Below are positions 1-64,000 of a stretch of 64,000 bases of DNA, in pieces. This DNA comes from an uncultured delta proteobacterium. Lineage in GTDB: Bacteria; Myxococcota_A; UBA9160; UBA6930. The first letter of the stretch is position 1. Every line of letters begins with the position of its first letter. The translations under genes and the position numbers were made by a program. The DNA lies in assembly GCA_963722885.1 (NCBI GenBank), contig CAVROS010000037.1, positions 79,138 to 143,137 of the forward strand. Direction: 5' to 3'. The notes under the pieces are model-generated. The model saw only the letters and a program-made list of their open reading frames with translations. It was not told the origin of the DNA and made no database searches.

Positions 1-1728
1 TCGATCCGCAGCCCCACTTCGGTCGCGTCGTAGAGAAGCCGCAGGGTGCGCTCGCCAATCTGAAGGCGAGCGGCGTGGGCGCGCTCTTCGCGAAGGGTGG
101 CGGCGATCACACGCCCGTCGAGGTGAACGCGGTACCTCCAGGAACCGATGGCGAAGACCTGGAGCCGATACTGCTCGCCGCCGTAGCTGAGATCGATCTG
201 CTGGCCTCGCGAGGGTGGAATGCGCTGGGGCGTGAGAGTCGAGGGATCCGCGTAGAAGTTGAGCTGGACTGCTGCCCGCGCCCGCTGGTAGGAGAGGATC
301 GCAGCGGCAATCAGGGCATCCACGGCGTGCTCGCCTTCCCGGGCGCGGGAGGCGGCGAAGCGATCCAGCCAGTCGGTGTCGACGCCGCCGGCGCGAAACT
401 CGGGGTCTTCGAGAATCTCGGTGAGGTAACCCTTGTTGGTGGCGCCCCCCTCGATCACCAGGTCGAAATCCGAGAGAGCGCAGGCCAGACGCGCGCGGGC
501 TTCTTCGCGGGTCTCACCGCTGGCGATCACCTTCGCGATCAGGGAATCGAAGGCAGCCGGCACCACACTGCCGGTGGCCACGCCGGTGTCGATGCGGACC
601 CGGGGACCGAAGGCCGGGTCGAAGCGAACGATGCGGCCCGGCGCCGGAGCGAAGCCGGCCTCGGGATCCTCGGCGCAGACACGCGCTTCGATGGCGACGC
701 CCTTCTGACGCACAGGAGTGTAGGAAAGAGGTTCTCCCCGCGCGATCTGTATCTGCATCCTCACCAGGTCGCTTCCGGTGATCTCCTCGGTGACGCCGTG
801 CTCCACCTGGAGGCGTGGATTCATCTCGAGGAAGTAGTACCCGTCTGCCCGTCACCAGGAACTCGACGGTCCCCAAGCCCTCGTACTTCACCATCGCGGC
901 GATGCGGACCGCGGCCTCCTGCAAGGACTCGACCAGCGCCTCGGAGATGCCGGGAGGCGGCGCCTCCTCGAGCAGCTTCTGGTGACGACGCTGGACCGAG
1001 CATTCCCGGCAGCCGAGGGCGAGCACGACGCCCCCCCGATCGCCGGCGATCTGCACCTCGACATGGCGCCCGAACTCGACCCGCTTCTCCAGGAACAGGC
1101 GCCCGTCGCCGAAGGAGGCTTGCGCCTCCGCGGCAGCGGACCGAAAGGCCTCGGAGAGCGCTCCGGGCTCGTCGACGACGCGGATTCCCCGGCCGCCACC
1201 GCCGGCGCGGGCCTTGATCACCACCGGGTAGCCAATCGCCTCGGCTGCGATCCGGGCCTCCTCCGGATCGGCCGCCGCCAGGCCGCTCCAGGGCAAGACC
1301 GGCACATTCGCCGACTCCGCCAGCCGCTTGGCGGCGATCTTGTCACCGAGGAGATGGAGCGCATCCGCCGATGGCCCCAGGAAGCAGATGCCCTCGGAGA
1401 CCAGACGCTCGACGAAGACGGGATCCTCCGCCACGAAGCCCCAGCCCGGCCAGACGGCATCGGCATCCACCCGATGCAACGTCTCCACCAGAAGGTCGTG
1501 GTCGAGATAGGCGGCGGCCTCGCTCCCCGTCACCGGAACGGGAAGCTCCACCGCCAGATCCGCGTGGCGGACGAAGGGTGCGTCTCGATCCACATCAGTG
1601 TATAGAGCGACTGCGCTGATCCGCGAGCCTTCCTGGGCGCGCAGGGATTTGACGGAGCGGATGCAACGCATCGCGGCTTCACCGCGATTCACGATCGCGA
1701 GACGATGGATGGAGTCGCGGGGATTCAC
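1..1728 (-). CDS. Biotin carboxylase (ATP-grasp) N-terminal part of a biotin-dependent acyl-CoA carboxylase. The gene continues past the window start and has one frameshift as assembled (~841-852).
   Basis: GTG start at 1728. ORF 514-1728 reads RLAIVNRGEAAMRCIRS, GYPVVIKARAGGGGRGIRVV, ECSVQRRHQKLLEEAPPP, GTVEFLV. Homology then continues in another frame of the same strand (DGYYFLEMNPRLQVEHGVTEEITGSDLV ... IEGGATNKGYL) and stays open to nt 1. Confidence 0.9.
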
Positions 1729-1761
1729 GCGCCGGTGCCCCGCTCCTGGCAGGCGAGATCC

Positions 1762-2526
1762 CTAGCCACCGTACATGCCTCCGTTTACGTGGATCACGCT
1801 GCCGTTCACGTAGCTCGCACGGGTCACGAGCCAGCAGACCACCTCGGCCACCTCCTCCGGTGTGCCGAGCCGGCCCTGGGGGATCCGCGCGATGATCGCC
1901 TGGCGGATCTCCTCGGGAAGGGCCGCGGTCATCTCGGTCTCGATGAAGCCCGGAGCGACGGAGTTGACCAGGATCGGTCGCCCGGCGAGTTCCTGGGCCA
2001 GGGACTTGGTGAGCGCGTCGAAGCCCGCCTTCATCATGGTGTAGGGCGACTGGCCGCGATTGCCGGTGTGCCCGACCACGCTGGAGATGTTGACGATGCG
2101 CCCGCCGTCCTGTCGCAGCATGAATCGGCGCAGGACGAGCTTGGTCAGGTACCAGGTGCCCCGAGCGACGGCGGCGACCGAGTCGTAGTCGTCGAGCTTC
2201 ATCAGGGGAAGGGGCGCGTTGACGTTGTAGCCGGCGTTGTTGACCAGCACGTCGATCCGACCCGTCTCCTCTTTGAGTCCCTTGATCAGCGCATCGATCT
2301 CTTCGGATCGGGCGAGGTCGGCCTTCACCGCGCATGCGTCGGGAAGCTCCTCGACCAGCTCCCTCGCCGCCGCTTCGCTCGAGCGGTAGTGGACGACGAC
2401 GCGAAACCCCTCCGCAGCCAGCGCCCGGGCGCATGCAGCGCCGATCCCCGTCGCGGCGCCCGTCACCAGCGCCACCTTGGCGCCACTTCCCCCACCGGGC
2501 GCCTTCACCGGGTGCCGATCGCTCAC
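1762..2526 (-). CDS. Short-chain dehydrogenase/reductase, 3-oxoacyl-ACP reductase (FabG)-like
   Basis: Intact 254-aa ORF. It has the Rossmann motif VTGAATGIG, NNAG, and the catalytic S...YxxxK pattern (ISSVVG ... SPYTMMKAG). Confidence 0.9.
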   Translation of the reverse strand: MSDRHPVKAPGGGSGAKVALVTGAATGIGAACARALAAEGFRVVVHYRSSEAAARELVEELPDACAVKADLARSEEIDALIKGLKEETGRIDVLVNNAGYNVNAPLPLMKLDDYDSVAAVARGTWYLTKLVLRRFMLRQDGGRIVNISSVVGHTGNRGQSPYTMMKAGFDALTKSLAQELAGRPILVNSVAPGFIETEMTAALPEEIRQAIIARIPQGRLGTPEEVAEVVCWLVTRASYVNGSVIHVNGGMYGG

Positions 2527-2607
2527 GATGCCATCCCTCCACCCCGGAGACTAGCCCGCCTCACCACACGCGCCTTCAGCTCCTGCTACGCGCTTCGAGC
2601 CCCGCCA

Positions 2608-2675
2608 CCGGGACGTTCCTTGCGTTCTTGCGTTTTCGGCATGCCGAAAACGCAAGAACGCAAGGAACGTCCCGG
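2608..2675. repeat. 68-bp perfect palindrome (REP/REPIN-like hairpin element), copy 1
   Basis: Read directly: CCGGGACGTTCCTTGCGTTCTTGCGTTTTCGGCA | TGCCGAAAACGCAAGAACGCAAGGAACGTCCCGG, symmetric about 2641/2642. It is intergenic, 4 nt beyond the stop of the SDR gene ending at 2680 and about 80 nt upstream of the FabG-like start at 2526. Confidence 0.95.
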
Positions 2676-2679
2676 ATTG

Positions 2680-3448
2680 CTAGCCCATCCAGGCTCCGTT
2701 ATTGGGGTCCAGGGCCTGACCGGTGAAGGCCACACCGCCCTCGGAGACGAGGAACTCGACCAGGGCCGCGATCTCGTCGGGTTCGCTCATGCGCTGGAGG
2801 GGCACCGCCTCCACCATCTCCTTCCGGACCTCTCCGTAGGCCTGCCCCTGCTCGGCGGCGATCTCCTCCATTCTCTCCACCGCCATCTGCGTCTCCACCC
2901 AGCCGGGACAGATCGCGTTCACCAGCACCCGCTTGGGGGCGAGCTCCACGGCCAGGGAGCGGACCAGACCGAGCTGGCCCGCCTTGGCGGCGCTGTAGGC
3001 CGAGATGCCGGGCACGCCGAAGCGTGCCACGCAGGAGGAGATCACCACGACGTGGCGCGGATCCGAGCCCTGCTCCATGGACTCCTCGAACGCCCGAATG
3101 CAGAAGTAGGCCCCGTCCAGGTTGGCGCGCACGATCTCGTCCCAGCGATCGCCCTCGCCGAGGTCGTTGGGTCCGCCGATCCCGGCGTTTGCCACCAGGA
3201 TGTGCAGGGGGCCGAGTCTGCGCCGCTGCCGAGCGGAACACCTCTTCCACCTGCGAGCGCACCGCCACGTCGACGCTCGCGCAGACTGCCTCGCCCCGCG
3301 CCTCGCCGGCGACCGTCTCCAGCTTCTCGAGTGTTCGCCCCAGCAGGACGAGCTTCGCTCCGCGCTGCGAGAGCCGTAGTGCGATCGCCCGTCCGATCCC
3401 GGACCCCGCACCGGTCACCACGGCGGTGCGTCCCGTGAGATCGACCAT
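2680..3448 (-). CDS. SDR family oxidoreductase, one frameshift as assembled (~3225-3235)
   Basis: The N-terminus MVDLTGRTAVVTGAGSGIGRAIA (ATG at 3446-3448, preceded by GGAGGAG) lies in the frame of ORF 2699-3514. The remainder (LGPLHILVANAGIGG ... ISAYSAAKAG ... VNAICPGWVET) lies in the frame of ORF 2680-3411. Confidence 0.85.
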
Positions 3449-3452
3449 CGGC

Positions 3453-6278
3453 CTAGTCTCCTCCAATCCCGACCTCTGCCAGAACTCTGGAGAGGTCCCC
3501 GGCCGTCGCCACACTGACGTGGTTGCCCGGGGGCAGGGCCTGCTCCAATCGCCGAAAGTAGCCCTTGTCCGTGCGCCCCTCGACGATCACCACGATGCCG
3601 CGATCCTCCTCGGTCCGGATCAGCCTTCCGACCATCTGCTTCAGGTTCAGCAGCATCCTTCCCATGGTACAGCGGTGAAATGCGGCGATCCCCTGGCTTT
3701 CGAGTCGGCGTTCGCGACGCTTGCGAAGCTCCGTCGGCACTTCGAAGGGGAGCTTCTCGATCACCACCGCCTGGAGACTGTCGCCGGGGATGTCGATCCC
3801 CTGCCAGAACTTGCGCGCTCCGAGCAACACGGCGGCGCCGCGCACGAAGCGCGTGACGAGAGCGCCCGGGTCGTCGGAGGCCCGCCGCGGCGCGAGGACG
3901 TCGATTCCCTCCTCGCGGAGCCGTGTCGAGAGCTCGTCGTTCACCTCGTACATGCGGCGCAGACTCGTGAACAGGCCCAGGGTGCGGCCGCCGAGCTGCC
4001 GGGCCAGGGATTCGAGCACCGCCGTCGTCTCGTCGACGAGATCGGCGCCACCCTCCAGCGCGACGACTCGCATGTGCTCGGTGTACGGGAACGGGCTCGG
4101 CACCGAGTCTCGCTGGAGGCGTTCGCCGGCCCGGTCTTCGATCTCCAGATCGCCCAGGGCTGCAAAGGCGTCGTCGGCCACGAAGAGGCTCGCCGAGACT
4201 CCGGCAAAGGATCGCAGCCCGTCGACGAAGTTCGCGTGGAAGGAGTCGGCCGGGGAGACCTGACGAACCATCAGGCGCCAACGGTCGAAGGGAGCCAGAA
4301 CGCCTTCGAAGCCCGCCACCGCTTCGGGGCGGCCCTCCTCGAAGGCGAGGCGCAGGGCCTCCGCGGCGCTGCGAAGATCCCCGATGCTGCGATCCAGGGC
4401 GGTGGCACCTGCCTCGGTGGGGCCGCCCGCGGCAGCGGCGTCCGCGACCTGATCGAGCCGGTCGGCGACGCGGCTCGCGACCGCCGACGCCGACGCCAGG
4501 CGTGGCCCACGGGGATCCGGAACCTGAACCTCGCCGAAGTCACCGGCGTCGTCGGCCAGCGCGCGCCCCAGCGCGACGAACTCCTGGGAGATCTCCCGGC
4601 GCCACGCCCGCGCGTCGGCCTCCAGTGTCCGGCGCGTGCCGGGAGGGAGCAGGGAATCTCGGCGCCTTCTCCGCCCCGCGCCCGGGCGCCCAAAGATCTC
4701 GTCGAAGCGCTCGAGGATCTCCTCCGGAGACAGATCCAGCGCGTAGACCTCGTCCGCCACCTGGGCCAACTCGTGAACTTCGTCCACGATCACATGCTCG
4801 AAGCGGGGGTAGTCCGGAGGCCAGCGCAGCACCAGATCGTGATTTGCGACGATCAGATCCGCACCTCCGAGGGCGGCGCGGCGACGACCCAGAGGACAGC
4901 TCTTTTCAGCCGCGCACTGCTCCCGCGAGCACTGCTCCGCCCTTGCCGCCACGGCGCGGCGCAAGAGCGACCGCAGCGGCGGATAGCGGCGCAGCAACGC
5001 TGCCGGAACGCTCCCAATCTCGCCGTGGGGACGAATCCGGGCGCAGGTCTCCAGTACCGCGTACGCCAGGCGGTCTTCCGGGAAGATGCTCTGTTCCCTG
5101 CCCTCGTCGAGCGCGAGCGCGAGACGTCGGGCACAGGCGTAGTTCGCTCGACCCTTGATCGAGACCGCCCGGAGCTCCGGGTACCCCAGGAAGCGCGCAG
5201 CGGCGCCGATGTCGCGATTCAGCAGCTGATCCTGGAGGAGCTTGGTGCGAGTCGAGATCACCAGGGGGGAGGATTCTTCAGCGGCCGCGCGCTCGATCGT
5301 GAAGGGAATCGCCGCCGCCAGGTAGGCCAGGGACTTTCCGATCCCCGTGCCTCCCTCCGCCAGCAGGATCTCCTCGTCGGCCAGGTTCCGCGTGAAGCGC
5401 CTGGCCAGCCGGATCTGCTCCTGGCGAACCCGATAGTCGGGGAAGTGGCGGCGCCCACGAGCTTCGTCCGCCAGTGCTGCGGCGATGGCCTCCTCGTCGA
5501 AGGGAACCGGCGGCTCCCGGGTCTCGCCGATCTCGACGAACTCGGACTCCAGCCGATCCGCTACCGGGCCGCTCGGCTCGGCGAGGAGCGCCAGCCACTG
5601 GGTTTCCGGTGCGAAGCTCTCGAGGGCCCGGCGAGCCGTCTGGTAGCGGGCCTCGCCCCGCGCCGAGCCGGCGCCAATGCGGGAGATGATGCGCGCCGTA
5701 TCGAGCGCGTCATCCAGGGCTCGGTGGTGCTCTTCTTCCCCGAGCAGGATCCGGGTGAACGACTCGAGGCGGAGGTCCGGCGCGTCCGGATGGGTCAACG
5801 CGAGCAGGTCCAGGGTGTCCAGGAAGCTGGCCTTGGCGAGCCCCGGGGAGACGAATTTGGAGAGGAAGGCGCGCTCGAACTCGGCATTGTGGGCGATGAT
5901 GACGCGCCCTTCGAGGGCCGAGCGGAAGCTCGACACCACCTCGGCGAGGAGCGGCGCGTCGCGGACGTCGTCGTCGCAGAGCCCGGTGAGCCGCTTCACC
6001 GCCCGGGGCAGCGCACCTCTGGGACGGAGCAGCGTGCGGAGGGTGACGACGTGGGGAAGATCCGGATCGACGAGCAGCGCGCCGAACTCGAGGATCTCCG
6101 CGTCACCGTCCGACGCCAGGCCGGTGGTCTCCAGGTCCACCACGGCGAACGGGCCCAGCCAGGCGGCGAAACCCGCCAGCACCTCGGCGTCGAGCCCGAG
6201 GGCACCGGGCTCGCTCACCACCTGCTCGATCGCTCGACCTCGATCCGCGCTAGACGTAGGTACCACCTTTGAACTCAC
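3453..6278 (-). CDS. dinG: DinG-family ATP-dependent DNA helicase with an N-terminal DnaQ-like 3'-5' exonuclease domain
   Basis: Intact 941-aa ORF. It has DEDDh exonuclease motifs (VVDLETTGL, IAHNAEFERAFL, HRALDDAL), Walker A LAEGGTGIGKSLAYL, a DEAH-like box VIVDEVHEL, and C-terminal helicase motifs (FWQGIDIPG, GRLIRTEEDRG). Confidence 0.9.
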   Translation of the reverse strand: MSSKVVPTSSADRGRAIEQVVSEPGALGLDAEVLAGFAAWLGPFAVVDLETTGLASDGDAEILEFGALLVDPDLPHVVTLRTLLRPRGALPRAVKRLTGLCDDDVRDAPLLAEVVSSFRSALEGRVIIAHNAEFERAFLSKFVSPGLAKASFLDTLDLLALTHPDAPDLRLESFTRILLGEEEHHRALDDALDTARIISRIGAGSARGEARYQTARRALESFAPETQWLALLAEPSGPVADRLESEFVEIGETREPPVPFDEEAIAAALADEARGRRHFPDYRVRQEQIRLARRFTRNLADEEILLAEGGTGIGKSLAYLAAAIPFTIERAAAEESSPLVISTRTKLLQDQLLNRDIGAAARFLGYPELRAVSIKGRANYACARRLALALDEGREQSIFPEDRLAYAVLETCARIRPHGEIGSVPAALLRRYPPLRSLLRRAVAARAEQCSREQCAAEKSCPLGRRRAALGGADLIVANHDLVLRWPPDYPRFEHVIVDEVHELAQVADEVYALDLSPEEILERFDEIFGRPGAGRRRRRDSLLPPGTRRTLEADARAWRREISQEFVALGRALADDAGDFGEVQVPDPRGPRLASASAVASRVADRLDQVADAAAAGGPTEAGATALDRSIGDLRSAAEALRLAFEEGRPEAVAGFEGVLAPFDRWRLMVRQVSPADSFHANFVDGLRSFAGVSASLFVADDAFAALGDLEIEDRAGERLQRDSVPSPFPYTEHMRVVALEGGADLVDETTAVLESLARQLGGRTLGLFTSLRRMYEVNDELSTRLREEGIDVLAPRRASDDPGALVTRFVRGAAVLLGARKFWQGIDIPGDSLQAVVIEKLPFEVPTELRKRRERRLESQGIAAFHRCTMGRMLLNLKQMVGRLIRTEEDRGIVVIVEGRTDKGYFRRLEQALPPGNHVSVATAGDLSRVLAEVGIGGD

Positions 6279-7896
6279 GATCCTGACGGATCACTACGTT
6301 CACCAGCGCCGGCTTGCCGGACGCGGCGGCGCGATCGAGTGCCGGGCGAAGCTCCTCCGGGCGTTCCACGAGCTCGCCGTGACCTCCCATGGCCTCGACG
6401 ATCTTGTCGTAGCGCGTGTAGTCGAGCAGCGTGGCCGAGAGCCGGTCCCAGCCGTAGACGGCACCCTGGGGACGCATCATCTGACCCCAGGCGCCGTCAT
6501 TGCCGACCACGCCGATGATGGGCAGACGGAAGCGAACCGCGGTGTCGAACTCGAAGCCGTTCAGGCCAAAGGAGCCGTCGCCGTAGACGATCACCACGCG
6601 CCGATCCGGTTGGGCCAGCTGAGCCGCGAGTGCGAAGGGCATCCCGACACCGAGGGTGCCGAGGGGTCCGGGATCCATCCAGGCGCCCTCGCGCTTGACC
6701 GGCAGGATCTTCGCGGCCGTCGCCACGATGTCGCCACCGTCGCCGATCACGATCGGATCTTCGAATGTCTCGAGCCAGTCGCGCACCTCGCGGCACATGC
6801 GCTGGGGGTCGACGGGAACCGCGTCACTGTTGAGCATCGCCTCGACCTGCTTCTCGGCCTCGATCTCGATCTCGCGCAGCGAATCGCGGAAATCGGAGAA
6901 GTCGAGCTGCACCCCACGGTTCTTCATCTCCTCCAGGAGCATCTCGAAGGAATTGGCGAGGTTTCCGACCAGGCCCACGTCGGATTGACGGTTCTGGCCG
7001 ATCAGCGTCGCATCCATCTCGAGCTGAATGATCTTGGCGTCGGTGGGAATCGTCTTGCCGAAGCGCATGCGGAAGTCGAGAAGCGTGCCGGCCAGGATGA
7101 TGCAGTCGGTCTGCTTGAGGGCGTCCCGGCGCGAGCGATTGCCGAACTCGGGGGAGTCCGGCGGAATCGTTCCGCGCCCCATCCCGTTGGTGTAGGAGGG
7201 AATGTGAATCTCGCGGATGAAGCGGTTCATCGGCTCGCTGGCCCGGGACCACTTGACGCTGGTGCCGGCCATGAGCATGGGCTTGCGCGCCTGTCCGAGC
7301 AGCTCGATGGCGCGGCGGACCTCCTCGCGGTCGGGAGAGAGCCGGGGCGAATCGGTGCGAATGCGCGGAATCTGGACCTGGTCGTCCTCCACCTGTGCCA
7401 TGAAGACGTCCATCGGGATCTCGAGGTAGGCCGGACCGGGAATCCCCGACACGGCGTGGCGAACCGCCAGCTCGATGTACTCGGGAATCCGCTGGGTCTG
7501 ATAGACGGTGTCGGCGTACTTGGTGATGGGCCGAACCACACCGATGTGATCCATTTCCTGGAGCGAACCGCGGCGCAGATTTTCGAAAGGGCCCTGGCCA
7601 CCAAAAACGAGGATGGGGGAGTTGGCGCGCCAGGCGTTGGCGATACCCGTGATACCGTCGGTGACACCCGGTCCGGCGGTGATGGCCGCCACGCCGATCG
7701 AACCCGGCCTGCAGCGCGCCCATGCGTCTGCAGCGTGGACCGCAGCTTGCTCGTGACGCACGTCGATGATTCTGATGCCCTCGTCGATGCAGCCGTCGTA
7801 GAGGGGCATGATGTGGCCGCCGGGAAGGGTGAAGACGATCTCGACGCCGGCTGCCTTGAGGGCCTTGGCCGCGAGCTTTCCGCCATGCAGAGGCAT
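6250..7896 (-). CDS. Thiamine-pyrophosphate-dependent enzyme of the acetolactate synthase / oxalyl-CoA decarboxylase / 2-hydroxyacyl-CoA lyase family
   Basis: Intact 548-aa ORF. The N-terminal TPP-pyrimidine domain reads AKALKAAGVEIVFTLPGG ... AITAGPGVTDGITGIANA. The C-terminal TPP-binding motif reads IVYGDGSFGLNGFEFDTAVRFRLPIIGVVGNDGAWG. Its 3' end overlaps the dinG start by 29 nt. Confidence 0.85.
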   Translation of the reverse strand: MPLHGGKLAAKALKAAGVEIVFTLPGGHIMPLYDGCIDEGIRIIDVRHEQAAVHAADAWARCRPGSIGVAAITAGPGVTDGITGIANAWRANSPILVFGGQGPFENLRRGSLQEMDHIGVVRPITKYADTVYQTQRIPEYIELAVRHAVSGIPGPAYLEIPMDVFMAQVEDDQVQIPRIRTDSPRLSPDREEVRRAIELLGQARKPMLMAGTSVKWSRASEPMNRFIREIHIPSYTNGMGRGTIPPDSPEFGNRSRRDALKQTDCIILAGTLLDFRMRFGKTIPTDAKIIQLEMDATLIGQNRQSDVGLVGNLANSFEMLLEEMKNRGVQLDFSDFRDSLREIEIEAEKQVEAMLNSDAVPVDPQRMCREVRDWLETFEDPIVIGDGGDIVATAAKILPVKREGAWMDPGPLGTLGVGMPFALAAQLAQPDRRVVIVYGDGSFGLNGFEFDTAVRFRLPIIGVVGNDGAWGQMMRPQGAVYGWDRLSATLLDYTRYDKIVEAMGGHGELVERPEELRPALDRAAASGKPALVNVVIRQDREFKGGTYV

Positions 7897-8011
7897 TTTT
7901 TGATCCCCGTGGGTGGAGTGGGTTGGAGGGGATCGACGATATCACCGCGCCTCTGGGGCGGCCAACGGGCGGCGGCACCTGTCGCGGAGGCGTAGCGGAG
8001 GAATACCGGGA

Positions 8012-8040
8012 CAGGCGTGAGCGAGGCGCTCACGCCTGTT
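8012..8040 (-). terminator. Possible stem-loop terminator downstream of pal
   Basis: ACAGGCGTGAGCG-AGG-CGCTCACGCCTGT forms a 13-bp stem about 30 nt after the pal stop. There is no clear U-tract on the minus strand, so function is uncertain. Confidence 0.35.
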
Positions 8041-8072
8041 TCCGGCGAGCGATCTGGGTGCCGCGCTGGGCT

Positions 8073-8603
8073 CTAGCGCATCACGCGGTGTTCAGCGCGG
8101 CGGTTCCACTTCCAGGCCGCCTCGTCGTGTCCCTGTACCGCGGGCTTGCTCTCACCGAAGCTCACCGTGTCGACGCGCGAGGCGGCGACACCCGAGTTCA
8201 CCAGGTACTGCTTGACGGAGTTGGCGCGGCGCTCGCCCAGGGCGAGGTTGTACTCTTCCGTCCCCCGCTCATCGGTGTGCCCCTCGACGACGACGATCCG
8301 CCAGTCCTGGTGCTCCTCGACGGCGCTCGCATTCGATCGCATCGCGGGCTTCTGATCGTCCCGGATCACTGCGCGGTCGAAGTCGAAGTAGACAGCCTGG
8401 AGCTCTGACACCTCGAAGGCGCCCGACTCGTCGCCGGAGAGGGAGCCACTTCCACCGAGCCCTCCCTCCGAGAACTCACTGTCGCCAGTGCCCTTGCCTT
8501 CGTCGTCATCCGAGCCGCCGAACATCGCGCACCCGGTTGCCATGCTTAAGGCCGCGGTAGCCAAGACCACCGCGGCGAACCACGAGACGAATCGTCGCTG
8601 CAT
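8073..8603 (-). CDS. pal: Peptidoglycan-associated lipoprotein (OmpA-family C-terminal domain)
   Basis: Start taken at the internal MQRRFVSWFAAVVLATAALSMATGC (lipobox ATGC). The OmpA-like domain reads VYFDFDRAVIRDD ... VVVEGHTDERGTEEYNLALGERRANSVKQYL. Confidence 0.9.
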   Translation of the reverse strand: MQRRFVSWFAAVVLATAALSMATGCAMFGGSDDDEGKGTGDSEFSEGGLGGSGSLSGDESGAFEVSELQAVYFDFDRAVIRDDQKPAMRSNASAVEEHQDWRIVVVEGHTDERGTEEYNLALGERRANSVKQYLVNSGVAASRVDTVSFGESKPAVQGHDEAAWKWNRRAEHRVMR

Positions 8604-8805
8604 GCGCTTCTCAATCCCCCCATACCTTGGTCGGCGCGGCGGATCGCCCGGCGGCCCGCCTCGCAAAGCCCCGGTGTGCATCCCTACGCACACCGCGGCG
8701 CCTGTCCCAGAAACATTGTGAAGACTCATAGCGAAGCATGCAAGGCCAAGCCTGCGTGATCCTCACCACGAAACACGTGAAAGCGATGGGATTCCCCTAC
8801 GAGTT

Positions 8806-9258
8806 TCAGCATTCCAGGCTTTCCGCCGAGCCGACGAAGCGAACGGCTTCGAGGACAGCCTCACCAAAGATCTCGGTGTCGGGAAAGGAGAGCGAGGCCA
8901 CGCCGTCGGCGGCGAGGGACTCGATACAGGGATTGCAGCTCTCCGGACCGACGCCCAGCTGGATCGCCTTGGCGATCCGCATGGCGTCCTCACCGGGCTG
9001 CGCTTCCATCCGGCAGACCACGCAGACGGATCCTCTCACCTCGACGGCCAGATCGAAGGCGATGCTGCGAGCTCCTTCGGGCTCGCCGACCTGGGCGGCA
9101 AAGGCGCGCTCAACGCGACCCCAGGCCAGGAGAAATCGTTCACTCCCACGACGGTAGAGCACACCCCGCTCGGTCGGCTTGGCGCCGGGAAGGAGATGAA
9201 CGCGATACCGTGAAGGGACCTCGAACGCGACGGCGTCCTCGGCCAGAGGCTTCAGCAC
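8806..9258 (-). CDS. Hypothetical protein (~150 aa)
   Basis: Open frame with normal amino-acid composition. I place the start at GTG 9256-9258, preceded by GAGGAA, so that the CDS does not read through the palindromic repeat. I recognise no family. Confidence 0.55.
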   Translation of the reverse strand: MLKPLAEDAVAFEVPSRYRVHLLPGAKPTERGVLYRRGSERFLLAWGRVERAFAAQVGEPEGARSIAFDLAVEVRGSVCVVCRMEAQPGEDAMRIAKAIQLGVGPESCNPCIESLAADGVASLSFPDTEIFGEAVLEAVRFVGSAESLEC

Positions 9259-9308
9259 GGGGGATTCCTCGCTAGCCCCTACATCGGCCGGCGACGAGCC
9301 CACCTTGA

Positions 9309-9376
9309 CGGGGACGTTCCTTGCGTTCTTGCGTTTTCGAGGTATCGAAAACGCAAGAACGCAAGGAACGTCCCCG
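9309..9376. repeat. REP/REPIN-like hairpin element, copy 2 (32-bp stem, 4-nt loop)
   Basis: CGGGGACGTTCCTTGCGTTCTTGCGTTTTCGA-GGTA-TCGAAAACGCAAGAACGCAAGGAACGTCCCCG. It shares an identical 29-nt arm core (GGGACGTTCCTTGCGTTCTTGCGTTTTCG) with copy 1. It lies between the divergent hypothetical gene and thiI. Confidence 0.95.
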
Positions 9377-9430
9377 CCGGTCTGCGCGCTCCTCGGCTCC
9401 CGCCGAGCCGCGCTTGCTACCCTCGGAGCC

Positions 9431-11506
9431 GTGAAGAGCCCCGCCTCCGAACCCCATCTGGTCCTGCTGCGGTTCTCGGGTGAGCTCTCGATCAAGGCCC
9501 GAGCCACCCGGCGCCTGTTCGTGACGCAACTTCTGCGCAACGTCAAGGACGCCCTCGCCTCCGAGGGCTACCAGGGAGAGATCGAGCGCCACCACGACCG
9601 GGTCTTCGTCGAGGTCTCGAGCCCCGGCGCGATCTCCGTCCTGGAGCGGGTCTTCGGTCTGCAATCCCTCTCCCCGGTGCTCCGGCGACCGGGGTCCTCG
9701 CTGGACGAGATCGTGTCGGTCGGAGGCGAAGTCTTCCGGGACGCCGTCCGCGGCAAGCGTTTCGCGGTTCGCTCTCGCTTCGTCGGCGACCGCGAAAGCC
9801 ATTCCTTCAGCTCCAAGAACGTGGAGGTCGAGTTGGGCGAAGCGCTTCGCCCTCTTGCCGCGAGAGTGGACCTCGACGATCCGGAGGTCACAGCCCACGT
9901 CGAGGTCTACCGGGGAAAGGCCTACTTCTTCGCCTCGCGACGCCCCGGCCGGGGCGGGCTGCCCGTCGGCAGCGGGGACCGCGCCGTCGCCCTCGTCTCC
10001 GGGGGATTCGACTCGGCCGTGGCGGCGTGGTACCTGCTGAAGCGGGGAGTGGTCCTCGACTACGTCTTCTGCAACCTGGGGGGCGCAAGCCACCGACTCG
10101 GCGTCCTTCGCGTGATGAAGGTGATCGCGGACCGCTGGTCCTACGGGTCACAGCCACGGCTCCACGCCGTCGATTTCGAAGAGGTGTCCCGGGAGCTCCA
10201 GCGCCACACGACGCCCCGCTACTGGCAGGTGCTCCTGAAGCGCTCGATGCTGCGCGCCGCCGAGGCGATCGCCCGAGAGTCCGGCGGCTGCGCCATCGTG
10301 ACCGGCGAAGCGGTGGGACAGGTCTCCTCTCAGACCCTCAAGAATCTCGCGACCATCAGCCAAGCGACGAGCACGCCGATCCTGCGCCCCCTGGTCGGCT
10401 TCAACAAGGACGAGATCATCGAGGTGGCGAACCGCATCGGCACCGGCGCCCTCTCGGCGGTGGTGGCGGAGTACTGCGCGATGGTGCCGCGCCGCCCGAG
10501 CACCAGCGCGAAGCTCGACGTCATCCTGAAGGAAGAGAGCCTGATCGCCCCATCGGTCCTCGAAGCGGCGATCGCGGACCGCGAGGTGCTGAACCTGCGC
10601 ACGCTCGATCCAGACGACAGCGGTCTCGGCGAGCTCGAGAAATCGGAGATCCCCAGCGGGGCCCATCTGATCGATCTGCGCAGCAAGGAGGAATTCCAGT
10701 CCTGGCACCACCCCGACTCCGTTCGGCTCGACTTCCGTCACGCCCTGGAGGCCTATCCCTCCTTCGCCAGGGATCGCACCTACCTGCTCTACTGCGAGTC
10801 TGGACTGAAGAGTGGCCTCCTCGCAGAGCTCATGGTCCGCGACGGTCTGCGCGCTTATCACTTCCGCGGCGGAACCCGCGCCCTCCGTCGCTACTGCGAA
10901 GAGCGCTCTAGCCGGCATTTCTCCGGGCTAGAGCTTCTCTCCTCGAAGGGCGGGAAGTCCGTCCAGACTCACGCGGTTGTTCCCGAGCTGGTATTCGCGC
11001 AGCCCCGCCTCGCCCTTGCGCTCCGCCCAGGCCGTGAGCTGAGGCCGTTCCCCTTCGAAGCGATAGAGAGGAACGCCAAAGCCGCAGGAATCGGCGATGC
11101 GGGTGACCGAAACGCGGATGATGGAACGCGTGCCCGGGTACCTCGGGAAGCGATCGAGAAGCGCGTCGAAGCCTTCGTCTCCCGGCTCGAAGACCTCACC
11201 CCTGCCGAAGAGGCGGAGCAACAGGGGCGGACCCTCGAAGGAACAGAACAGAATCGTGATGCGCCCGTTCTCGCGGAGGTGGGCGATGGTCTCGGCGCCG
11301 CTTCCGACCAGATCGAGATACGCAACGCTGTGGGGATCCAGGATCACGAAGGAATCGAGACCCTTGGGCGAGAGGTTCACCGATCCCTCTGCCGAGGCCG
11401 CAGCCGTCGCCACGAAGAAGACATGCTGCTTCCCGATCAGATCGGCGAGCCGTTCGTCGATGGCCTCGTACACCTTCCCCATGAGGACCCCCTGGAATCG
11501 AGTTGA
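9431..11506 (+). CDS. thiI: tRNA 4-thiouridine synthase ThiI with a C-terminal rhodanese domain. Recognisable homology ends near 10905, but the frame has no stop until 11506.
   Basis: THUMP/ferredoxin-like N-terminus (LLRFSGELSIKARATR), PP-loop ALVSGGFDSAVAAW, TGEAVGQVSSQTL, and rhodanese loop LLYCESGLKSG. GTG start at 9431 follows GGAG. The 3' 600 nt is antisense to a well-supported gene. Confidence 0.8.
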   Translation: MKSPASEPHLVLLRFSGELSIKARATRRLFVTQLLRNVKDALASEGYQGEIERHHDRVFVEVSSPGAISVLERVFGLQSLSPVLRRPGSSLDEIVSVGGEVFRDAVRGKRFAVRSRFVGDRESHSFSSKNVEVELGEALRPLAARVDLDDPEVTAHVEVYRGKAYFFASRRPGRGGLPVGSGDRAVALVSGGFDSAVAAWYLLKRGVVLDYVFCNLGGASHRLGVLRVMKVIADRWSYGSQPRLHAVDFEEVSRELQRHTTPRYWQVLLKRSMLRAAEAIARESGGCAIVTGEAVGQVSSQTLKNLATISQATSTPILRPLVGFNKDEIIEVANRIGTGALSAVVAEYCAMVPRRPSTSAKLDVILKEESLIAPSVLEAAIADREVLNLRTLDPDDSGLGELEKSEIPSGAHLIDLRSKEEFQSWHHPDSVRLDFRHALEAYPSFARDRTYLLYCESGLKSGLLAELMVRDGLRAYHFRGGTRALRRYCEERSSRHFSGLELLSSKGGKSVQTHAVVPELVFAQPRLALALRPGRELRPFPFEAIERNAKAAGIGDAGDRNADDGTRARVPREAIEKRVEAFVSRLEDLTPAEEAEQQGRTLEGTEQNRDAPVLAEVGDGLGAASDQIEIRNAVGIQDHEGIETLGREVHRSLCRGRSRRHEEDMLLPDQIGEPFVDGLVHLPHEDPLESS
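10928..11482 (-). CDS. Pyridoxamine 5'-phosphate oxidase family (FMN-binding split-barrel) protein
   Basis: Intact 184-aa ORF with normal composition (HVFFVATAAASAEGSVNLSPKG ... VAYLDLVGSGAETIAHLRENGRITILF). Confidence 0.8.
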   Translation of the reverse strand: MGKVYEAIDERLADLIGKQHVFFVATAAASAEGSVNLSPKGLDSFVILDPHSVAYLDLVGSGAETIAHLRENGRITILFCSFEGPPLLLRLFGRGEVFEPGDEGFDALLDRFPRYPGTRSIIRVSVTRIADSCGFGVPLYRFEGERPQLTAWAERKGEAGLREYQLGNNRVSLDGLPALRGEKL

Positions 11507-11554
11507 GAAGTCTGAGAATGCAGGACGACCGGCGCCGGTGGTACCCCCGGGGAC

Positions 11555-12376
11555 CTACCTCGCGGGGAGAGTGAGCAGGAATTCGATCACGGCCCGGTTG
11601 AAGGCCTCTGCTTGCTCGATGTTGACCACGTGCCCCGCGTCCGGGATCGACACGTGGGTCGCATTCGGGAGCTTGGCGACCATCACCTCTCCCGCTCGGG
11701 CGTAGGCGGTGTCCAGCTCCCCGACCAGGACCAGCGCCGGCGCTTCGATGCTGGCCAGATCGTCGATCACCCCCGGCGCCGGGCCGACGACCCGTCGGCC
11801 AAAGCGGGCCACCCCGTGGGGATTCTGGGCCTGAATGGCGCGGCCAGCCGCCTGAGCCGCCGGGAGATCCGGTCGGCGTCCGATGGCGGTCGCAGAGGCG
11901 CGACCGTCGACGTAGCCCTCGAAGCCGATCTTCTCGAGGCGGTCGGCAATGCGGCCCACCTGAGCCTCCCAGCCAGCCTGGGCCTCGCGGTTCTTGAAGC
12001 CCGGACCGCTGTCGAAGAGCAGCAGGGCCCGGACCCGCTCGGGATGGGCGATCGCGAAGTGGAGCGACGCGAGGCCGCCGAAGGAGAGCCCGCCCAGCAC
12101 CGCGGGCCGACCCGGCGCCGCCCAGTCGAGAACCCGCTCCATGTCGTCCAGCACCTGCTCCCAGAAATAGGCGTCCGGATTCTCGGGAGACTCGCTCTTG
12201 CCGTGGCCGCGGTAGTCCCAGAGCACGACGCGGGCCCCCGCTGCGGCGAAGGGTTCCACCTGGGGTCGGAAGTTCTCGTGGGTCTGGCAATAGCCCGGAG
12301 AGAGCATCAGGGGAAAGCCATCACCCTGCGCCTCGGCGTAGAGCTTCACGGAATCGCTGGCGGTCACCGTCGGCAT
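11555..12376 (-). CDS. Alpha/beta-fold hydrolase
   Basis: 273 aa with the HGKSE region and the nucleophile elbow GLSFGG. The C-terminal DAGHVVNIEQ motif is typical of the catalytic His region. Confidence 0.85.
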   Translation of the reverse strand: MPTVTASDSVKLYAEAQGDGFPLMLSPGYCQTHENFRPQVEPFAAAGARVVLWDYRGHGKSESPENPDAYFWEQVLDDMERVLDWAAPGRPAVLGGLSFGGLASLHFAIAHPERVRALLLFDSGPGFKNREAQAGWEAQVGRIADRLEKIGFEGYVDGRASATAIGRRPDLPAAQAAGRAIQAQNPHGVARFGRRVVGPAPGVIDDLASIEAPALVLVGELDTAYARAGEVMVAKLPNATHVSIPDAGHVVNIEQAEAFNRAVIEFLLTLPAR

Positions 12377-12385
12377 CGCCCGCCC

Positions 12386-12811
12386 CTATTTCCCGGCCTT
12401 CATGCGCCGCTTGAGCGCAGTCACCATCTGATCGATCTGCTCCTCCATGGGACCTTTGATCGTGAACTCGGGCACCAGGGTCTTGGTCTTCCCGTCCAGC
12501 TCGACGGAGATGCGAGTTCCCTTGCCCCGCTCCTCGAAGCTCAGCGTGCCGCGCAGCTGTCGCCAGATGTTTCCATCACAGACCTTCTCGAAGCGGACGT
12601 TCCCGTCCACCAGAAAGGTGAAATGGAAGGTCGCCTCCCCCTCCCGACCCAGGGCACGGTAGCGCGACACCGTGGTCCTCCGGTCGCCACTGCGGTCCAC
12701 CACCCTGGTGTCGGTGTCGGGGAAGAGACCGGTCAGGGTCTCATCCTGCTCGATGAGCGCGATCACCTTCTCCCGGGGCTGCTTCACCTGAAACCGTCTT
12801 TCGAGGCGCAT
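12386..12811 (-). CDS. SRPBCC (START/CoxG/polyketide-cyclase-like) family protein
   Basis: 141 aa. Length and pattern (MRLERRFQVKQPREKV ... GTRISVELDGKTK) fit the CoxG-like fold. The assignment is by resemblance only. Confidence 0.6.
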   Translation of the reverse strand: MRLERRFQVKQPREKVIALIEQDETLTGLFPDTDTRVVDRSGDRRTTVSRYRALGREGEATFHFTFLVDGNVRFEKVCDGNIWRQLRGTLSFEERGKGTRISVELDGKTKTLVPEFTIKGPMEEQIDQMVTALKRRMKAGK

Positions 12812-12823
12812 GGCGGCTTCTCC

Positions 12824-14542
12824 TCAGTGGATCTCGGCGAGCCCGGGCGGAATCAAGAGCGGAGTTCCGGCGGGAAGCACCTGGAGGGTAGCGACGAGCT
12901 GGCGGACCGCGGACGGAAGTGAGAGCGAGGACACGCTGGCGCGAACCGAGGCGCCCAGCGCATCCCGGATCTGCTGGGCGAGGGGCCTGGGCGTGGGGTA
13001 GGAGACCAGTGCCACGTCGGCATCCGCATCGATGCCGACCGCGCTCTTGGCCTCGAGGACAGCCGTTCGCAAGCCGCCCAGAACATCCACCAGACCGAGC
13101 TCGCTGGCCTGTGCCCCGGTCCAGACGCGACCCTGACCGATGGCGTCGACAGCTTCCGGAGTCAGCTCGCGGCCCGCGGCGACGCGGCCCACGAAGCTCT
13201 CGTAGACGCTGCGCACGTCCGCCCGAAGCCGCCTGCGGGTCGGCGGCGAGAGTGGCCGCGAGGCCAGCAGCAGGTCCGCGTGCTCACCGCGGGTCATCTC
13301 CTCCACGCCGACGCCGAGTTTCTCGAAGAGCCCGCCGAGGATGGGGCGAAGCACGAAGACGCCAATCGAGCCGGTGTAGGTCGCCGGCTGGCTGACGATC
13401 CGATCCGCTCCGCAAGCCACGTAGTAGCCACCGGAGGCGGCCACGTCCGAGAAAGAGGCGATCACCGGCTTGCCCTGCTCCCGGGCCCGCTGGGTCGCCC
13501 GCCAGACCAGGTCCGAGGCCATCGCCGAGCCCCCGGGACTGTCGATCCGGAAGATGATCGCATCGATCTCCGGAGCCGCGGTGGCAGCCGCGAATGCCTT
13601 GGAGAGGGTGGTGGAGGCGAGCACCTGCCGTCCTCCCGGACCGCCGGATCCGGCTCCAGCCACCACCGGACCGGTCCCGTAGATCAGGGCGAAGCTGGCG
13701 ACCGGGTCGAAGCCGACGCTGGACGGATCGACCTGTGCGTACTCCGCGCCCTCCATCACCGGTCGCTCCTCCTCCCCATCCCGGAGCTGTTCCAGGATCT
13801 CGTCGAAGAAGCCGATCCCGTCGCTGAGCCCGAGCTCCTGCATTTCGGCGGGGGTCGCGGGCGCCGCGTCGATGGCCGCGTGGATCTGGTCCGGGGTCAG
13901 GGAGCGCCCTTCGGCGATCGCCTCGACGAAGCGAGCGTAGACCGAGTCGAGAAGCGCCGTTGTCATCTCCCGGTTCGCCTCGGACATCTTGGATTCCGCG
14001 AAGCTCTCCACCGCGCTCTTGTACTTGCCGATTCTCTCGTACTCGACTTCGATGCCGAGCTTCTCGAAGAAGCCGCCCAGGAACAGATACTCGGCGGCCA
14101 GACCGACGAAGGGGTTGCGGGATCCGGGAGCCATGTAGATCTCATCGGCTCCGGTCGCGATGAAGTACTCGACGTTGGCACCGAATTTCTCGATCTCGAG
14201 ATAGGCGACCGTGCGCCGGCCCGGCGCCGAAATCCGGGCGATCGCCGCTCGGATCTCGTCGGCCTTCCCCCAGCCGATACTGACCGGGCGAATCCGCAGC
14301 ACGACTGCGGAGAGTCGCTCGTCGCGCTCCGCCTTGGCGAGCTCCGAGAGCAGACCGATCAAGGGTCGCTCGGGTGTGCCGAACAGCCGGGAGAGATAGG
14401 GAGTGCCGTGGGTCTCCACGTACGACCCCTCGAGATCCATCACCAGAACGGTCCCGTCCTCGACTCCGGGCCCGCGGCCGACCATCAGCCATGCCAGGAC
14501 CAGCAGGAGCAGGACGAGGCCGACGATCCACCGTTTTGCCAC
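12824..14542 (-). CDS. sppA: Signal peptide peptidase SppA, 67K (two S49 domains) type
   Basis: GTG start at 14540-14542 follows GGGAGGAGAAAG. There is an N-terminal TM segment (WIVGLVLLLLVLAWLMV) and two ClpP/S49-like halves (AVVLRIRPVSIGWGKADE and IIFRIDSPGGSAMASD ... ASFSDVAASGGYY). Confidence 0.85.
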   Translation of the reverse strand: MAKRWIVGLVLLLLVLAWLMVGRGPGVEDGTVLVMDLEGSYVETHGTPYLSRLFGTPERPLIGLLSELAKAERDERLSAVVLRIRPVSIGWGKADEIRAAIARISAPGRRTVAYLEIEKFGANVEYFIATGADEIYMAPGSRNPFVGLAAEYLFLGGFFEKLGIEVEYERIGKYKSAVESFAESKMSEANREMTTALLDSVYARFVEAIAEGRSLTPDQIHAAIDAAPATPAEMQELGLSDGIGFFDEILEQLRDGEEERPVMEGAEYAQVDPSSVGFDPVASFALIYGTGPVVAGAGSGGPGGRQVLASTTLSKAFAAATAAPEIDAIIFRIDSPGGSAMASDLVWRATQRAREQGKPVIASFSDVAASGGYYVACGADRIVSQPATYTGSIGVFVLRPILGGLFEKLGVGVEEMTRGEHADLLLASRPLSPPTRRRLRADVRSVYESFVGRVAAGRELTPEAVDAIGQGRVWTGAQASELGLVDVLGGLRTAVLEAKSAVGIDADADVALVSYPTPRPLAQQIRDALGASVRASVSSLSLPSAVRQLVATLQVLPAGTPLLIPPGLAEIH

Positions 14543-14605
14543 CTTTCTCCTCCCTCGGCTCTCGGAAACGAAACTTCCAGGGACCGTAGGGTATCCTAGG
14601 CGGCA

Positions 14606-16214
14606 ATGGCCAAGTCGGTCTACATCGCGGGGGTGGGGCTCACCAAGGTCGACCTCACCGGACAGGTCTTCGGCAGCATCTTCGACCTCTTCGCCGAGGC
14701 CTACCGCGGCGCCTTGGAGGACTCCCGGATTCGCTCCTTCGGCGCCGTACAGATCGGCATCATGGACAGCGAGGAGTTCGAGAACCGCGCCAACATCGCC
14801 GCCAAGGTGGCAGATCGGCTGGGACTGACCGGCGTACCGGCAATCCGCAGCGAGACGGCCTCCTCCACCGGCGCCGCCGCCTTCCACGAGGCCTACTACA
14901 AGATCGCCTCGGGGCAGTGCGAGAAGTGTGCTGGTCCTGGCCGGCGAGCGGATGAAGACGGTCACCACCCAGGCCGCCACCAACATCATGTCGAAGACCG
15001 TGGACCCGGTGGAGCGACGCTTCGGATTCACGATGCCGGGGCTGATCGCGCTGGTGACTCAGGCCTGGTTCCGCGAGCGGGGTATCAAGGGAAAGGCCGT
15101 GGATAACGTGCTGGCCCGGCTGATGCAGCGGGCCCACGCGCTGGGGGCGGCGAATCCCCTCGCGGCCTTCTTCGGCAGGCCCGAGCCCCTCTCGGCCTAT
15201 TTCGACAGCTCGCAGAACTCCCCGGTGGCGACCCCCCTGATGCGCAAGGACTGCTCCCCCATCTGCGACGGAGCCGCGGCGCTGATCCTGACTTCGAAGC
15301 CGCAGGCGATCCGGGTGGCCGGCATCGGCTCCGCCACCGAGACCTCCTCGATTCTCGACCGCAAGGCGCTCTCCCATCTCGACGCCACACGCCAGGCGGC
15401 AAAGGTCGCCTACTGGCGCGCCGGAATCGCCGATCCGCGCCAGATCGACGGTCTGGTCGTCGAGGCCCACGATGCCTTCAACAGCTTGCTGCCGATCGGT
15501 CTCGTCGACCTCCTGCTGGTCGATGACGACGAAGCCATCGAGGCGCTGATGAAGAGCCCCCGGAAGGCCCTCGGAGATCCCCTCGAACACCCGCTCACGG
15601 GACTCACGGGCCGGATTCCCACCAATCTCTCGGGCGGGCTCAAGGCGCGCGGCCATCCGGTGGGCGGAACCGGGCTCTTCCAGATCGCCGAGAACTACCT
15701 TCAGCTGACCGAGCGCTTCCCGAACCCCCGCGCCCAGGTTCGCCGGGCCAGCCTCGGCCTCTCCCACTCGATCGGAGGCCCCGGCAACAACGTCTACGTG
15801 ACGATCCTGGAGCGCTCGGACTCAGCCCGGAAACGGGACCACGTGGCGAAGCCGAGACTTCAGTTCCAGTCCTCGCCTCGCGAGACCGTGAAGGAGGGCG
15901 GCGCGGAGCTCCACGGCGCGCGGGCCGTGGTGGAGGCCGCCACCACGATCTTCGTGACGCCGGGGCGCTCCCGAGAGCCGGTCCACGTCGCAGTGCTGCG
16001 GATCGACGGACGGCGCATGTTCGCCAAGCTCGATCACTCCCCCGATGCGACGGAAGCCCCCGAGGAGGTCCTGGCCGGCCAGAAGGTGAAATTCCTGGTC
16101 AAGGACGACGGCGACCACTACTTCCAGGTCGACCGCGGCGTGAGCCGTGATTTCGGCCGCCTCGTCGATCGCCTCCGCACCCGCCTCTCCCGAGGCGGAG
16201 ACACGGTCACATGA
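14606..16214 (+). CDS. Thiolase-like (SCP-x/Ltp-type) protein fused to a C-terminal DUF35-type OB-fold domain, with one frameshift as assembled (~14926-14930)
   Basis: The N-terminus MAKSVYIAGVGLTKV ... IRSETASSTGAAAFHEAYYKIASGQ is in one frame. VLVLAGERM ... CSPICDGAAALIL ... GGLKARGHPVGGTG ... SHSIGGPGNNVYVTIL is in the next. The last ~110 aa (VVEAATTIFVTPGRSREPVHVAVLRIDGRRMFAKL ... GQKVKF) resembles DUF35 OB folds. Confidence 0.8.
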
Positions 16215-17313
16215 TCAGGACGCCGCGGGCGTTCACGCCGTTCAGCATGTCGTCGAAGGCGCGATTGATCTCGTCGATCGGATAGGTCGCGGTGACCAGC
16301 TCGTCGAGCTTGAGGAGATTCGACCGGTAGAGATTCAAGAGCCGCGGGAAGTCGATCTTCGGCCGCGCCGATCCGTACATGGAGCCGGTGAGCACCTTCT
16401 CCTGGAACGGCATCATGAAGGTGCCGAGGGTCACCGCGCCATCGGCCCGTGTCACGCCGACCACCACCGCCGTCCCGCCCTTGTGAATGGCGTTGTAGGT
16501 CTGGGCGATCACCTCGGGGATGCCGATACACTCGAAGGCGTAGTCCGCTCCCCCTCCGGTGATCTCGCCGATCTTGACGACCGGGTCGCCGTCGCTGCCC
16601 GGATTGACGGTGTGCGTCGCTCCGAACTGCTGGGCGAACTCGAGCTTCTTGTCCTCGAGATCCACGGCGATGATCTTCTCCGCTCCGGCCAGCGCCGCGC
16701 CCTGGATCACGTTCAGCCCGATGCCTCCGGCTCCGAACACGGCGACGCTGGAGCCGGCCTCCACCTTGGCGGTATTGAGGGCGGCGCCCACGCCGGTCAT
16801 CACCGCGCAGCCCACCAGCGCCGCCTTGTCCAGGGGAATCTCGGGATCGATCTTGAGCACGTTGTCCCGGTGCACGGTGGCGTACTCGGCCATCACCGAG
16901 ACACCCGCGTAGTGATTGAGCGTGTTGCCGTCCCGGTCCTTCAGGCGCGAGGTGCCATCGGGCAGTGTGAACACGGCCTTGGCGCTCATGTCGCAGAGCG
17001 CCGGGCGACCCTCGACGCAATAGCGGCACTGTCCGCACATCGGTATCCACACGATCGCGACGTGGTCGCCGATGGCGATGTCGTCGACCCCCTCGCCCAG
17101 CTCCTCGATCACGCCGGCGGCCTCGTGACCGATCACCAGCGGGGGAGGCATCGGGATGGTTCCGTTCACCGCCGAGTAGTCGCTGTGGCAGACGCCGCAG
17201 GCGGCGATCTTCACCATCACCTCGCCGCGGCGGGGAGACTCGACCTCGACCTCCTCGACGCACACCGGCTTGTTCCACTCGCGAACGATGACGGCCTTTC
17301 CTCGCTTGCCCAT
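16207..17313 (-). CDS. Zinc-dependent alcohol dehydrogenase family (class III / AdhC-like)
   Basis: Start taken at the internal MGKRGKAVIV. Motifs are GVCHSDY, GHEAAGVIEELG, the structural-Zn region CGQCRYCVEGRPALC, and NAD motif AVFGAGGIGL. It overlaps the convergent thiolase-like gene by 8 nt. Confidence 0.9.
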   Translation of the reverse strand: MGKRGKAVIVREWNKPVCVEEVEVESPRRGEVMVKIAACGVCHSDYSAVNGTIPMPPPLVIGHEAAGVIEELGEGVDDIAIGDHVAIVWIPMCGQCRYCVEGRPALCDMSAKAVFTLPDGTSRLKDRDGNTLNHYAGVSVMAEYATVHRDNVLKIDPEIPLDKAALVGCAVMTGVGAALNTAKVEAGSSVAVFGAGGIGLNVIQGAALAGAEKIIAVDLEDKKLEFAQQFGATHTVNPGSDGDPVVKIGEITGGGADYAFECIGIPEVIAQTYNAIHKGGTAVVVGVTRADGAVTLGTFMMPFQEKVLTGSMYGSARPKIDFPRLLNLYRSNLLKLDELVTATYPIDEINRAFDDMLNGVNARGVLIM

Positions 17314-17395
17314 GGTTCTACTTCTCCCGACGCGCCGCGCACGTCCTGCAAAGGGGGTTGAAGAATTCGAGTCTACGGAAGCGTTGACTCCAGTG

Positions 17396-18616
17396 TCAAA
17401 CCGGCGTTGGCGCGGGCGAACCCAGTTCGATGGTGGTGATCTCGCGGGGACAGTTGACGCGGAGGGCGGGGCCGGCCACGCCAACGCCGCGGTTCACGTA
17501 GAGGACCGATCCGTTCTCGCGGAAGAGCCCGCGGTGGTAGCGGGTGACCAGGCGCGCCAGGTTGAGTCGACCGCCGAAACTCGGGAGAGCCAGCTGGCCG
17601 CCGTGGGTGTGACCGGCGAGCACCAGCGGAAAGCCCAGACGCGCCGCCTGGGGAAAGGCCTCGGGGCGATGCACCAGGAGCACAGTGGGGCCGTCACCGG
17701 GCATCTTCTCCGCCAGCGCCTGCAGACCCGGAAGATCGGCACCCCGCGCCGTCCAGTCTCGTCCCGGATCATCGATTCCCGCCAGGTAGAGCGGCGCCGA
17801 TACGGGAAGTCGCACCACCTCCTTGCGAAGCAATCGGAGATCGGGTGCGTAGTCGCGCAACGCCACGGCCACCTCTTCGGCTCCGACGTAGGTGTCGTGA
17901 TTGCCGAGAACTGCGAACACGCCGTATCGCGTCCGAAGTCCCGCGAGTGCGCGGGCTCCTCGCTCGAGAAAAGAGGGGTCGAAGTCGAAGATGTCGCCGG
18001 TCATCACCACCAGGTCGGGATCGAGGGCGTTGATCCGCCCCACCAACCGCTCGAGGCGCCGACCCTGCATGTTGTTGCCGATGTGGAGATCGGAGGTCTG
18101 GACGATGCGAAGACCCCGAAGGCCCTCGGAGAGATTCTCCAGGGGAATCCGCAGGTGGGTGTGGGTGAGATGGGCTTGTCCGCCGGTGAAGCCCCAGAGC
18201 AGCATGCCGGCGATGGTTCCCACGATGGGAATGCTCACCAGGCGAAACACCTGGAAGACCCACTCGGCGGAGACTCCGAGCAGCGAGAGCAGACCGCCGA
18301 TCGGGAGAAAGCCCAGCCAGGTTGCCAGCACCGCCATGCCGAGGAGGATGGTGGCGACTCCGAGGCCCATGTACGCCCTGGCGATCAAGCCCGGGAAGCC
18401 CCCGCGCCGCCGCGCCCCTCGCAGCACCGGCACCAGATAGGCGTTCGCCGCGACCAGAAGCGCGGCAAGGGCCAGCCCGATGCCGAGACCCGGACCCTCG
18501 CGATCCGCCAGCACCACCGTGACCCAGTGGCCGACCACCACCTGCGTCACACCCAGAATCATCGCCAGAGTGAGGATCAGGCGACCGAAGAGAAGCCTGC
18601 GGATCCGGCTCTTCAT
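17396..18616 (-). CDS. Membrane-anchored metallophosphoesterase
   Basis: Start taken at MKSRIRRLLFG (ATG 18614-18616). Several N-terminal TM segments are followed by the motifs QTSDLHIG, TGDIFD, GNHD and AGHTHGG. Confidence 0.85.
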   Translation of the reverse strand: MKSRIRRLLFGRLILTLAMILGVTQVVVGHWVTVVLADREGPGLGIGLALAALLVAANAYLVPVLRGARRRGGFPGLIARAYMGLGVATILLGMAVLATWLGFLPIGGLLSLLGVSAEWVFQVFRLVSIPIVGTIAGMLLWGFTGGQAHLTHTHLRIPLENLSEGLRGLRIVQTSDLHIGNNMQGRRLERLVGRINALDPDLVVMTGDIFDFDPSFLERGARALAGLRTRYGVFAVLGNHDTYVGAEEVAVALRDYAPDLRLLRKEVVRLPVSAPLYLAGIDDPGRDWTARGADLPGLQALAEKMPGDGPTVLLVHRPEAFPQAARLGFPLVLAGHTHGGQLALPSFGGRLNLARLVTRYHRGLFRENGSVLYVNRGVGVAGPALRVNCPREITTIELGSPAPTPV

Positions 18617-18660
18617 GGATCGAGAATAGGCGATGCGAGAGTGCGCGGGAGAAATGCAGG

Positions 18661-19638
18661 CTAGAAGCGGTCGGCGGTCCAGAAGCCGAAGCTCTCGGCG
18701 GGCAGGACCGCCTCGAGAAAACGATCGGTGTCTCCGGCCTCGGGCGGCTCGACGCCGAGACGTTTCGCCAGCGCCCCAGGGTCGATGCAGCGCAGCATGC
18801 CGGTGGGATCCTCGACCTTCTGGCGAGCGAAGCCGCGGTCGTCGAGGGCGCGCTCCAGCTCCGGGTCGAGGTGAAGGTTTCCGGCGACGGCGCGCCCCTC
18901 GACCATCGCGGCGAGGAGATCTGCCAACGCCGCGGCGCCGTCCGCGCCATGCCCGAACTCGGTGAGGATCGGGAAGCCTTCCAGGATCGTCGAACGGGCG
19001 TAGGCCAGCACCTCTCCCCCACCGCGGGCGACGCGGAAGTCCTCTTCCGGGTTTCCCGCGTTCGCCAGTGAGGCCTTCCAGAGCGACTCGTCGCGAACCA
19101 CCGTTCCGTCGACGGAGCCCGAGTAGCGCCGGTAGATGGCCTTGACCGCCGCGAGATCCCGAGCCGGTTCGAAGGGCAGGATCTCCGCATCCGCTGTCGG
19201 GGGCGCGGGACCGCGCCGCTCGAGCAGGGTGCGCGTCACCACCCAGGAGCGCCAGCCGAGCCGGGTATACCAGGGAATCCGCACCGCGAAGAGCAGCGAG
19301 ATCTCGAGTCCCGACCGGGACATCGCCTCGACGGCGCGATCCAGCAGGGCACCCGCGACGCCACTGCGCCGATGCTCGGGCAAAGTGAAGACGCTCCCGA
19401 TCCCGCCGGCCGGAACCGCCTTCCCGCAAATCCGCAGGGGCCGCGGAAAGATCTGCACACAGGAGACCAGGCGCCCCGCCTCCACCGCGACCCAGATGTT
19501 CTCGTCCGAGAAGGTCGGATCGTCTTCGACGTAGCGGCGAAAGAAGTCCCGCCCCTGCCAGCCATCGGGCATCTGCCAGTGATCGAGCAGATCGAGAAGC
19601 GGCTCCCGCTCGGCTCTTTGCAGCGTCCGAAGCTCCAT
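18661..19638 (-). CDS. GNAT-family N-acetyltransferase with an extra C-terminal domain (Eis-like architecture)
   Basis: 325 aa with the acetyl-CoA binding signature VFTLPEHRRSGVAGALL. The C-terminal ~170 aa lies beyond the GNAT core. Confidence 0.7.
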   Translation of the reverse strand: MELRTLQRAEREPLLDLLDHWQMPDGWQGRDFFRRYVEDDPTFSDENIWVAVEAGRLVSCVQIFPRPLRICGKAVPAGGIGSVFTLPEHRRSGVAGALLDRAVEAMSRSGLEISLLFAVRIPWYTRLGWRSWVVTRTLLERRGPAPPTADAEILPFEPARDLAAVKAIYRRYSGSVDGTVVRDESLWKASLANAGNPEEDFRVARGGGEVLAYARSTILEGFPILTEFGHGADGAAALADLLAAMVEGRAVAGNLHLDPELERALDDRGFARQKVEDPTGMLRCIDPGALAKRLGVEPPEAGDTDRFLEAVLPAESFGFWTADRF

Positions 19639-19681
19639 CGGCGGGAGTATACGCCGCGGGCGAGCTAGCGCCTTCCCTTTC

Positions 19682-20876
19682 CTACTCGAGACGAAGGCCT
19701 GCCAGGCCGGTCACCAATACCCGAACCAGATCTGGCTGCCGGTGGGTATCCGTCTTGACGAAGAGCTGCTTCAGGTGACCGCGGACCGTGTGGATGGTGA
19801 TGCCGAGAGCGTCGCTGATCGCGGGAAGACGCATCCCCGCGGCGATGCGAGCGGCAACCTCGGCCTCCACCGGCGTGAACCCGTAGATCCGGCGAAGCCG
19901 CTCCGGAGAACCGTTCGACCTGAACATCCGGCTCGGAGACGAAGATCGCAGAGGTGGCCCTGTGGTCGAACAGCGGCGAAGACTCGACACTCATAGGTGT
20001 AACAACGACTTCCAGGGGAGAGCGTCCCGAAGGGCGCCGGAGCCGCATCACCGCGCCCGCATCCTCCCCGTTTCCCGCTCCCGTTTCCGCCGCGCCGGCG
20101 AGGGCGCGCCGGAGCTCGTCGGTCTGCTTCGGCGTCGAGGCCGAGGGACCGTCCCGATCCAGGATCAGCCCGTCGTGGGCGGCCAGGATCCGCTCGGCGG
20201 TCTGATTGATCGCAATCGGAGCTGCCCGCTCGTCGAGCAGGATCACACCGCCGAGGATCCGGTCCAGCGCTTCCTCCGCGGCACCCGCCCGCATCTCCGC
20301 GGCCTGGACTCGGGAATGGATCACCAGGGCCCGCTGGAGGTGGGGAACCAGCGAACGAACCGGGTCGAGATCCTCATCACGGAGGGGCCCGGCGCTCTTC
20401 TCCCGGAAGCCGACCAGGTCCGAGAGCGGCTCCCCAGGACCCTCATTGTAGAGAAAGGCCACGAACGGATGGGCAGCGCCCTGGGGGCGCATCCAGTCGT
20501 TGTAGAACTCGGTCCGCCGCTGCTCGCTTTCGGGAAGGATGCTGTCGGAGAGGAGAACCCGACCCTCCTGTGCCTCCGGTCCGAAGGGGCGCCAAGGGTT
20601 CAGGCGGTAGAAGTGAGAGCGGTAGGCTTCCTCATGGTGCTCATCGATTCCGGCGGAGGCGAGGATTCCGCGGTCACCATCGTGGGGGTGACGAAAGACG
20701 AGATGGATGCTCGCAAGCCGCAGCTCGTTGCGGAGGGCCTCCAGAAACACCGGCCAGCGCTCCGGCGCCACCGCAGCCTGATAGATTCGATCGATATGGG
20801 ATTCCAGGCCGGGTAAGCCGGGGGGATGGCTCATCACTCCAATGGGCTCCGCGTCAGTCTGCATCAGGCCGGGCAA
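19682..20876 (-). CDS. LuxR-family transcriptional regulator, paralog 1, with one frameshift as assembled (~19908-19922)
   Basis: The N-terminal ~330 aa is in the frame of ORF 19665-20876 and is colinear with paralog 2 (HIDRIYQAAV ... FYNDWMRPQ ... DLVGFREK). The C-terminal LuxR HTH (RLRRIYGFTPVEAEVAARIAAGMRLPAISDALGITIHTVRGHLKQLFVKT) is in the frame of ORF 19682-19990. Confidence 0.8.
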
Positions 20877-20962
20877 GACGGGGAGTGCATTGCCCTCACC
20901 AGAATGGAGTGGATCCTACCAGTTTTATAGGGTGAAGCACGTAGTTTCTCGACGGAAACACC

Positions 20963-20977
20963 CTGAACAGCGTTCAG
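20963..20977. promoter_or_regulatory. 15-bp palindrome CTGAACAGCGTTCAG upstream of LuxR paralog 1 (candidate operator)
   Basis: Read directly, 87 nt upstream of the annotated start. A related motif sits upstream of paralog 2. Confidence 0.25.
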
Positions 20978-21014
20978 TGGATGTTCCCTCGGGTGCTGCG
21001 CGGCCTTCCGCTCG

Positions 21015-22250
21015 TCAATCCAGACGAATTCGGGCCGGACCGGCGAGAATCAGTCGAACCAGCTCCGCCTGCCGGTGGGTGTTCGTCTTGGCGAAGAGCT
21101 GCTTCAGGTGACCGCGGACGGTGTGGATGCTGATGCCGAGATTCTCGGCGATCTCCGAGAGATCCATCCCCCTGACCACGCGAGAGGCGACCTCGGCCTC
21201 CATCCGCGTGAGCCCGTAGATCCGGCGAAGCCGCGCCGCCGGGCACTCGTCCTGGACATCCGGCTCGGCGACGAAGATCGCGGCCGCGGCCCTGTGGTCG
21301 AACAGAGGCGAAGACTCGCGGCCAATCGGCGTGACGACGGCCTCCAGAGCGGGGCGACCCGACGGGCGCAGCGAGCCGCAAGATCGCGCCCGCGTCCTCC
21401 CCGTTGCCGTGCTCGCGCCGGTCTTCGCCGCCCCGACGAGCAGCCGCCGGAGCTCCGCAGTCTGCTGCGAAGTCGAGGCCCGAGGACCGTCCCAATCCAG
21501 GACCAGCCCGTCGTTCATCGCCAGGATTCGATCGGCGGTCCGGTTGGTGACGATGGCAGCTCCCCGTTCGTCGAGCAGGATCACACCGCCGAGGATCCGG
21601 TCCAGTGCATCCGCCGCGGCACCGGCCCGGATCTCTGCGCTCTGGACTCGGGAGTGGATCGCCAGAGCCCGCTGGAGGTGGGGAATCAGTGAACGAACCG
21701 GCTGGAGATCTTCATCCCGGAGCGGTCCGCTGCCCTTCTCCCGGAAGCCGACGAGATCCGAGAGCGGCTCTCCCGAATTCGCATTGTAGAGGAAGGCAAC
21801 GAACGGAGGATCCATGCGTTGGGGGCGCATCCAGTCGTTGTAGAACTCGGTCCCCAACAGCTCGCTCTCGGAAAGCAGGCTGTCGCACAGCAGCGCTCGG
21901 CCCTCCTTTGCCTCCGGGCCGAAGGGGCGCCAGGGGTTCAGCTGGTAGTAGTAGAAGCGGTAGGCGTCCTCGTGGAACTCATCCATGCCGGTGGAGGCGA
22001 CGATGCCGCGGTCACCGTCGCAGGGGTGGCGAAAGACGAGATGGGCACTCGCGAGCCGCAGCTCCTCGCGAAGGCCATCCAAGAACGCCGGCCAGTATTG
22101 GGGCGACACCGCCGCCTGGTAGATTCGATCGACGTGGTGTGCCAGCTCGGGGCCGTTTTCGCGCAATTCGATGGCCTCGGAAGCCGCATGAGGGATCGAT
22201 TTGCGCCCTGATCGCAGATTACCACTTGGACAGCGGAATGGAACCGCCAA
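21015..22250 (-). CDS. LuxR-family transcriptional regulator, paralog 2 (intact)
   Basis: 411-aa single ORF with the C-terminal HTH RLRRIYGLTRMEAEVASRVVRGMDLSEIAENLGISIHTVRGHLKQLFAKT. It is colinear with paralog 1 over its whole length. Confidence 0.85.
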   Translation of the reverse strand: MAVPFRCPSGNLRSGRKSIPHAASEAIELRENGPELAHHVDRIYQAAVSPQYWPAFLDGLREELRLASAHLVFRHPCDGDRGIVASTGMDEFHEDAYRFYYYQLNPWRPFGPEAKEGRALLCDSLLSESELLGTEFYNDWMRPQRMDPPFVAFLYNANSGEPLSDLVGFREKGSGPLRDEDLQPVRSLIPHLQRALAIHSRVQSAEIRAGAAADALDRILGGVILLDERGAAIVTNRTADRILAMNDGLVLDWDGPRASTSQQTAELRRLLVGAAKTGASTATGRTRARSCGSLRPSGRPALEAVVTPIGRESSPLFDHRAAAAIFVAEPDVQDECPAARLRRIYGLTRMEAEVASRVVRGMDLSEIAENLGISIHTVRGHLKQLFAKTNTHRQAELVRLILAGPARIRLD

Positions 22251-22266
22251 ATCACCTGCGCCAACA

Positions 22267-22281
22267 CTAAACGATGTTCAG
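22267..22281. promoter_or_regulatory. Imperfect palindrome CTAAACGATGTTCAG upstream of LuxR paralog 2 (candidate operator)
   Basis: Read directly. It is homologous in position and in flanking sequence (GTTCAG..GGAT.TTCCC) to the motif at 20963-20977. Confidence 0.2.
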
Positions 22282-22351
22282 CAGGGATATTCCCCTGCTC
22301 CCGCTACACATCGACGCCAGATCACGGCGCCGATGCTGGCCTGCGCCCGCG

Positions 22352-23271
22352 TCAGAGACCGAGGCGCTTCAGCGTCTCCCGAAAATCCGGTGGATCGGGC
22401 GAGCAGACACTCGATCTCCCGGTAGCCAATGGCCGCGGCGTGAAGCATCTGGCGGGGGGCATCCGGGGCCCCGCCGGCCCCATAGACGGCATCTCCGAGC
22501 ACCGGGTGACCCAGATGAGCGAGAGCGACGCGGATCTGGTGCAGAAACCCGGTGACCGGCTCCACCTCGACCAGGGTTGCGCCACCGCTGCTCCCGACGG
22601 CGCGCCAGTGCAGCGCCGTCCTTCGGGAGCCGGGTGCGCCGGCGGGACGGACGCGGACCCGGGCCGGACGGTGCCGGGTCACACTCAGGTCCAGCACCAG
22701 GTCCTCGTCTCCCGCGAGCTCGCCGGCCACGATGGCCCGGTAGCGCTTGTGCACGCGGTGGCGGCGGAAGGCCTCGCGGAGCTTCCTCCAGCGATCCTCC
22801 CGGGTGGCGAACAGCAGCGCCCCGGAGGTCTCCACGTCGAGCCTGTGCACCACCCCGCTGCGGAGCCCCGCCTCGCCGATCCCGAGGATCTCCGGAGAGC
22901 GGGCCACCAGGGCATTCAACAAGGTCCCCCGCTCTTCCTCGGCGAGCGGGTGAACGGGCGTTCCCGGGGGCTTCTCCACGGCGATCCAGCCGTCTCCCTC
23001 GGCCAGGACCACCAGGGGCACCTCGGGATCCGGGATGGGGTGCTGGGAGGCCGGAGGCCGGAAGCTGGTCGACCTCGATCCGCGAGCCTGCGGCCAGGGG
23101 CAGGCCCTTGGCGCTGGAGCCCACCACCCGATCGTCCACCGCCACCCCGCCCCGGGCGAGGAGCTTCCGGACCTGGGCCCGGGAGGCCCCCAGGGCCCCG
23201 CTCAGGTAGCGATCGAGTCGCGAGCCGGCTTCGGACTCCGGGATCAGGAAGGTCCGGGTGGATTTCCGCAT
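22352..23271 (-). CDS. RluA-family pseudouridine synthase with an N-terminal S4 domain (RluD/RluC-like), with two frameshifts as assembled (~23027-23036 and ~22407-22414)
   Basis: Three frames together give a colinear protein. Frame 1 carries the S4 part (RLDRYLSGALGASRAQVRKLLARGGVAVDD). Frame 2 carries the catalytic core (WIAVEKPPGTPVHP ... VHRLDVETSGALLFA ... VTGFLHQIRVALAHLGHPVLGD). Frame 3 carries the tail (PDPPDFRETLKRLGL). Confidence 0.8.
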
Positions 23272-23290
23272 GATTCGATTCTAACCACTG

Positions 23291-24862
23291 ATGGGAGACC
23301 GATCGGGAGAAGCAATGGCCGACACCCACGAGCGCCGAATCGAGGTGATGGACACCACCCTGCGTGATGGCGAGCAGACTCCGGAGATCGCCTACACGCC
23401 AGCCGAGAAGCTGCAGATCGCCCGCATGCTGCTCGCGAACCTGGGGGTCGACCGCATCGAGATCGCGGGGACCCGGGTCTCCGAAGGAGAGCGCGAGGCG
23501 GCGCGCCTGATCACGCGCTGGGCGCGCCAGGTCCGGATGCTCCGGCGGGTGGAGATGCTCGGCTACTGCGACGGCAAGACCTCGGTCGACTGGATCGTCA
23601 GCGCCGGCGGGCGGGTGCTCAACCTGCTGGTGAAGGGCTCCGAGCGCCACTGCACGGGCCAGCTCCGGATGAGTCCGGAAGAGCATCGCGCGCGGGCGGC
23701 CGAGACCCTGGAGTACGCGCGCAAGCGGCGGGTTCGCGCCAACGTCTACCTCGAGGACTGGTCGAACGGCGTGCGCGACTCCTTCGACTACGTGTTCGCG
23801 ATGATGAAGATGCTGGGCGAGCACCGCGTCGACCGCGTCTACCTGCCCGACACCCTGGGGATCCTGAATCCCGCCGACACCAGCCGCTACGTCGGCCTGA
23901 TGGTCGCCACCTGGCCCCAGGTCCACTTCGAGTTCCACGGCCACAACGACTACGGACTCGCCACCGCGAACTGCCTGGCGGCCGTGGAGGCCGGAGCCCG
24001 CGGGGTCCACACGAGCGTCAACGGCATGGGCGAGCGAGCGGGGAACGCCCGGCTGGCGGAGATCGTCGCAGCCCTCCACGACCACGGCCCCTACCGGACC
24101 GGCGTGGACGAGTCGCGGCTGGTCGCCGCCTCGCGCATGGTCGAGACCTTCAGCGGCAAGGACGTCGCCGCCAACGCCCCCATCGTGGGAGGAGACGTCT
24201 TCACCCAGACCGCCGGCATCCACGCCGACGGCGACGCCAAGGGCGACCTCTACGCGAGCCGCCTGGCGCCGGACCGCTTCGGGCGCCGGCGCCGCTACGC
24301 CCTCGGCAAGCTCTCGGGCAAGGCCTCCCTCGACCAGAACCTGGAGCGGCTCGGGATCGAGCTCCCGGAAGAGGCGCGCGACCTGGTGCTGAAGCGCATC
24401 GTCGAGCTCGGAGACAAGAAGCACACCGTCGTGCCCGAGGATCTCCGCTTCATCATCGCGGACGTGCTGAAGACGCCCCGGGACCAGATGGTTCAGGTGG
24501 ACTCCTACGAGGTCTGGGTGGGAAGCGATGCGCTGCCGCGGGCGAAGGCCACCGTCTCCTACCGCAGGAAGACCTCCACCGCCGAGGCCACCGGCGACGG
24601 CGGCTACGACGCCTTCATGAACGCCCTCAAGAAGGCGGCGAAGAAGTTCCGGCTGGAGGTTCCGCGGCTCGAGGACTTCCGCGTGCGGATTCCGCCGGGC
24701 GGACGCACCAGCGCACTGGTCGAGACCGTGATCACCTGGCGGGGCGAGGCGGGCGAGGATTCCTGGTCGACCCTCGGCGTCGACTCGGACCAGCTCGCGG
24801 CTGCGGTGATCGCCACCGAGAAGATGCTGAACGCAGTCGCCGCCAAGCGCGGGAATCGATGA
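23291..24862 (+). CDS. 2-isopropylmalate synthase / (R)-citramalate synthase family enzyme (CimA-like, with a LeuA-type C-terminal regulatory domain)
   Basis: The 523-aa ORF reads [37 protein letters not shown] and [11 protein letters not shown], followed by a C-terminal domain of about 130 aa. The start may instead be the internal MADTHERR (23315). Confidence 0.85.
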
Positions 24863-25839
24863 GGCGACGCGACGGCGGTACAGCGCATCGCCCTCTCGTC
24901 CTGCTGCTCGGATCGGTGGCGCTGTCCGGGTGCCGCTCCACACCCGAGCCCGATCCGCGCTATCGCCCCAGCGAGAGCCTGCTCGAGGTGGTGGCGGTAC
25001 TGCGCCGCCACGTGCCCGACGACACCTACCACTTCCAGCCGGCACGCGATTTCACGGGCCGCAACATCTATCGCGCCTCGCTGCTGCGCCTGGAGAACCT
25101 GCAGAAGGTCCACGCCGAGGAGCTCCGCTCCGGCTACATGGACGACGTGTTCGCCTTCGCGAAGGGCCGTGCACTCGAGCGGCTGCGCGCCTTCGATCTG
25201 GCCGCTTCGAGCTACCAGATCGCGGCGGAGATCGAAGGCCCCCTCCAGCGCGACGCTCGCGAGAGCCAGGCGATCTGCGAGGCGCTCGCCGAGGCGGCGG
25301 CGCTCGAGCCCGAGCAGGCGCCGATCCCGGAGGAGGGCGATCCGGTCCCGCTGGCCGCCGAGCGCGAGAGCGTCGTGGCGCTGTTCGACCGAAGGGTGGC
25401 GCTCCTCGAAGCGCTACTCGACGGCGCCGAGGGCACCCACTACGCATTCGTGATCCGCGAAGAGATCGAGCGGGCGGACATGGGCCGGGCGCGCTTCTTG
25501 AGCGACACGCGGCGCCTCTACGTCGACGGGGACGTGCGGGCCCTGGCGGCGCTCCAGCAGTTGGTAAACTCGCATCGGGAGAGCAAGAACGCCAACCGGC
25601 ACCTGCTGGCGCTGGCGGATCTCTACGCGGAGCTCGCGGTGGAATACGTCGAGAGCCATCCACCCGAGGGGCTGCGCTTCGATCCGCCGCGATTCGAGGA
25701 GCTGGTCGAGGCAGCGGCCCGGCTCTACGAGGCGATCACCAACCAGGACGGAGCGCCGGAGAAGCTCGAGGCCGCGAGGCGGCTGGAAGCGTTTCTGGCC
25801 TTTACACTCAAGGTGGACCGTGACCGCTTCAGCCCGTGA
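24859..25839 (+). CDS. Predicted lipoprotein, function unknown (helical, Glu/Leu/Ala/Arg rich)
   Basis: The signal and lipobox read LVLLLGSVALSGC. The ATG overlaps the stop of the upstream synthase (ATGA). I recognise no family. Confidence 0.7.
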   Translation: MRRRDGGTAHRPLVLLLGSVALSGCRSTPEPDPRYRPSESLLEVVAVLRRHVPDDTYHFQPARDFTGRNIYRASLLRLENLQKVHAEELRSGYMDDVFAFAKGRALERLRAFDLAASSYQIAAEIEGPLQRDARESQAICEALAEAAALEPEQAPIPEEGDPVPLAAERESVVALFDRRVALLEALLDGAEGTHYAFVIREEIERADMGRARFLSDTRRLYVDGDVRALAALQQLVNSHRESKNANRHLLALADLYAELAVEYVESHPPEGLRFDPPRFEELVEAAARLYEAITNQDGAPEKLEAARRLEAFLAFTLKVDRDRFSP

Positions 25840-25961
25840 CATAGCAAGCGCGTAGCGAGGCGCAGCCGAGCGAGAGTTCGGCAAGCCGGGCTCGCAGCAG
25901 CCCTGGCCAGCGCTGGCGCTGGGCTGCGCCACGGCGGGCGCGCCGCCCGTGCTTCTCTCCC

Positions 25962-28134
25962 ATGGAACCCCTGCCCCTCGTCGGCAACTACGTGCCCGAC
26001 GACACCGACGGGCTGGCGCACTCGCTGGCGGTCGCGGTATTGAGCAGCGATCGGGCGGAAGGTCGACGATTGCATCGAAGGGCTCCAGGCCATCGACGCC
26101 ACGCGGAGGCAGCGCGACGAGCCGCCCACCGGCATGCTTCCCTACGCCCTCGACGCCCGCAACGCCACGCTGGACGACCCGCTCGTCTACCGAAGAGAGG
26201 CGGACGCACTGCTGCGGCGCAAAGACCTGGACCCGGCCCTGCGGGCCCGAATCCGGCAGGAGGTCGCCGACGATCCCCTCCGACTCGCCGACGCGCGCCT
26301 TCACGACGCACGGATGCGGCGTATCGGGCGTACGGTCAATGCCTTCTCCGAGGCGCTGGGGCGCTCCGCCTTCAACAGATGTCATGCTCCCCGTTCGCCT
26401 GCTTCGTTCGGTCGTCGCCGTCGCCCTCGCGGAGCACCAGGACGACGAACTCACCGCGCCGGAGCGCCAGGCCCTCGCCCACTGGAAGCGCTTCATCGAG
26501 GAGGAGCCGAACGCACCCGAGGCGTCGGTGCTCCTGGAACGGATCGATTCGGCGCAGGTGCGCTGGTTCCGCACCCAGCGGGATCGGAACGTGCGCGACG
26601 CACGAGAAGCGCTCGAGGAGAAACGATGCACCGCTGGCCGTCGCCCTCTCGGAGCGCGCACTGCGCTACGCCCCCGAGGATCGCGAGGCGATCGGGCTCC
26701 TGCGAGAGGCCGAGGAGCGCCGCGCGATCTGGAGCGGGAATCAGGCGAGGAACCTCGAGGCCACCGACACCGACTCGACCCTGCAACGGAAGCTCGCGGT
26801 GGCACTGCTGCTTCCGGACGGCCCCGTCGAAGAGATGGCGACGGCGCTCCTCGAGGAGTATCCCGAGGGAGCGCTGGCCGACGAGGCCGCCTTTGCACTG
26901 GCCACCGCGACGGGAGAGGCGGGCCACGAAGACCCCGATGTGGGAGCAGCTGGAGGAGATCGCAGAGCTCGGTTACCGAGCGATCGAACATGGCGCGCCA
27001 TGCCCAGGCGGCGCTATCCAGCGCCGAGCAGAACCCCTACCGGGCCTACCGGGCGGCGCGAGGCGCGCAGAGCTGGACCATGCTGCGCTGGCTCTTCCTC
27101 GGGCCCCTGGCGGGAGGAGCTCGCGACCGGAACCTGGCGCGACCCCTGGAGTGGGCCATCGAGATTCCCACGGTGATCAACGTGGTCAGCGGCTTCCCCA
27201 ACCGGCTGATCCGCTACCCCTTCATGAAGCCCACCACCCGAGTGCCCTCGGTCCTCGCACGGCGCTACCTGGAGCGATACCCGAATGGCGAGCACGCCGC
27301 CGCGGTCCGGAGCTGGCTGGAGGATTTCGAGGCTTCCCGGGGCAACTACTTCGGTGCGCTCCAGCTGGCGGAGGCCGACGCCGACGCCGACGCAGCGATC
27401 ATCTGGAGAAGCTTCGCAACAAGGCGTCCGAGCAGGCCCTCGAGGCCGCGAGGCGCGAAAAGCGCCGAGATGTCCGCATGTCGCTGCTCAAGAAGATCGC
27501 CCGGGAGTTCCAGGGCACCGAGGCGGGTCGGAAGGCGGGCGAGCAGGCTCGAGAGGAGGTCGAGAAGGGCACACCCCAGCAGATCCAGGTGACCCGCGCA
27601 TTCCTGCTCGAGAACCCCCAGGTGGCGGGTCCCGAGGGATTCGCGCTCCGCCCGGAGCTTCTCGACGACGACCTCGAAAACGGCGAGCTGCATCCCGAGG
27701 GCATCACCTTCCTCGGGGGACGGGTGTTGGAGTTCGCGTTCGTGAACGAGAGCGGCAACGACCGCGCTGCCCCCAGGAGAACCCAGGCCGCGGTCTCCGC
27801 GGAGCGGCTGTCGCGGGCGGTGGCGCTTCTCGAGGAGACCTCGCTGCGGATCGTCCAGGTCGACCGGGACGCCCGCGTCGAGAATGACGCGGACCGGGAT
27901 CTCTTCTTCGAGCGCGCGAAGCTCGGCGTGACCGGGACTCCGGATCTTCGCGCTTCGGCCGAGTCGACCTACGCCTTCCGCGGAATGCGCGAGAAGTACG
28001 GTCTGGTCCGCTCCCGGGATTCGATCCTCCCCGTCGAGATCGTCCTGCAGGGGAGCTTCGACGATTTCAGCCTCGGCGCCTTCCCGCGCATCCGGATCCC
28101 CAAGCCCACCCCCGACGTCATCTTCTACCGCTGA
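25962..28134 (+). pseudogene. Large (~720 aa) conserved-looking hypothetical gene broken by about six frameshifts
   Basis: Protein-like segments alternate among all three plus frames. Examples are LPYALDARNATLDDPLVYRREADALL, LLRSVVAVALAEHQDDELTAPERQALAHWKRFIEEEP, LAVALSERALRYAPEDREAIGLLREAEE, RHAQAALSSAEQNPYRAYRAARG ... RYLERYPNGEHAAAVRSWLEDFE and EKLRNKASEQALEAARREKR ... PTPDVIFYR. Frame changes fall near 26050, 26375, 26625, 26935, 26985 and 27398. The start is uncertain. Confidence 0.6.
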
Positions 28135-28149
28135 GCGGGAACCGGAAGC

Positions 28150-28189
28150 GGGGAGGGTTCGCCTCCAGTCAAGGCAAGGAACGTCCCCG
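28150..28189. repeat. Degenerate copy of the REP/REPIN-like element
   Basis: GCAAGGAACGTCCCC (28175-28189) is identical to the end of the right arm of copy 2. GGGGAGGGTTC (28150-28160) can pair imperfectly with GAACGTCCCC. It lies between convergent genes. Confidence 0.6.
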
Positions 28190-29446
28190 TTAGAGCTCCC
28201 GTAGGATTCCGCCAGGAGCTCGATGGGGTGGACGACGCGGGCGCGAAGACCCCATTTCCGTGCGCCGGCGGCGAGCTGGATCAGGCAGCCGGGGTTGCCC
28301 GACGCGATCACGTCGGGGTCGGCGGCGGCAAGCGCGCTCATCTTCCTCTCCAGCACCTGCTGGGACATCTCCGGATGGGTGAGATTGTAGATTCCCGCGG
28401 CGCCACAGCAGCCGGTCGGGTCGTCGTGATCGATCAGCTCGAGTCCCGGAATCATCTCGAGGAGGCGCCGCGGCGCGGCCTCGACGCGTTGGCCGTGGAC
28501 CAGATGGCAGGGATCGTCGTAGCAGACCCGGACCTCCAGACGACCCGGAGGGCGGATCGATTCCCTCGGCCTCCAGGAATTCGCAGATGTCGCGCACCGA
28601 TGCGGCAAACGCCTCCGCCTGGTTCGGGAGCCAGCGCTCCGACTCGCGAAGGAAGGCGCCGCAACCGGCGGAGTTGACCACGATCGCGTCCACCCGCGCG
28701 GGATCGAAGGCGGCCAGATTGCGCCGAGCGAGATCGCGGGCAACGCCCATCTCGCCGGCGTGCGCCTGAAGCGCTCCGCAGCAGCACTGCTCTGGAGGGA
28801 CCAGCACCTCGAAGCCGTTGCGCGCCAGAACCCGGGCCGTGGCCAGGTTCACGCGGCCGAAGAGCTCCGGCATGATGCATCCCTCGAAGAGGGCCACCCT
28901 CCCGCGAAGCGTTCCCTGGGCGGGGACCAGCGACGGCAGGCGGACCCGTTCCGCCGCCGGCGGGACGACCGGCACCAGCTCGTGCGCCTCTCGCAGTCGG
29001 GCCGGCAGCAGAGAAAGCGCCAGACGATCGAGACGCAGCCGTTGCACCCAGCCGAGGGCGCCCACCAGCCAGTGGAGCCAGCGGGGCCGGGGCAGCAGCT
29101 CCCGGAGGGCCCAGCTCTCGACCCGCTTGGCCCAACCCTGGCGGAGACCCGCCTCCTCCACCACCGCGCGGGCCTCTTCGAGCATCGCTCCGAACCGGAC
29201 ACCCGACGGGCAGGCGGTCTCGCAGGCACGGCAGCCGAGACAGAGATAGGCCTCCTCGGCCAGCACCTCTCCGACGGGAATCTCGCCCTCGATCGCCCCG
29301 CGCATCAGGTACAGGCGTCCGCGGGGGGAGGAGGTCTCGCGGCCGGTGATCCGATAGGTCGGACAGACGGGAAGGCAGAGCCCGCAGTGCACGCAGTCGA
29401 GCGTTCCGGGATAGAGATCGCGGAGCAGCTTGCTCGGCTCGCTCAT
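28190..29446 (-). CDS. glcF: Glycolate oxidase iron-sulfur subunit GlcF, frameshifted as assembled (~28541-28558), with an uncertain 3' end
   Basis: The N-terminal 2x[4Fe-4S] motifs CVHCGLCLPVCP and CLGCRACETACP are in the frame of ORF 28190-30214. The C-terminal CCG domains (CYDDPCHL, TGCCGAAGIYN, GNPGCLIQL) are in the frame of ORF 27346-28743. The ATG overlaps the glcE stop (ATGA). Confidence 0.85.
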   Translation of the reverse strand: MSEPSKLLRDLYPGTLDCVHCGLCLPVCPTYRITGRETSSPRGRLYLMRGAIEGEIPVGEVLAEEAYLCLGCRACETACPSGVRFGAMLEEARAVVEEAGLRQGWAKRVESWALRELLPRPRWLHWLVGALGWVQRLRLDRLALSLLPARLREAHELVPVVPPAAERVRLPSLVPAQGTLRGRVALFEGCIMPELFGRVNLATARVLARNGFEVLVPPEQCCCGALQAHAGEMGVARDLARRNLAAFDPARVDAIVVNSAGCGAFLRESERWLPNQAEAFAASVRDICEFLEAEGIDPPSGSSGGPGLLRRSLPSGPRPTRRGRAAAPPRDDSGTRADRSRRPDRLLWRRGNLQSHPSGDVPAGAGEEDERACRRRPRRDRVGQPRLPDPARRRRTEMGSSRPRRPPHRAPGGILREL

Positions 29447-30702
29447 AGGCGTCCCGCAAACCGACCGGGATTCAGCACCCCATTGGGATCGTACTGGTGC
29501 TTGAGCGCGCGAAACAGCGGGAGCAACCGGCCCGGATCGCCGAAGACGTCGCGCCCTTCCTTCGCCCAGTCCGGGGCGTCCTCGATCACGTAGCCGCCTC
29601 CCGAAGCGGCGGCGGCGTGGCTCGCGCTGCGCTCCGCCGCCTCCACGGCGCGCTCGTCGTTGGAGAGCCCAACCGGAAAGCGCACGTAGAGGAGGCCCCT
29701 GGCGGGATAGGCGAGAACCGCGCCGCCGTCTCGCGCCAGGATTTCCGCCGCTTCGCCGACGCGGCTGGGAAGCGAGCTGAGTCGGATCCGCAATCCGCCT
29801 GGATGAAAGATCCCGCCCTGGACGCCCCGGAGCCGCTCGATCATCACCGCATCGACTTCGTGCGCTCCCGTCTCCTCGACGAGCTCCCGGAAGTCCGCTT
29901 CCAGCAGTGACTCGTTCCCGGCGAGCTCGAGCAGCAAGACGCTGCCTTCCCTGGCGGTGGCGGGATCGATCGCAGCTGCGAGCGCACGGTCCAGATGGGC
30001 GGCAACGCGGGCGGAGGGACGGCGTGCAGCCGCCAGCGCTCGCTCGAACCCCTCGGCGCCATCGGGAAGCGCCGCCGCCAGAAACAGGCTGCGCTCGGGA
30101 AGAGGATGGAGCCGCAGCCAGGCGGCCTCGATCACGCCGAGGGAGCCGAAGGAGCCGATGTAGAGCTTGCCCAGGTCGTAGCCCGTGACGTTCTTGACGA
30201 CGCGCCCACCGCAACGGGTTCGCGCACCGGATGCCAGAGTGACCTCCAGGCCCAGAACGATCTCCCGCGGATGACCGAAGCGAGGCCCGACGGCCGCCGA
30301 GGCGAGGGCGCCCCCGACGCTGGTCCCAGCTCCCGGCGGGTCCAGGGGAAGCTCCCAGCCCTCGGCCCGCACCGACTCGCGCAGCGCCGCGATCTCGGTC
30401 CCGGCGCGGACGTGAACCACTCCGTCTTCGGCGTCGAGCTCCAGGATCCCGTCCAGACCGGTGGCTTCGAGGGCGAGGTCGGCCCGCTTCAGCAGATTCC
30501 CCTGGCCGAGGCGACTCCCGCCACCGCAGACCAGGGCGGCCATGCCCCGCTCCGAGAGCACCCGGAGCCCGGCGGAGAGCTCCTCGCCACTGCTGGGGCG
30601 GAGGCTCTCGGTCAGGCTCACACCGTCCACGGCGACCGGCCCGTGCTCGACGACGGCGTCAGCGCCGACCGCGGCGCGCAATGCGTCGAGCGCAGCCGTC
30701 AT
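29443..30702 (-). CDS. glcE: Glycolate oxidase FAD-binding subunit GlcE
   Basis: Intact 419-aa ORF with an FAD-binding PCMH-type domain (ALVCGGGSRLGQG ... VGGALASAAVGPRFGHPREIVLGLEV ... KNVTGYDLGKL). It lies between glcD and glcF with 4-nt overlaps. Confidence 0.85.
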   Translation of the reverse strand: MTAALDALRAAVGADAVVEHGPVAVDGVSLTESLRPSSGEELSAGLRVLSERGMAALVCGGGSRLGQGNLLKRADLALEATGLDGILELDAEDGVVHVRAGTEIAALRESVRAEGWELPLDPPGAGTSVGGALASAAVGPRFGHPREIVLGLEVTLASGARTRCGGRVVKNVTGYDLGKLYIGSFGSLGVIEAAWLRLHPLPERSLFLAAALPDGAEGFERALAAARRPSARVAAHLDRALAAAIDPATAREGSVLLLELAGNESLLEADFRELVEETGAHEVDAVMIERLRGVQGGIFHPGGLRIRLSSLPSRVGEAAEILARDGGAVLAYPARGLLYVRFPVGLSNDERAVEAAERSASHAAAASGGGYVIEDAPDWAKEGRDVFGDPGRLLPLFRALKHQYDPNGVLNPGRFAGRL

Positions 30703-32123
30703 CCGTTCCGCGTCACCAGGCCCGCCTCGACACAGGCTCGGGGCGTGGGAAGGACCTTGCCCGGGTTGCAGATTCCCTGGGGATCGAAGGCCGCGCGCAG
30801 CCGGCGCATCGCGTCGAGATCGTCCTCACCGAAGAGAAGCCCCATGAATTTCTGCTTCTCGTTGCCGATCCCGTGCTCGCCACTGAGCACCCCGCCAGCG
30901 TCGACGCAGACCCGGAGGATCTCCTCGCCGGCGGCGAGCACTCGCTTCATCTCGTCGGCATCGCGGCGATCGAAGGAGATGATCGGGTGGAGGTTCCCGT
31001 CGCCGGCGTGGAAGACGTTCGACAGGCGCAGGCGGTAGCGGTCTCCGATCTCGCAGATCCGTTCCAGAACCTCCGGCAGCCTCACCCTGGGCACCACGGT
31101 GTCGTACAGGTAGAGATCCGGCGCGAGCCTCCCCATGGCACCGAAGGCTCCCTTGCGTGCCCGCCAGAAGCGCTCGCGTTCCTGATCGTCCCGCGCGACC
31201 TCGACGCGGTCGGCGCCGGACTGCGCGATCAGGCCGCGGACGCGCTCCACCTCCTGGGCCACCACCACGGCAGGGCCGTCGAGCTCGATCAGCAACATGG
31301 CGCCCGCGTCGGTGGGAAGACCGGCGGCATAGACACTGGCCTCGACGGCGGCGATGGTGCGTTGATCGATCACCTCGAGGGAGGCGGGCACGAGTCCCGC
31401 GCCGATGATCGCACCGACGGACCGGCAGGCCGAGAACACGTCGGGGAAGACGGCGAGAAGTGTCTCCACCGACTGGGGAAGCTCGAGGAGCCGAACCGTT
31501 GCCTCCGTCACCACGCCGAGGGTTCCCTCGGATCCGACGAAGGCCCCCACCAGGTCATAGCCCTGCGTCCAGCCGGTGCGGGAGCCGAAGCTCGCGAACT
31601 CGCCATTCGGGAGAACGACTTCGAGGGCGAGCACGTGGTCGGTGGTGGTGCCGTACTTGAGCGTGTGGGGCCCTCCCGAGTTCTCCGCCACGTTGCCTCC
31701 GATGGTGCAGGCCGCCTGGCTGGAGGGATCCGGGGCGAAGAAGAGACCGTGGGGCGCCACCGCCTTCGACAGCTCGAGGTTGATCACGCCGGGCTGCACC
31801 ACCGCATAGCGATCCTCGAGATTCACCTCGAGAATCTGGTTCATTCGCGCGCACTCGATCACCACCCCGCCGTCCAGGGCGAGGGCGCCTCCAGAGAGCC
31901 CGGTCCCCGCGCCGCGCGCCACGAAGGGGACACCGAAGGCTTGGCAGGTCTTCACGACCCCGGCGACCTGGGCCTTCTCCCGGGGCAGCACCACGGCCCG
32001 GGGGCGGGCGCGGTGGAGGGTGAGACCGTCGGCCTCGTAGACGAAGAGATCTTCGGGGCGCACCAGGCAGGCATCGTCTCCGACGACGCCGCGGAGTGAC
32101 GTGACGAGATCCGGAACGGGCAC
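30699..32123 (-). CDS. glcD: Glycolate oxidase subunit GlcD (FAD-linked oxidase)
   Basis: Intact 474-aa ORF reading VVLPREKAQVAGVVKTC, FVARGAGTGLSGGA, IGGNVAENSGGPHTLKYGTT and GVLSGEHGIG. Confidence 0.9.
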   Translation of the reverse strand: MPVPDLVTSLRGVVGDDACLVRPEDLFVYEADGLTLHRARPRAVVLPREKAQVAGVVKTCQAFGVPFVARGAGTGLSGGALALDGGVVIECARMNQILEVNLEDRYAVVQPGVINLELSKAVAPHGLFFAPDPSSQAACTIGGNVAENSGGPHTLKYGTTTDHVLALEVVLPNGEFASFGSRTGWTQGYDLVGAFVGSEGTLGVVTEATVRLLELPQSVETLLAVFPDVFSACRSVGAIIGAGLVPASLEVIDQRTIAAVEASVYAAGLPTDAGAMLLIELDGPAVVVAQEVERVRGLIAQSGADRVEVARDDQERERFWRARKGAFGAMGRLAPDLYLYDTVVPRVRLPEVLERICEIGDRYRLRLSNVFHAGDGNLHPIISFDRRDADEMKRVLAAGEEILRVCVDAGGVLSGEHGIGNEKQKFMGLLFGEDDLDAMRRLRAAFDPQGICNPGKVLPTPRACVEAGLVTRNG

Positions 32124-32126
32124 GGC

Positions 32127-33165
32127 TCAGGCCAGGCCGAGCCGCTCGAGATCATCCTCGTCGAGGCCGAGATAGTGGCCGATCTCGTGCTTGACGGTGA
32201 TCTGGATCTGCTCGACCAGCTCGGCGTGGGTGCGGCAGACCTTCTCCAGATTTCTCTTGAAGAGAATCATGCGATCCACGTCGCGGGCCTGGGCGGTCAC
32301 CGCCGCCTCGGTCCGAGGAACGCCAATGAAGACCCCCAGGATCTGCGGCGAGACGCTCTCCTCCGCGAGCAGCTCGGCGGAGGGAAAATCCTCGACGAGC
32401 AGCGGGAACGTGTTCGATGTACTCGCGGATCGAGCGCGGGAGATCGCGCATTGCCTCACCGGCCACCTGCTCGAAGTCGCGATCGTCCACCGCCACGGGC
32501 ACCGGGTAGTGCCCTCCGTCCAGCGCGTGGGCCTGAGCGAAGGCCCGACCCGCTTCCTCGTTCTCTCCCAGCCGCTCGAGAACCAGACCCAGGTGGTAGA
32601 GCGCGTGCGCCGACTCGGGGTCGAGCCCCACGGCGTGCTCCAGGTAACGACGGGCCTCCTCGAAGCGTCCGAGCTCGAAGGTGATCTGCCCCTCGAAGGC
32701 ACGGTAGACCGCCACCTCACCGACGGTCTTGCCGGCTCGCCGAACCAGGAACAGCGCGCCTTCGAGATCGTCCAGGTAGAACAGGGCCTTGGACTTGAGG
32801 TAGTAGATCTCCGCCTCGGTGGCGCGGTCCGGACGGGGCAGGTCGGGACTCCCCGAGAGCAACAGGTCGCACTGGCCGATGGCCTGATCGAACTCACCGA
32901 GCTCCTCGATCAGAAGCTCCGCGCGGTTGAGCTGCGCAGTCACGAATTTGGGATCGGCCATTGCGGCGAGCTCGACCTCGTAGAGCGCTTCGTCGATCCT
33001 CCCTTCGTCCCAGAGAATCTCGCCGCGACCGTTGTGAGCTTCGGCTCCGTTCGGTTGTGCCTTCAACGCCTCGTCGAGCCAGGCGAGCGCCTCGTCCGTA
33101 CGACCGCCGTGGGACGCTTCCATCGCCTGGTCCAGGCAATCCCAGTATCGATCCCGATCCTTCAT
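32127..33165 (-). CDS. TPR-repeat protein fused to a small zincin-like metallopeptidase domain (HEIGH), with one frameshift as assembled (~32405-32415)
   Basis: The TPR-like part (ALAWLDEALKAQPNGAEAHNGRGEILWDEGRIDEAL ... ALYHLGLVLERLGENEEA) is in one frame. The C-terminal part LLVEDFPSAELL ... ITVKHEIGHYLGLDEDDLERLGL is in another. The stop lies 3 nt before the glcD start. Confidence 0.75.
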
Positions 33166-33359
33166 TGGTGGGCGGCAGAATAGCAGAATCCGCAACCCCA
33201 TCGCGTTTCGGGTCTCCGTCGGAGCCGGATCGTAACTATTCGATTTAAAAGGAGAAAATCAAGTTTTGCGAGCACCGGGGGAACGCCGCACGGCGGCTTC
33301 GCAGGAGGCTTCGCAAACCGGCGTTCTACCGCCCGTTTCGGGCTTCCCGCCAGCGCGGG

Positions 33360-33957
33360 TCAGGCGTGGAAGGCGTGACGCCAGGCGGCGATCACCTCCT
33401 CGCGCACCTCGCTCTGGGAAAGACCCGCCATGAAGGGGGACGGGTTGCGCCCGCTGAGGGCCAGCAGCACGAACCCGTGGAGCAAGGACCAGCCCACCAT
33501 GACGAAGGCGTCCGGATCGCCTTCGCGCAGGACGCCGGACGCGATGCCTCGCGCGTGGGTGTCTCGGAACAGGTTCCAGAGCCGTGACCGATGGGCGATG
33601 TCGTCGGGGGTGAAGGCCTGGACGGAGGTGTCCTGGAACATCAGGCGATAGATCTCCGGGTTCGCCAGGCCGAAGTCGATGTAGCGCTTGGAGCCTTCCA
33701 CGAGTCGCCTCGGCCGGGTCGGGGAGGCGCAGGCAGGGTTCCAGCGCCGCGATCAGCCGATCGAAGCCTTCCAGGGCAAGGTCGTGGAGAAGCTCCCTCT
33801 TGTTCTGGAAGTACAGATAGATCGTGGCGGGCGAGTAGCCGAGCCTCTCCGCCAGGGAGCGCATGGTGACGTTCTCGACGCCATGCTTCTGGACGATGTC
33901 GATGGCTTCCTGGAGGATCTTCTCGCGCAGGGAGGCGCCCGGCGCAGTGCTGCTCAT
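33360..33957 (-). CDS. TetR/AcrR-family transcriptional regulator, one frameshift as assembled (~33704-33710)
   Basis: The HTH part (REKILQEAIDIVQKHGVENVTMRSLAERLGYSPATIYLYFQNKRELL) is in the frame of ORF 33259-34035. The ligand-domain part (EGSKRYIDFGLANPEIYRLMF ... WSLLHGFVLLAL) is in the frame of ORF 33360-33701. Confidence 0.85.
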
Positions 33958-34052
33958 GACCCACCTCGAGGCCCGGCGCCCGGCTCGCGACCGACCGCAG
34001 CCCGGGTCATTCGACACCCGCGAAAAGGCTATCACCGCGCCCGCCGATCGGC

Positions 34053-34081
34053 CAACCCTCGGGGGGGGGCAACCCTCGGGG
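34053..34081. repeat. Direct repeat CAACCCTCGGGG x2 joined through a G9 homopolymer (34061-34069)
   Basis: Read directly: CAACCCTCGGGGGGGGGCAACCCTCGGGG. It lies about 100 nt upstream of the TetR start on the minus strand and 33 nt beyond the stop of the LLM oxidoreductase gene. Confidence 0.9.
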
Positions 34082-34113
34082 AAGGCGCGGCAGACTGGCC
34101 TCGAGCGCGGGCC

Positions 34114-35037
34114 TCAGGCCTGCCCGACCTCGGCGCGAATGCGTTCGTGGATCTTCTCCAGGTCATCGCAGAGGGCGCCGGCATTCTGCCCCCCGGCGAC
34201 GTAGACCGCACTGGCGTTGAGGGCGGCCCCTCCGAAGCCCGCCTCCTTCGCTGCGCGTGCCACCGCTGCGATCTTGTCCGGGCTCGCATGGAAAGCGAGC
34301 CCAAAGGGATCTTCCGGATCCGGCGGAGCGGCGATCTGCGCCTGGAACCCCAGCCCCTCGGGATCTCGGCCCGCCTCCTCCGCGTGCTTCTTGATGATCC
34401 CGATGGCCGCCACGTCTTGCTCGGTGATGGCGCCGTTCGCCATCCAGCCGTCACCCAGCCTCCCGGCGCGCCGCAGTGCGGCGGGCGAATCGCCTCCAAC
34501 CCAGATCGGGATCGCCCCGGCCTGGGGCGGCTTCGGCTCCATCGCCAGCTGGGTCGCCTTGTAGTAGCTGCCCTCGAAATCGACCGACTTCTCTGACCAG
34601 TAGGTCCGCAGCAGAGGGATCGCCTCGTCCATCATCTTGCCCCGCTTGCGGAAGGCCGTACCCAGGGCCTCGTACTCGCACTCCTGCCAGCCCACCCCGA
34701 CTCCGAGGCGAATGCGGCCGGCGGATAGCGTATCCAGGGTGCTGATCTGCTTGGCGACCAGGGCCGGCTGCCGCTGGGGGAGGATCAGCACCTCGATCCC
34801 CAGCCCGACCCGCTCCGTCACCGCCGCGAGAAAGCCGAGCCCGACCAGGGGCTCGAGGATGGGCATCTCGGTCGGATAGGGCCCGGCGATGCGCCCCTCC
34901 ATCGGGTGGCCCATCACCACGTGATCGAAGAGATCGATCTGGTCGAAGCCGATCGACTCTGCGGCGCGTCCAACCTGAGCGACGGCCGCCGGGCCCTCGC
35001 GGTAGACGATGTGCGGAAATTGCAGTGCCAGCTTCAT
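34114..35037 (-). CDS. Luciferase-like monooxygenase (LLM) class, probably F420-dependent, oxidoreductase
   Basis: Start taken at the internal MKLALQF. The TIM-barrel LLM pattern reads FDQIDLFDHVV ... GIEVLILPQRQPALVAKQISTLDTLSAGRIRLGVGVGW ... IWVGGDSPAALRRAGRLGDGW. Confidence 0.75.
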   Translation of the reverse strand: MKLALQFPHIVYREGPAAVAQVGRAAESIGFDQIDLFDHVVMGHPMEGRIAGPYPTEMPILEPLVGLGFLAAVTERVGLGIEVLILPQRQPALVAKQISTLDTLSAGRIRLGVGVGWQECEYEALGTAFRKRGKMMDEAIPLLRTYWSEKSVDFEGSYYKATQLAMEPKPPQAGAIPIWVGGDSPAALRRAGRLGDGWMANGAITEQDVAAIGIIKKHAEEAGRDPEGLGFQAQIAAPPDPEDPFGLAFHASPDKIAAVARAAKEAGFGGAALNASAVYVAGGQNAGALCDDLEKIHERIRAEVGQA

Positions 35038-35302
35038 TGGAGCTCCCATCCTTGCGAAACTTGCCTGCGCGGACTTGCCGGAGGCCCTTCGGATCGGGCG
35101 CATTGTGGCACGAACCCGACGATTGGCGAAAGGCCGGGCCAGGCGCCAGATTTACGCTGCTAGAGCCGGGGGAAAACCCCACACCGTGCCGAAATCGATA
35201 CGGGCCCTGAAGTTTTTTAATGGAAGCGAGACTTACGCGCGGGTAAGCTGGGAGCCGGCAGGGGAGTAGGGAAGAGCAGCCGAAATCAATCGCGGGGGGG
35301 AC

Positions 35303-37317
35303 GTGATGCGAGGGTGCACGCTCAACGAACGGCACGCGGGTTGGGTACGAGTCGCGACCTGTGTTTCCGTGGTCGCCGTCCTGGCCTTCCTGGGTGCGGC
35401 CGGGACCGGCCCCGCCGCGGCCGTCGACTTCGAGGTCGGGGAGCTTCGGGGCAACGTGGACACCACGGTCTCGGCGGGCTTCTCGATGCGCGTCCAGGAC
35501 CGCGACTGCAGGATGATCTGGGTGAACAACGGCGGCTGCCAGACCACGGATGGCTTCACCAACTTCGACGACGGCGATCTCAACTACGACATGTGGGACG
35601 TCTTCGCGAACACCTACAAGGCGACCGTCGACGTCGAGCTGGCCTGGAGAAACTACGGGGGCTTCTTCCGAGGCAGCGTCTTCTACGACCTCGCTACCAT
35701 GGGGACCGACACCGCCCGCACCGACCTCGCCCGGGAGTCGCTCTACACCAGCAGCGCCTTCCGAAGCGGCGTCGTCGGCATGGGCTACCAGCTGCTGGAC
35801 GCCTACCTCTACGGAAACTACGAGGTCGCCGGGCGCCCCCTGGAGATCCGCGCCGGCAACCAGTTGCTGAACTGGGGGGAGAGCCTCTTCTACCAGGGCG
35901 TCAACGTGACCAACGCAGTCGATCTGAACCGTCTGCGGGCTCCGGGCTCCCTGATCCGAGAGGCGCTGCTTCCGGCGCCGATGGTGCGCGCGTCGGCCGA
36001 GATCTTCCAGAACTTCAGCATCGAGGCCTACTACCAGGCGTACTGGAATCGCGTCGAGCTCGATCCCACAGGCAGCTACTTCTCCTTCAACGACCTTACC
36101 GGCCGCGGCGCCGAGGGCTTCTTCCTCGATCAGGATCCGGGATCGAGCGGGAAGAGTCCGGAGCAGCTCTTCCACACGGGCTTGAGCGGGGAGCAGCTCG
36201 GCGCCCTGGGCTTCCCGGCGGAGCCGATCGATGACGGTGATCACAGCCGCCGACCGGTCAGGGGGCGCTCTACGACAACTTCATCACTCGGCGCTCAACT
36301 CGCTCGGGTATCTTCCCGTCCACCATCACCTACCTCGACGTCTTCTTTCCGGCGGGCATCCCCCAGCTGGCCGATCGGGACGCCCGCAAGCAGGGGCAGT
36401 GGGGCGTGGCGCTGCGCTACTTCGCCGACGCCATCCGCACCGAGTTCGGCGCCTACTACATCCGCTTCCACAGCAAGCAGCCCACGCTCGGCTTCGTCGC
36501 CGATCCCTCCGACCTGATGGCCACCACCTTCTTCATCCCGGAGAGCTTCGGTCCCTTCCTGCCTATCCGCTGGCTTGCCGCCGGAGAATCTGCCGCCCAA
36601 CCCGCGTCGACGTGACGGACCGAGACGGCGCCGGTCCCGGTCGGCTACTTCCGGGAGTACCCCGAGGACATCAACATCTTCGGGGTGAGCGCCGCCACCG
36701 AGATCTTCGGCATCGCCTGGGGCGCGGAGATCTCCTACACCACCCAGCTTCCCGTGACCGTCACCACCGCCTTCCCGGACGCGCTGGCCGAGGCCGCGGC
36801 GACCGGCCAGCGGGCCACGGTCTCGGGCTTCGTGCGGGAGGAGAGGCTTCAGGCCCACCTGAGCGCGATCGCCACGATCGGACCGGGGGACCCGTACGTG
36901 GGCGCGATCGTCCGCGCGCTGCAGATCAGCAGCATCGCCGTGACCGGCGAGGTGGTGTTGGTGGAGTTCCCGAACTTCGACGAGAGCCTCGGCTACGCCA
37001 CGGTCAACAACACGGGCCGGCCAACCGAGTTCAGCTGGGCCTACACGACGCTGATCCGGGGCGACTACGACAACCCTCTGGGGGTCCCGATCACGGTGAC
37101 GCCGAGAGTCAGCTTCAGCCACGCCGTGAACGGCACCTACGCCCGGTCCACAACCCAGTTCATCGAGGACACGATGAGCTTCTCGGCGGGCGTCAACGTG
37201 GACTACCTGGGTGTCTGGCAGTTCGACCTGTCCTACGTCAACTTCTTCGGAGGCGGAGACAGCAACCCCGTGATCGATCGGGACTACGTCTCGTTCAGCG
37301 TAACGCGCAGCTTCTGA
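35303..37317 (+). CDS. DUF1302-family predicted outer-membrane beta-barrel protein, with one frameshift (~36241-36262) and one in-frame TGA (36613-36615) as assembled
   Basis: The signal peptide (VVAVLAFLGAAGTGPAAA) is followed by VDFEVGELRGNVDTTVSAGFSMR ... LLDAYLYGNYEVAGRPLEIRAGNQLLNWGES, typical of DUF1302. Later parts (QWGVALRYFADAIRTEFGAYYIRFHSKQP; YFREYPEDINIFGVSAATEIFGIAWGAEISY) are in another frame. The C-terminus reads ...VSFSVTRSF. Confidence 0.8.
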
Positions 37318-37389
37318 GAGCTCCGCGGGGGCGCTCGCTAGCGAGGGGAATCGCCAACCTCAGCATCGGATTCAGCAGGAGGAAGAGCA

Positions 37390-38776
37390 ATGGCCAGATG
37401 GACTGCCACCGCGCTCGCGGTCGCGCTGGCGCTTGCGGCGACGGCCGCCTTCGCAGTCCCCACCGAGGAGGAGATCGCCCGCCTCGGCGGACCGGAGCTC
37501 ACACCCGTCGGCGCGGAGCGGGCCGGCAATGCCGAGGGCACCATCCCCGAGTGGACGGGCGGCGTCACCGAGCCGCCCCCGGGGTGGGAGCCGGGGATGA
37601 AGCGGCCCAACCTCTTCGCCGACGATCCGATCCTCTTCACCATCGACGCCAGCAACGTCGACCAGCACGCCGACAAGCTCACCCCGGGGCAGATCGCACT
37701 CATCAAGAGCTACGACGGCTACATCATGAACGTCTACCCGACCCGCCGGAGCTGCGCCTTCCCGGAGGCGGACTACGAGAACGCCAAGCGCAACGCGCGC
37801 GAGGCCTCGGTCGACGACCAGTGCTTCATCACCGATGGCAGGTGGAGTCCCCTCTTTCCGCTTCCCGAGAACGGCTGTCAGGTCCTCCAGAACGGCAGGC
37901 TCTCGATATTGAACGGCCTGATAGGGAGCGACAGGATCGAGGCCACGCTGATTCCGACCAAGAGCGGCTCCTTCGTGCCGGTTGTAAGGAGACAGGTCCT
38001 GTACAATCGGACCCACGACCCGAAGTTCGAGACCATCGAAGATCTCGATGGCATCTGGGCCAAGTCGCTCTCCCACAACATGGCGCCGCCCAAGCAGGCC
38101 GGCGAGATCACCCTGGTCTACTCGCTCACCGACGGTCACCTCAAGGCCTGGACCTACAATCCCGGCCAGCGGCGGGTGCGGCGCAACCCCAACTTCGAGT
38201 ACGACAACCCGATTCCCGGCTTCCAGGGTCTGATGACCATCGACGCGACCAACGGCTTCATCGGCGCCGCGGATCGCTACAACTGGAAGCTGCTGGGGAA
38301 GAAGGAGATCTACATCCCCTACAACAGCGTGAAGTTCTTCGACACCGACCTCAAGTACAAGGACATCATCCAGCCCCGCTACCCGCGGCGGGACCTGATC
38401 CGCTACGAGCTGCACCGGGTCTGGGTGGTGGAGGGCACCGTCAGGCCGGACAAGCGGCACACCATCGCCAGGCGCGTCTTCTACATTGACGAGGACCACT
38501 GGATACATAGCCGTGGTCGACGGCTACGACACCAGAGAGAATCTCTGGCGGGTGTCCGAGCACCTTCCACAGCTCCTCTTCGAGGTCCCTTCCTGTATCG
38601 CCAACGGCAGCCTCTTGTACGACCTGGTGGCGGGCCGCTACGTGATCACGCCGGCCATCAACGAGGAGAAGGAACCCATCTACGAACACCTCGGGATGCC
38701 AGCCGAAGAACGCACCCTCGCAGACGACAAGGGTCTCTTCAATCCGGACGACCTGCGGCGCATGGGGAAGCGCTGA
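37390..38776 (+). CDS. DUF1329-family periplasmic/outer-membrane-associated protein, one frameshift as assembled (~38503)
   Basis: An AGGAGG RBS precedes the signal peptide MARWTATALAVALALAATAAFA. Characteristic segments are GTIPEWTGG, YNPGQRRVRRNPNFEYDNP, YNWKLLGKKEIYIPYN and RYELHRVWVVEG. The tail (YIAVVDGYDTRENLWRVSE ...) is in the next frame. Confidence 0.8.
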
Positions 38777-38798
38777 GGAGCGGTAGAGCAGAGCATCC

Positions 38799-41149
38799 GT
38801 GATCCGCTTCCTCGAGAACCTGGTCTTCCGCCACCGCATCGCGCTCCTGATCGTCGTCGGGGCGATCACGGTCGGTGATGGGCTACTTCGCCGCCCAGCT
38901 CCGCATGGATGCCGGCTTCGAGAAGCAGCTTCCGCGAGATCACGAGTACATCCAGACCTTCCTCGAGTATCAGGACCGGCTCTTCGGCTCGAATCGAGTC
39001 ATCTTCGTGCTGCGCGCCAAGCAGGGCGACGTCTGGACCCAGCCCTTCCTGGCCAAGCTGAAGGCGCTGACCGACGACGTCTTCTTCCTCCCGGGCGTCG
39101 ACCGGCGAACGGTCACCTCGATCTGGACGCCCAACACCCGCTACTTCGAGATCACCGAGGAGGGGCTGATCGCCGACGACGTGATCTCCGCCGATGTCCT
39201 CGCCACCCGGATGAACGACGAGGACATCGAGGTGATCCGGCGCAACGTCATCAAGGGCGGCTTCGTCGGACGTCTGGTCGCCAAGGACTACACGGCCGCG
39301 ATGGTGACGGCCGAGCTCCTGGACGTCGACCCCAAGACGGAGGAGAGGCTCGACTACCTGGAGCTCGCCAAGCGGATCGAGAAGGAGATCCGGCAGAAGC
39401 ACGAGAGCGAGGACTTCGACGTCCACATCCTCGGCTTCGTCACCATGATGGGCCAGATCGCCGAGGGTGCAAAGAGCGCCTTCCGGTTCTTCGCCCTGGC
39501 CTTCATCCTCACCGCCGCCGCGGTCTACTACTACTCGCGCTCCTGGATCCTGACCGTCCTGCCGCTGTTCTGCTCGCTCACCTCCGTGCTCTGGCTGTTC
39601 GGCGCGATTCACCTGCTGGGCTTCGGGCTGGACCCGCTGGCCATCCTGGTTCCCTTCCTGGTGTTCGCCATCGGAGTGTCGCACTCGGTCCAGCAGATCA
39701 ATCTGATCTCGAAGCAGGTCTGCGGCGGAGCCGACAGCATCACCGCCGCCCGGCGGAGCTTCAGCGGGCTGCTGGTTCCCGGCTCCATGGCGATCGTCAC
39801 CGACATGGTCGGATTCGGCATCCTGGTGGTCATCCCCATCGGGATGATCGAGGAGCTGGGAATCACGGCGATGATCGGAGTCGCCTTCAAGATCATCACC
39901 ATCCTGGTGATGCTGCCGGTCCTCGCCTCCTTCTTCAAATTCGACGAGCGCTACATCGACCGCATCGTGCGCGCGCGGGAGGCTCGAGAGAGGTTCATTC
40001 GTCGCCTGGGAAGGATCGCGGAGACCGCGCAACGCAGTGGTGGCAGTCGTATTCTTCGTCGCCCTCTTCGCGGTGGCCCTCTGGCAGGGCACGGGCCGAC
40101 ACGTGGGCGACGTCCATCCCGGCTCGCCGGAGCTCCGCTCCGACTCCCGCTTCAACCGGGACGCCGTCACCATCGTGAGCAAGTTCTCCCTCGGACTCGA
40201 CGTGCTCACCGTGATCGTCGAGACACCCGAGGAGTCCTGCATCGACTACGAGGCGATGCAGTATCTGAACGAGCTCAGCTGGCACATCCAGAACGTCCCG
40301 GGAGTGCTGTCCGTGGCTTCCGTCCCGGTGATCGCCAAGCAGATCAACGCGGGCGGAGCCGAGGGGAACCTCAAGTGGGCCACGCTTCCGCGCAACCGCT
40401 ATCTGCTGGTGAGGGCGGTGGGGCACCTCCCCGAGGAGACGGGGCTGCTGAATGCGGAGTGCACCCTGATGCCCATCTACGCCTTCACGGCCGACCACAA
40501 GGCCGAGACGATCAAGCGCGCGATCGCCGCCGTGCACGAATTCCGGGAAAGCCATCCGAGGGATGACATCCGGATCCGCCTGGCGAGCGGCAGCGTCGGG
40601 GTCCAGGCCGCCATCAACGAGGAGCTCGAGCGGTCCGAGGCGCCGATCATGCTCTACGTCTACGCCGCCATCATCGCGCTGGTGCTCGTGACCTACCGCG
40701 ACTGGCGCGCCACCATCTGCTGCTGCGTGCCTCTCGCCGTGGCGACGGCCTCGGGCTACTGGTTCATGAAGGAGCTCGAGATCGGTCTCAAGGTGGCGAC
40801 CATGCCGGTCATGGTGCTGGCGGTCGGCCTCGGCGTGGATTACGCCTTCTACATCTACAACCGCCTGCAGTTCCACCTCTCCGAGGGCCTCGACATCACC
40901 ACCGCCTACCAGCAGACCCTCTTCGAGACCGGGAACGCGGTGATCTTCACCGCCGTCACGCTGGCGATCGGCGTCTCCACCTGGTCCTTCTCCGCCCTCA
41001 AGTTCCAGGCGGACATGGGCTTGCTGCTGACCTTCATGTTCATGGTCAACATGGTCATGGCCGTGACGATGCTGCCGGCGCTGGCGGTCACGATCGACCT
41101 GATCGTTCCGCGGCGCCACAGGGTCAAGGCGCCCACCATCGGCCGCTGA
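38799..41149 (+). CDS. RND-superfamily transporter of the MMPL/HpnN-like type (COG1033-like), two frameshifts as assembled (~38872-38880 and ~40030-40040)
   Basis: Three colinear frame segments make about 780 aa. There are two hydrophobic bundles (e.g. FFALAFILTAAAVYYYSRSWILTVLPLFCSLTSVLWLFGAIHLLGF and YVYAAIIALVLVTYRDWRATICCCVPLAVATASGYWFM), each preceded by a soluble loop. Confidence 0.8.
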
Positions 41150-41160
41150 AGGAGAACGCC

Positions 41161-41640
41161 GTGCTGACCAAGGCGATACGAGAGCTGCTGGCCAAGAGGC
41201 CCGGACCGGCTCCCGGCCCGGAGCGGCCCTTCGAAGTCCAGACGCTGGCCGCCGCGGCGCTGATGGTGGAGTGTGCGCGCATCGACGGCGCCTTCGGCGA
41301 GAGGGAGCGCGACGCGATCTGCCAGGCCGTCCGGGAGGCCTTCGCCCTCGATCACGAGACGGCGGAGATCCTGGTCGGAGTCGCCGAGAAGCACGAAGAC
41401 GAGATGTGGGACAACTGGCTCTTCACCGAGACGATCAAGAGGCACTTCAGTCAGGACGAGCAGATCGAAATCGTTCGAAGACTGTGGGAAATCGCCCTGG
41501 TGGACGAACACCTTCACCCCTTCGAGGAGCGCCTGATCGAACGCGTCGCGCGCGAGCTGGACCTCCCGGAGGAGGCGGTTGCCCGGAGCCGAGAGCAGGC
41601 CATCGAACGGACGGGCGGGGAAGAGGAGCCGCGCGGATGA
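41161..41640 (+). CDS. TerB-domain (tellurite-resistance TerB-like) protein
   Basis: Intact 159-aa ORF with an AAGGAG RBS. The pattern MVECARIDGAFGERERDAICQAV ... EQIEIVRRLWEIALVDEHLHPFEERLIERVARELDL is typical of TerB-like four-helix domains. Confidence 0.7.
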   Translation: MLTKAIRELLAKRPGPAPGPERPFEVQTLAAAALMVECARIDGAFGERERDAICQAVREAFALDHETAEILVGVAEKHEDEMWDNWLFTETIKRHFSQDEQIEIVRRLWEIALVDEHLHPFEERLIERVARELDLPEEAVARSREQAIERTGGEEEPRG

Positions 41641-42595
41641 ACCGCGGGTGGCCGAAGAGCTGGAGGCATTTCCTCTGGGTGCTGACGCTGGCATTGTTCG
41701 CCGCGTCGGGTGCCGAGGCCGCAGAGGAGCAGGCGATCCCCTCGCGGCTCGCGACGAAATCGCTTCTGGTCGATGTGGCGCGCGCGAACGGTCGCCTGGT
41801 CACCGTCGGCGAGTGGGGCCACGTGTTGCTCTCCGACGACAGCGGCGGGAGCTGGCGCCAGGCCGAATCGGTTCCGACCCGGGCCACCTTGACCGCGGTC
41901 ACCTTCGTCGATGCCAAGCGGGGCTGGGCGGTGGGGCACGATGTGCTCGTGATCCACACCCGCGACGGTGGTGAGACCTGGGAGCTGCAGCATCAGGATC
42001 TCGGCGGAGGAGGCGCCGCTGCTCACGGTCTGGTTCCAGGACGCCAAGCGCGGCCTCGCGGCGGGGGCGTTCGGCCTGTTGCTCGAGACCACGGACGGCG
42101 GTGAGACCTGGCAGCGTCGCCCGCTCACCTCGAACCCGGGGGACGACTATCATCTGAATGCCATCTTCCGCGGCCCCGGCGACACGCTCTTCATTGCGGC
42201 GGAATCCGGCTCGATCTACCGCTCGCTGGACGACGGTGCGTCCTGGGAGCGTCTCCACCCGCCCTACAGAGGATCCTTCTGGGGGGGGCTCACAGTCGAG
42301 TCCGGAAGCCTTCCTGGTGTTCGGCATGCGCGGCCACGTCTTCCGCAGCGAGGACCGGGGAGAGAGCTGGCAGGAGCTGGAGAGCGGCACCGATCAGTCT
42401 CTCCAGTCCGGCATCGTCCGAGCGGATGGAACCATCGTCCTGGTCGGGCTCGGCGGCGCCGTCTTGACCAGCAGCGACGGCGGCAGGACCTTCTCCGCGG
42501 CGATCGAGCCCGATCGCCGCGGGATCGCGGCCGCAGCGGAGGGCGTCAACGGGAAGCTGCTGCTCTTCGGCGAGACGGGTGTCAAAGTCCGCTAG
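41637..42595 (+). CDS. Ycf48/BNR-repeat-like beta-propeller protein (secreted), two frameshifts as assembled (~41997-42010 and the G8 run at 42281-42288)
   Basis: The ATG overlaps the TerB stop (ATGA). It has a signal peptide (WVLTLALFAASGAEA) and six Asp-box-like motifs across three frames: SDDSGGSW, TRDGGETW, TTDGGETW, SLDDGASW, SEDRGESW, SSDGGRTF. Confidence 0.8.
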
Positions 42596-42631
42596 CCTGC
42601 AGTTCTCACTGGGTCGCGTAGCGAGGGAGCG

Positions 42632-45028
42632 ATGAGTCGGCCTCTCGGCTGGCCTCTGGCGGGAATTCAGGTGGTCGATCTCTCCACAGAGATCGCGGGG
42701 CCCTACTGCACGAAGATGCTCGTCGACGCCGGTGCCGAGGTCGTCAAGGTCGAGTCGCCCGATGGAGGCGACCCGCTCCGACGCTGGACGGCGTCGGGCG
42801 CGCCGATCGCCGAGGGCGAGGACGGTGCGCTCTTCCAGCACCTGAACGCCTCGAAGCGCAGCGTCATCCTCGACCTCGAGAGCAGCGCCGGACGCGAGAC
42901 CCTTCTCGATCTTGCAGCGACAGCGGACCTGGTGGTGGAGAGCTTCGGCCCGGGAGAGCTGGCGCTCCTGGGCCTGACATTCGAGCTGCTGCAGGCGCGG
43001 AATCCGGCGCTCTCGCTGGTTTCGATCTCGCCGTGGGGAAGCGACGGCCCCTGGGCAGAGCGCCCCGCCACCGAGTTCACCCTTCAGGCCGCGACCGGAT
43101 CGACGGCCCATCGGGGTCTCGCGAGCCGCGAGCCGGTGGCGGCGGGTGGCCGGATCGGCGAGTGGATCGCCGGCGGCTTCGCCGCCGTCGGGGCGCTCTT
43201 CGCCTGGCTCTCGGCGCGCAACACCGGAAGAGGTCAGCACGTCGACCTCTCGATCTTCGAGGCGATGCTGCTCAGCATGACCTACTACCACGACCTGAGC
43301 GGACAGTGGCGCGAGGGGAAGCTGCCCCGGGGAATCGAGGTCCCTTCCGTCGAGCCGGCCAGGGACGGCTGGGTGGGCTTCTGCACCATCACCGGCCAGC
43401 AGTGGCTGGACTTCTGCGTCCTGATCGGACAGCCCGAGCTCGCCAAGGACGAGCGCTACCTGGAAGGGACGTTTCGAAGTCAACAGCTCGAGTTCATGCA
43501 GAAGATCGTTCACGGCTGGACGCGGGAGCGCACCGTCGACGAGATCATCGAGCTCGCCAGCTTGATGCGGATTCCCGTCGCGCCGATCGGCGACGGACGA
43601 AACCTCCCGAAGATGGACCACTTCGCCCGGCGCGGCAGCTTCGTCGAGGGTCCGGGCGGCTTCGTGCGGCCGCGGCCACCCTATTTGCTCGAAAAGACCG
43701 CGCTCAGACCTTTTGGCCCCGCGCCGAAGCTGGGAGAGCATACCGACCAGGTGGCGGCGGCGCGGAAGGTCACGGCGCCAAGGATCTCGGCCGGCGAGGG
43801 AGGTGGAGCCCTGCCGCTCGGCGGCTTGCGCGTCGTCGAGCTCTCCAACTTCTGGGCTGGCCCGATCGCGGGATGGACCCTCGCCGACATGGGCGCGGAC
43901 GTGGTCAAGGTCGAGTCGATCCAACGCCCGGACGGCATGCGCTTCGCTGGAGCGATCCCCACCGACCGCCTCTGGGAATGGTCACCGATCTTCGCCGGAG
44001 TGAATCCGGGAAAGCGCGGAGTGACGCTACAGCTCGACAGCGAGGAGGGGATGACACTCCTCGAGCGCCTGATCCGCGGCGCGGACGTCGTGACCGAGAA
44101 CTTCTCCGCCCGCGTGATGGACAATTTCGGCCTGGGCTGGGACAGGATCCATGCGCTCAATCCCAGCGCCATCATGCTGAGGATGCCGGCATTCGGTCTC
44201 GACGGCCCCTGGCGCGACCGCGCGGGCTTCGCCATGACCGTCGAGCAGGCGAGCGGACTGGCATGGATCACCGGCTACGACGACCTTCCGCTGGTCCCAC
44301 GCGGTCCCTGCGATCCGATCGGCGGGATGCACGCGGTCTTCGCGCTGCTGCTGGCGCTCGAACACCGCCGCCAGACCGGCGAGGGCCAGCTCGTCGAGGT
44401 TCCGCTGGTCGAGGCCGCCCTGAACGTCGCGGCGGAGCAGGTGATCGAGTACTCCGCCTACGGTCAGCTGCTGACGCGCGCCGCGAACCGCGGCCCCTAC
44501 GCCGCTCCGCAGGGAGTCTACCGCTGTGCCGAGAAAGACGAGTACCTGGCACTGGCCGTGGCCACCGAAGCTCAGTGGCAGCGGCTCTGCGCACTGATGG
44601 ATGAGAGCGAGTGGTCTCGCGATCCCACCCTGGCCTCGGCACGCGGACGTCGCGAAGCCCACGATGAGATCGACGCGCGGATCGGGCAGTGGCTATCGAT
44701 GCAGAAGCGCGACGAAGCGGTCCAGAAGCTGGTCGATGCCGGCGTCCCCGCCCACCCCCTGGTCAACGGGCACTTCCTGATGCCCAATCCGCAGCTCGAA
44801 CACCGCCGCTTCTTCCAGGTGATGGAGCACCCCGTCACCGGCGAGACGCGCTATCCCGGTCTGCCGATGGCCTTCTCCGGACTGGAACGCCACCTGCATG
44901 CGAGCCCGCCACCCACACTCGGTCAGCACAACGACGAGATTCTGGGCGGGGAGCTGGGGCTCTCTGCCAACGAGCTCCGAGGGCTGCGCGAACGAAAGAT
45001 CATCGGCGAGCGCCCGTCATTCATGTAA
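42632..45028 (+). CDS. Tandem fusion of two family III (CaiB/BaiF-type) CoA-transferase modules
   Basis: Intact 798-aa ORF. Module 1 starts LAGIQVVDLSTEIAGPYCTKMLVDAGAEVVKVESPDGGDPLRRW. Module 2 starts LGGLRVVELSNFWAGPIAGWTLADMGADVVKVESIQRPDGMRF. Confidence 0.85.
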   Translation: MSRPLGWPLAGIQVVDLSTEIAGPYCTKMLVDAGAEVVKVESPDGGDPLRRWTASGAPIAEGEDGALFQHLNASKRSVILDLESSAGRETLLDLAATADLVVESFGPGELALLGLTFELLQARNPALSLVSISPWGSDGPWAERPATEFTLQAATGSTAHRGLASREPVAAGGRIGEWIAGGFAAVGALFAWLSARNTGRGQHVDLSIFEAMLLSMTYYHDLSGQWREGKLPRGIEVPSVEPARDGWVGFCTITGQQWLDFCVLIGQPELAKDERYLEGTFRSQQLEFMQKIVHGWTRERTVDEIIELASLMRIPVAPIGDGRNLPKMDHFARRGSFVEGPGGFVRPRPPYLLEKTALRPFGPAPKLGEHTDQVAAARKVTAPRISAGEGGGALPLGGLRVVELSNFWAGPIAGWTLADMGADVVKVESIQRPDGMRFAGAIPTDRLWEWSPIFAGVNPGKRGVTLQLDSEEGMTLLERLIRGADVVTENFSARVMDNFGLGWDRIHALNPSAIMLRMPAFGLDGPWRDRAGFAMTVEQASGLAWITGYDDLPLVPRGPCDPIGGMHAVFALLLALEHRRQTGEGQLVEVPLVEAALNVAAEQVIEYSAYGQLLTRAANRGPYAAPQGVYRCAEKDEYLALAVATEAQWQRLCALMDESEWSRDPTLASARGRREAHDEIDARIGQWLSMQKRDEAVQKLVDAGVPAHPLVNGHFLMPNPQLEHRRFFQVMEHPVTGETRYPGLPMAFSGLERHLHASPPPTLGQHNDEILGGELGLSANELRGLRERKIIGERPSFM

Positions 45029-45040
45029 GGAGTTGCGCGT

Positions 45041-45820
45041 ATGATCCTGGAAGATCGAACCCTGGTGGTATCCGGTGTGGGCACCGGGCTGGGACGCGAG
45101 GTGGCGCGCCTCGCTCTCCGCGATGGAGCTCGGGTCGTCCTGGCGGCCCGCACCGAGTCGGTCCTCGAGGCGACAGCCCGGGAGCTGGATCCCTCGGGTG
45201 AGCGCATCGCCTACGCCCGAACCGACATCATCAGCGCAGACGACTGCGAGGCATTGACCGCCCTCGCCCTGGAGCGGTTCGAACGCATCGATGCGGTGGT
45301 CCAGGTCGCCGCGTACGAGATCGTCTTCGGCGGACTGCATGAGACGGATTTCGAGAAGTGGCGCCAAGCCTACGAGACCAACGTACTCGGGAGTCTGACA
45401 CTGATCCGCGCGATCGCTCCCCGGATGAAGAGTGCGGGGGGCGGGTCACTGGTCTTGATCGGGTCGCAGGCGATGTACCAGCAGCAGATGCCGCACGCGG
45501 GCTACGCCGCCTCCAAGGGCGCGCTGCTCTCCGCCATGTACTACCTCGCGCACGAACTCGGTCCGGACCGGATCCGCGTCAACATGGTCGTCCCCAGCTG
45601 GATGTGGGGACCGCCGGTCGAGGCCTTCGTCAAGCTGCGGGCGAAGACCGAAGAAAGACCGGAAAAAGCGATCGTGGATGAGATCACCGGCCGCATCCCC
45701 CTCGGCGAGATCGTTCCCGACGAGGACGTCGCCGAGGCGGCTCTCTTCCTCGCCTCCGACCGAGCGCGCTGCATCACCGGTCAGACCCTGATGGTAAACG
45801 GCGGAGAGCTGATGCGCTGA
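45041..45820 (+). CDS. SDR family oxidoreductase
   Basis: Intact 259-aa ORF with an AGGAG RBS. Motifs are VSGVGTGLGREVA, IGSQAM ... AGYAASKGAL and MVNGG. Confidence 0.85.
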   Translation: MILEDRTLVVSGVGTGLGREVARLALRDGARVVLAARTESVLEATARELDPSGERIAYARTDIISADDCEALTALALERFERIDAVVQVAAYEIVFGGLHETDFEKWRQAYETNVLGSLTLIRAIAPRMKSAGGGSLVLIGSQAMYQQQMPHAGYAASKGALLSAMYYLAHELGPDRIRVNMVVPSWMWGPPVEAFVKLRAKTEERPEKAIVDEITGRIPLGEIVPDEDVAEAALFLASDRARCITGQTLMVNGGELMR

Positions 45821-45851
45821 CCCCGCAGGCCGCTGCCGAGGAGAATTCTTC

Positions 45852-46925
45852 ATGTCTCACAAAGTGATCCTCTGGGGAACGGGCTTCGTCGGGAAGATGG
45901 TGATCCGGGAGCTGTTCGACCACCCGAGCTACGAGCTGGTCGGCGTGATCACCCACAGCCCGGAGAAGGACGGCGTCGACGTGGGCGAGCTCGTCGAGCA
46001 GGAGCCGATCGGCCTGCGCGCCACCACCGACGTCCAGGGTGCACTCGCCACGGACGCGGACGCCGTCGCCTACTTCGGCCCGACGGCCCAGTATGCAGCT
46101 CAGAACATCGAGAACCTGAGCCGCGCGCTCGCCGCGGGCAAGAACGTCGTGGACACCTCGATGACGCCCCTCGTCTACCCCAAGGCGTGTCCTCCGCAGA
46201 TGGTCGCACCTCTCGATCAAGCGTGCCGGGAGGGAGGCACCAGCTGCTTCACCACCGGGATCGATCCCGGCTTCGCCAACGACCTCTTCCCGATGACGCT
46301 GATGGGCCTCTGCGGGCGCGTCGACCGGGTCCGGATCCAGGAGATTCTCGATTACTCCACCTACCCGGGCTCCTACGAGCCCATGGGACTCGGCGATCCG
46401 ATCGAACAGAAGGCGATCCTCGAAAACCCGCGCGCCCTCATCTTCGCCTGGGGACACACCATCCACATGATCGCCGACGCCATCGACGTCGAGCTCGAGA
46501 AGATCGACACCGTCTGGGAGAAATGGCCGACTCCGCAACGGATCGAGTTCGCCCATGGGACGATCCAGCCCGGCGATTGCGCGGCGGTGCGCTTCGAGAT
46601 CCGGGGATTCGTCGGCGGCGAGCCGCGGATCGTCGTCGAGCACTGCAACCGCATCACCAACGCAGCGGCGCCCCACTGGCCAAGGGCGAAGCTCGAAGAG
46701 AACGACGCCTACCGGGTCACCATCGAGGGAAGCCCGAACATCGTTCAGGAAACCACCTTCCGAGGAGAGCAGGACGGCGATCCCAATGCGGGCTCCTGCC
46801 TCGCAACCGGTATGCGCGCCGTCCACGCCATCCCGGCCGTCTGTGCTGCGCCTCCTGGGCTGCTCTCGGCCCTGGACCTTCCGCCGATCCCGGGACGAGG
46901 CAACATGCACCCACACGGCTCGTGA
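45852..46925 (+). CDS. NAD(P)-binding oxidoreductase of the dihydrodipicolinate-reductase-like / amine-dehydrogenase-like family
   Basis: Intact 357-aa ORF with the N-terminal Rossmann KVILWGTGFVGKMVIREL. Length and layout resemble DapB-N-domain proteins. The assignment is by resemblance. Confidence 0.6.
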   Translation: MSHKVILWGTGFVGKMVIRELFDHPSYELVGVITHSPEKDGVDVGELVEQEPIGLRATTDVQGALATDADAVAYFGPTAQYAAQNIENLSRALAAGKNVVDTSMTPLVYPKACPPQMVAPLDQACREGGTSCFTTGIDPGFANDLFPMTLMGLCGRVDRVRIQEILDYSTYPGSYEPMGLGDPIEQKAILENPRALIFAWGHTIHMIADAIDVELEKIDTVWEKWPTPQRIEFAHGTIQPGDCAAVRFEIRGFVGGEPRIVVEHCNRITNAAAPHWPRAKLEENDAYRVTIEGSPNIVQETTFRGEQDGDPNAGSCLATGMRAVHAIPAVCAAPPGLLSALDLPPIPGRGNMHPHGS

Positions 46926-46931
46926 GTCTTC

Positions 46932-47522
46932 TCAGCCTCTAGCGTCCCCGCCGTCATTGGCGTGAAGCTTGGGGAGCAGCTTCGTGATGTGGTCGGTGAG
47001 ACGGAAGAGGGTGTCCAGCTCGCAGCCCTGGCGCTTGCGCATCTCCGCCACGGCGGTGGAGGAGAGGCGCTCGCCCATCTTCATGCACAGGTAGTTGACG
47101 CAGATGTGGTCGCGCGCCGGAAGCCGGCAGCCCGTGGAGCCGAGGAAGAGGCAGCTCTCTTCGTCGCGCCATTCCTTCTCGATCACTGCACCCAACATCA
47201 GGTTGATCAGCAGCAGCACACCGTCGTAGTGGTCCTCCATCCCCCGGCCACAGCACGAGCCGCCCTCTTCCTCCTCACAAGCGCGGCAATTCTCGACCAG
47301 GCCGGCGCCGACCATGGACTCTCTCGAGGCGGCCACGTGAGCGCGCAGCTCTGCGAGGAGGCGATCGACGACCTCGTCCTCGCGCAGGCGCGCGCCGTAG
47401 AGCCGGTGCTGCTCCTGCGCCCAGGCGTACCGCGCCTCGATGGTACCGCCCCGCGACCCACCTGCTCCCATCGATCCGCCCACCCTAGACAAGCCTCCCG
47501 CCGGAGCGATGGCCCAGCGCAC
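46932..47522 (-). CDS. Cysteine-rich hypothetical protein (possible metal or Fe-S cluster binding)
   Basis: Cysteine clusters are CRACEEEEGGSCCG, CLFLGSTGC and CVNYLC. They loosely resemble CxxCxxCC (YkgJ-type) cluster proteins. The start is uncertain (47522 or the internal Met at 47471). Confidence 0.5.
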   Translation of the reverse strand: MRWAIAPAGGLSRVGGSMGAGGSRGGTIEARYAWAQEQHRLYGARLREDEVVDRLLAELRAHVAASRESMVGAGLVENCRACEEEEGGSCCGRGMEDHYDGVLLLINLMLGAVIEKEWRDEESCLFLGSTGCRLPARDHICVNYLCMKMGERLSSTAVAEMRKRQGCELDTLFRLTDHITKLLPKLHANDGGDARG

Positions 47523-47643
47523 TCGAAGTCATGGAAAGACCTTAGCGCCCCTCTCAACCGTCGGGGCGTGAGCCGCGCTCAAGCGGTGCGCTCTACACGC
47601 CGATGAGAGAAGGCCGAGGCAGCAGGCCAAGAGGAGCAGACCC

Positions 47644-48291
47644 ATGACGGAGCCTTCCATCAAGGGATCGATCTTCAGGGGAGCCATCGACGACCTCGCC
47701 CGCCTGCAACGCGAGGGGCGCGTATCCCAGGAGGAAGTCGACGCCCAGCTGGCCACCGAGGACCTCGCCTTTCTCGAGGGCGAGACCAGCTCCGCGGGCT
47801 GGTACCCGATCGAGAGCTACGCCCGTCTGATAGAGCTCCTCGGTGACCTCGAAGGCGGCGGCAAGGATGCCTACTTCGTCGAGAGAGGAAGGGCCAGCGC
47901 GCGGCGCCTGATGGAGAGTGGGCTCTATCAACAGCTCTCCTTCCTGTCGCGCTGGGACAGCACGCTCGGTGCGGCGGGCGACGACACGTCGGCGACGATC
48001 GCGGACTACGCGCGCAACCTCAGGATGGTCACCTCGCTGGCATCGGCCATCTACAACGTGGGCAAGTGGGTGGTCGAGCCCGATCCCGAGCACGCGGGAC
48101 GCGTCTGCATCGCGGTGCGCGAGGCGCGCGCCTACTCGGACCCGATGCGGCTCGCGATCGAGGGGTTCCTCAACGAATGCGCACGCGCTGCTCGCGAGGA
48201 CCTCACCCACCTCCACATCTCCGAGCGACCCGCCCCCGACCTGATGCTCTTCCGCATGACCCGCGACATCATGGATCTCTCCGAAGCCTGA
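47644..48291 (+). CDS. Hypothetical protein (215 aa), possibly DUF2378-like
   Basis: Intact ORF with normal composition (IKGSIFRGAIDDLARL ... WYPIESYARLIELLGDLEGG). The family assignment is tentative. Confidence 0.6.
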   Translation: MTEPSIKGSIFRGAIDDLARLQREGRVSQEEVDAQLATEDLAFLEGETSSAGWYPIESYARLIELLGDLEGGGKDAYFVERGRASARRLMESGLYQQLSFLSRWDSTLGAAGDDTSATIADYARNLRMVTSLASAIYNVGKWVVEPDPEHAGRVCIAVREARAYSDPMRLAIEGFLNECARAAREDLTHLHISERPAPDLMLFRMTRDIMDLSEA

Positions 48292-48477
48292 GCGACTCCG
48301 CCTCCATATCGCCAAGTACCAGGGTGGCGCCGGGAGCGTGCGGGGTCTGCCGCTCGTGGCTCACCTGCGCCCCGAGCAGCGGATCGGCACAGCGGAATCG
48401 AACCAGGCGGCCCGATGTTGCGAAAGGCAGGGTCGCCGGAGTAGCGTCGTGGCGTACCGGAACAGAAGGAGAGCCGG

Positions 48478-50145
48478 ATGGCCGCGCAATTCGAGATCGG
48501 ACCCGAAACGACCTTTGGCGAGCTGATGAAACACAAGGCCGAGAGCGTGGGAGATCAGGTCTTCCTCACCTATATCCGCGATTTCGACAAGGATATCGAA
48601 GAGAAATACACCTATCGTGAGACGCATCTCCGGTCGAACCGGCTCGGAAACGGACTCAAGCGGCTGGGGCTCGAGCAGGGCGACGGCATCTCGCTGATCG
48701 AGATCAATTCCCCGGAGTTCCTCTTCAGCCTCTTTGGAGCGGTCAAGCTCGGCGCCTACACCGTACTCGTAAATACCGGCCTCAAGGGCGAGAGCCTGCA
48801 GTACATCATCGATCATTCCGACAGCAAGGCCGTCATCATCCACTGGACCTTGCTGGACAATTATCAGGCCATTGCCGATCAGCTGCCGAAGGTCGAGCAC
48901 GTCATCGTCGACGTCAACGAATCGCCTGCAGACTTCGAATTGCCCAAGGGAATGATGTCCCTCCAGGAGTTGATGGAAGCGCCGGAGGATGACATCGAGA
49001 CGAAGCTCAACCCGAGAGACATGTCGCTACTCATCTACACCTCGGGCACGACCGGTCTCCCCAAGGCCACCACGTTCTTCTACGAAGAACCTTCATGGGC
49101 CTCGCCCTCCACGGGCCGATGTTCATCGCCCATGATGATGGGCAGAGCCGGCGACGTCTTCTACACCTGCCTGCCCCTGTTCCACGGGAATGCACTGCAA
49201 TTGACCACGATCCCCGGCTTTGCCGCGGGATTCCCCGTCATTCTCTCCAAGAGATTCTCCGCCTCGAGGTTCTGGGACATCATTCGGAAGTACGGAGTCA
49301 CCAACTTCAACCTGCTCGGATCGATGCCGCATTTCCTGCTGAAGCAGCCGGAAAAGCCGAACGACAAGGACAATTCCGTCTGGCGCGTCAACTCGGCTGC
49401 CTGCCCCAAAGAGCTGGTCGAGCTGTTCGAGAGCCGGTTCGACGTCAAGGTGTACGAAGCCTACGGGGCCGTCGACGGCGGGGGCTTCATGCTGGGTACT
49501 TTTGGCCGGGAGAACATCCCGGTAGGAACGATGGGGATGCCTCCCGATGGCGTAACGGCCGAGATCATGGACGATGACGGCGCGCTGCTCGGTCCCGACG
49601 AGCCCGGGGAGCTGGTCTTCCTGGTCAAGCAAGAGGAACAGGAACAGCGGAAAGTCGTCTATTACAAGGACGAGAAGGCCTCGAAGAGCCGAGTTCAAGA
49701 GGGACCCGACGGACGGCTCTGGTTCCACACCGGTGATCTGGCCACCAAGGACAAAGACGGCTGGCTCTACTTCGTCGATCGGAAGAAGGACGCCATCCGG
49801 AGACGGGGAGAGAACATCGCCGCCTGGAGCGTCGAGCGGGTCGTCAATCGGCACGAGAAGGTGCTGGAATCGGCAGCCTACGGCGTCAAGTCAGAGGAAT
49901 ACGGAGAAGACGAGGTCATGGTCGCGGTGGTGCTGCGGCCCGGTGAGACCCTGACCCCCGAGGAGCTATTGGACTTCTGCCGCGACAAGATGGCGGATTT
50001 CATGATTCCAAGGTTCATCGATTTCGTCGAGAAGCTCCCCAAGAGTGAAGTCCACCGGATCATGAAGCGTTTCCTGAAGGACCAGGGAGTCACGCAAACC
50101 ACCTACGACAGAGAAAAGGCGGGCTACAAGCTGTCGAAGGGCTAG
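48478..50145 (+). CDS. AMP-dependent acyl-CoA synthetase/ligase (fatty-acid or FATP-like type)
   Basis: GAAGGAG RBS. Motifs are LIYTSGTTGLPKA, YTCLPLFHGNA, YEAYGAVDGG, FHTGDL, DRKKDAIRRRGENI and LPKSEVHRIMKR. GC is clearly lower than in flanking genes. Confidence 0.9.
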   Translation: MAAQFEIGPETTFGELMKHKAESVGDQVFLTYIRDFDKDIEEKYTYRETHLRSNRLGNGLKRLGLEQGDGISLIEINSPEFLFSLFGAVKLGAYTVLVNTGLKGESLQYIIDHSDSKAVIIHWTLLDNYQAIADQLPKVEHVIVDVNESPADFELPKGMMSLQELMEAPEDDIETKLNPRDMSLLIYTSGTTGLPKATTFFYEEPSWASPSTGRCSSPMMMGRAGDVFYTCLPLFHGNALQLTTIPGFAAGFPVILSKRFSASRFWDIIRKYGVTNFNLLGSMPHFLLKQPEKPNDKDNSVWRVNSAACPKELVELFESRFDVKVYEAYGAVDGGGFMLGTFGRENIPVGTMGMPPDGVTAEIMDDDGALLGPDEPGELVFLVKQEEQEQRKVVYYKDEKASKSRVQEGPDGRLWFHTGDLATKDKDGWLYFVDRKKDAIRRRGENIAAWSVERVVNRHEKVLESAAYGVKSEEYGEDEVMVAVVLRPGETLTPEELLDFCRDKMADFMIPRFIDFVEKLPKSEVHRIMKRFLKDQGVTQTTYDREKAGYKLSKG

Positions 50146-50163
50146 CCGCGCTTCGGAGGGGCC

Positions 50164-50796
50164 ATGGCGAAGGAGACAAGAGGGGTCTCGCTGGACTATC
50201 TCTCGGACTATTACGACGTTCTCACTCCCGCGGAGAGGAGCGAGATCCGACGAAAGCAGATCGACCTGATCGGCCTCGAAGAGGGAGAGCGCGTCCTCGA
50301 GGTCGGCTGCGGGACGGGAGTGCTGTCCTTCCTGTCAAAGCTGGCTGTGGGAGAGGCGGGGGAGGTCGCAGGGATCGACATCGCGCCGAAGATGGTCTCC
50401 CGGGCGCAGGAAAAGGCGAGGAAGGCCAGCCTCGATATCGCCTTCGAGGTCGGGTCTATCGACGAGCTTCCCTACTCCAACGGATCTTTCGACGTGGTGA
50501 TCAGCAGCCTGATGCTTCATCACCTGCCGATGGCGATCAAGAGGAAGGGTCTAGAGGAGGTAAAACGCGTCCTGAAAGACGATGGGCGTTTCTTCCTCTG
50601 CGACTTCTGCTCCCCCCACCCGCTCACGGTCATTCCAATGTACTTGATGATGATCTGGAGACCGTATACCAGGTACCAGCTCTTCGGGAAGCTCCCCGAG
50701 CTCATCAGAGAGAGCGGCTTCGAGACGATCAGACTGCTCAAGAAGGGGCTCTTTCTCGAGTACTACCTGATCGAGAAGACGGGCGGCAGCGGCTAG
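50164..50796 (+). CDS. Class I SAM-dependent methyltransferase
   Basis: Motif I is VLEVGCGTGVLS. The post-I and motif II regions are AGIDIAPKM and FDVVISSLMLHHL. Confidence 0.85.
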   Translation: MAKETRGVSLDYLSDYYDVLTPAERSEIRRKQIDLIGLEEGERVLEVGCGTGVLSFLSKLAVGEAGEVAGIDIAPKMVSRAQEKARKASLDIAFEVGSIDELPYSNGSFDVVISSLMLHHLPMAIKRKGLEEVKRVLKDDGRFFLCDFCSPHPLTVIPMYLMMIWRPYTRYQLFGKLPELIRESGFETIRLLKKGLFLEYYLIEKTGGSG

Positions 50797-50823
50797 AACT
50801 TGTAGAAGAGGAGGAAAACCCCG

Positions 50824-52251
50824 ATGGCCCATCGCGTCCGCGCGCTCACTCGGTGCGCCGCTTTGACCTTGCCGCTCCTGAGTGCTCTCGCACTCGCCAC
50901 GGCGGCCCGCGCCGGCGAGGAGCTTCTCGATCACCAGCGTCTGGCTCGCGACCTTCTCAGCGAGCTGATCGAGATCGACACCACGCACAGCACGGGAGAT
51001 ACCACGCGTGCGGCGAATACCCTTGCCGCACATCTGTCGGCCGCCGGCTTCGCGGAAGAGGACGCGATGGTGTTGGAGGAGGTGCCTGGCAAGGGCAACC
51101 TGGTGGCGCGCCTTCGCGGCAGCGATTCCAGCCTCGCGCCGGTCCTGTTGCTGGCCCACCTCGACGTCGTCGAGGCCGACCCGGCCGACTGGAGCGTGGA
51201 TCCGTTCCAGTTCCTGGAGCGAGACGGCTACTACTGGGGCCGCGGCGCCACGGACGACAAGGACGAGTGCGCCATCCACGTCGCCAACCTGATCCGCTGG
51301 AAGCAGGAGGGCTTCGTGCCCGAACGCGACATCGTGGTGGCGTTGACGGCGGACGAAGAGGCTGGGAAGCACAACGGTGTCGTCTGGCTGCTCGCTCGAC
51401 ACCGGGACCGAATCGACGCGGCGTATGCGCTCAACGAAGGCGGCGGCGGAATGATCAGGGACGGTCGGCGCGTCCAGAACTCCGTTCAGGCCAGCGAGAA
51501 GATCTACCAGACCTTCGAGCTCGAGGTCACCGATCCGGGGGGGCACAGCTCCCTGCCGCGTGCCGAGAACGCGATCTATCGCCTCTCTCGTGCACTTCTG
51601 GCCATCGAGGCGCACTCCTTCCCGGTCCGACTCAACGAAGTGACGCGCATCTTCTTCGAGCGAAGCGCAGCGCTCCACCCGCCGGAGGTGGCCGCGGCGA
51701 TGCGCGGCATCCTGGAGAATCCCCCTGACCCGGAGGCCGTCACAACGCTTTCGGCAATGCCCGTCTACAACTCCCGGATCCGGACGACCTGCGTCGCGAC
51801 ACAGGTCAAGGCGGGCCACGCCGAGAATGCGCTCCCCCAGCGAGCCCACGCCACCGTCAACTGCCGCGTCCTGCCAGACGGATCGCAGGAGGAGGTAGAG
51901 ACCCGGCTACGCGAGGTCGTGGCTGACCCGCAGGTGACTCTGCGGAGGCTCCAGGACGCGCACTCGATCAAGTCGCCGCCTTCTCCCCTGACGCCAGAAG
52001 TGCTTGGCGCCATCGAGCGAACCACCGAGGAGCTCTGGCCCGGTGTGCCCGTGATCCCGACGATGAGCACGGGGGCGACGGACAGCTTGTTCCTACGCAA
52101 CGCGGGAATCCCCGTCTACGGGGTCTCCGGCATCTTCCACGACATCGACGACGTGCGCGCACACGGCCGCGACGAGCGGATCCTGATCCGCTCCTTCTTC
52201 GAAGGCCAGGAGTTCCTCTACCGCCTCGTCAAGCGCCTGAGCTCGGGCTAG
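50824..52251 (+). CDS. Secreted M20/M25/M40-family metallopeptidase
   Basis: Signal peptide LTLPLLSALALATAARA. Motifs are LLLAHLDVVEA, GRGATDDK and ALTADEEAG. Confidence 0.85.
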   Translation: MAHRVRALTRCAALTLPLLSALALATAARAGEELLDHQRLARDLLSELIEIDTTHSTGDTTRAANTLAAHLSAAGFAEEDAMVLEEVPGKGNLVARLRGSDSSLAPVLLLAHLDVVEADPADWSVDPFQFLERDGYYWGRGATDDKDECAIHVANLIRWKQEGFVPERDIVVALTADEEAGKHNGVVWLLARHRDRIDAAYALNEGGGGMIRDGRRVQNSVQASEKIYQTFELEVTDPGGHSSLPRAENAIYRLSRALLAIEAHSFPVRLNEVTRIFFERSAALHPPEVAAAMRGILENPPDPEAVTTLSAMPVYNSRIRTTCVATQVKAGHAENALPQRAHATVNCRVLPDGSQEEVETRLREVVADPQVTLRRLQDAHSIKSPPSPLTPEVLGAIERTTEELWPGVPVIPTMSTGATDSLFLRNAGIPVYGVSGIFHDIDDVRAHGRDERILIRSFFEGQEFLYRLVKRLSSG

Positions 52252-52267
52252 GAGAGGCGCAGCCGCT

Positions 52268-53200
52268 TCAGAGTCCCTTGTTGGCGGCCTTGGCCGCCTT
52301 CTTCGCGGCCTTCGCCTCCGCCCTGGCGGCCTTCTTCGCAGCCTTCGCCTCCACCTTGGCGGCCTTCTTCGCGGCCTTGGCAGCCTGCTTGTCAGCCTTC
52401 GCCTCCGCCTTGGCCATCTTCTTCGCCGCCTTCGCCTCCGCCTTGGCGGCCTTCAGGTCGCCCCGGTCGTGGGGGACCAGAGTCTCGACCACGCCGTCGG
52501 TGTAGTTGCCGGAGGCATCGGTGGCATTGTAGGTAGCGGTATAGACGCGGCCCGATCCGCCTCCCATCCGCTCTGCGCGCAGCAGGAAGATACGGTCGTC
52601 GGTGCCGACCTCGACCTCCTGGATGTCGTCTACGGTGTTTCCGTCACCGTTGCCGTTATCCGGCTCGTTGCTGACCAGAGAGGTCAGGAGCACTACGGGG
52701 TCCGGGTCGCAGTTGTCCAGGACGACCAGATCCACGTCCACCTCATGCAGCTTGTGGTTCGGCGGCCAGAGTACGGCGGGATCCGAAGCACCCGCCACCG
52801 TGGGCGGGGTGGTGTCGCCGATGCTGACGTCCACTGTGTCCATCTCGGTGGTCGCGATCGTCGACGTGGGATCGGTGTAGGTGAAATTCAGGGTAACGGT
52901 CGTCAGCCCCAACGGGAAAGCGGCCATCGGCGTCGGGCTCGTCTCGTCGTCGAAGACGACGTCCACCGCCTCCCAGAGATAGCTGACGTCAGCCGCATGG
53001 GGATTGGAGAGGTCGTCCATCCTCACCCCGTCCACCGTGGAGGCGCGGCCATCCAGGTTGACGTCCGTGCCATCCGTCGCCGAGCACTCCAGGAGGAGAT
53101 CCTCGCCCGCTTCGGCCACCACGACCTGTGCGGACGCGGGAATTGCCATCAGCAGGGTGACCGCCAGAGCCGTCACGATTCGTCGAGTCATCTTGCGCAT
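52268..53200 (-). CDS. Secreted protein with Ig/HYR-associated-like domains and a 60-aa Lys/Ala-rich C-terminal repeat tail
   Basis: AAGGAG is followed 6 nt later by ATG (53198-53200). The signal peptide reads MRKMTRRIVTALAVTLLMAIPASA. Conserved-looking blocks are DTTPPTV, LWPPNHKLHEV, DNCDP, SNEPDNGNGDGNT and LRAERMGGGSGRVYT ... ATDASGN. The tail reads AKAEAKAAKKMAKAEAKADKQAAKAAKKAAKVEAKAAKKAARAEAKAAKKAAKAANKGL. Confidence 0.75.
   Translation of the reverse strand: MRKMTRRIVTALAVTLLMAIPASAQVVVAEAGEDLLLECSATDGTDVNLDGRASTVDGVRMDDLSNPHAADVSYLWEAVDVVFDDETSPTPMAAFPLGLTTVTLNFTYTDPTSTIATTEMDTVDVSIGDTTPPTVAGASDPAVLWPPNHKLHEVDVDLVVLDNCDPDPVVLLTSLVSNEPDNGNGDGNTVDDIQEVEVGTDDRIFLLRAERMGGGSGRVYTATYNATDASGNYTDGVVETLVPHDRGDLKAAKAEAKAAKKMAKAEAKADKQAAKAAKKAAKVEAKAAKKAARAEAKAAKKAAKAANKGL
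52271..52459 (-). repeat. In-frame tandem coding repeats (GCC/AAG-rich) encoding the Lys/Ala tail
   Basis: Repeated units such as GGCGGCCTTCTTCGC(G/A)GCCTTCGCCTCC are visible on the plus strand. Confidence 0.85.
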
Positions 53201-53574
53201 TGCCATCTCCTTCGTGTTCGAGCCGCACCCCTCCCGAGGGAGGTGAACGATCAGCGTAACACCATCTTCGAATCTTCGTGGGGATCTCACCATGACCAAT
53301 GTCACATTATTGGGCTCGGCGAGGGCCGGACGGCCCTGCCCGAGATGGAGAAAGCCGCTCGGAAACAAGGATCTGAGACGTCCGTTGCACATCTGAACGA
53401 CGGTTCCCGACTTCTCTGGTGGCAGACGGGGCTCTTGCGTCGAGAACCCGAAGGATCCATGTCTGACCCAAAAAGCCCCACAGGCTAAGAGTCTCGAAGC
53501 CCGTCGCCGATGAGTCCCAAAGAGGTGTCCCAGCGCACATTCTTGCCGACGCTTCTCGATTGGGAGAACCCATC

Positions 53575-55656
53575 ATGGCCATCCGATTCCCCGCACTCGC
53601 CTTCACCTTGGCCAGCGCACTCGCTCTTCATCTCCTTGCAGCCGGAGCCGGAGCGCAGTGCACCCTCACCAACGGAACGTTCCGCTTCCTGACCGACGAA
53701 CTGCCGCGCGGCAGCACCAACACCGAGTACATCGCGCGCCTGGTGACCGCCAACGCGGACGGCCCTGTCACCTTCTCCATCGACGGGACCGGTGACCCTC
53801 TCAACGCCGGCTTGACCCTCGACACCGCCAGCGGCTTCATCACCGGTCGCCCGACCGTGGTCGAAACCAAGGACATCGTCTTCTGCGCGGACGATACGAC
53901 GCAGCAGATCTGTAGCGTCCCGACCGAACTCAAGATCTCCGCCGCGGGCGGCGGTGGCAACGCCGGCTCGGAATTCTCGACGGAGGTCCTGCTCGAGGGG
54001 CGCGTCGGCCAGCCCTACCTCGACGACGTCGGACTCACCGGTGGGGTGGGACCCTACGTCTTCGGCGGAAAGGATCTGCCGCCGGGCCTGACCCTCGATG
54101 GTGAGACCGGCGAGATCGTCGGAATCCCGACCCAGGCGGGAACCTTCTTCGCGACCTTCACCGTGGTCGACTTCGGCGAGAACAACAAGGTCGCGTCGGT
54201 CATCCCGATCACGATCCTGCCCCTTGCATCGGACTTTCGCTTCCTCACCGAGTTCTTGAACAACGGGGAGGTGGGAACTCCCTACTGTGACATCTGGCTC
54301 ACCGAGAACGGGGGTGGAACACCCAGCTTCGGTGCGTCGGGTCTTCCGGACGGTCTCTTGGTCGACCCCGCCACCGGCGAAGTCACGGGAACGCCCACGG
54401 TCCCCGGTAGCTTCGAGGTAATCCTCACCGCAAGCGACGGCGGGACGATGATCACCACGAACCTCCAGATGACGATCGCGCCCTCTGACACCAGTGGCTT
54501 CTACTGGATGTACTTCGGAATACCCGCTGGGATCATCGATGTGAACTACGACCGCCAGCCCCCGATCCTGGTGTATGCCGAGGGCAGTGCCGACATCACC
54601 TATTCGGCGATCGGTCTCCCGACGGGGATGACCTACTCGGACACCAGCGGCGAGCTCTCGGGCACCAACACCGAGATCGGGATCTACCCTGTTGCCTTCA
54701 CGGCCGTCGACAACACGACAGGCGACAGCATCGAGCTCAGTATCGAATTCCTCGTTCTCCCACCGGGCGGTGGCGACGAGACCCAGATCCCGGTGAATTT
54801 CTGGGTGCAGAAGGAGCAGCTCAAGACGGGCAACCCAGGTAAGGACTCCTGGATGGGAAAGGCGATCTTCAACGCGGACCGAACCACCGCCAACCGCTTC
54901 GACCCCCTCCTCGATACCGTGATGCTCGGAATCGGCAGCAAGGTGCTGCAGGTCGATCCCGGTCTCCTGACCGGGACGGAGAAGAGCCTCGCCTACAAGA
55001 CCCCCAAAGGTGTCACGCCCGCGGAACAGGTCAAGCTCTCGCTCGCAAAGCAGACCATCCAGTGGAGCAGCAAGAAGGACACCCTCGCGGAGACGCTACC
55101 GGGCCTGTTCAATCAGGACGCCGTGATCGGAAGCCGCGGCTACCGGCTGGGGCTTCAGTTCGACGAGAAGGGAAAGTTCTACGCGCCCCTCGACCTCGAC
55201 CGGGTCGCCTTCGTGCTGTACTCCGGAAAGATCAAGGTCGCGGCACCGGGAAAGGACAACGCCAAGCTCTCGATGCTCCTCTACGACCCGAACTTCTTCT
55301 ACGACCCGAACCTCGCACCGGAGCTTCGGATCCGCATCCTTGACGGCACCAACGTGGTCTTCGAGCGCGACTTCTCGGCCCTGGGCGAGGTCTCCATCGG
55401 CACGGACAAGCGAACCGGGCAGGTCACGTGGTCGCTGAAGACCACCAAGGACGTCGCGGATGTCGATACGATCTCGAAGTTCTCGTTCGCGAGTGCGAAG
55501 GGGAAGCTGACGCTCTTGATCAAGAACGCCGACCTGGCGAACATCCCGAACAGCGAAGCCCACCTCGGGGTGGAGCTTACGATCGGGAACCGCACCTACT
55601 ATACGGGCGTGACGTTCTTCGAGAGCAAGACTGGAAATTACTCGACCACCATGTGA
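53575..55656 (+). CDS. Secreted protein with about four 'putative Ig' (He_PIG-like) repeats and a ~300-aa C-terminal domain of unknown function
   Basis: The signal peptide is MAIRFPALAFTLASALALHLLAAGAGA. A repeated signature recurs four times: LNAGLTLDTASGFITGRPT, LPPGLTLDGETGEIVGIPTQAGTF, LPDGLLVDPATGEVTGTPTVPGSF and LPTGMTYSDTSGELSGTNTEIGIY. Confidence 0.75.
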   Translation: MAIRFPALAFTLASALALHLLAAGAGAQCTLTNGTFRFLTDELPRGSTNTEYIARLVTANADGPVTFSIDGTGDPLNAGLTLDTASGFITGRPTVVETKDIVFCADDTTQQICSVPTELKISAAGGGGNAGSEFSTEVLLEGRVGQPYLDDVGLTGGVGPYVFGGKDLPPGLTLDGETGEIVGIPTQAGTFFATFTVVDFGENNKVASVIPITILPLASDFRFLTEFLNNGEVGTPYCDIWLTENGGGTPSFGASGLPDGLLVDPATGEVTGTPTVPGSFEVILTASDGGTMITTNLQMTIAPSDTSGFYWMYFGIPAGIIDVNYDRQPPILVYAEGSADITYSAIGLPTGMTYSDTSGELSGTNTEIGIYPVAFTAVDNTTGDSIELSIEFLVLPPGGGDETQIPVNFWVQKEQLKTGNPGKDSWMGKAIFNADRTTANRFDPLLDTVMLGIGSKVLQVDPGLLTGTEKSLAYKTPKGVTPAEQVKLSLAKQTIQWSSKKDTLAETLPGLFNQDAVIGSRGYRLGLQFDEKGKFYAPLDLDRVAFVLYSGKIKVAAPGKDNAKLSMLLYDPNFFYDPNLAPELRIRILDGTNVVFERDFSALGEVSIGTDKRTGQVTWSLKTTKDVADVDTISKFSFASAKGKLTLLIKNADLANIPNSEAHLGVELTIGNRTYYTGVTFFESKTGNYSTTM

Positions 55657-55730
55657 TTTCTCCGACTCTGAGACGCCACTGGCTCGCCGGAGGGACCGGC
55701 CACCGCTAAGATCAGAGCCCACCAGAATGA

Positions 55731-56672
55731 GTGGGTGAGTGGGAATCGCCACCAGCGTTTCCGCTCAACCTGATCGATCGGAGGGACCGCCTCTTGACCG
55801 TCATCGCCTTGCTCTTCACAGCGATCGTCCTGCAGGTCACCGACGCGCAGTTGGCCCAAGAACCGGATTCGGTCATGAGTACCGGCCGGGAGGGAGGCAA
55901 CTACTACTACATCGGGAAGCGCCTCAAGTCGGCCATGCTGCTGGAGCACGATGCCTGGATCGAGATCCTCACCAGCCGGGGATCCATGGAAAACCTCAGG
56001 AGGCTCGACGACCCGGCGAGCCCGGTGGGCGTTACCCTGACCCAGGCCGACGCCTTGAACCGCTATCTGCAGCACCACCCGGAATTCGCGAGTGAGTTCA
56101 TCGTTCTGGGCGATGCGGGCAAAGAGTGCGTCTTCGTCGTCGCGCGGCAGAGTGGCGATCTCAAAACCGCGGCCAGCCTAAAGGCGGCAACCGGTGGGGA
56201 GATCTCGGTGGATGACAACGAGAGCGGCGCCTCCGTAACCTTCGAGTACATGAGCGAGCTGGAGCCTGGATTCCGAGCGATCACTCCCGTCTCGGTCGAC
56301 GTCATGGAGGCTCTCCTGCAGCTCAAGGTGGGTGGGGAGCACACGAAGCTCAAGGCCGCCATGATCGTCCAGCGTCCCAAGGCCCGTTCCGCGCCGATCA
56401 AGACCCTGCTCGAGAACCCGGACACCTACCGACTCGTTCCCATCAAGGAAGCGGATGTCGGAAATGCCCAGCTTCCCGACGGGAGTGTCGTCTACACCTT
56501 CGAACGCGTCACGGTGGGCGGGACGAGCGATCTCCCCTCCCTGGAGGTCGACACGCTCTGCACACGAGGTCTCATGCTCGCCTCCAAGGAGAAGCTCGAC
56601 AAGGATCTTCGGAGTCAGCTATCGGAACTGATGTTGGAGTCCGCCGACAAGATCATCGGATCCGACGAGTAG
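55731..56672 (+). CDS. Periplasmic substrate-binding protein, TAXI-family (TRAP-associated) like
   Basis: An N-terminal TM/signal segment (LLTVIALLFTAIVLQV) is followed by GREGGNYYYIGKRL, which resembles the TAXI GGxYY motif. Length is about 310 aa. No TRAP membrane gene is adjacent. Confidence 0.55.
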   Translation: MGEWESPPAFPLNLIDRRDRLLTVIALLFTAIVLQVTDAQLAQEPDSVMSTGREGGNYYYIGKRLKSAMLLEHDAWIEILTSRGSMENLRRLDDPASPVGVTLTQADALNRYLQHHPEFASEFIVLGDAGKECVFVVARQSGDLKTAASLKAATGGEISVDDNESGASVTFEYMSELEPGFRAITPVSVDVMEALLQLKVGGEHTKLKAAMIVQRPKARSAPIKTLLENPDTYRLVPIKEADVGNAQLPDGSVVYTFERVTVGGTSDLPSLEVDTLCTRGLMLASKEKLDKDLRSQLSELMLESADKIIGSDE

Positions 56673-56719
56673 CCCCCTTCCCGTCCACAAGACGAAACAC
56701 ACGCGCCCGCAGCCGCCTG

Positions 56720-58493
56720 CTACGCCGCCTCTCGAAGGTGGGCGCGAATGGTCTCGGCATCGACCGGATCTGCAGCCATCTGTCTCGCGGGTCGGATGCG
56801 CAAGAGGTGGTAGAGCAGCGCGGTGATCGCAAGTCCGGCGACCACCACCATGCACGCCGCAATCCCCTGTCTCAGCTGATCCTCCTGGGAGCGAGACAGC
56901 GAGTCGGCGAGCAACGCCACGGCTCCGCCGATCGCAACCGCCGATAGCAGCGCGGCCGCAGCCGTCGGCGCGAGAACGTCCCGCACGATGCCCTTCGGTC
57001 CTCGCTCCGCGGCGTGGCGAAGCGCGCGCAGGGAGAAGTTGTCCAGAAACCAGCCAGTCTCCTCGTCCACGATGTGGGCATCTGCCGGCGGCCTGGTGTG
57101 ACCGGTGATGGGATCGTGAGCGTTCTCGCCCCGCTGGTGGCGGGCGATGCCATCGCGAATGGCGCCGTGCACGTCGCGGCTGATTGGATACCGGAAGAGG
57201 ATGACCAGCCCTCCGATGTGAAACGCGATCGGAAACAAGGTGAAGAGGCCTCGAATGGCGAGGGTCGCCCCGTCCGTGAGCTTGGGCAGCGTAGGGTCGT
57301 AACCCGCAGCGCCCATCAGAGCGAGCGGGAGAGTGGCGCCCAGGATCGCCACGAATTTGGGGATCAGGTTCAGAAAGGCTCCGAACTGCGCCTCGCGGCG
57401 CCTTCCCGTCCGCAGCTCGTCGTAGTCGATCACGTCCGCCATCATTGCCGGACCGAGGATCACGATGGCTCCGGCCGCGAACCCCCGAATCACCTCGAGG
57501 ACGATCATCCTGGTCGTCTGGCCCTCCCCTACCGTGAACAGCACGAAGCTCGAGACGACCCCTATCGCCGCCGTAATGATCCAGACAGGGAGCTTCCCGA
57601 TTCGTCGCGCCACCCCCATCCAGACCGGCAGCGACAGAAAGCCGGAGACGACATAGACACCGGCGAAGACGAGACGCCACTGGTCCTCGACCTGAAGCAC
57701 GTACTTGGTGAAGTAGGGCATCAGCAAGTGTCGGCATGGTTGCCGGAATGGTGCCGAGAATGGTGGCGAGGAGCAGGATACGGAAAGGGCGGTTGCGCAG
57801 AGCGCGCCGGATTCCGGGAACGAAGGGGGCGCGCTTCCGAGTCGAGAACTCCGGATGCTCCCGCACTCGCAACAGGGGCCAGACGAAGAGAACGATCATC
57901 AGCAACGCGAAACATCCCGTAAGCACCGCGAGCATCTCGCGGTCGTCCGCGAACATTCCCGCCGCCTTCGTCTGGTAGAGGAGGAAGAAGGACAGCATCA
58001 GCCCGAGCCCGCCAAGGATCGAGCGGTACCCGAAAAGGCTGGTGCGGTCGTCGTAGTCGGGGGAAAGCTCGAAGCCGAGGCCAGCGTAGGGAACGGCCCA
58101 GACGGTGTGGAAGAGGTAGTAGAGACAGTAGGCCGCTCCGATCCAGACCACCGCTCCGCCCTCTGCCGACAGACTCTGGGGTGGAAGGAACATGATCCAG
58201 TAGCAGAGAGCGCAGAGTGGAACTCCGAGTGGAATCCATGGCTTTCGCCGACCCCAGCGGGTCCGGGTGTGATCGGTGACCCACCCCATCAGCGGGTCGG
58301 TGATGGCGTCGAAGGCCCGGGCAATCGCCATCGCGACCGCCAACAGGCCGGCCGGCACCAGCACCGTATCCGTGTAGAAGATCTTCAGCTCGATGATCAC
58401 CGGGGCGGCCATCGCTGCCGTGGCGAAGCTGGGAACGGCGTAGGAGAGCTTGACCCCTAGAGAGGGTTTCCTCCAATCGGACGCCGGCTGCAC
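56720..58493 (-). CDS. MFS transporter of the GPH (glycoside-pentoside-hexuronide:cation symporter) type with an extra C-terminal extension, one frameshift as assembled (~57722-57738)
   Basis: The N-terminal half (KLSYAVPSFATAAMAAPVIIELKIFYTD ... DAITDPLMGWVTDHTRTRWGRRKPW) is in the frame of ORF 56619-58568. The C-terminal half (LMPYFTKYVLQVEDQW ... DYDELRTGRRREAQFGA) is in the frame of ORF 56720-57727. The start is uncertain; GTG 58493 is proposed. Confidence 0.75.
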
Positions 58494-58515
58494 GAGCCTC
58501 TTCGGATCCAAATCC

Positions 58516-59355
58516 CTACCGCAGATGCACGACGTTCGCCGTGATGAGTCGAGCGTGGTCGGAGGCAAGAAACGCGATCACCTGGGCCACTTCTCCCGGC
58601 TCGACGATGTGGATCAGATCGCCACGGCTCTTCACATGCTCTCGCACTGAATCCGTGATCCAGCCGGTGTCCGTGACAGGGGGATAGACGATGTTCGCCG
58701 TGACGCCAAAAGGCGCGAGCTCGAACGCCGCGGACATCGTGTAGTTCTCCAGCGCAGCCTTGGCAGCGCCATAGGAGACCTCGCCGGGAAATCCAAGGGC
58801 GCCGCCGGACGTGAGGCCAATGATGCGCCCCCAGCGGCCTCGTCTCTCCGCGTGTCGCCGAGCGAACTCGGCGATCATCAGACCCCCGCCGCGCGCGTCG
58901 ACTGAAAACTGCTGGTCGTGGGTAGCGGCGGATACCCGCGCCACCTCGAAACCGGCGCGGTGACGCTCACCTCCCGTGAAGGTGTCGGCCACCCATCCCG
59001 TGGCGTTGTTGACCAGGATATCGACCGGCCCCAGCTCGGCCTCCGCGAAGTCGAAGAGCCGTGCCGGCGCCGCCGCATCGCTGAGATCAGCCTCCAGAGA
59101 CACCGCTCGACCTCCCCGGGAACGAATCGAGGCCAGCACCTCGTCAGCTCCCTGGGCTCGGTTGCGCCAATAGGTCTCGGGGGTCCCCGACTCCGGCGGA
59201 TCGGAGACCCGCAGATAGGAGACCAACACGCGGGCGCCGCATTCGGCGAGAACCCTTGCGGTCGCGGCCCCGATTCCGTGGTTTGCGCCGGTAACCAGGG
59301 CCACGTGCCCTACCAGGTCATAGGGAAGCGTCGCGCCGGTATGGGCATCGGGCAT
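58516..59355 (-). CDS. SDR family oxidoreductase
   Basis: Intact 279-aa ORF with the motifs VTGANHGIGAATA, VNNATG, SYGAAKAAL and PPVTDTG. Confidence 0.85.
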   Translation of the reverse strand: MPDAHTGATLPYDLVGHVALVTGANHGIGAATARVLAECGARVLVSYLRVSDPPESGTPETYWRNRAQGADEVLASIRSRGGRAVSLEADLSDAAAPARLFDFAEAELGPVDILVNNATGWVADTFTGGERHRAGFEVARVSAATHDQQFSVDARGGGLMIAEFARRHAERRGRWGRIIGLTSGGALGFPGEVSYGAAKAALENYTMSAAFELAPFGVTANIVYPPVTDTGWITDSVREHVKSRGDLIHIVEPGEVAQVIAFLASDHARLITANVVHLR

Positions 59356-59441
59356 GGACGCAGCCTACCACGAGCGGCCAACTCCGGGGAACCTCGAGTA
59401 CCGCCGCAAATCGCCTGGACGGACGTGTTCGGCCGGTCGCT

Positions 59442-60077
59442 TCACCGGCTACGCAGACGACCCGCCTGGTGGGCCCAGACGCAGGCCCCGAAAAACACCA
59501 GATGAGCCAGGTTCGGAGCCGCTGGAACGAGAAATGACCGGAGCAGAGGTGTCGACATCCCGACGGCGACGAGCGCAACCATGACCAATGCGGGATTGGA
59601 GAGGCCGACAAGGCGGGGTGTCGAGTCTCGCCCACGCGTGACGAACCAGCCGAACAGAACGGAAGCCAGAAGCACCGAAACCGCAGCCAATGCCCAGAGA
59701 GCCAGGATCGTGGGCCCCCAGCTGGCCACCGACGAAAGCGGATCCTGCGCAGCGGCTCCAGCCTCGAAGTCCGCATGAATCTGGAAAGCGGTCAGCCCGT
59801 GGATCGCCGCGCCGAGCAGGGCTCCGATGCTCCCGAGCCAGAACACCGCACGAGCCGCACCCCGCGATACGGCTTCCACGATGCGAGAGGCGGAGTGGTA
59901 GCCCAACGCGTAGAACGGGATGGCCAGGACACCGAGCACGCCGCCGACCCAGAGAGAGGCGGCGGGTATCGCGGGAAGGGAGAGCTCCGGGCGCTGGCTG
60001 TTGCTGACATAGAGCATCAGGAGATCACCGATCGTCGCTGCCAAGGCGGCGAGAGCAGCGATGAGGGCGGCAAGCAT
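59442..60077 (-). CDS. Hypothetical integral membrane protein (about 6 TM segments)
   Basis: Start taken at the internal MLAALIAALAALAATIG. The sequence is hydrophobic throughout, and I recognise no family. Confidence 0.6.
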   Translation of the reverse strand: MLAALIAALAALAATIGDLLMLYVSNSQRPELSLPAIPAASLWVGGVLGVLAIPFYALGYHSASRIVEAVSRGAARAVFWLGSIGALLGAAIHGLTAFQIHADFEAGAAAQDPLSSVASWGPTILALWALAAVSVLLASVLFGWFVTRGRDSTPRLVGLSNPALVMVALVAVGMSTPLLRSFLVPAAPNLAHLVFFGACVWAHQAGRLRSR

Positions 60078-60103
60078 TGCCTGGGTCTGCTCGCGATCCG
60101 ATG

Positions 60104-60514
60104 CTAGGGCGCGTCGAGCGGATCGAGGCGGACCGGCATCACCGACTCGTTGTCTGGGCCAATGAAGCGAACCCACCGATCCGCCAAGCCGTATTTCGCG
60201 CGGAGAAGTTCATGGACCCTTGGGTGGGGACCCGGGACCGGCTGGGCGCGGTATCGATGGGTTTCTCCACCGCGCTCGATCTCCACGATGGGGCGAGCCG
60301 TCAGATTGCGCATCCAGTGAGAATCTGCGCCATGGAGCCACGAGACAGCACCGTCATCTACGATCCAAAGGCGGCTCTCGAGCCATCCACCATCAGCCTC
60401 CTGGGTCCGCAGCACGATCACCTCCCTCCCGACCTCGATCAATGCCCAGTGAGCCAGTAGATAGGCTACGCAAAGACCGAATATCGCTGCGACGACAATG
60501 GCGAATCGCTTCAT
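60104..60514 (-). CDS. Hypothetical membrane-anchored protein, with a possible split-barrel (DUF385/PNPOx-like) fold
   Basis: Start taken at MKRFAIVVAAIFGLCVAYLLA (TM anchor). The remainder (WLESRLWIVDDGAVSWLHGADSHWMRNLTARPIVEIERGG) loosely resembles deazaflavin-dependent nitroreductase-type proteins. Confidence 0.5.
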   Translation of the reverse strand: MKRFAIVVAAIFGLCVAYLLAHWALIEVGREVIVLRTQEADGGWLESRLWIVDDGAVSWLHGADSHWMRNLTARPIVEIERGGETHRYRAQPVPGPHPRVHELLRAKYGLADRWVRFIGPDNESVMPVRLDPLDAP

Positions 60515-60670
60515 CGGATGGCCGTACTCGGGATCAGTCGCCCCGCCCAACGCCGGCCGCCAGGCTGCGGCCGGCATCGAGCTTACCACGGGACCCCACC
60601 TCCGGGAACCCTGGCCTCCACCCTGGAGCGATTGAAATACGCTCTTCGACCGGGCAGCCTCGACGCCTTG

Positions 60671-61303
60671 TCAGGCGCCACCCTTTCCGGCATCCGCGTC
60701 ACCAAACGTCTCCCCGCCCGCTTCCAGATAGGCCACTTCTTCGCGCGTGGAGCGGCGCCGAAGAACCGCGTTCCGGTGAGGGAAACGTCCAAACTGACGG
60801 ATGACTTCGCGATGCCGAGCTGCGTACGCGACGAACTCTCCGAACATCGGCCGCAGGTCAGCCGGAGCCCGTGAAACCAGCTCCTCGAAGAGCTCCACTG
60901 AGCGGTCCTGAAGCAGTAGATCCTCGGAATGCTCCAACGGCAGGTAGAGGAACGACGCCTCGAGAGGATGAAGCTTCTGGCCGACACCTGCCTCGATCGC
61001 TCGAAGAGCGATCTCACGGGCTTTCGAGTCGAATTCGAATGAACGAGAACTCCCTCGGTACAGGTTTCGCGGGAACTGGTCGAGAACCAGAACCAATGCG
61101 AGGGCGGAGCGAGGCTCTCGGCTCCACCCGTCGAATTCACCCCGGAGCGCCCGATCCGGAAGGGATCCGAAGCGAGCTGCGATCGATCGATCGAAGGCGT
61201 CGCTCTGGACGAACCACAACTGCTTGCGTGAGGCCACAGTGTTCAGGGAATCGAGCGAGTCTCCGAACCAGAAGTCGAGGATCTCTTCGTACAGCCTACT
61301 CAC
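60671..61303 (-). CDS. DUF924-family protein
   Basis: Characteristic segments are ILDFWFG, LVLVLDQFPRNLYRG, FLYLPLEHSED and FGRFPHRNAVLRRRSTREE. Confidence 0.85.
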   Translation of the reverse strand: MSRLYEEILDFWFGDSLDSLNTVASRKQLWFVQSDAFDRSIAARFGSLPDRALRGEFDGWSREPRSALALVLVLDQFPRNLYRGSSRSFEFDSKAREIALRAIEAGVGQKLHPLEASFLYLPLEHSEDLLLQDRSVELFEELVSRAPADLRPMFGEFVAYAARHREVIRQFGRFPHRNAVLRRRSTREEVAYLEAGGETFGDADAGKGGA

Positions 61304-61321
61304 CTTCTGTTGCGCGACGCT

Positions 61322-61739
61322 CTAGAGGAAGTGAGAGAACATCTGGACGTCGTCCCGACGCTCCCATCCCGTTGGACCCCAGAACAGCTCACCGAACCGG
61401 TTGCTGCGGAAGACGAATACGTGGCATTTCCCGATTCCGGCCCGCCTGGAGGCCTGAGAGGCAGCGCTCAACGAGCGCGTGACCGATCCCGGCGCGACGC
61501 TCCGAAGAGTCCACTGCCAGGTGGTGGATGTAGCCGCGACGACCGTCGTGACCACAGAGGGCAGCGCCAACGAGGAGATCGCCTCGCACCGCGACCCAGC
61601 TGAGAGCGGGGTTTCGCTCGAGAAAATGCTCGAGGGAAGCGGGAGAGTCCGAGCCCAGGTCGATGCCCTCGGAACGAGACCAGAGCTCGAGGACACGGTC
61701 GATGTGCTCGGCTTCGAAGTTCCGGTATGTGACACTCAT
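61322..61739 (-). CDS. GNAT-family N-acetyltransferase, one frameshift as assembled (~61437-61446)
   Basis: MSVTYRNFEAEHIDRVLELW ... YIHHLAVDSSERRAGIGHALVERCL is in one frame. The tail AGIGKCHVFVFRSNRFGELFW ... MFSHFL is in another. Confidence 0.75.
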
Positions 61740-61886
61740 TCGATCAGATTGGCCCTTCCGCCCAACGGTCCGCGACAGGCCCGCGGCCCCGATCGACTTT
61801 ACCATGGGAGACTTAGCCGAGGGAACCCTGGCTGCCACTCCGGATCGATCGAGGAACGCTTTTCGGCTTTCCCATTCAGCCACTCG

Positions 61887-62546
61887 TCAGGCGACGGCCA
61901 CCCCGCGAACGGCCTCGAAGAAAGACGCCAGGAGCTGCTCATCCAGAAAGCCAGCGGGACGTAGGCCAGAGCAGACATCAACACCGAAGGGGCGAACCTG
62001 CCGGATTGCCTGTGCAACATTGTCCGGTCGGAGACCACCGGCGAGGAAGACGGGACAATCCAACTCGGCCACGATTCTGGCGCTGACTTCCCAGTCGTGC
62101 ACCCTACCCGTACCACCGAGCTCGCGAACCGGTCCGTCGGGTGTGCCCGAGTCGAGGAGGATGGCGTCGACCAGCGGCGCAGCAGAAACAGCGTTGGCGA
62201 TGGCGCTGGCGCCGGTGACATGAATGACCTGTACCAGGGAAACATCGGGAAGGGAGATTCGGAGTCTCCTGAGATCGGGGGCGTCGACGTGATCGACCAG
62301 CTGGATGGTGTCGACACCGGTCTCGCGTTGTTGGGCCACGATGAGGTCTGGGTCGCGTCGGCTCGTGAGAAGAAACGACCTGATTCCAGGGGGTATGGTC
62401 TTCGCGATCTCGCAGATCCGGTCGTCGGGAATTACCCCAACGCCCGAGGGCATTTCCGATACGAGCCCTACGGCGTGCGCGCCGTATCGAATTGCCAGTT
62501 GCGCCTCCGCTACCGAGGATATGCAGCAGATCTTTACCTGCATCAC
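61887..62546 (-). CDS. trpF: Phosphoribosylanthranilate isomerase
   Basis: Motifs are VKICCISSVAEAQLAIRYGAHAVGLV, QLVDH, DSGTPDGPVRELGGTGRVHDW and FLAGGLRPDNV. Confidence 0.85.
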   Translation of the reverse strand: MMQVKICCISSVAEAQLAIRYGAHAVGLVSEMPSGVGVIPDDRICEIAKTIPPGIRSFLLTSRRDPDLIVAQQRETGVDTIQLVDHVDAPDLRRLRISLPDVSLVQVIHVTGASAIANAVSAAPLVDAILLDSGTPDGPVRELGGTGRVHDWEVSARIVAELDCPVFLAGGLRPDNVAQAIRQVRPFGVDVCSGLRPAGFLDEQLLASFFEAVRGVAVA

Positions 62547-62626
62547 TCGATGGCTGCTGCCGCTTGGACCTCGCCGTCAGCTTTCCCGCGAGACGGAATC
62601 CCCACTTCGCATCCTCCTTCTCACCT

Positions 62627-63037
62627 CTACTTGAGCCGCTTGCTCTCGAAGCCTTCGATGTGTTGCCGCGCATCGCCGGCGATCTCGTCCCACGGCGCCT
62701 TCGATCCCACGAAGATATGACCCGCAACCCTTACTCCGGGATCAGAGTCCAGAAGCCCCGCAGGCACCCAGTAGGCGCCACCGGATGGATGCAGCATCGG
62801 TGTTGGCGATCCACACACCGCGCAGCGCCACGTCCCCCATCCAGATGGGAGCCGGAACTTCGTGATCTGATCCTCTCCTGTGACCCACTTGAGATTGTCT
62901 CGGCTCGTCATCAGCTGCAGGTTGGAGGCCACGCCAGACACCTTCCTGCACTTCGAGCAATGACACATCCCCAGATCGGTGGTCTTCCCGGTCACTTCGA
63001 ACTGGATGGCGCCACAGAGGCAACTACCTCGAATCAT
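62627..63037 (-). CDS. GFA (glutathione-dependent formaldehyde-activating enzyme / CENP-V) family protein
   Basis: The motifs GSCLCGAIQFEV, CHCSKCRK and CAVCGSP match the typical Zn-binding Cys pattern. Confidence 0.85.
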   Translation of the reverse strand: MIRGSCLCGAIQFEVTGKTTDLGMCHCSKCRKVSGVASNLQLMTSRDNLKWVTGEDQITKFRLPSGWGTWRCAVCGSPTPMLHPSGGAYWVPAGLLDSDPGVRVAGHIFVGSKAPWDEIAGDARQHIEGFESKRLK

Positions 63038-63397
63038 CGTTCAACCTCCAAGCCCCTCGTTCCACACCCCTACGGCCCGGGTGGCCCGCGGAACGAGGCA
63101 GCAAGTCGAAAGATCGGCCACTACGGTGCGGCTGGAATTGATCCTAACATGGGCGCGCCATCTACGGGAAGCCTCGAGACCAACCTGGAGCGATTGGACT
63201 GCGCTGTTGGGCCGTCGGCTTCAGCAGCTTGTGGGGCCGCGCTCGGCTCGACCTTCCCTGCTCGAGGCGGGCGAAGATCACGGGTTGACGCTACGAGGGC
63301 AGGCGTGTGCCAGCGCGCCGATCACTCTGCCCGATCCGTCGTGCGAGACGACCAGATCGAAATATGGGAGCACCGACGACTGTGATTGGCCAGCGCA

Positions 63398-63817
63398 CTA
63401 CTCCGCACCCTTCGTGAAGCTGGTAATATTTCGATCGATCTGGCTCCAGGAGACGGCCGATACAACCCAACTCTGATGTCCAGGTTCGACGACGCTCGGA
63501 TCGTCAAGGGTACCGGCTTTGACGTACACGAAGGCCGGATGCTTCGGGGCGGACGTAAAGATGGGAGAGCCACATTCTGGACAGAAATGACGGGTGAGCT
63601 CATTGCCGCTGTCGCTCTGCTTCGTGAATTCCTTCGGACTTCCACCGGTGATGCGGAAATCCGCGAGATCGAAGCGGACACCGATATTGAACGCGCTACC
63701 GGTGCACCGCCGACAGTCCTCGCAGTGGCAGTAGTTTGCCGGGCCGACCGATCCGCCGTACTCGTACGTGACGTGGCCACATAGACACCGCCCCTGAATC
63801 CTCCTACCCATCGTCAT
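63398..63817 (-). CDS. GFA family protein (second paralog)
   Basis: Motifs are GRCLCGHVTYEY, CHCEDCRRCTGSAF and FCPECGSPIF. Confidence 0.85.
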   Translation of the reverse strand: MTMGRRIQGRCLCGHVTYEYGGSVGPANYCHCEDCRRCTGSAFNIGVRFDLADFRITGGSPKEFTKQSDSGNELTRHFCPECGSPIFTSAPKHPAFVYVKAGTLDDPSVVEPGHQSWVVSAVSWSQIDRNITSFTKGAE

Positions 63818-63878
63818 TCCTCGCGTGGTGCAATCCGCAGCCGCAGCGAAATCTCACACCGGCCAACCGCCGGCCACT

Positions 63879-64000
63879 CTACCCCTCGCCATCGTCCTCG
63901 ATCCGCTTCCCGAGGCCCACCACGTCGTCGATTCGATAGCCGATCCTCTCGTAGAACCCGATCGCAGCGGTGTTGGCACCGCGGACCTGGACGTTTACCT
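63879..64000 (-). CDS. C-terminal end of a GNAT-family acetyltransferase (the gene starts beyond the window)
   Basis: The reverse translation reads ...VNVQVRGANTAAIGFYERIGYRIDDVVGLGKRIEDDGEG-stop. The xAIxFYExxGF/Y motif is typical of GNAT C-termini. Confidence 0.6.
   Translation of the reverse strand, partial: VNVQVRGANTAAIGFYERIGYRIDDVVGLGKRIEDDGEG

Follow-up and report, generated by a model that had tools for sequence, protein, structure and literature searches.

Described relatives of the locus

One of the closest described systems is AmeABCD of Castellaniella defragrans, a tetrapartite HAE3-RND system for which it was proposed that the additional components replace the membrane fusion protein and outer membrane factor (MFP/OMF) of classical pumps (PMC6394551). 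Mutants deleted for ameABCD tolerate monoterpenes less well and accumulate more Nile Red (PMC6394551). The same four families (DUF1302, DUF1329, BNR and RND) are cofit in several bacteria according to RB-TnSeq (bioRxiv 10.1101/072470), and a transport machine was also suggested for this cofitness cluster (10.1101/072470; 10.1101/2020.07.04.188060). In P. putida, fitness on Tween 20 and butyl stearate depends on all four families (10.1101/2020.07.04.188060). Growth phenotypes on Tween 20 and esters fit uptake equally well as outward transport. AlphaFold models predict contacts between DUF1302 and DUF1329, DUF1329 and BNR, and DUF1329 and RND (PMC10866462), with an AlphaFold-Multimer ipTM of 0.84 for the DUF1302-DUF1329 pair (PMC13499233). 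For AmeABCD-type members, biochemical transport assays, bound ligands and solved structures are all absent from the literature (PMC13499233). An earlier note, made from the DNA alone, had called the module studied here uncharacterized. This overstates the case, given that AmeABCD, the cofitness cluster and the AlphaFold models are published, even though a biochemical mechanism is still undemonstrated.

A conserved five-gene operon with an inserted TerB gene

We analyzed a stretch of 64,000 nucleotides from an uncultured delta proteobacterium (referred to as the window here). Positions 35303-42595 of the window carry five plus-strand genes for a DUF1302 barrel, a DUF1329 protein, an HAE3/MMPL-type RND permease, a TerB protein and a Ycf48-like propeller, an order abbreviated O-L-R-T-B (Table 1). 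The first four are separated by gaps of 72, 22 and 11 nt, and the TerB and BNR genes overlap in an ATGA at 41637-41640; all of these spacings, as well as those of 36, 12 and 31 nt that lead into the CoA-transferase, SDR and DapB_N/DAP_DH_C oxidoreductase genes downstream, are exactly those given in the earlier note. Pfam and profile-HMM matches likewise bore out its family assignments (DUF1302, DUF1329, MMPL, TerB and PSII_BNR).

Table 1. Features of the module and its surroundings (positions in the window)
Feature	Position	Strand	Evidence
TetR-family regulator gene, candidate local regulator	33240..33964	-	TetR_N 3.5e-13
Luciferase-like monooxygenase (LLM) gene, divergent from module	34114..35103	-	PF00296 2.5e-50
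Divergent intergenic region, LLM gene to module; presumed promoter/regulatory region	35104..35302	.	gene map
DUF1302 outer-membrane beta-barrel gene (AmeA-like)	35303..37317	+	PF06980 4e-81 and 2e-39 on two pieces
DUF1329 periplasmic LolA-like protein gene (AmeB-like)	37390..38776	+	PF07044 2e-89, weak LolA_like match
HAE3/MMPL-type RND inner-membrane permease gene (AmeD-like)	38799..41149	+	PF03176 on both halves; TIGR00921
TerB-domain protein gene	41161..41640	+	PF05099 6e-26; intact, 159 aa
Ycf48-like BNR/Asp-box beta-propeller gene (AmeC-like), periplasmic	41637..42595	+	PF14870 + BNR, three pieces
Double family-III CoA-transferase gene	42632-45028	+	Pfam
SDR gene	45041-45820	+	Pfam
DapB_N/DAP_DH_C oxidoreductase gene	45852-46925	+	Pfam

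Like AmeABCD, the module combines the four families in one co-directional cassette (DUF1302, LolA-like DUF1329, COG4447 Ycf48-like propeller and HAE3-type RND), lacks MFP/OMF and is set among catabolic genes for hydrophobic compounds. It differs from AmeABCD in its order (A-B-D-TerB-C versus A-B-C-D), in the added gene for a predicted cytoplasmic TerB protein and in its other, uncultured host lineage, where it is known from genes alone. The cofitness cluster (Sama_1588-1591; Psest_1122-1123 and Psest_1923-1924; PP_0765/0766 and PP_2018/2019) consists of the same four families, but the Pseudomonas set is split over two loci and TerB is absent from the reports of those studies. What is new here is the O-L-R-T-B order and a cytoplasmic TerB gene that tracks the RND gene.

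A survey of 80 species-level loci showed that the core genes are syntenic, with the usual order DUF1329-DUF1302-RND-BNR in beta- and gammaproteobacteria. In two loci (L001 and P0070), the C terminus of the RND protein runs on in frame into the signal peptide of the propeller, which links the two physically. The window module is a real, conserved five-gene operon. About 60 of the 80 loci have all four core genes side by side, and this tight operon with an RND permease argues for transport and against the idea that DUF1302 and DUF1329 form an outer-membrane-associated esterase/hydrolase, or a surface sensing pair for hydrophobic compounds, with no transport conduit. An esterase was suggested on the basis of RB-TnSeq with fatty esters (10.1101/2020.07.04.188060), but the originating authors' group later preferred transport (PMC10866462), and hydrolase family matches are absent on the DUF1302 and DUF1329 proteins. 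Sensing has a possible parallel in Cycloclasticus, where an outer-membrane receptor and a periplasmic shuttle sense PAHs (PMC10570129); however, the window module has no linked two-component system. We therefore consider either role very improbable.

Features of the envelope proteins

The DUF1302, DUF1329 and BNR products carry signal peptides, that of DUF1329 lacking a lipobox Cys. The DUF1302 product, which starts at GTG 35303 or, likelier, at ATG 35306, ends in ...VTRSF, and the propeller contains six Asp boxes, as the earlier note had described; an orthologue of the propeller matches the Ycf48 structures 2xbg/5ojr at 1e-23. A scan of about 70 window ORFs with Pfam returned no match to the HlyD/MFP or OEP/TolC families, in agreement with the absence of such partners claimed before.

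The RND protein has a 12-TM layout with two periplasmic loops of ∼200 aa. Its best NCBIfam match is TIGR00921 (HAE3), although the intact orthologue scores 172 bits, under the cut-off of 351.9, while HpnN models score 24 to 40 bits against cut-offs of 750 to 1100. The earlier description as a 12-TM MMPL/HpnN-type protein holds for the layout and the MMPL matches; by these profile scores, however, the permease appears nearer to HAE3 than to HpnN or actinobacterial MmpL, with an HAE3 score below the NCBIfam cut-off. Residues S294-H295 in TM4 and D680-Y681 in TM10 are invariant among 70 homologues, and the invariance of H295 and D680-Y681 is consistent with a putative proton relay. MmpL3, MmpL4-5 and HpnN share with the window permease the 12-TM layout, small periplasmic loops, an Asp-Tyr type TM10 relay and the lack of a TolC-docking domain, and lipid hand-off to periplasmic acceptors would be a further likeness, but the similarity is remote, TM4 has Ser-His in place of Asp-Tyr and the partners are others. 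AcrAB-TolC, as a tripartite HAE1 pump, is also a proton-driven RND system whose periplasmic and outer-membrane partners span the envelope. Unlike it, the window locus has no membrane-fusion protein, TolC-family duct or large porter/docking domains; instead, the permease is accompanied by a propeller, a LolA-like carrier and a porin-like barrel.

Frameshifts in the module

All four envelope genes are frameshifted, as reported before, but the disruptions are neither about one per gene nor confined to envelope genes. They amount to 13 single-base insertions, 8 of them clustered in a 390-nt part of the DUF1302 gene (36232, 36245, 36292, 36295, 36311, ∼36567, 36605 and 36619), with 1 in the DUF1329 gene (38505), 2 in the RND gene (38872 and 40027) and 2 in the BNR gene (42003 and 42299); there are no deletions, nonsense codons or truncations among the frame disruptions of the module. 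Removing the 13 bases yields full-length ORFs with 82 to 94% identity to intact orthologues: 668 aa for DUF1302 (90% identity to the intact 665-aa orthologue of L083), 461 aa for DUF1329 (433 of 461 residues identical to L086), 782 aa for RND (724 of 782 identical to L086) and 318 aa for BNR.

If these mutations were real, the locus would be a decaying pseudogene remnant encoding a nonfunctional machine in this organism, a reading that draws on the contrast between the disrupted envelope genes and the TerB, CoA-transferase, SDR and DapB-like genes, which read through. Several observations speak against it. At least five unrelated window genes (TPR, TetR, GlcF-like, RluD-like and MFS) are frameshifted too. 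All five module genes are intact in L086 and in L083 (∼95% nucleotide identity to the window), whereas L084 is disrupted at other sites, including its CoA-transferase and SDR genes; L083 and L084 are sister long-read assemblies from the same population, ∼5% of nucleotides away from the window and not the same strain. GC3 periodicity is undiminished, and dN/dS in the module (0.22 to 0.33; barrel, 0.50) roughly equals that of the flanks (0.15 to 0.21), showing that the module is under purifying selection. Because removal of the 13 bases restores the ORFs, unrelated genes are hit and one sister assembly is intact while another is broken elsewhere, the evidence, though indirect, points to assembly or sequencing errors as the very probable origin of the frameshifts, and we give very little credence to the decay that the earlier note had cautioned about.

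Genomic context

The string of genes downstream to 46925 and the divergent LLM and TetR genes were confirmed. The window copy of the TetR gene is frameshifted twice and split over three frames (tblastn); L083 and L085 carry an intact 198-aa orthologue at the equivalent position. The position of the LLM gene is conserved in L003 and L083-L086. The intergenic region between it and the module yielded neither a sigma-70 consensus nor a terminator or inverted repeat. The CoA-transferase gene is found only in the closest relatives (L083-L086); L003, in which the SDR gene lies directly 3' of the BNR gene, lacks it, and so do all other loci. In other loci, the CoA-transferase, SDR and DapB-like genes are unlinked to the module. 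The genes at 42632..46925 are thus lineage-specific context and not part of the core, and coupling to CoA-dependent metabolism, as proposed previously, is not a general feature.

The TerB protein

With neither a signal peptide nor a TM segment, the TerB protein is predicted to be cytoplasmic. Relatives with 96 to 98% identity occur in sister assemblies, and a TerB gene adjoins the RND gene in 20 of the 80 species-level loci, among them alphaproteobacterial RND-TerB pairs without the other module parts. One TerB relative sits away from any RND gene. We found no RND residue that separates TerB-linked from TerB-free pumps, and no paper tying TerB to HAE3 pumps. The protein shares the Pfam domain PF05099 (91 bits) with TerB of the terZABCDE tellurite-resistance/stress system and with TerB-like domains, and its AlphaFold2 model is all-helical, with the TerB-like structures 2ou3 and 2h5n as best, weak PDB matches; it differs in being a stand-alone protein inside an RND operon, away from any ter operon context. 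From this linkage we infer that TerB most likely assists or regulates the permease at its cytoplasmic face.

Proposed function

MmpL3/4/5, HpnN and AcrB are RND-superfamily members that move substrates outward. The PDB matches of the window permease are all exporters, those of the MmpL/HpnN type at 1e-8. Both points weigh against an uptake machine, in which DUF1302 would admit hydrophobic growth substrates (esters, terpenes and aromatics), DUF1329 would carry them inward across the periplasm and the RND-propeller pair would receive them at the inner membrane for neighboring catabolic enzymes. This reading has some appeal, since in P. putida mutants of each of the four families show reduced fitness with Tween 20 or butyl stearate as carbon source (10.1101/2020.07.04.188060; PMC10866462) and DUF1302/DUF1329 genes occur within islands for the catabolism of toluene/phenol, phenanthrene, steroids and p-cresol (PMC7012976; 10.1101/072470). 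The window module itself is flanked by CoA-transferase, SDR, acyl-CoA synthetase and LLM oxygenase genes, and that of L001 by hydrolase and WS/DGAT genes, but such catabolic flanking genes are not conserved with the module. Moreover, loss of AmeABCD led to more dye accumulation and greater toxicity, and growth on oxygenated monoterpenes persisted (PMC6394551). Uptake therefore seems unlikely to us.

We favor the reading that the locus is a functional operon of an AmeABCD-type tetrapartite RND system, which would probably act as an envelope shuttle with TerB as accessory or regulator. A dedicated machine for hydrophobic substrates, in which barrel, DUF1329 and propeller replace MFP/OMF, was also the proposal of the earlier note; it is reasonable in light of the strong synteny and the lack of MFP/OMF among the scanned ORFs, but the idea had already been published (PMC6394551). 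The system would consist of an inner-membrane HAE3-like RND permease driven by protons, a soluble Ycf48-like propeller docked onto its periplasmic face, a soluble LolA-like DUF1329 carrier and an 18-strand-type DUF1302 barrel in the outer membrane. Driven by the proton gradient, the permease would pull hydrophobic or amphiphilic molecules, possibly lipophilic xenobiotics or an envelope lipid of the cell itself, from the inner membrane and pass them to DUF1329 with the assistance of the propeller. The carrier would then cross the periplasm to the barrel for release into or through the outer membrane, in the mode of a Lol/Lpt or MmpL3-type shuttle and not of a continuous AcrAB-TolC duct, while TerB, whose translationally coupled gene sits between those of the RND protein and the propeller, may act on the permease from the cytoplasmic side.

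Gene content of the module and its surroundings

The window has a G+C content of ∼67%, and its raw ORF lists are crowded with spurious frames. We tracked the true frame by third-position GC periodicity and then scanned the ORF pieces with Pfam and NCBIfam models, which gave matches for all five module products, in agreement with the families that an earlier note had assigned from the sequence: a DUF1302 barrel, a DUF1329 carrier, an RND permease, a TerB protein, and a Ycf48-like BNR propeller (see the table). The gene ends also reproduced exactly the spacings described there, namely, gaps of 72, 22, and 11 nt plus a 4-nt ATGA overlap at 41637-41640, with the four core genes (all but TerB) co-directional in one cassette. 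After the propeller gene, gaps of 36, 12, and 31 nt lead into three further co-directional genes, and genes for a luciferase-like monooxygenase and a TetR regulator are divergent from the module.

Rfam detected no RNA family anywhere in the window. Neither the operon nor the divergent intergenic region scored above shuffled sequences when scanned for promoters, terminators, and inverted repeats, so that no TetR operator can be proposed. A LuxR/GerE-family regulator is encoded 13 kb upstream of the module; Pseudomonas DUF1302/DUF1329 operons have been reported as LuxR-regulated. Upstream of the module there is also a 2.3-kb plus-strand stretch with strong coding periodicity and five phase switches, whose three long overlapping frames had no Pfam match, probably representing one or two unknown genes full of indel errors. 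The 3′ end of the window has a lower G+C content (∼62%), weak codon periodicity, and no RNA family, and holds small minus-strand genes. The best named homologues of a citramalate/2-isopropylmalate synthase encoded in the window come from metagenome-assembled genomes (MAGs) labeled “Deltaproteobacteria” and “Myxococcota” (72 to 74%). A classical beta- or gammaproteobacterial host is improbable, and “Spirochaetales,” as the closest MAG (L003) is labeled, looks unreliable and probably stems from binning.

Features of the window and of related loci (L numbers; positions are those of the sequence named)
Sequence	Position	Strand	Feature	Remark
Window	21015-22250	-	LuxR/GerE-family regulator	
Window	22278-23280	-	RluD-like S4+PseudoU synthase	Split by frameshift
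Window	23291-24862	+	Citramalate/2-isopropylmalate synthase	
Window	25845-28134	+	Coding stretch without Pfam match	
Window	27346-30658	-	GlcF-like Fer4+CCG+CCG (Fe-S) protein	Split by frameshift
Window	32130-33165	-	TPR protein	Split by frameshift
Window	33240-33964	-	TetR regulator	Two shifts
Window	35303-42595	+	Module: DUF1302, DUF1329, RND, TerB, Ycf48-like BNR propeller	
Window	36232, 36245, 36292, 36295, 36311, ∼36567, 36605, 36619		Cluster of eight single-base insertions	DUF1302
Window	38505		Single-base insertion	DUF1329
Window	38872, 40027		Single-base insertions	RND
Window	42003, 42299		Single-base insertions	Propeller
Window	42632-45028	+	Two fused family-III CoA-transferase domains	798 aa
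Window	3′ of propeller	+	Double CoA-transferase, then SDR, then DapB_N/DAP_DH_C oxidoreductase	Pfam
Window	56720-58476	-	MFS_2 transporter	Split by frameshift
Window	58456-64000		Region of lower G+C content	SDR, DUF6796, DUF924, GNAT, PRA isomerase (-)
L003	12533-12655		CoA-transferase cleanly missing	
L001	9336-11267		RND-propeller fusion	
L007	8747-11679		Bare RND-TerB pair	Also L008, L010, L012, L021, L025, L031, L032
L087	7001-7498		TerB relative, 165 aa	No RND

The frameshifts are almost certainly assembly artefacts

The earlier note had cautioned that the four envelope genes carry frameshifts and that the locus might be a decayed remnant. The frameshifts are there, and we compared the locus with its closest relatives. 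Scanning a genome collection with an RND alignment brought up L003 (CAZTOU010000032.1). This contig, from a short-read MAG, is syntenic with window positions 30421 to 48275 at ∼84% nucleotide identity and has all five genes intact. Searching with TerB led to the 247-kb contig of the window itself and to relatives whose TerB is 96 to 98% identical: in L083 (ERZ25039600 contig_45606, ∼95% nucleotide identity) every gene of the locus is called full-length, and in the JGI metagenome contig L086 (∼90%) all five are intact. L084, a sister assembly that shares the TerB sequence, breaks at other places, including the CoA-transferase and SDR genes, and L083 is itself not free of indels, with at least one at the equivalent of 38672.

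Mapping the window defects base by base against L083 showed that all 13 events are +1 insertions, none at a long homopolymer; deletions, nonsense codons, and truncations were absent. A single-shift model for DUF1302 failed, as no pair of deletions reopens its frame and eight corrections are needed. Removing the 13 bases restored ORFs of 668 (DUF1302), 461 (DUF1329), 782 (RND), and 318 (propeller) amino acids, the first 90% identical to its L083 orthologue and the others 94%, 93%, and 82% identical to theirs in L086. Codon periodicity stays full across the shifted segments. The dN/dS ratios against intact orthologues were 0.22 to 0.33 for four of the five module genes (0.15 to 0.21 for intact flanking genes) and 0.50 for the barrel, where the loops are variable and the error cluster lies.

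Mutational decay in bacteria is biased towards deletion. A set of +1 events only, free of deletions, nonsense codons, and truncations, is the signature of long-read consensus error rather than of decay. Single-base indel errors occur in patches throughout this assembly, and unrelated genes of the window are split as well (see the table). On these sequence comparisons, the module frameshifts are almost certainly artefacts; real pseudogenization, to which the restored ORFs, the intact loci L003, L083, and L086, and the dN/dS values run counter, is highly improbable. Clustered frameshifts in long-read metagenome contigs should hence not be taken as pseudogenization.

The module belongs to a published RND system but has its own gene order

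The module had been called uncharacterized, which does not stand for the four-gene set, since the same DUF1302, DUF1329, COG4447/Ycf48-like propeller, and RND families form one co-directional cassette in AmeABCD of Castellaniella defragrans, which was described as a tetrapartite HAE3 RND exporter with AmeB and AmeC in place of MFPs (PMC6394551). What does hold is that the mechanism of the published system is unsolved. The Ame proteins are co-induced on monoterpenes, and deletion of ameABCD lowers tolerance to monoterpene hydrocarbons and raises Nile Red accumulation (PMC6394551). In RB-TnSeq data the four families are cofit in Shewanella, Kangiella, and Pseudomonas stutzeri/fluorescens, for which export of a cell wall component was proposed (10.1101/072470), and all four are required by P. 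putida on Tween 20 and butyl stearate (10.1101/2020.07.04.188060). Analysis of AlphaFold contacts suggested that DUF1302 pairs with DUF1329 and that DUF1329, the propeller, and RND form a second complex, which was presented as “a novel transport system” (PMC10866462). The module is thus a member of this system, and what is new here is its gene order and a recurrent TerB component.

We ran HMMs from the five module proteins against the ORFs in all six frames of metagenome loci and of 80 genome loci at the species level. The core DUF1302, DUF1329, RND, and propeller genes are adjacent in ∼60 of the 80. The commonest order is DUF1329-DUF1302-RND-propeller (Burkholderiales, Rhodocyclales, and Pseudomonas), and the DUF1302-DUF1329-propeller-RND order of Ame and Shewanella was found only in L056, L064, and L080. 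In contrast to the barrel-carrier-propeller-RND order of AmeABCD, the window, L003, and L083 to L086 share DUF1302-DUF1329-RND-TerB-propeller. The module reaches a lineage beyond the classic beta- and gammaproteobacteria.

The envelope proteins and the absence of classical efflux partners among the window ORFs scanned

The DUF1302 barrel matched PF06980 on two window pieces (4e-81 and 2e-39), with an intact orthologue scoring 498 bits over the full profile, and the corrected protein ends in VTRSF, with a C-terminal Phe. DUF1329 matched PF07044 (2e-89; 355 bits over profile positions 1 to 368 in the orthologue) and, weakly, a LolA_like model. The propeller has PF14870 matches and six Asp boxes. 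All three corrected proteins carry cleavable signal peptides without a lipobox cysteine. In a recent (2026) study, DUF1302 was modeled as a barrel of 18 strands similar to AlgE/Occ channels, and DUF1302-DUF1329 reached an ipTM of 0.84; the two families were stated to be without structure or direct functional characterization (PMC13499233). Our PDB sequence searches agree, giving no match for either. The Marinobacter alkane-uptake pair AupA/AupB was considered as a DUF1302/DUF1329 pair and dropped, AupA being FadL-like according to its paper. The propeller matched Ycf48 structures in the PDB (1e-23), but its intact orthologue reached only 86.8 bits against the cut-off of 326 for the equivalog NF010237, and there are no photosynthesis genes in its context, so that we rejected a role as a Ycf48/HCF136 photosystem II assembly factor.

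The RND protein (782 amino acids) matched the MMPL model PF03176 on both halves, and this model passes at 83 bits. Its best match among NCBIfam RND subfamilies is HAE3 (TIGR00921), for which the intact orthologue scored 172 bits against a curated cut-off of 351.9; the Ame-type lineage is a probable new HAE3 subfamily according to the Ame paper (PMC6394551). The orthologue falls far below the levels of the HpnN, MmpL3, and HAE1 models, with 23 to 32 bits for HAE1 (cut-offs 940 to 2200) and 39.5 and 24 bits for the HpnN models TIGR03480 and NF052374 (cut-offs 752 and 1100). The window ORFs scanned also included no genes for hopanoid biosynthesis, and we discarded a hopanoid transporter of the HpnN type. 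A PDB sequence search returned only remote MmpL matches.

The permease has the canonical 1+5/1+5 transmembrane layout with two periplasmic loops of only ∼200 residues, leaving no AcrB-style docking domain. HAE1 systems of the AcrAB-TolC type, in contrast, pair a permease of ∼1,000 amino acids bearing large porter and docking domains with adjacent MFP and OMF genes, whereas Pfam found no HlyD (MFP) or TolC/OEP match among the ∼70 window ORFs scanned, as the earlier note had remarked. Ser294-His295 (TM4) and Asp680-Tyr681 (TM10) are invariant in 70 full-length RND homologues and plausibly form a proton relay, by analogy with MmpL3, which has Asp-Tyr pairs.

In a sister clade without TerB, the RND C terminus continues in frame into the propeller signal peptide and body, both in locus L001 and in protein P0070. 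These natural fusions look genuine, and their topology, a 13th transmembrane helix followed by a periplasmic propeller, is feasible. They lend Rosetta-stone support to direct docking of the propeller on the permease. A third candidate fusion, P0100, was rejected because of the frame-shifted junk in its sequence.

The link to CoA-dependent metabolism is local to this lineage

It had been suggested that the module is coupled to CoA-dependent metabolism. In the window and in L083 to L086, the double CoA-transferase gene comes after that for the propeller; it is cleanly missing from the syntenic L003, where the SDR gene takes this position, indicating a recent insertion or deletion beside the module. 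None of the CoA-transferase, SDR, and DapB-like oxidoreductase genes accompanies the module in other loci: in L001 it lies beside wax-ester synthases and hydrolases, and in L002 beside amine dehydrogenase genes, and the literature places its relatives next to terpene, phenol, phenanthrene, or steroid genes. Hydrophobic-compound metabolism thus holds as a general theme, but a specific CoA coupling does not; the CoA link is local to this lineage.

TerB is a recurrent fifth component

The TerB gene is intact, and its 159-amino-acid product matched PF05099 (6e-26; 91.4 bits, cut-off 24.4) over profile positions 2 to 117 of 118. It has neither a signal peptide nor a hydrophobic segment and is hence predicted to be cytoplasmic. 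Its AF2 model is mediocre (pLDDT 68) and gave weak matches to TerB-like folds only, adding nothing beyond Pfam, and a PDB sequence search gave no match. Unlike in the terZABCDE operon, where it has Ter neighbours, TerB here adjoins the RND and BNR genes; no TerZ, TerA, TerC, TerD, or TerE match was found among the window ORFs scanned.

Surveying its presence and absence, we found that 20 of the 80 genome loci have TerB, whose gene in every case directly follows that for the RND protein or the propeller. These loci fall into four RND clades: the window clade (DUF1302-DUF1329-RND-TerB-propeller), Burkholderiales/Rhodocyclaceae (RND-TerB-propeller), Aromatoleum/Zoogloea (RND-propeller-TerB), and alphaproteobacteria (Parvibaculum and relatives) with a bare RND-TerB pair, where the flanking genes are unrelated and no barrel, carrier, or propeller gene lies within 10 kb. 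In the sister clade, the TerB slot is taken by the direct RND-propeller fusion. Sampled from the TerB side, the distant relatives L088 and L089 also lie in RND-TerB-propeller arrays, but in L087 a TerB relative (55% identical), one of a subgroup of 165 amino acids, stands beside [NiFe]-hydrogenase subunit and maturation genes, so that the link is strong but not absolute. At an 85%/15% threshold, no RND residues or cytoplasmic-segment lengths separated TerB-linked from TerB-free pumps, and we found no literature linking TerB with this system.

Most simply, this gene association suggests that TerB assists or regulates the permease from the cytoplasm. That it would be a dedicated regulatory or sensing subunit of this RND lineage, gating a conveyor of lipids or other hydrophobes, is a tentative proposal and somewhat doubtful.

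Proposed transport route and implications

To our knowledge, the characterized RND relatives all act as exporters. From this behavior, the folds, the Ame phenotypes, and the published co-folding, we infer an outward shuttle of hydrophobic or amphiphilic molecules. The proton-driven RND protein would pull these from the inner membrane, the propeller on its periplasmic loops would help to hand them to the soluble, LolA-like DUF1329 protein, and the latter would pass them on to the outer-membrane barrel, DUF1302. The main rival, inward delivery of hydrophobic growth substrates, reverses this route and is unlikely.

The DUF1302/DUF1329/propeller/RND set is a widespread “known unknown” of the Gram-negative envelope, present in Pseudomonas, Burkholderia, and many degraders, with real fitness phenotypes. 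The window itself gives no experimental handle, as its organism is uncultured and its assembly error-prone. The TerB gene, which recurs with the permease gene as a fifth component, also occurs in cultivable strains of Aromatoleum, Zoogloea, and Cognatazoarcus, where it could be knocked out. Among these are Aromatoleum diolicum 22Lin (L013), A. anaerobium LuFRes1 (L058), Zoogloea oryzae NBRC 102407 (L011), and Cognatazoarcus halotolerans (L006). If the proposed role is true, the TerB partner would be an undescribed kind of RND accessory subunit, and the TerB fold would have a new cellular role.
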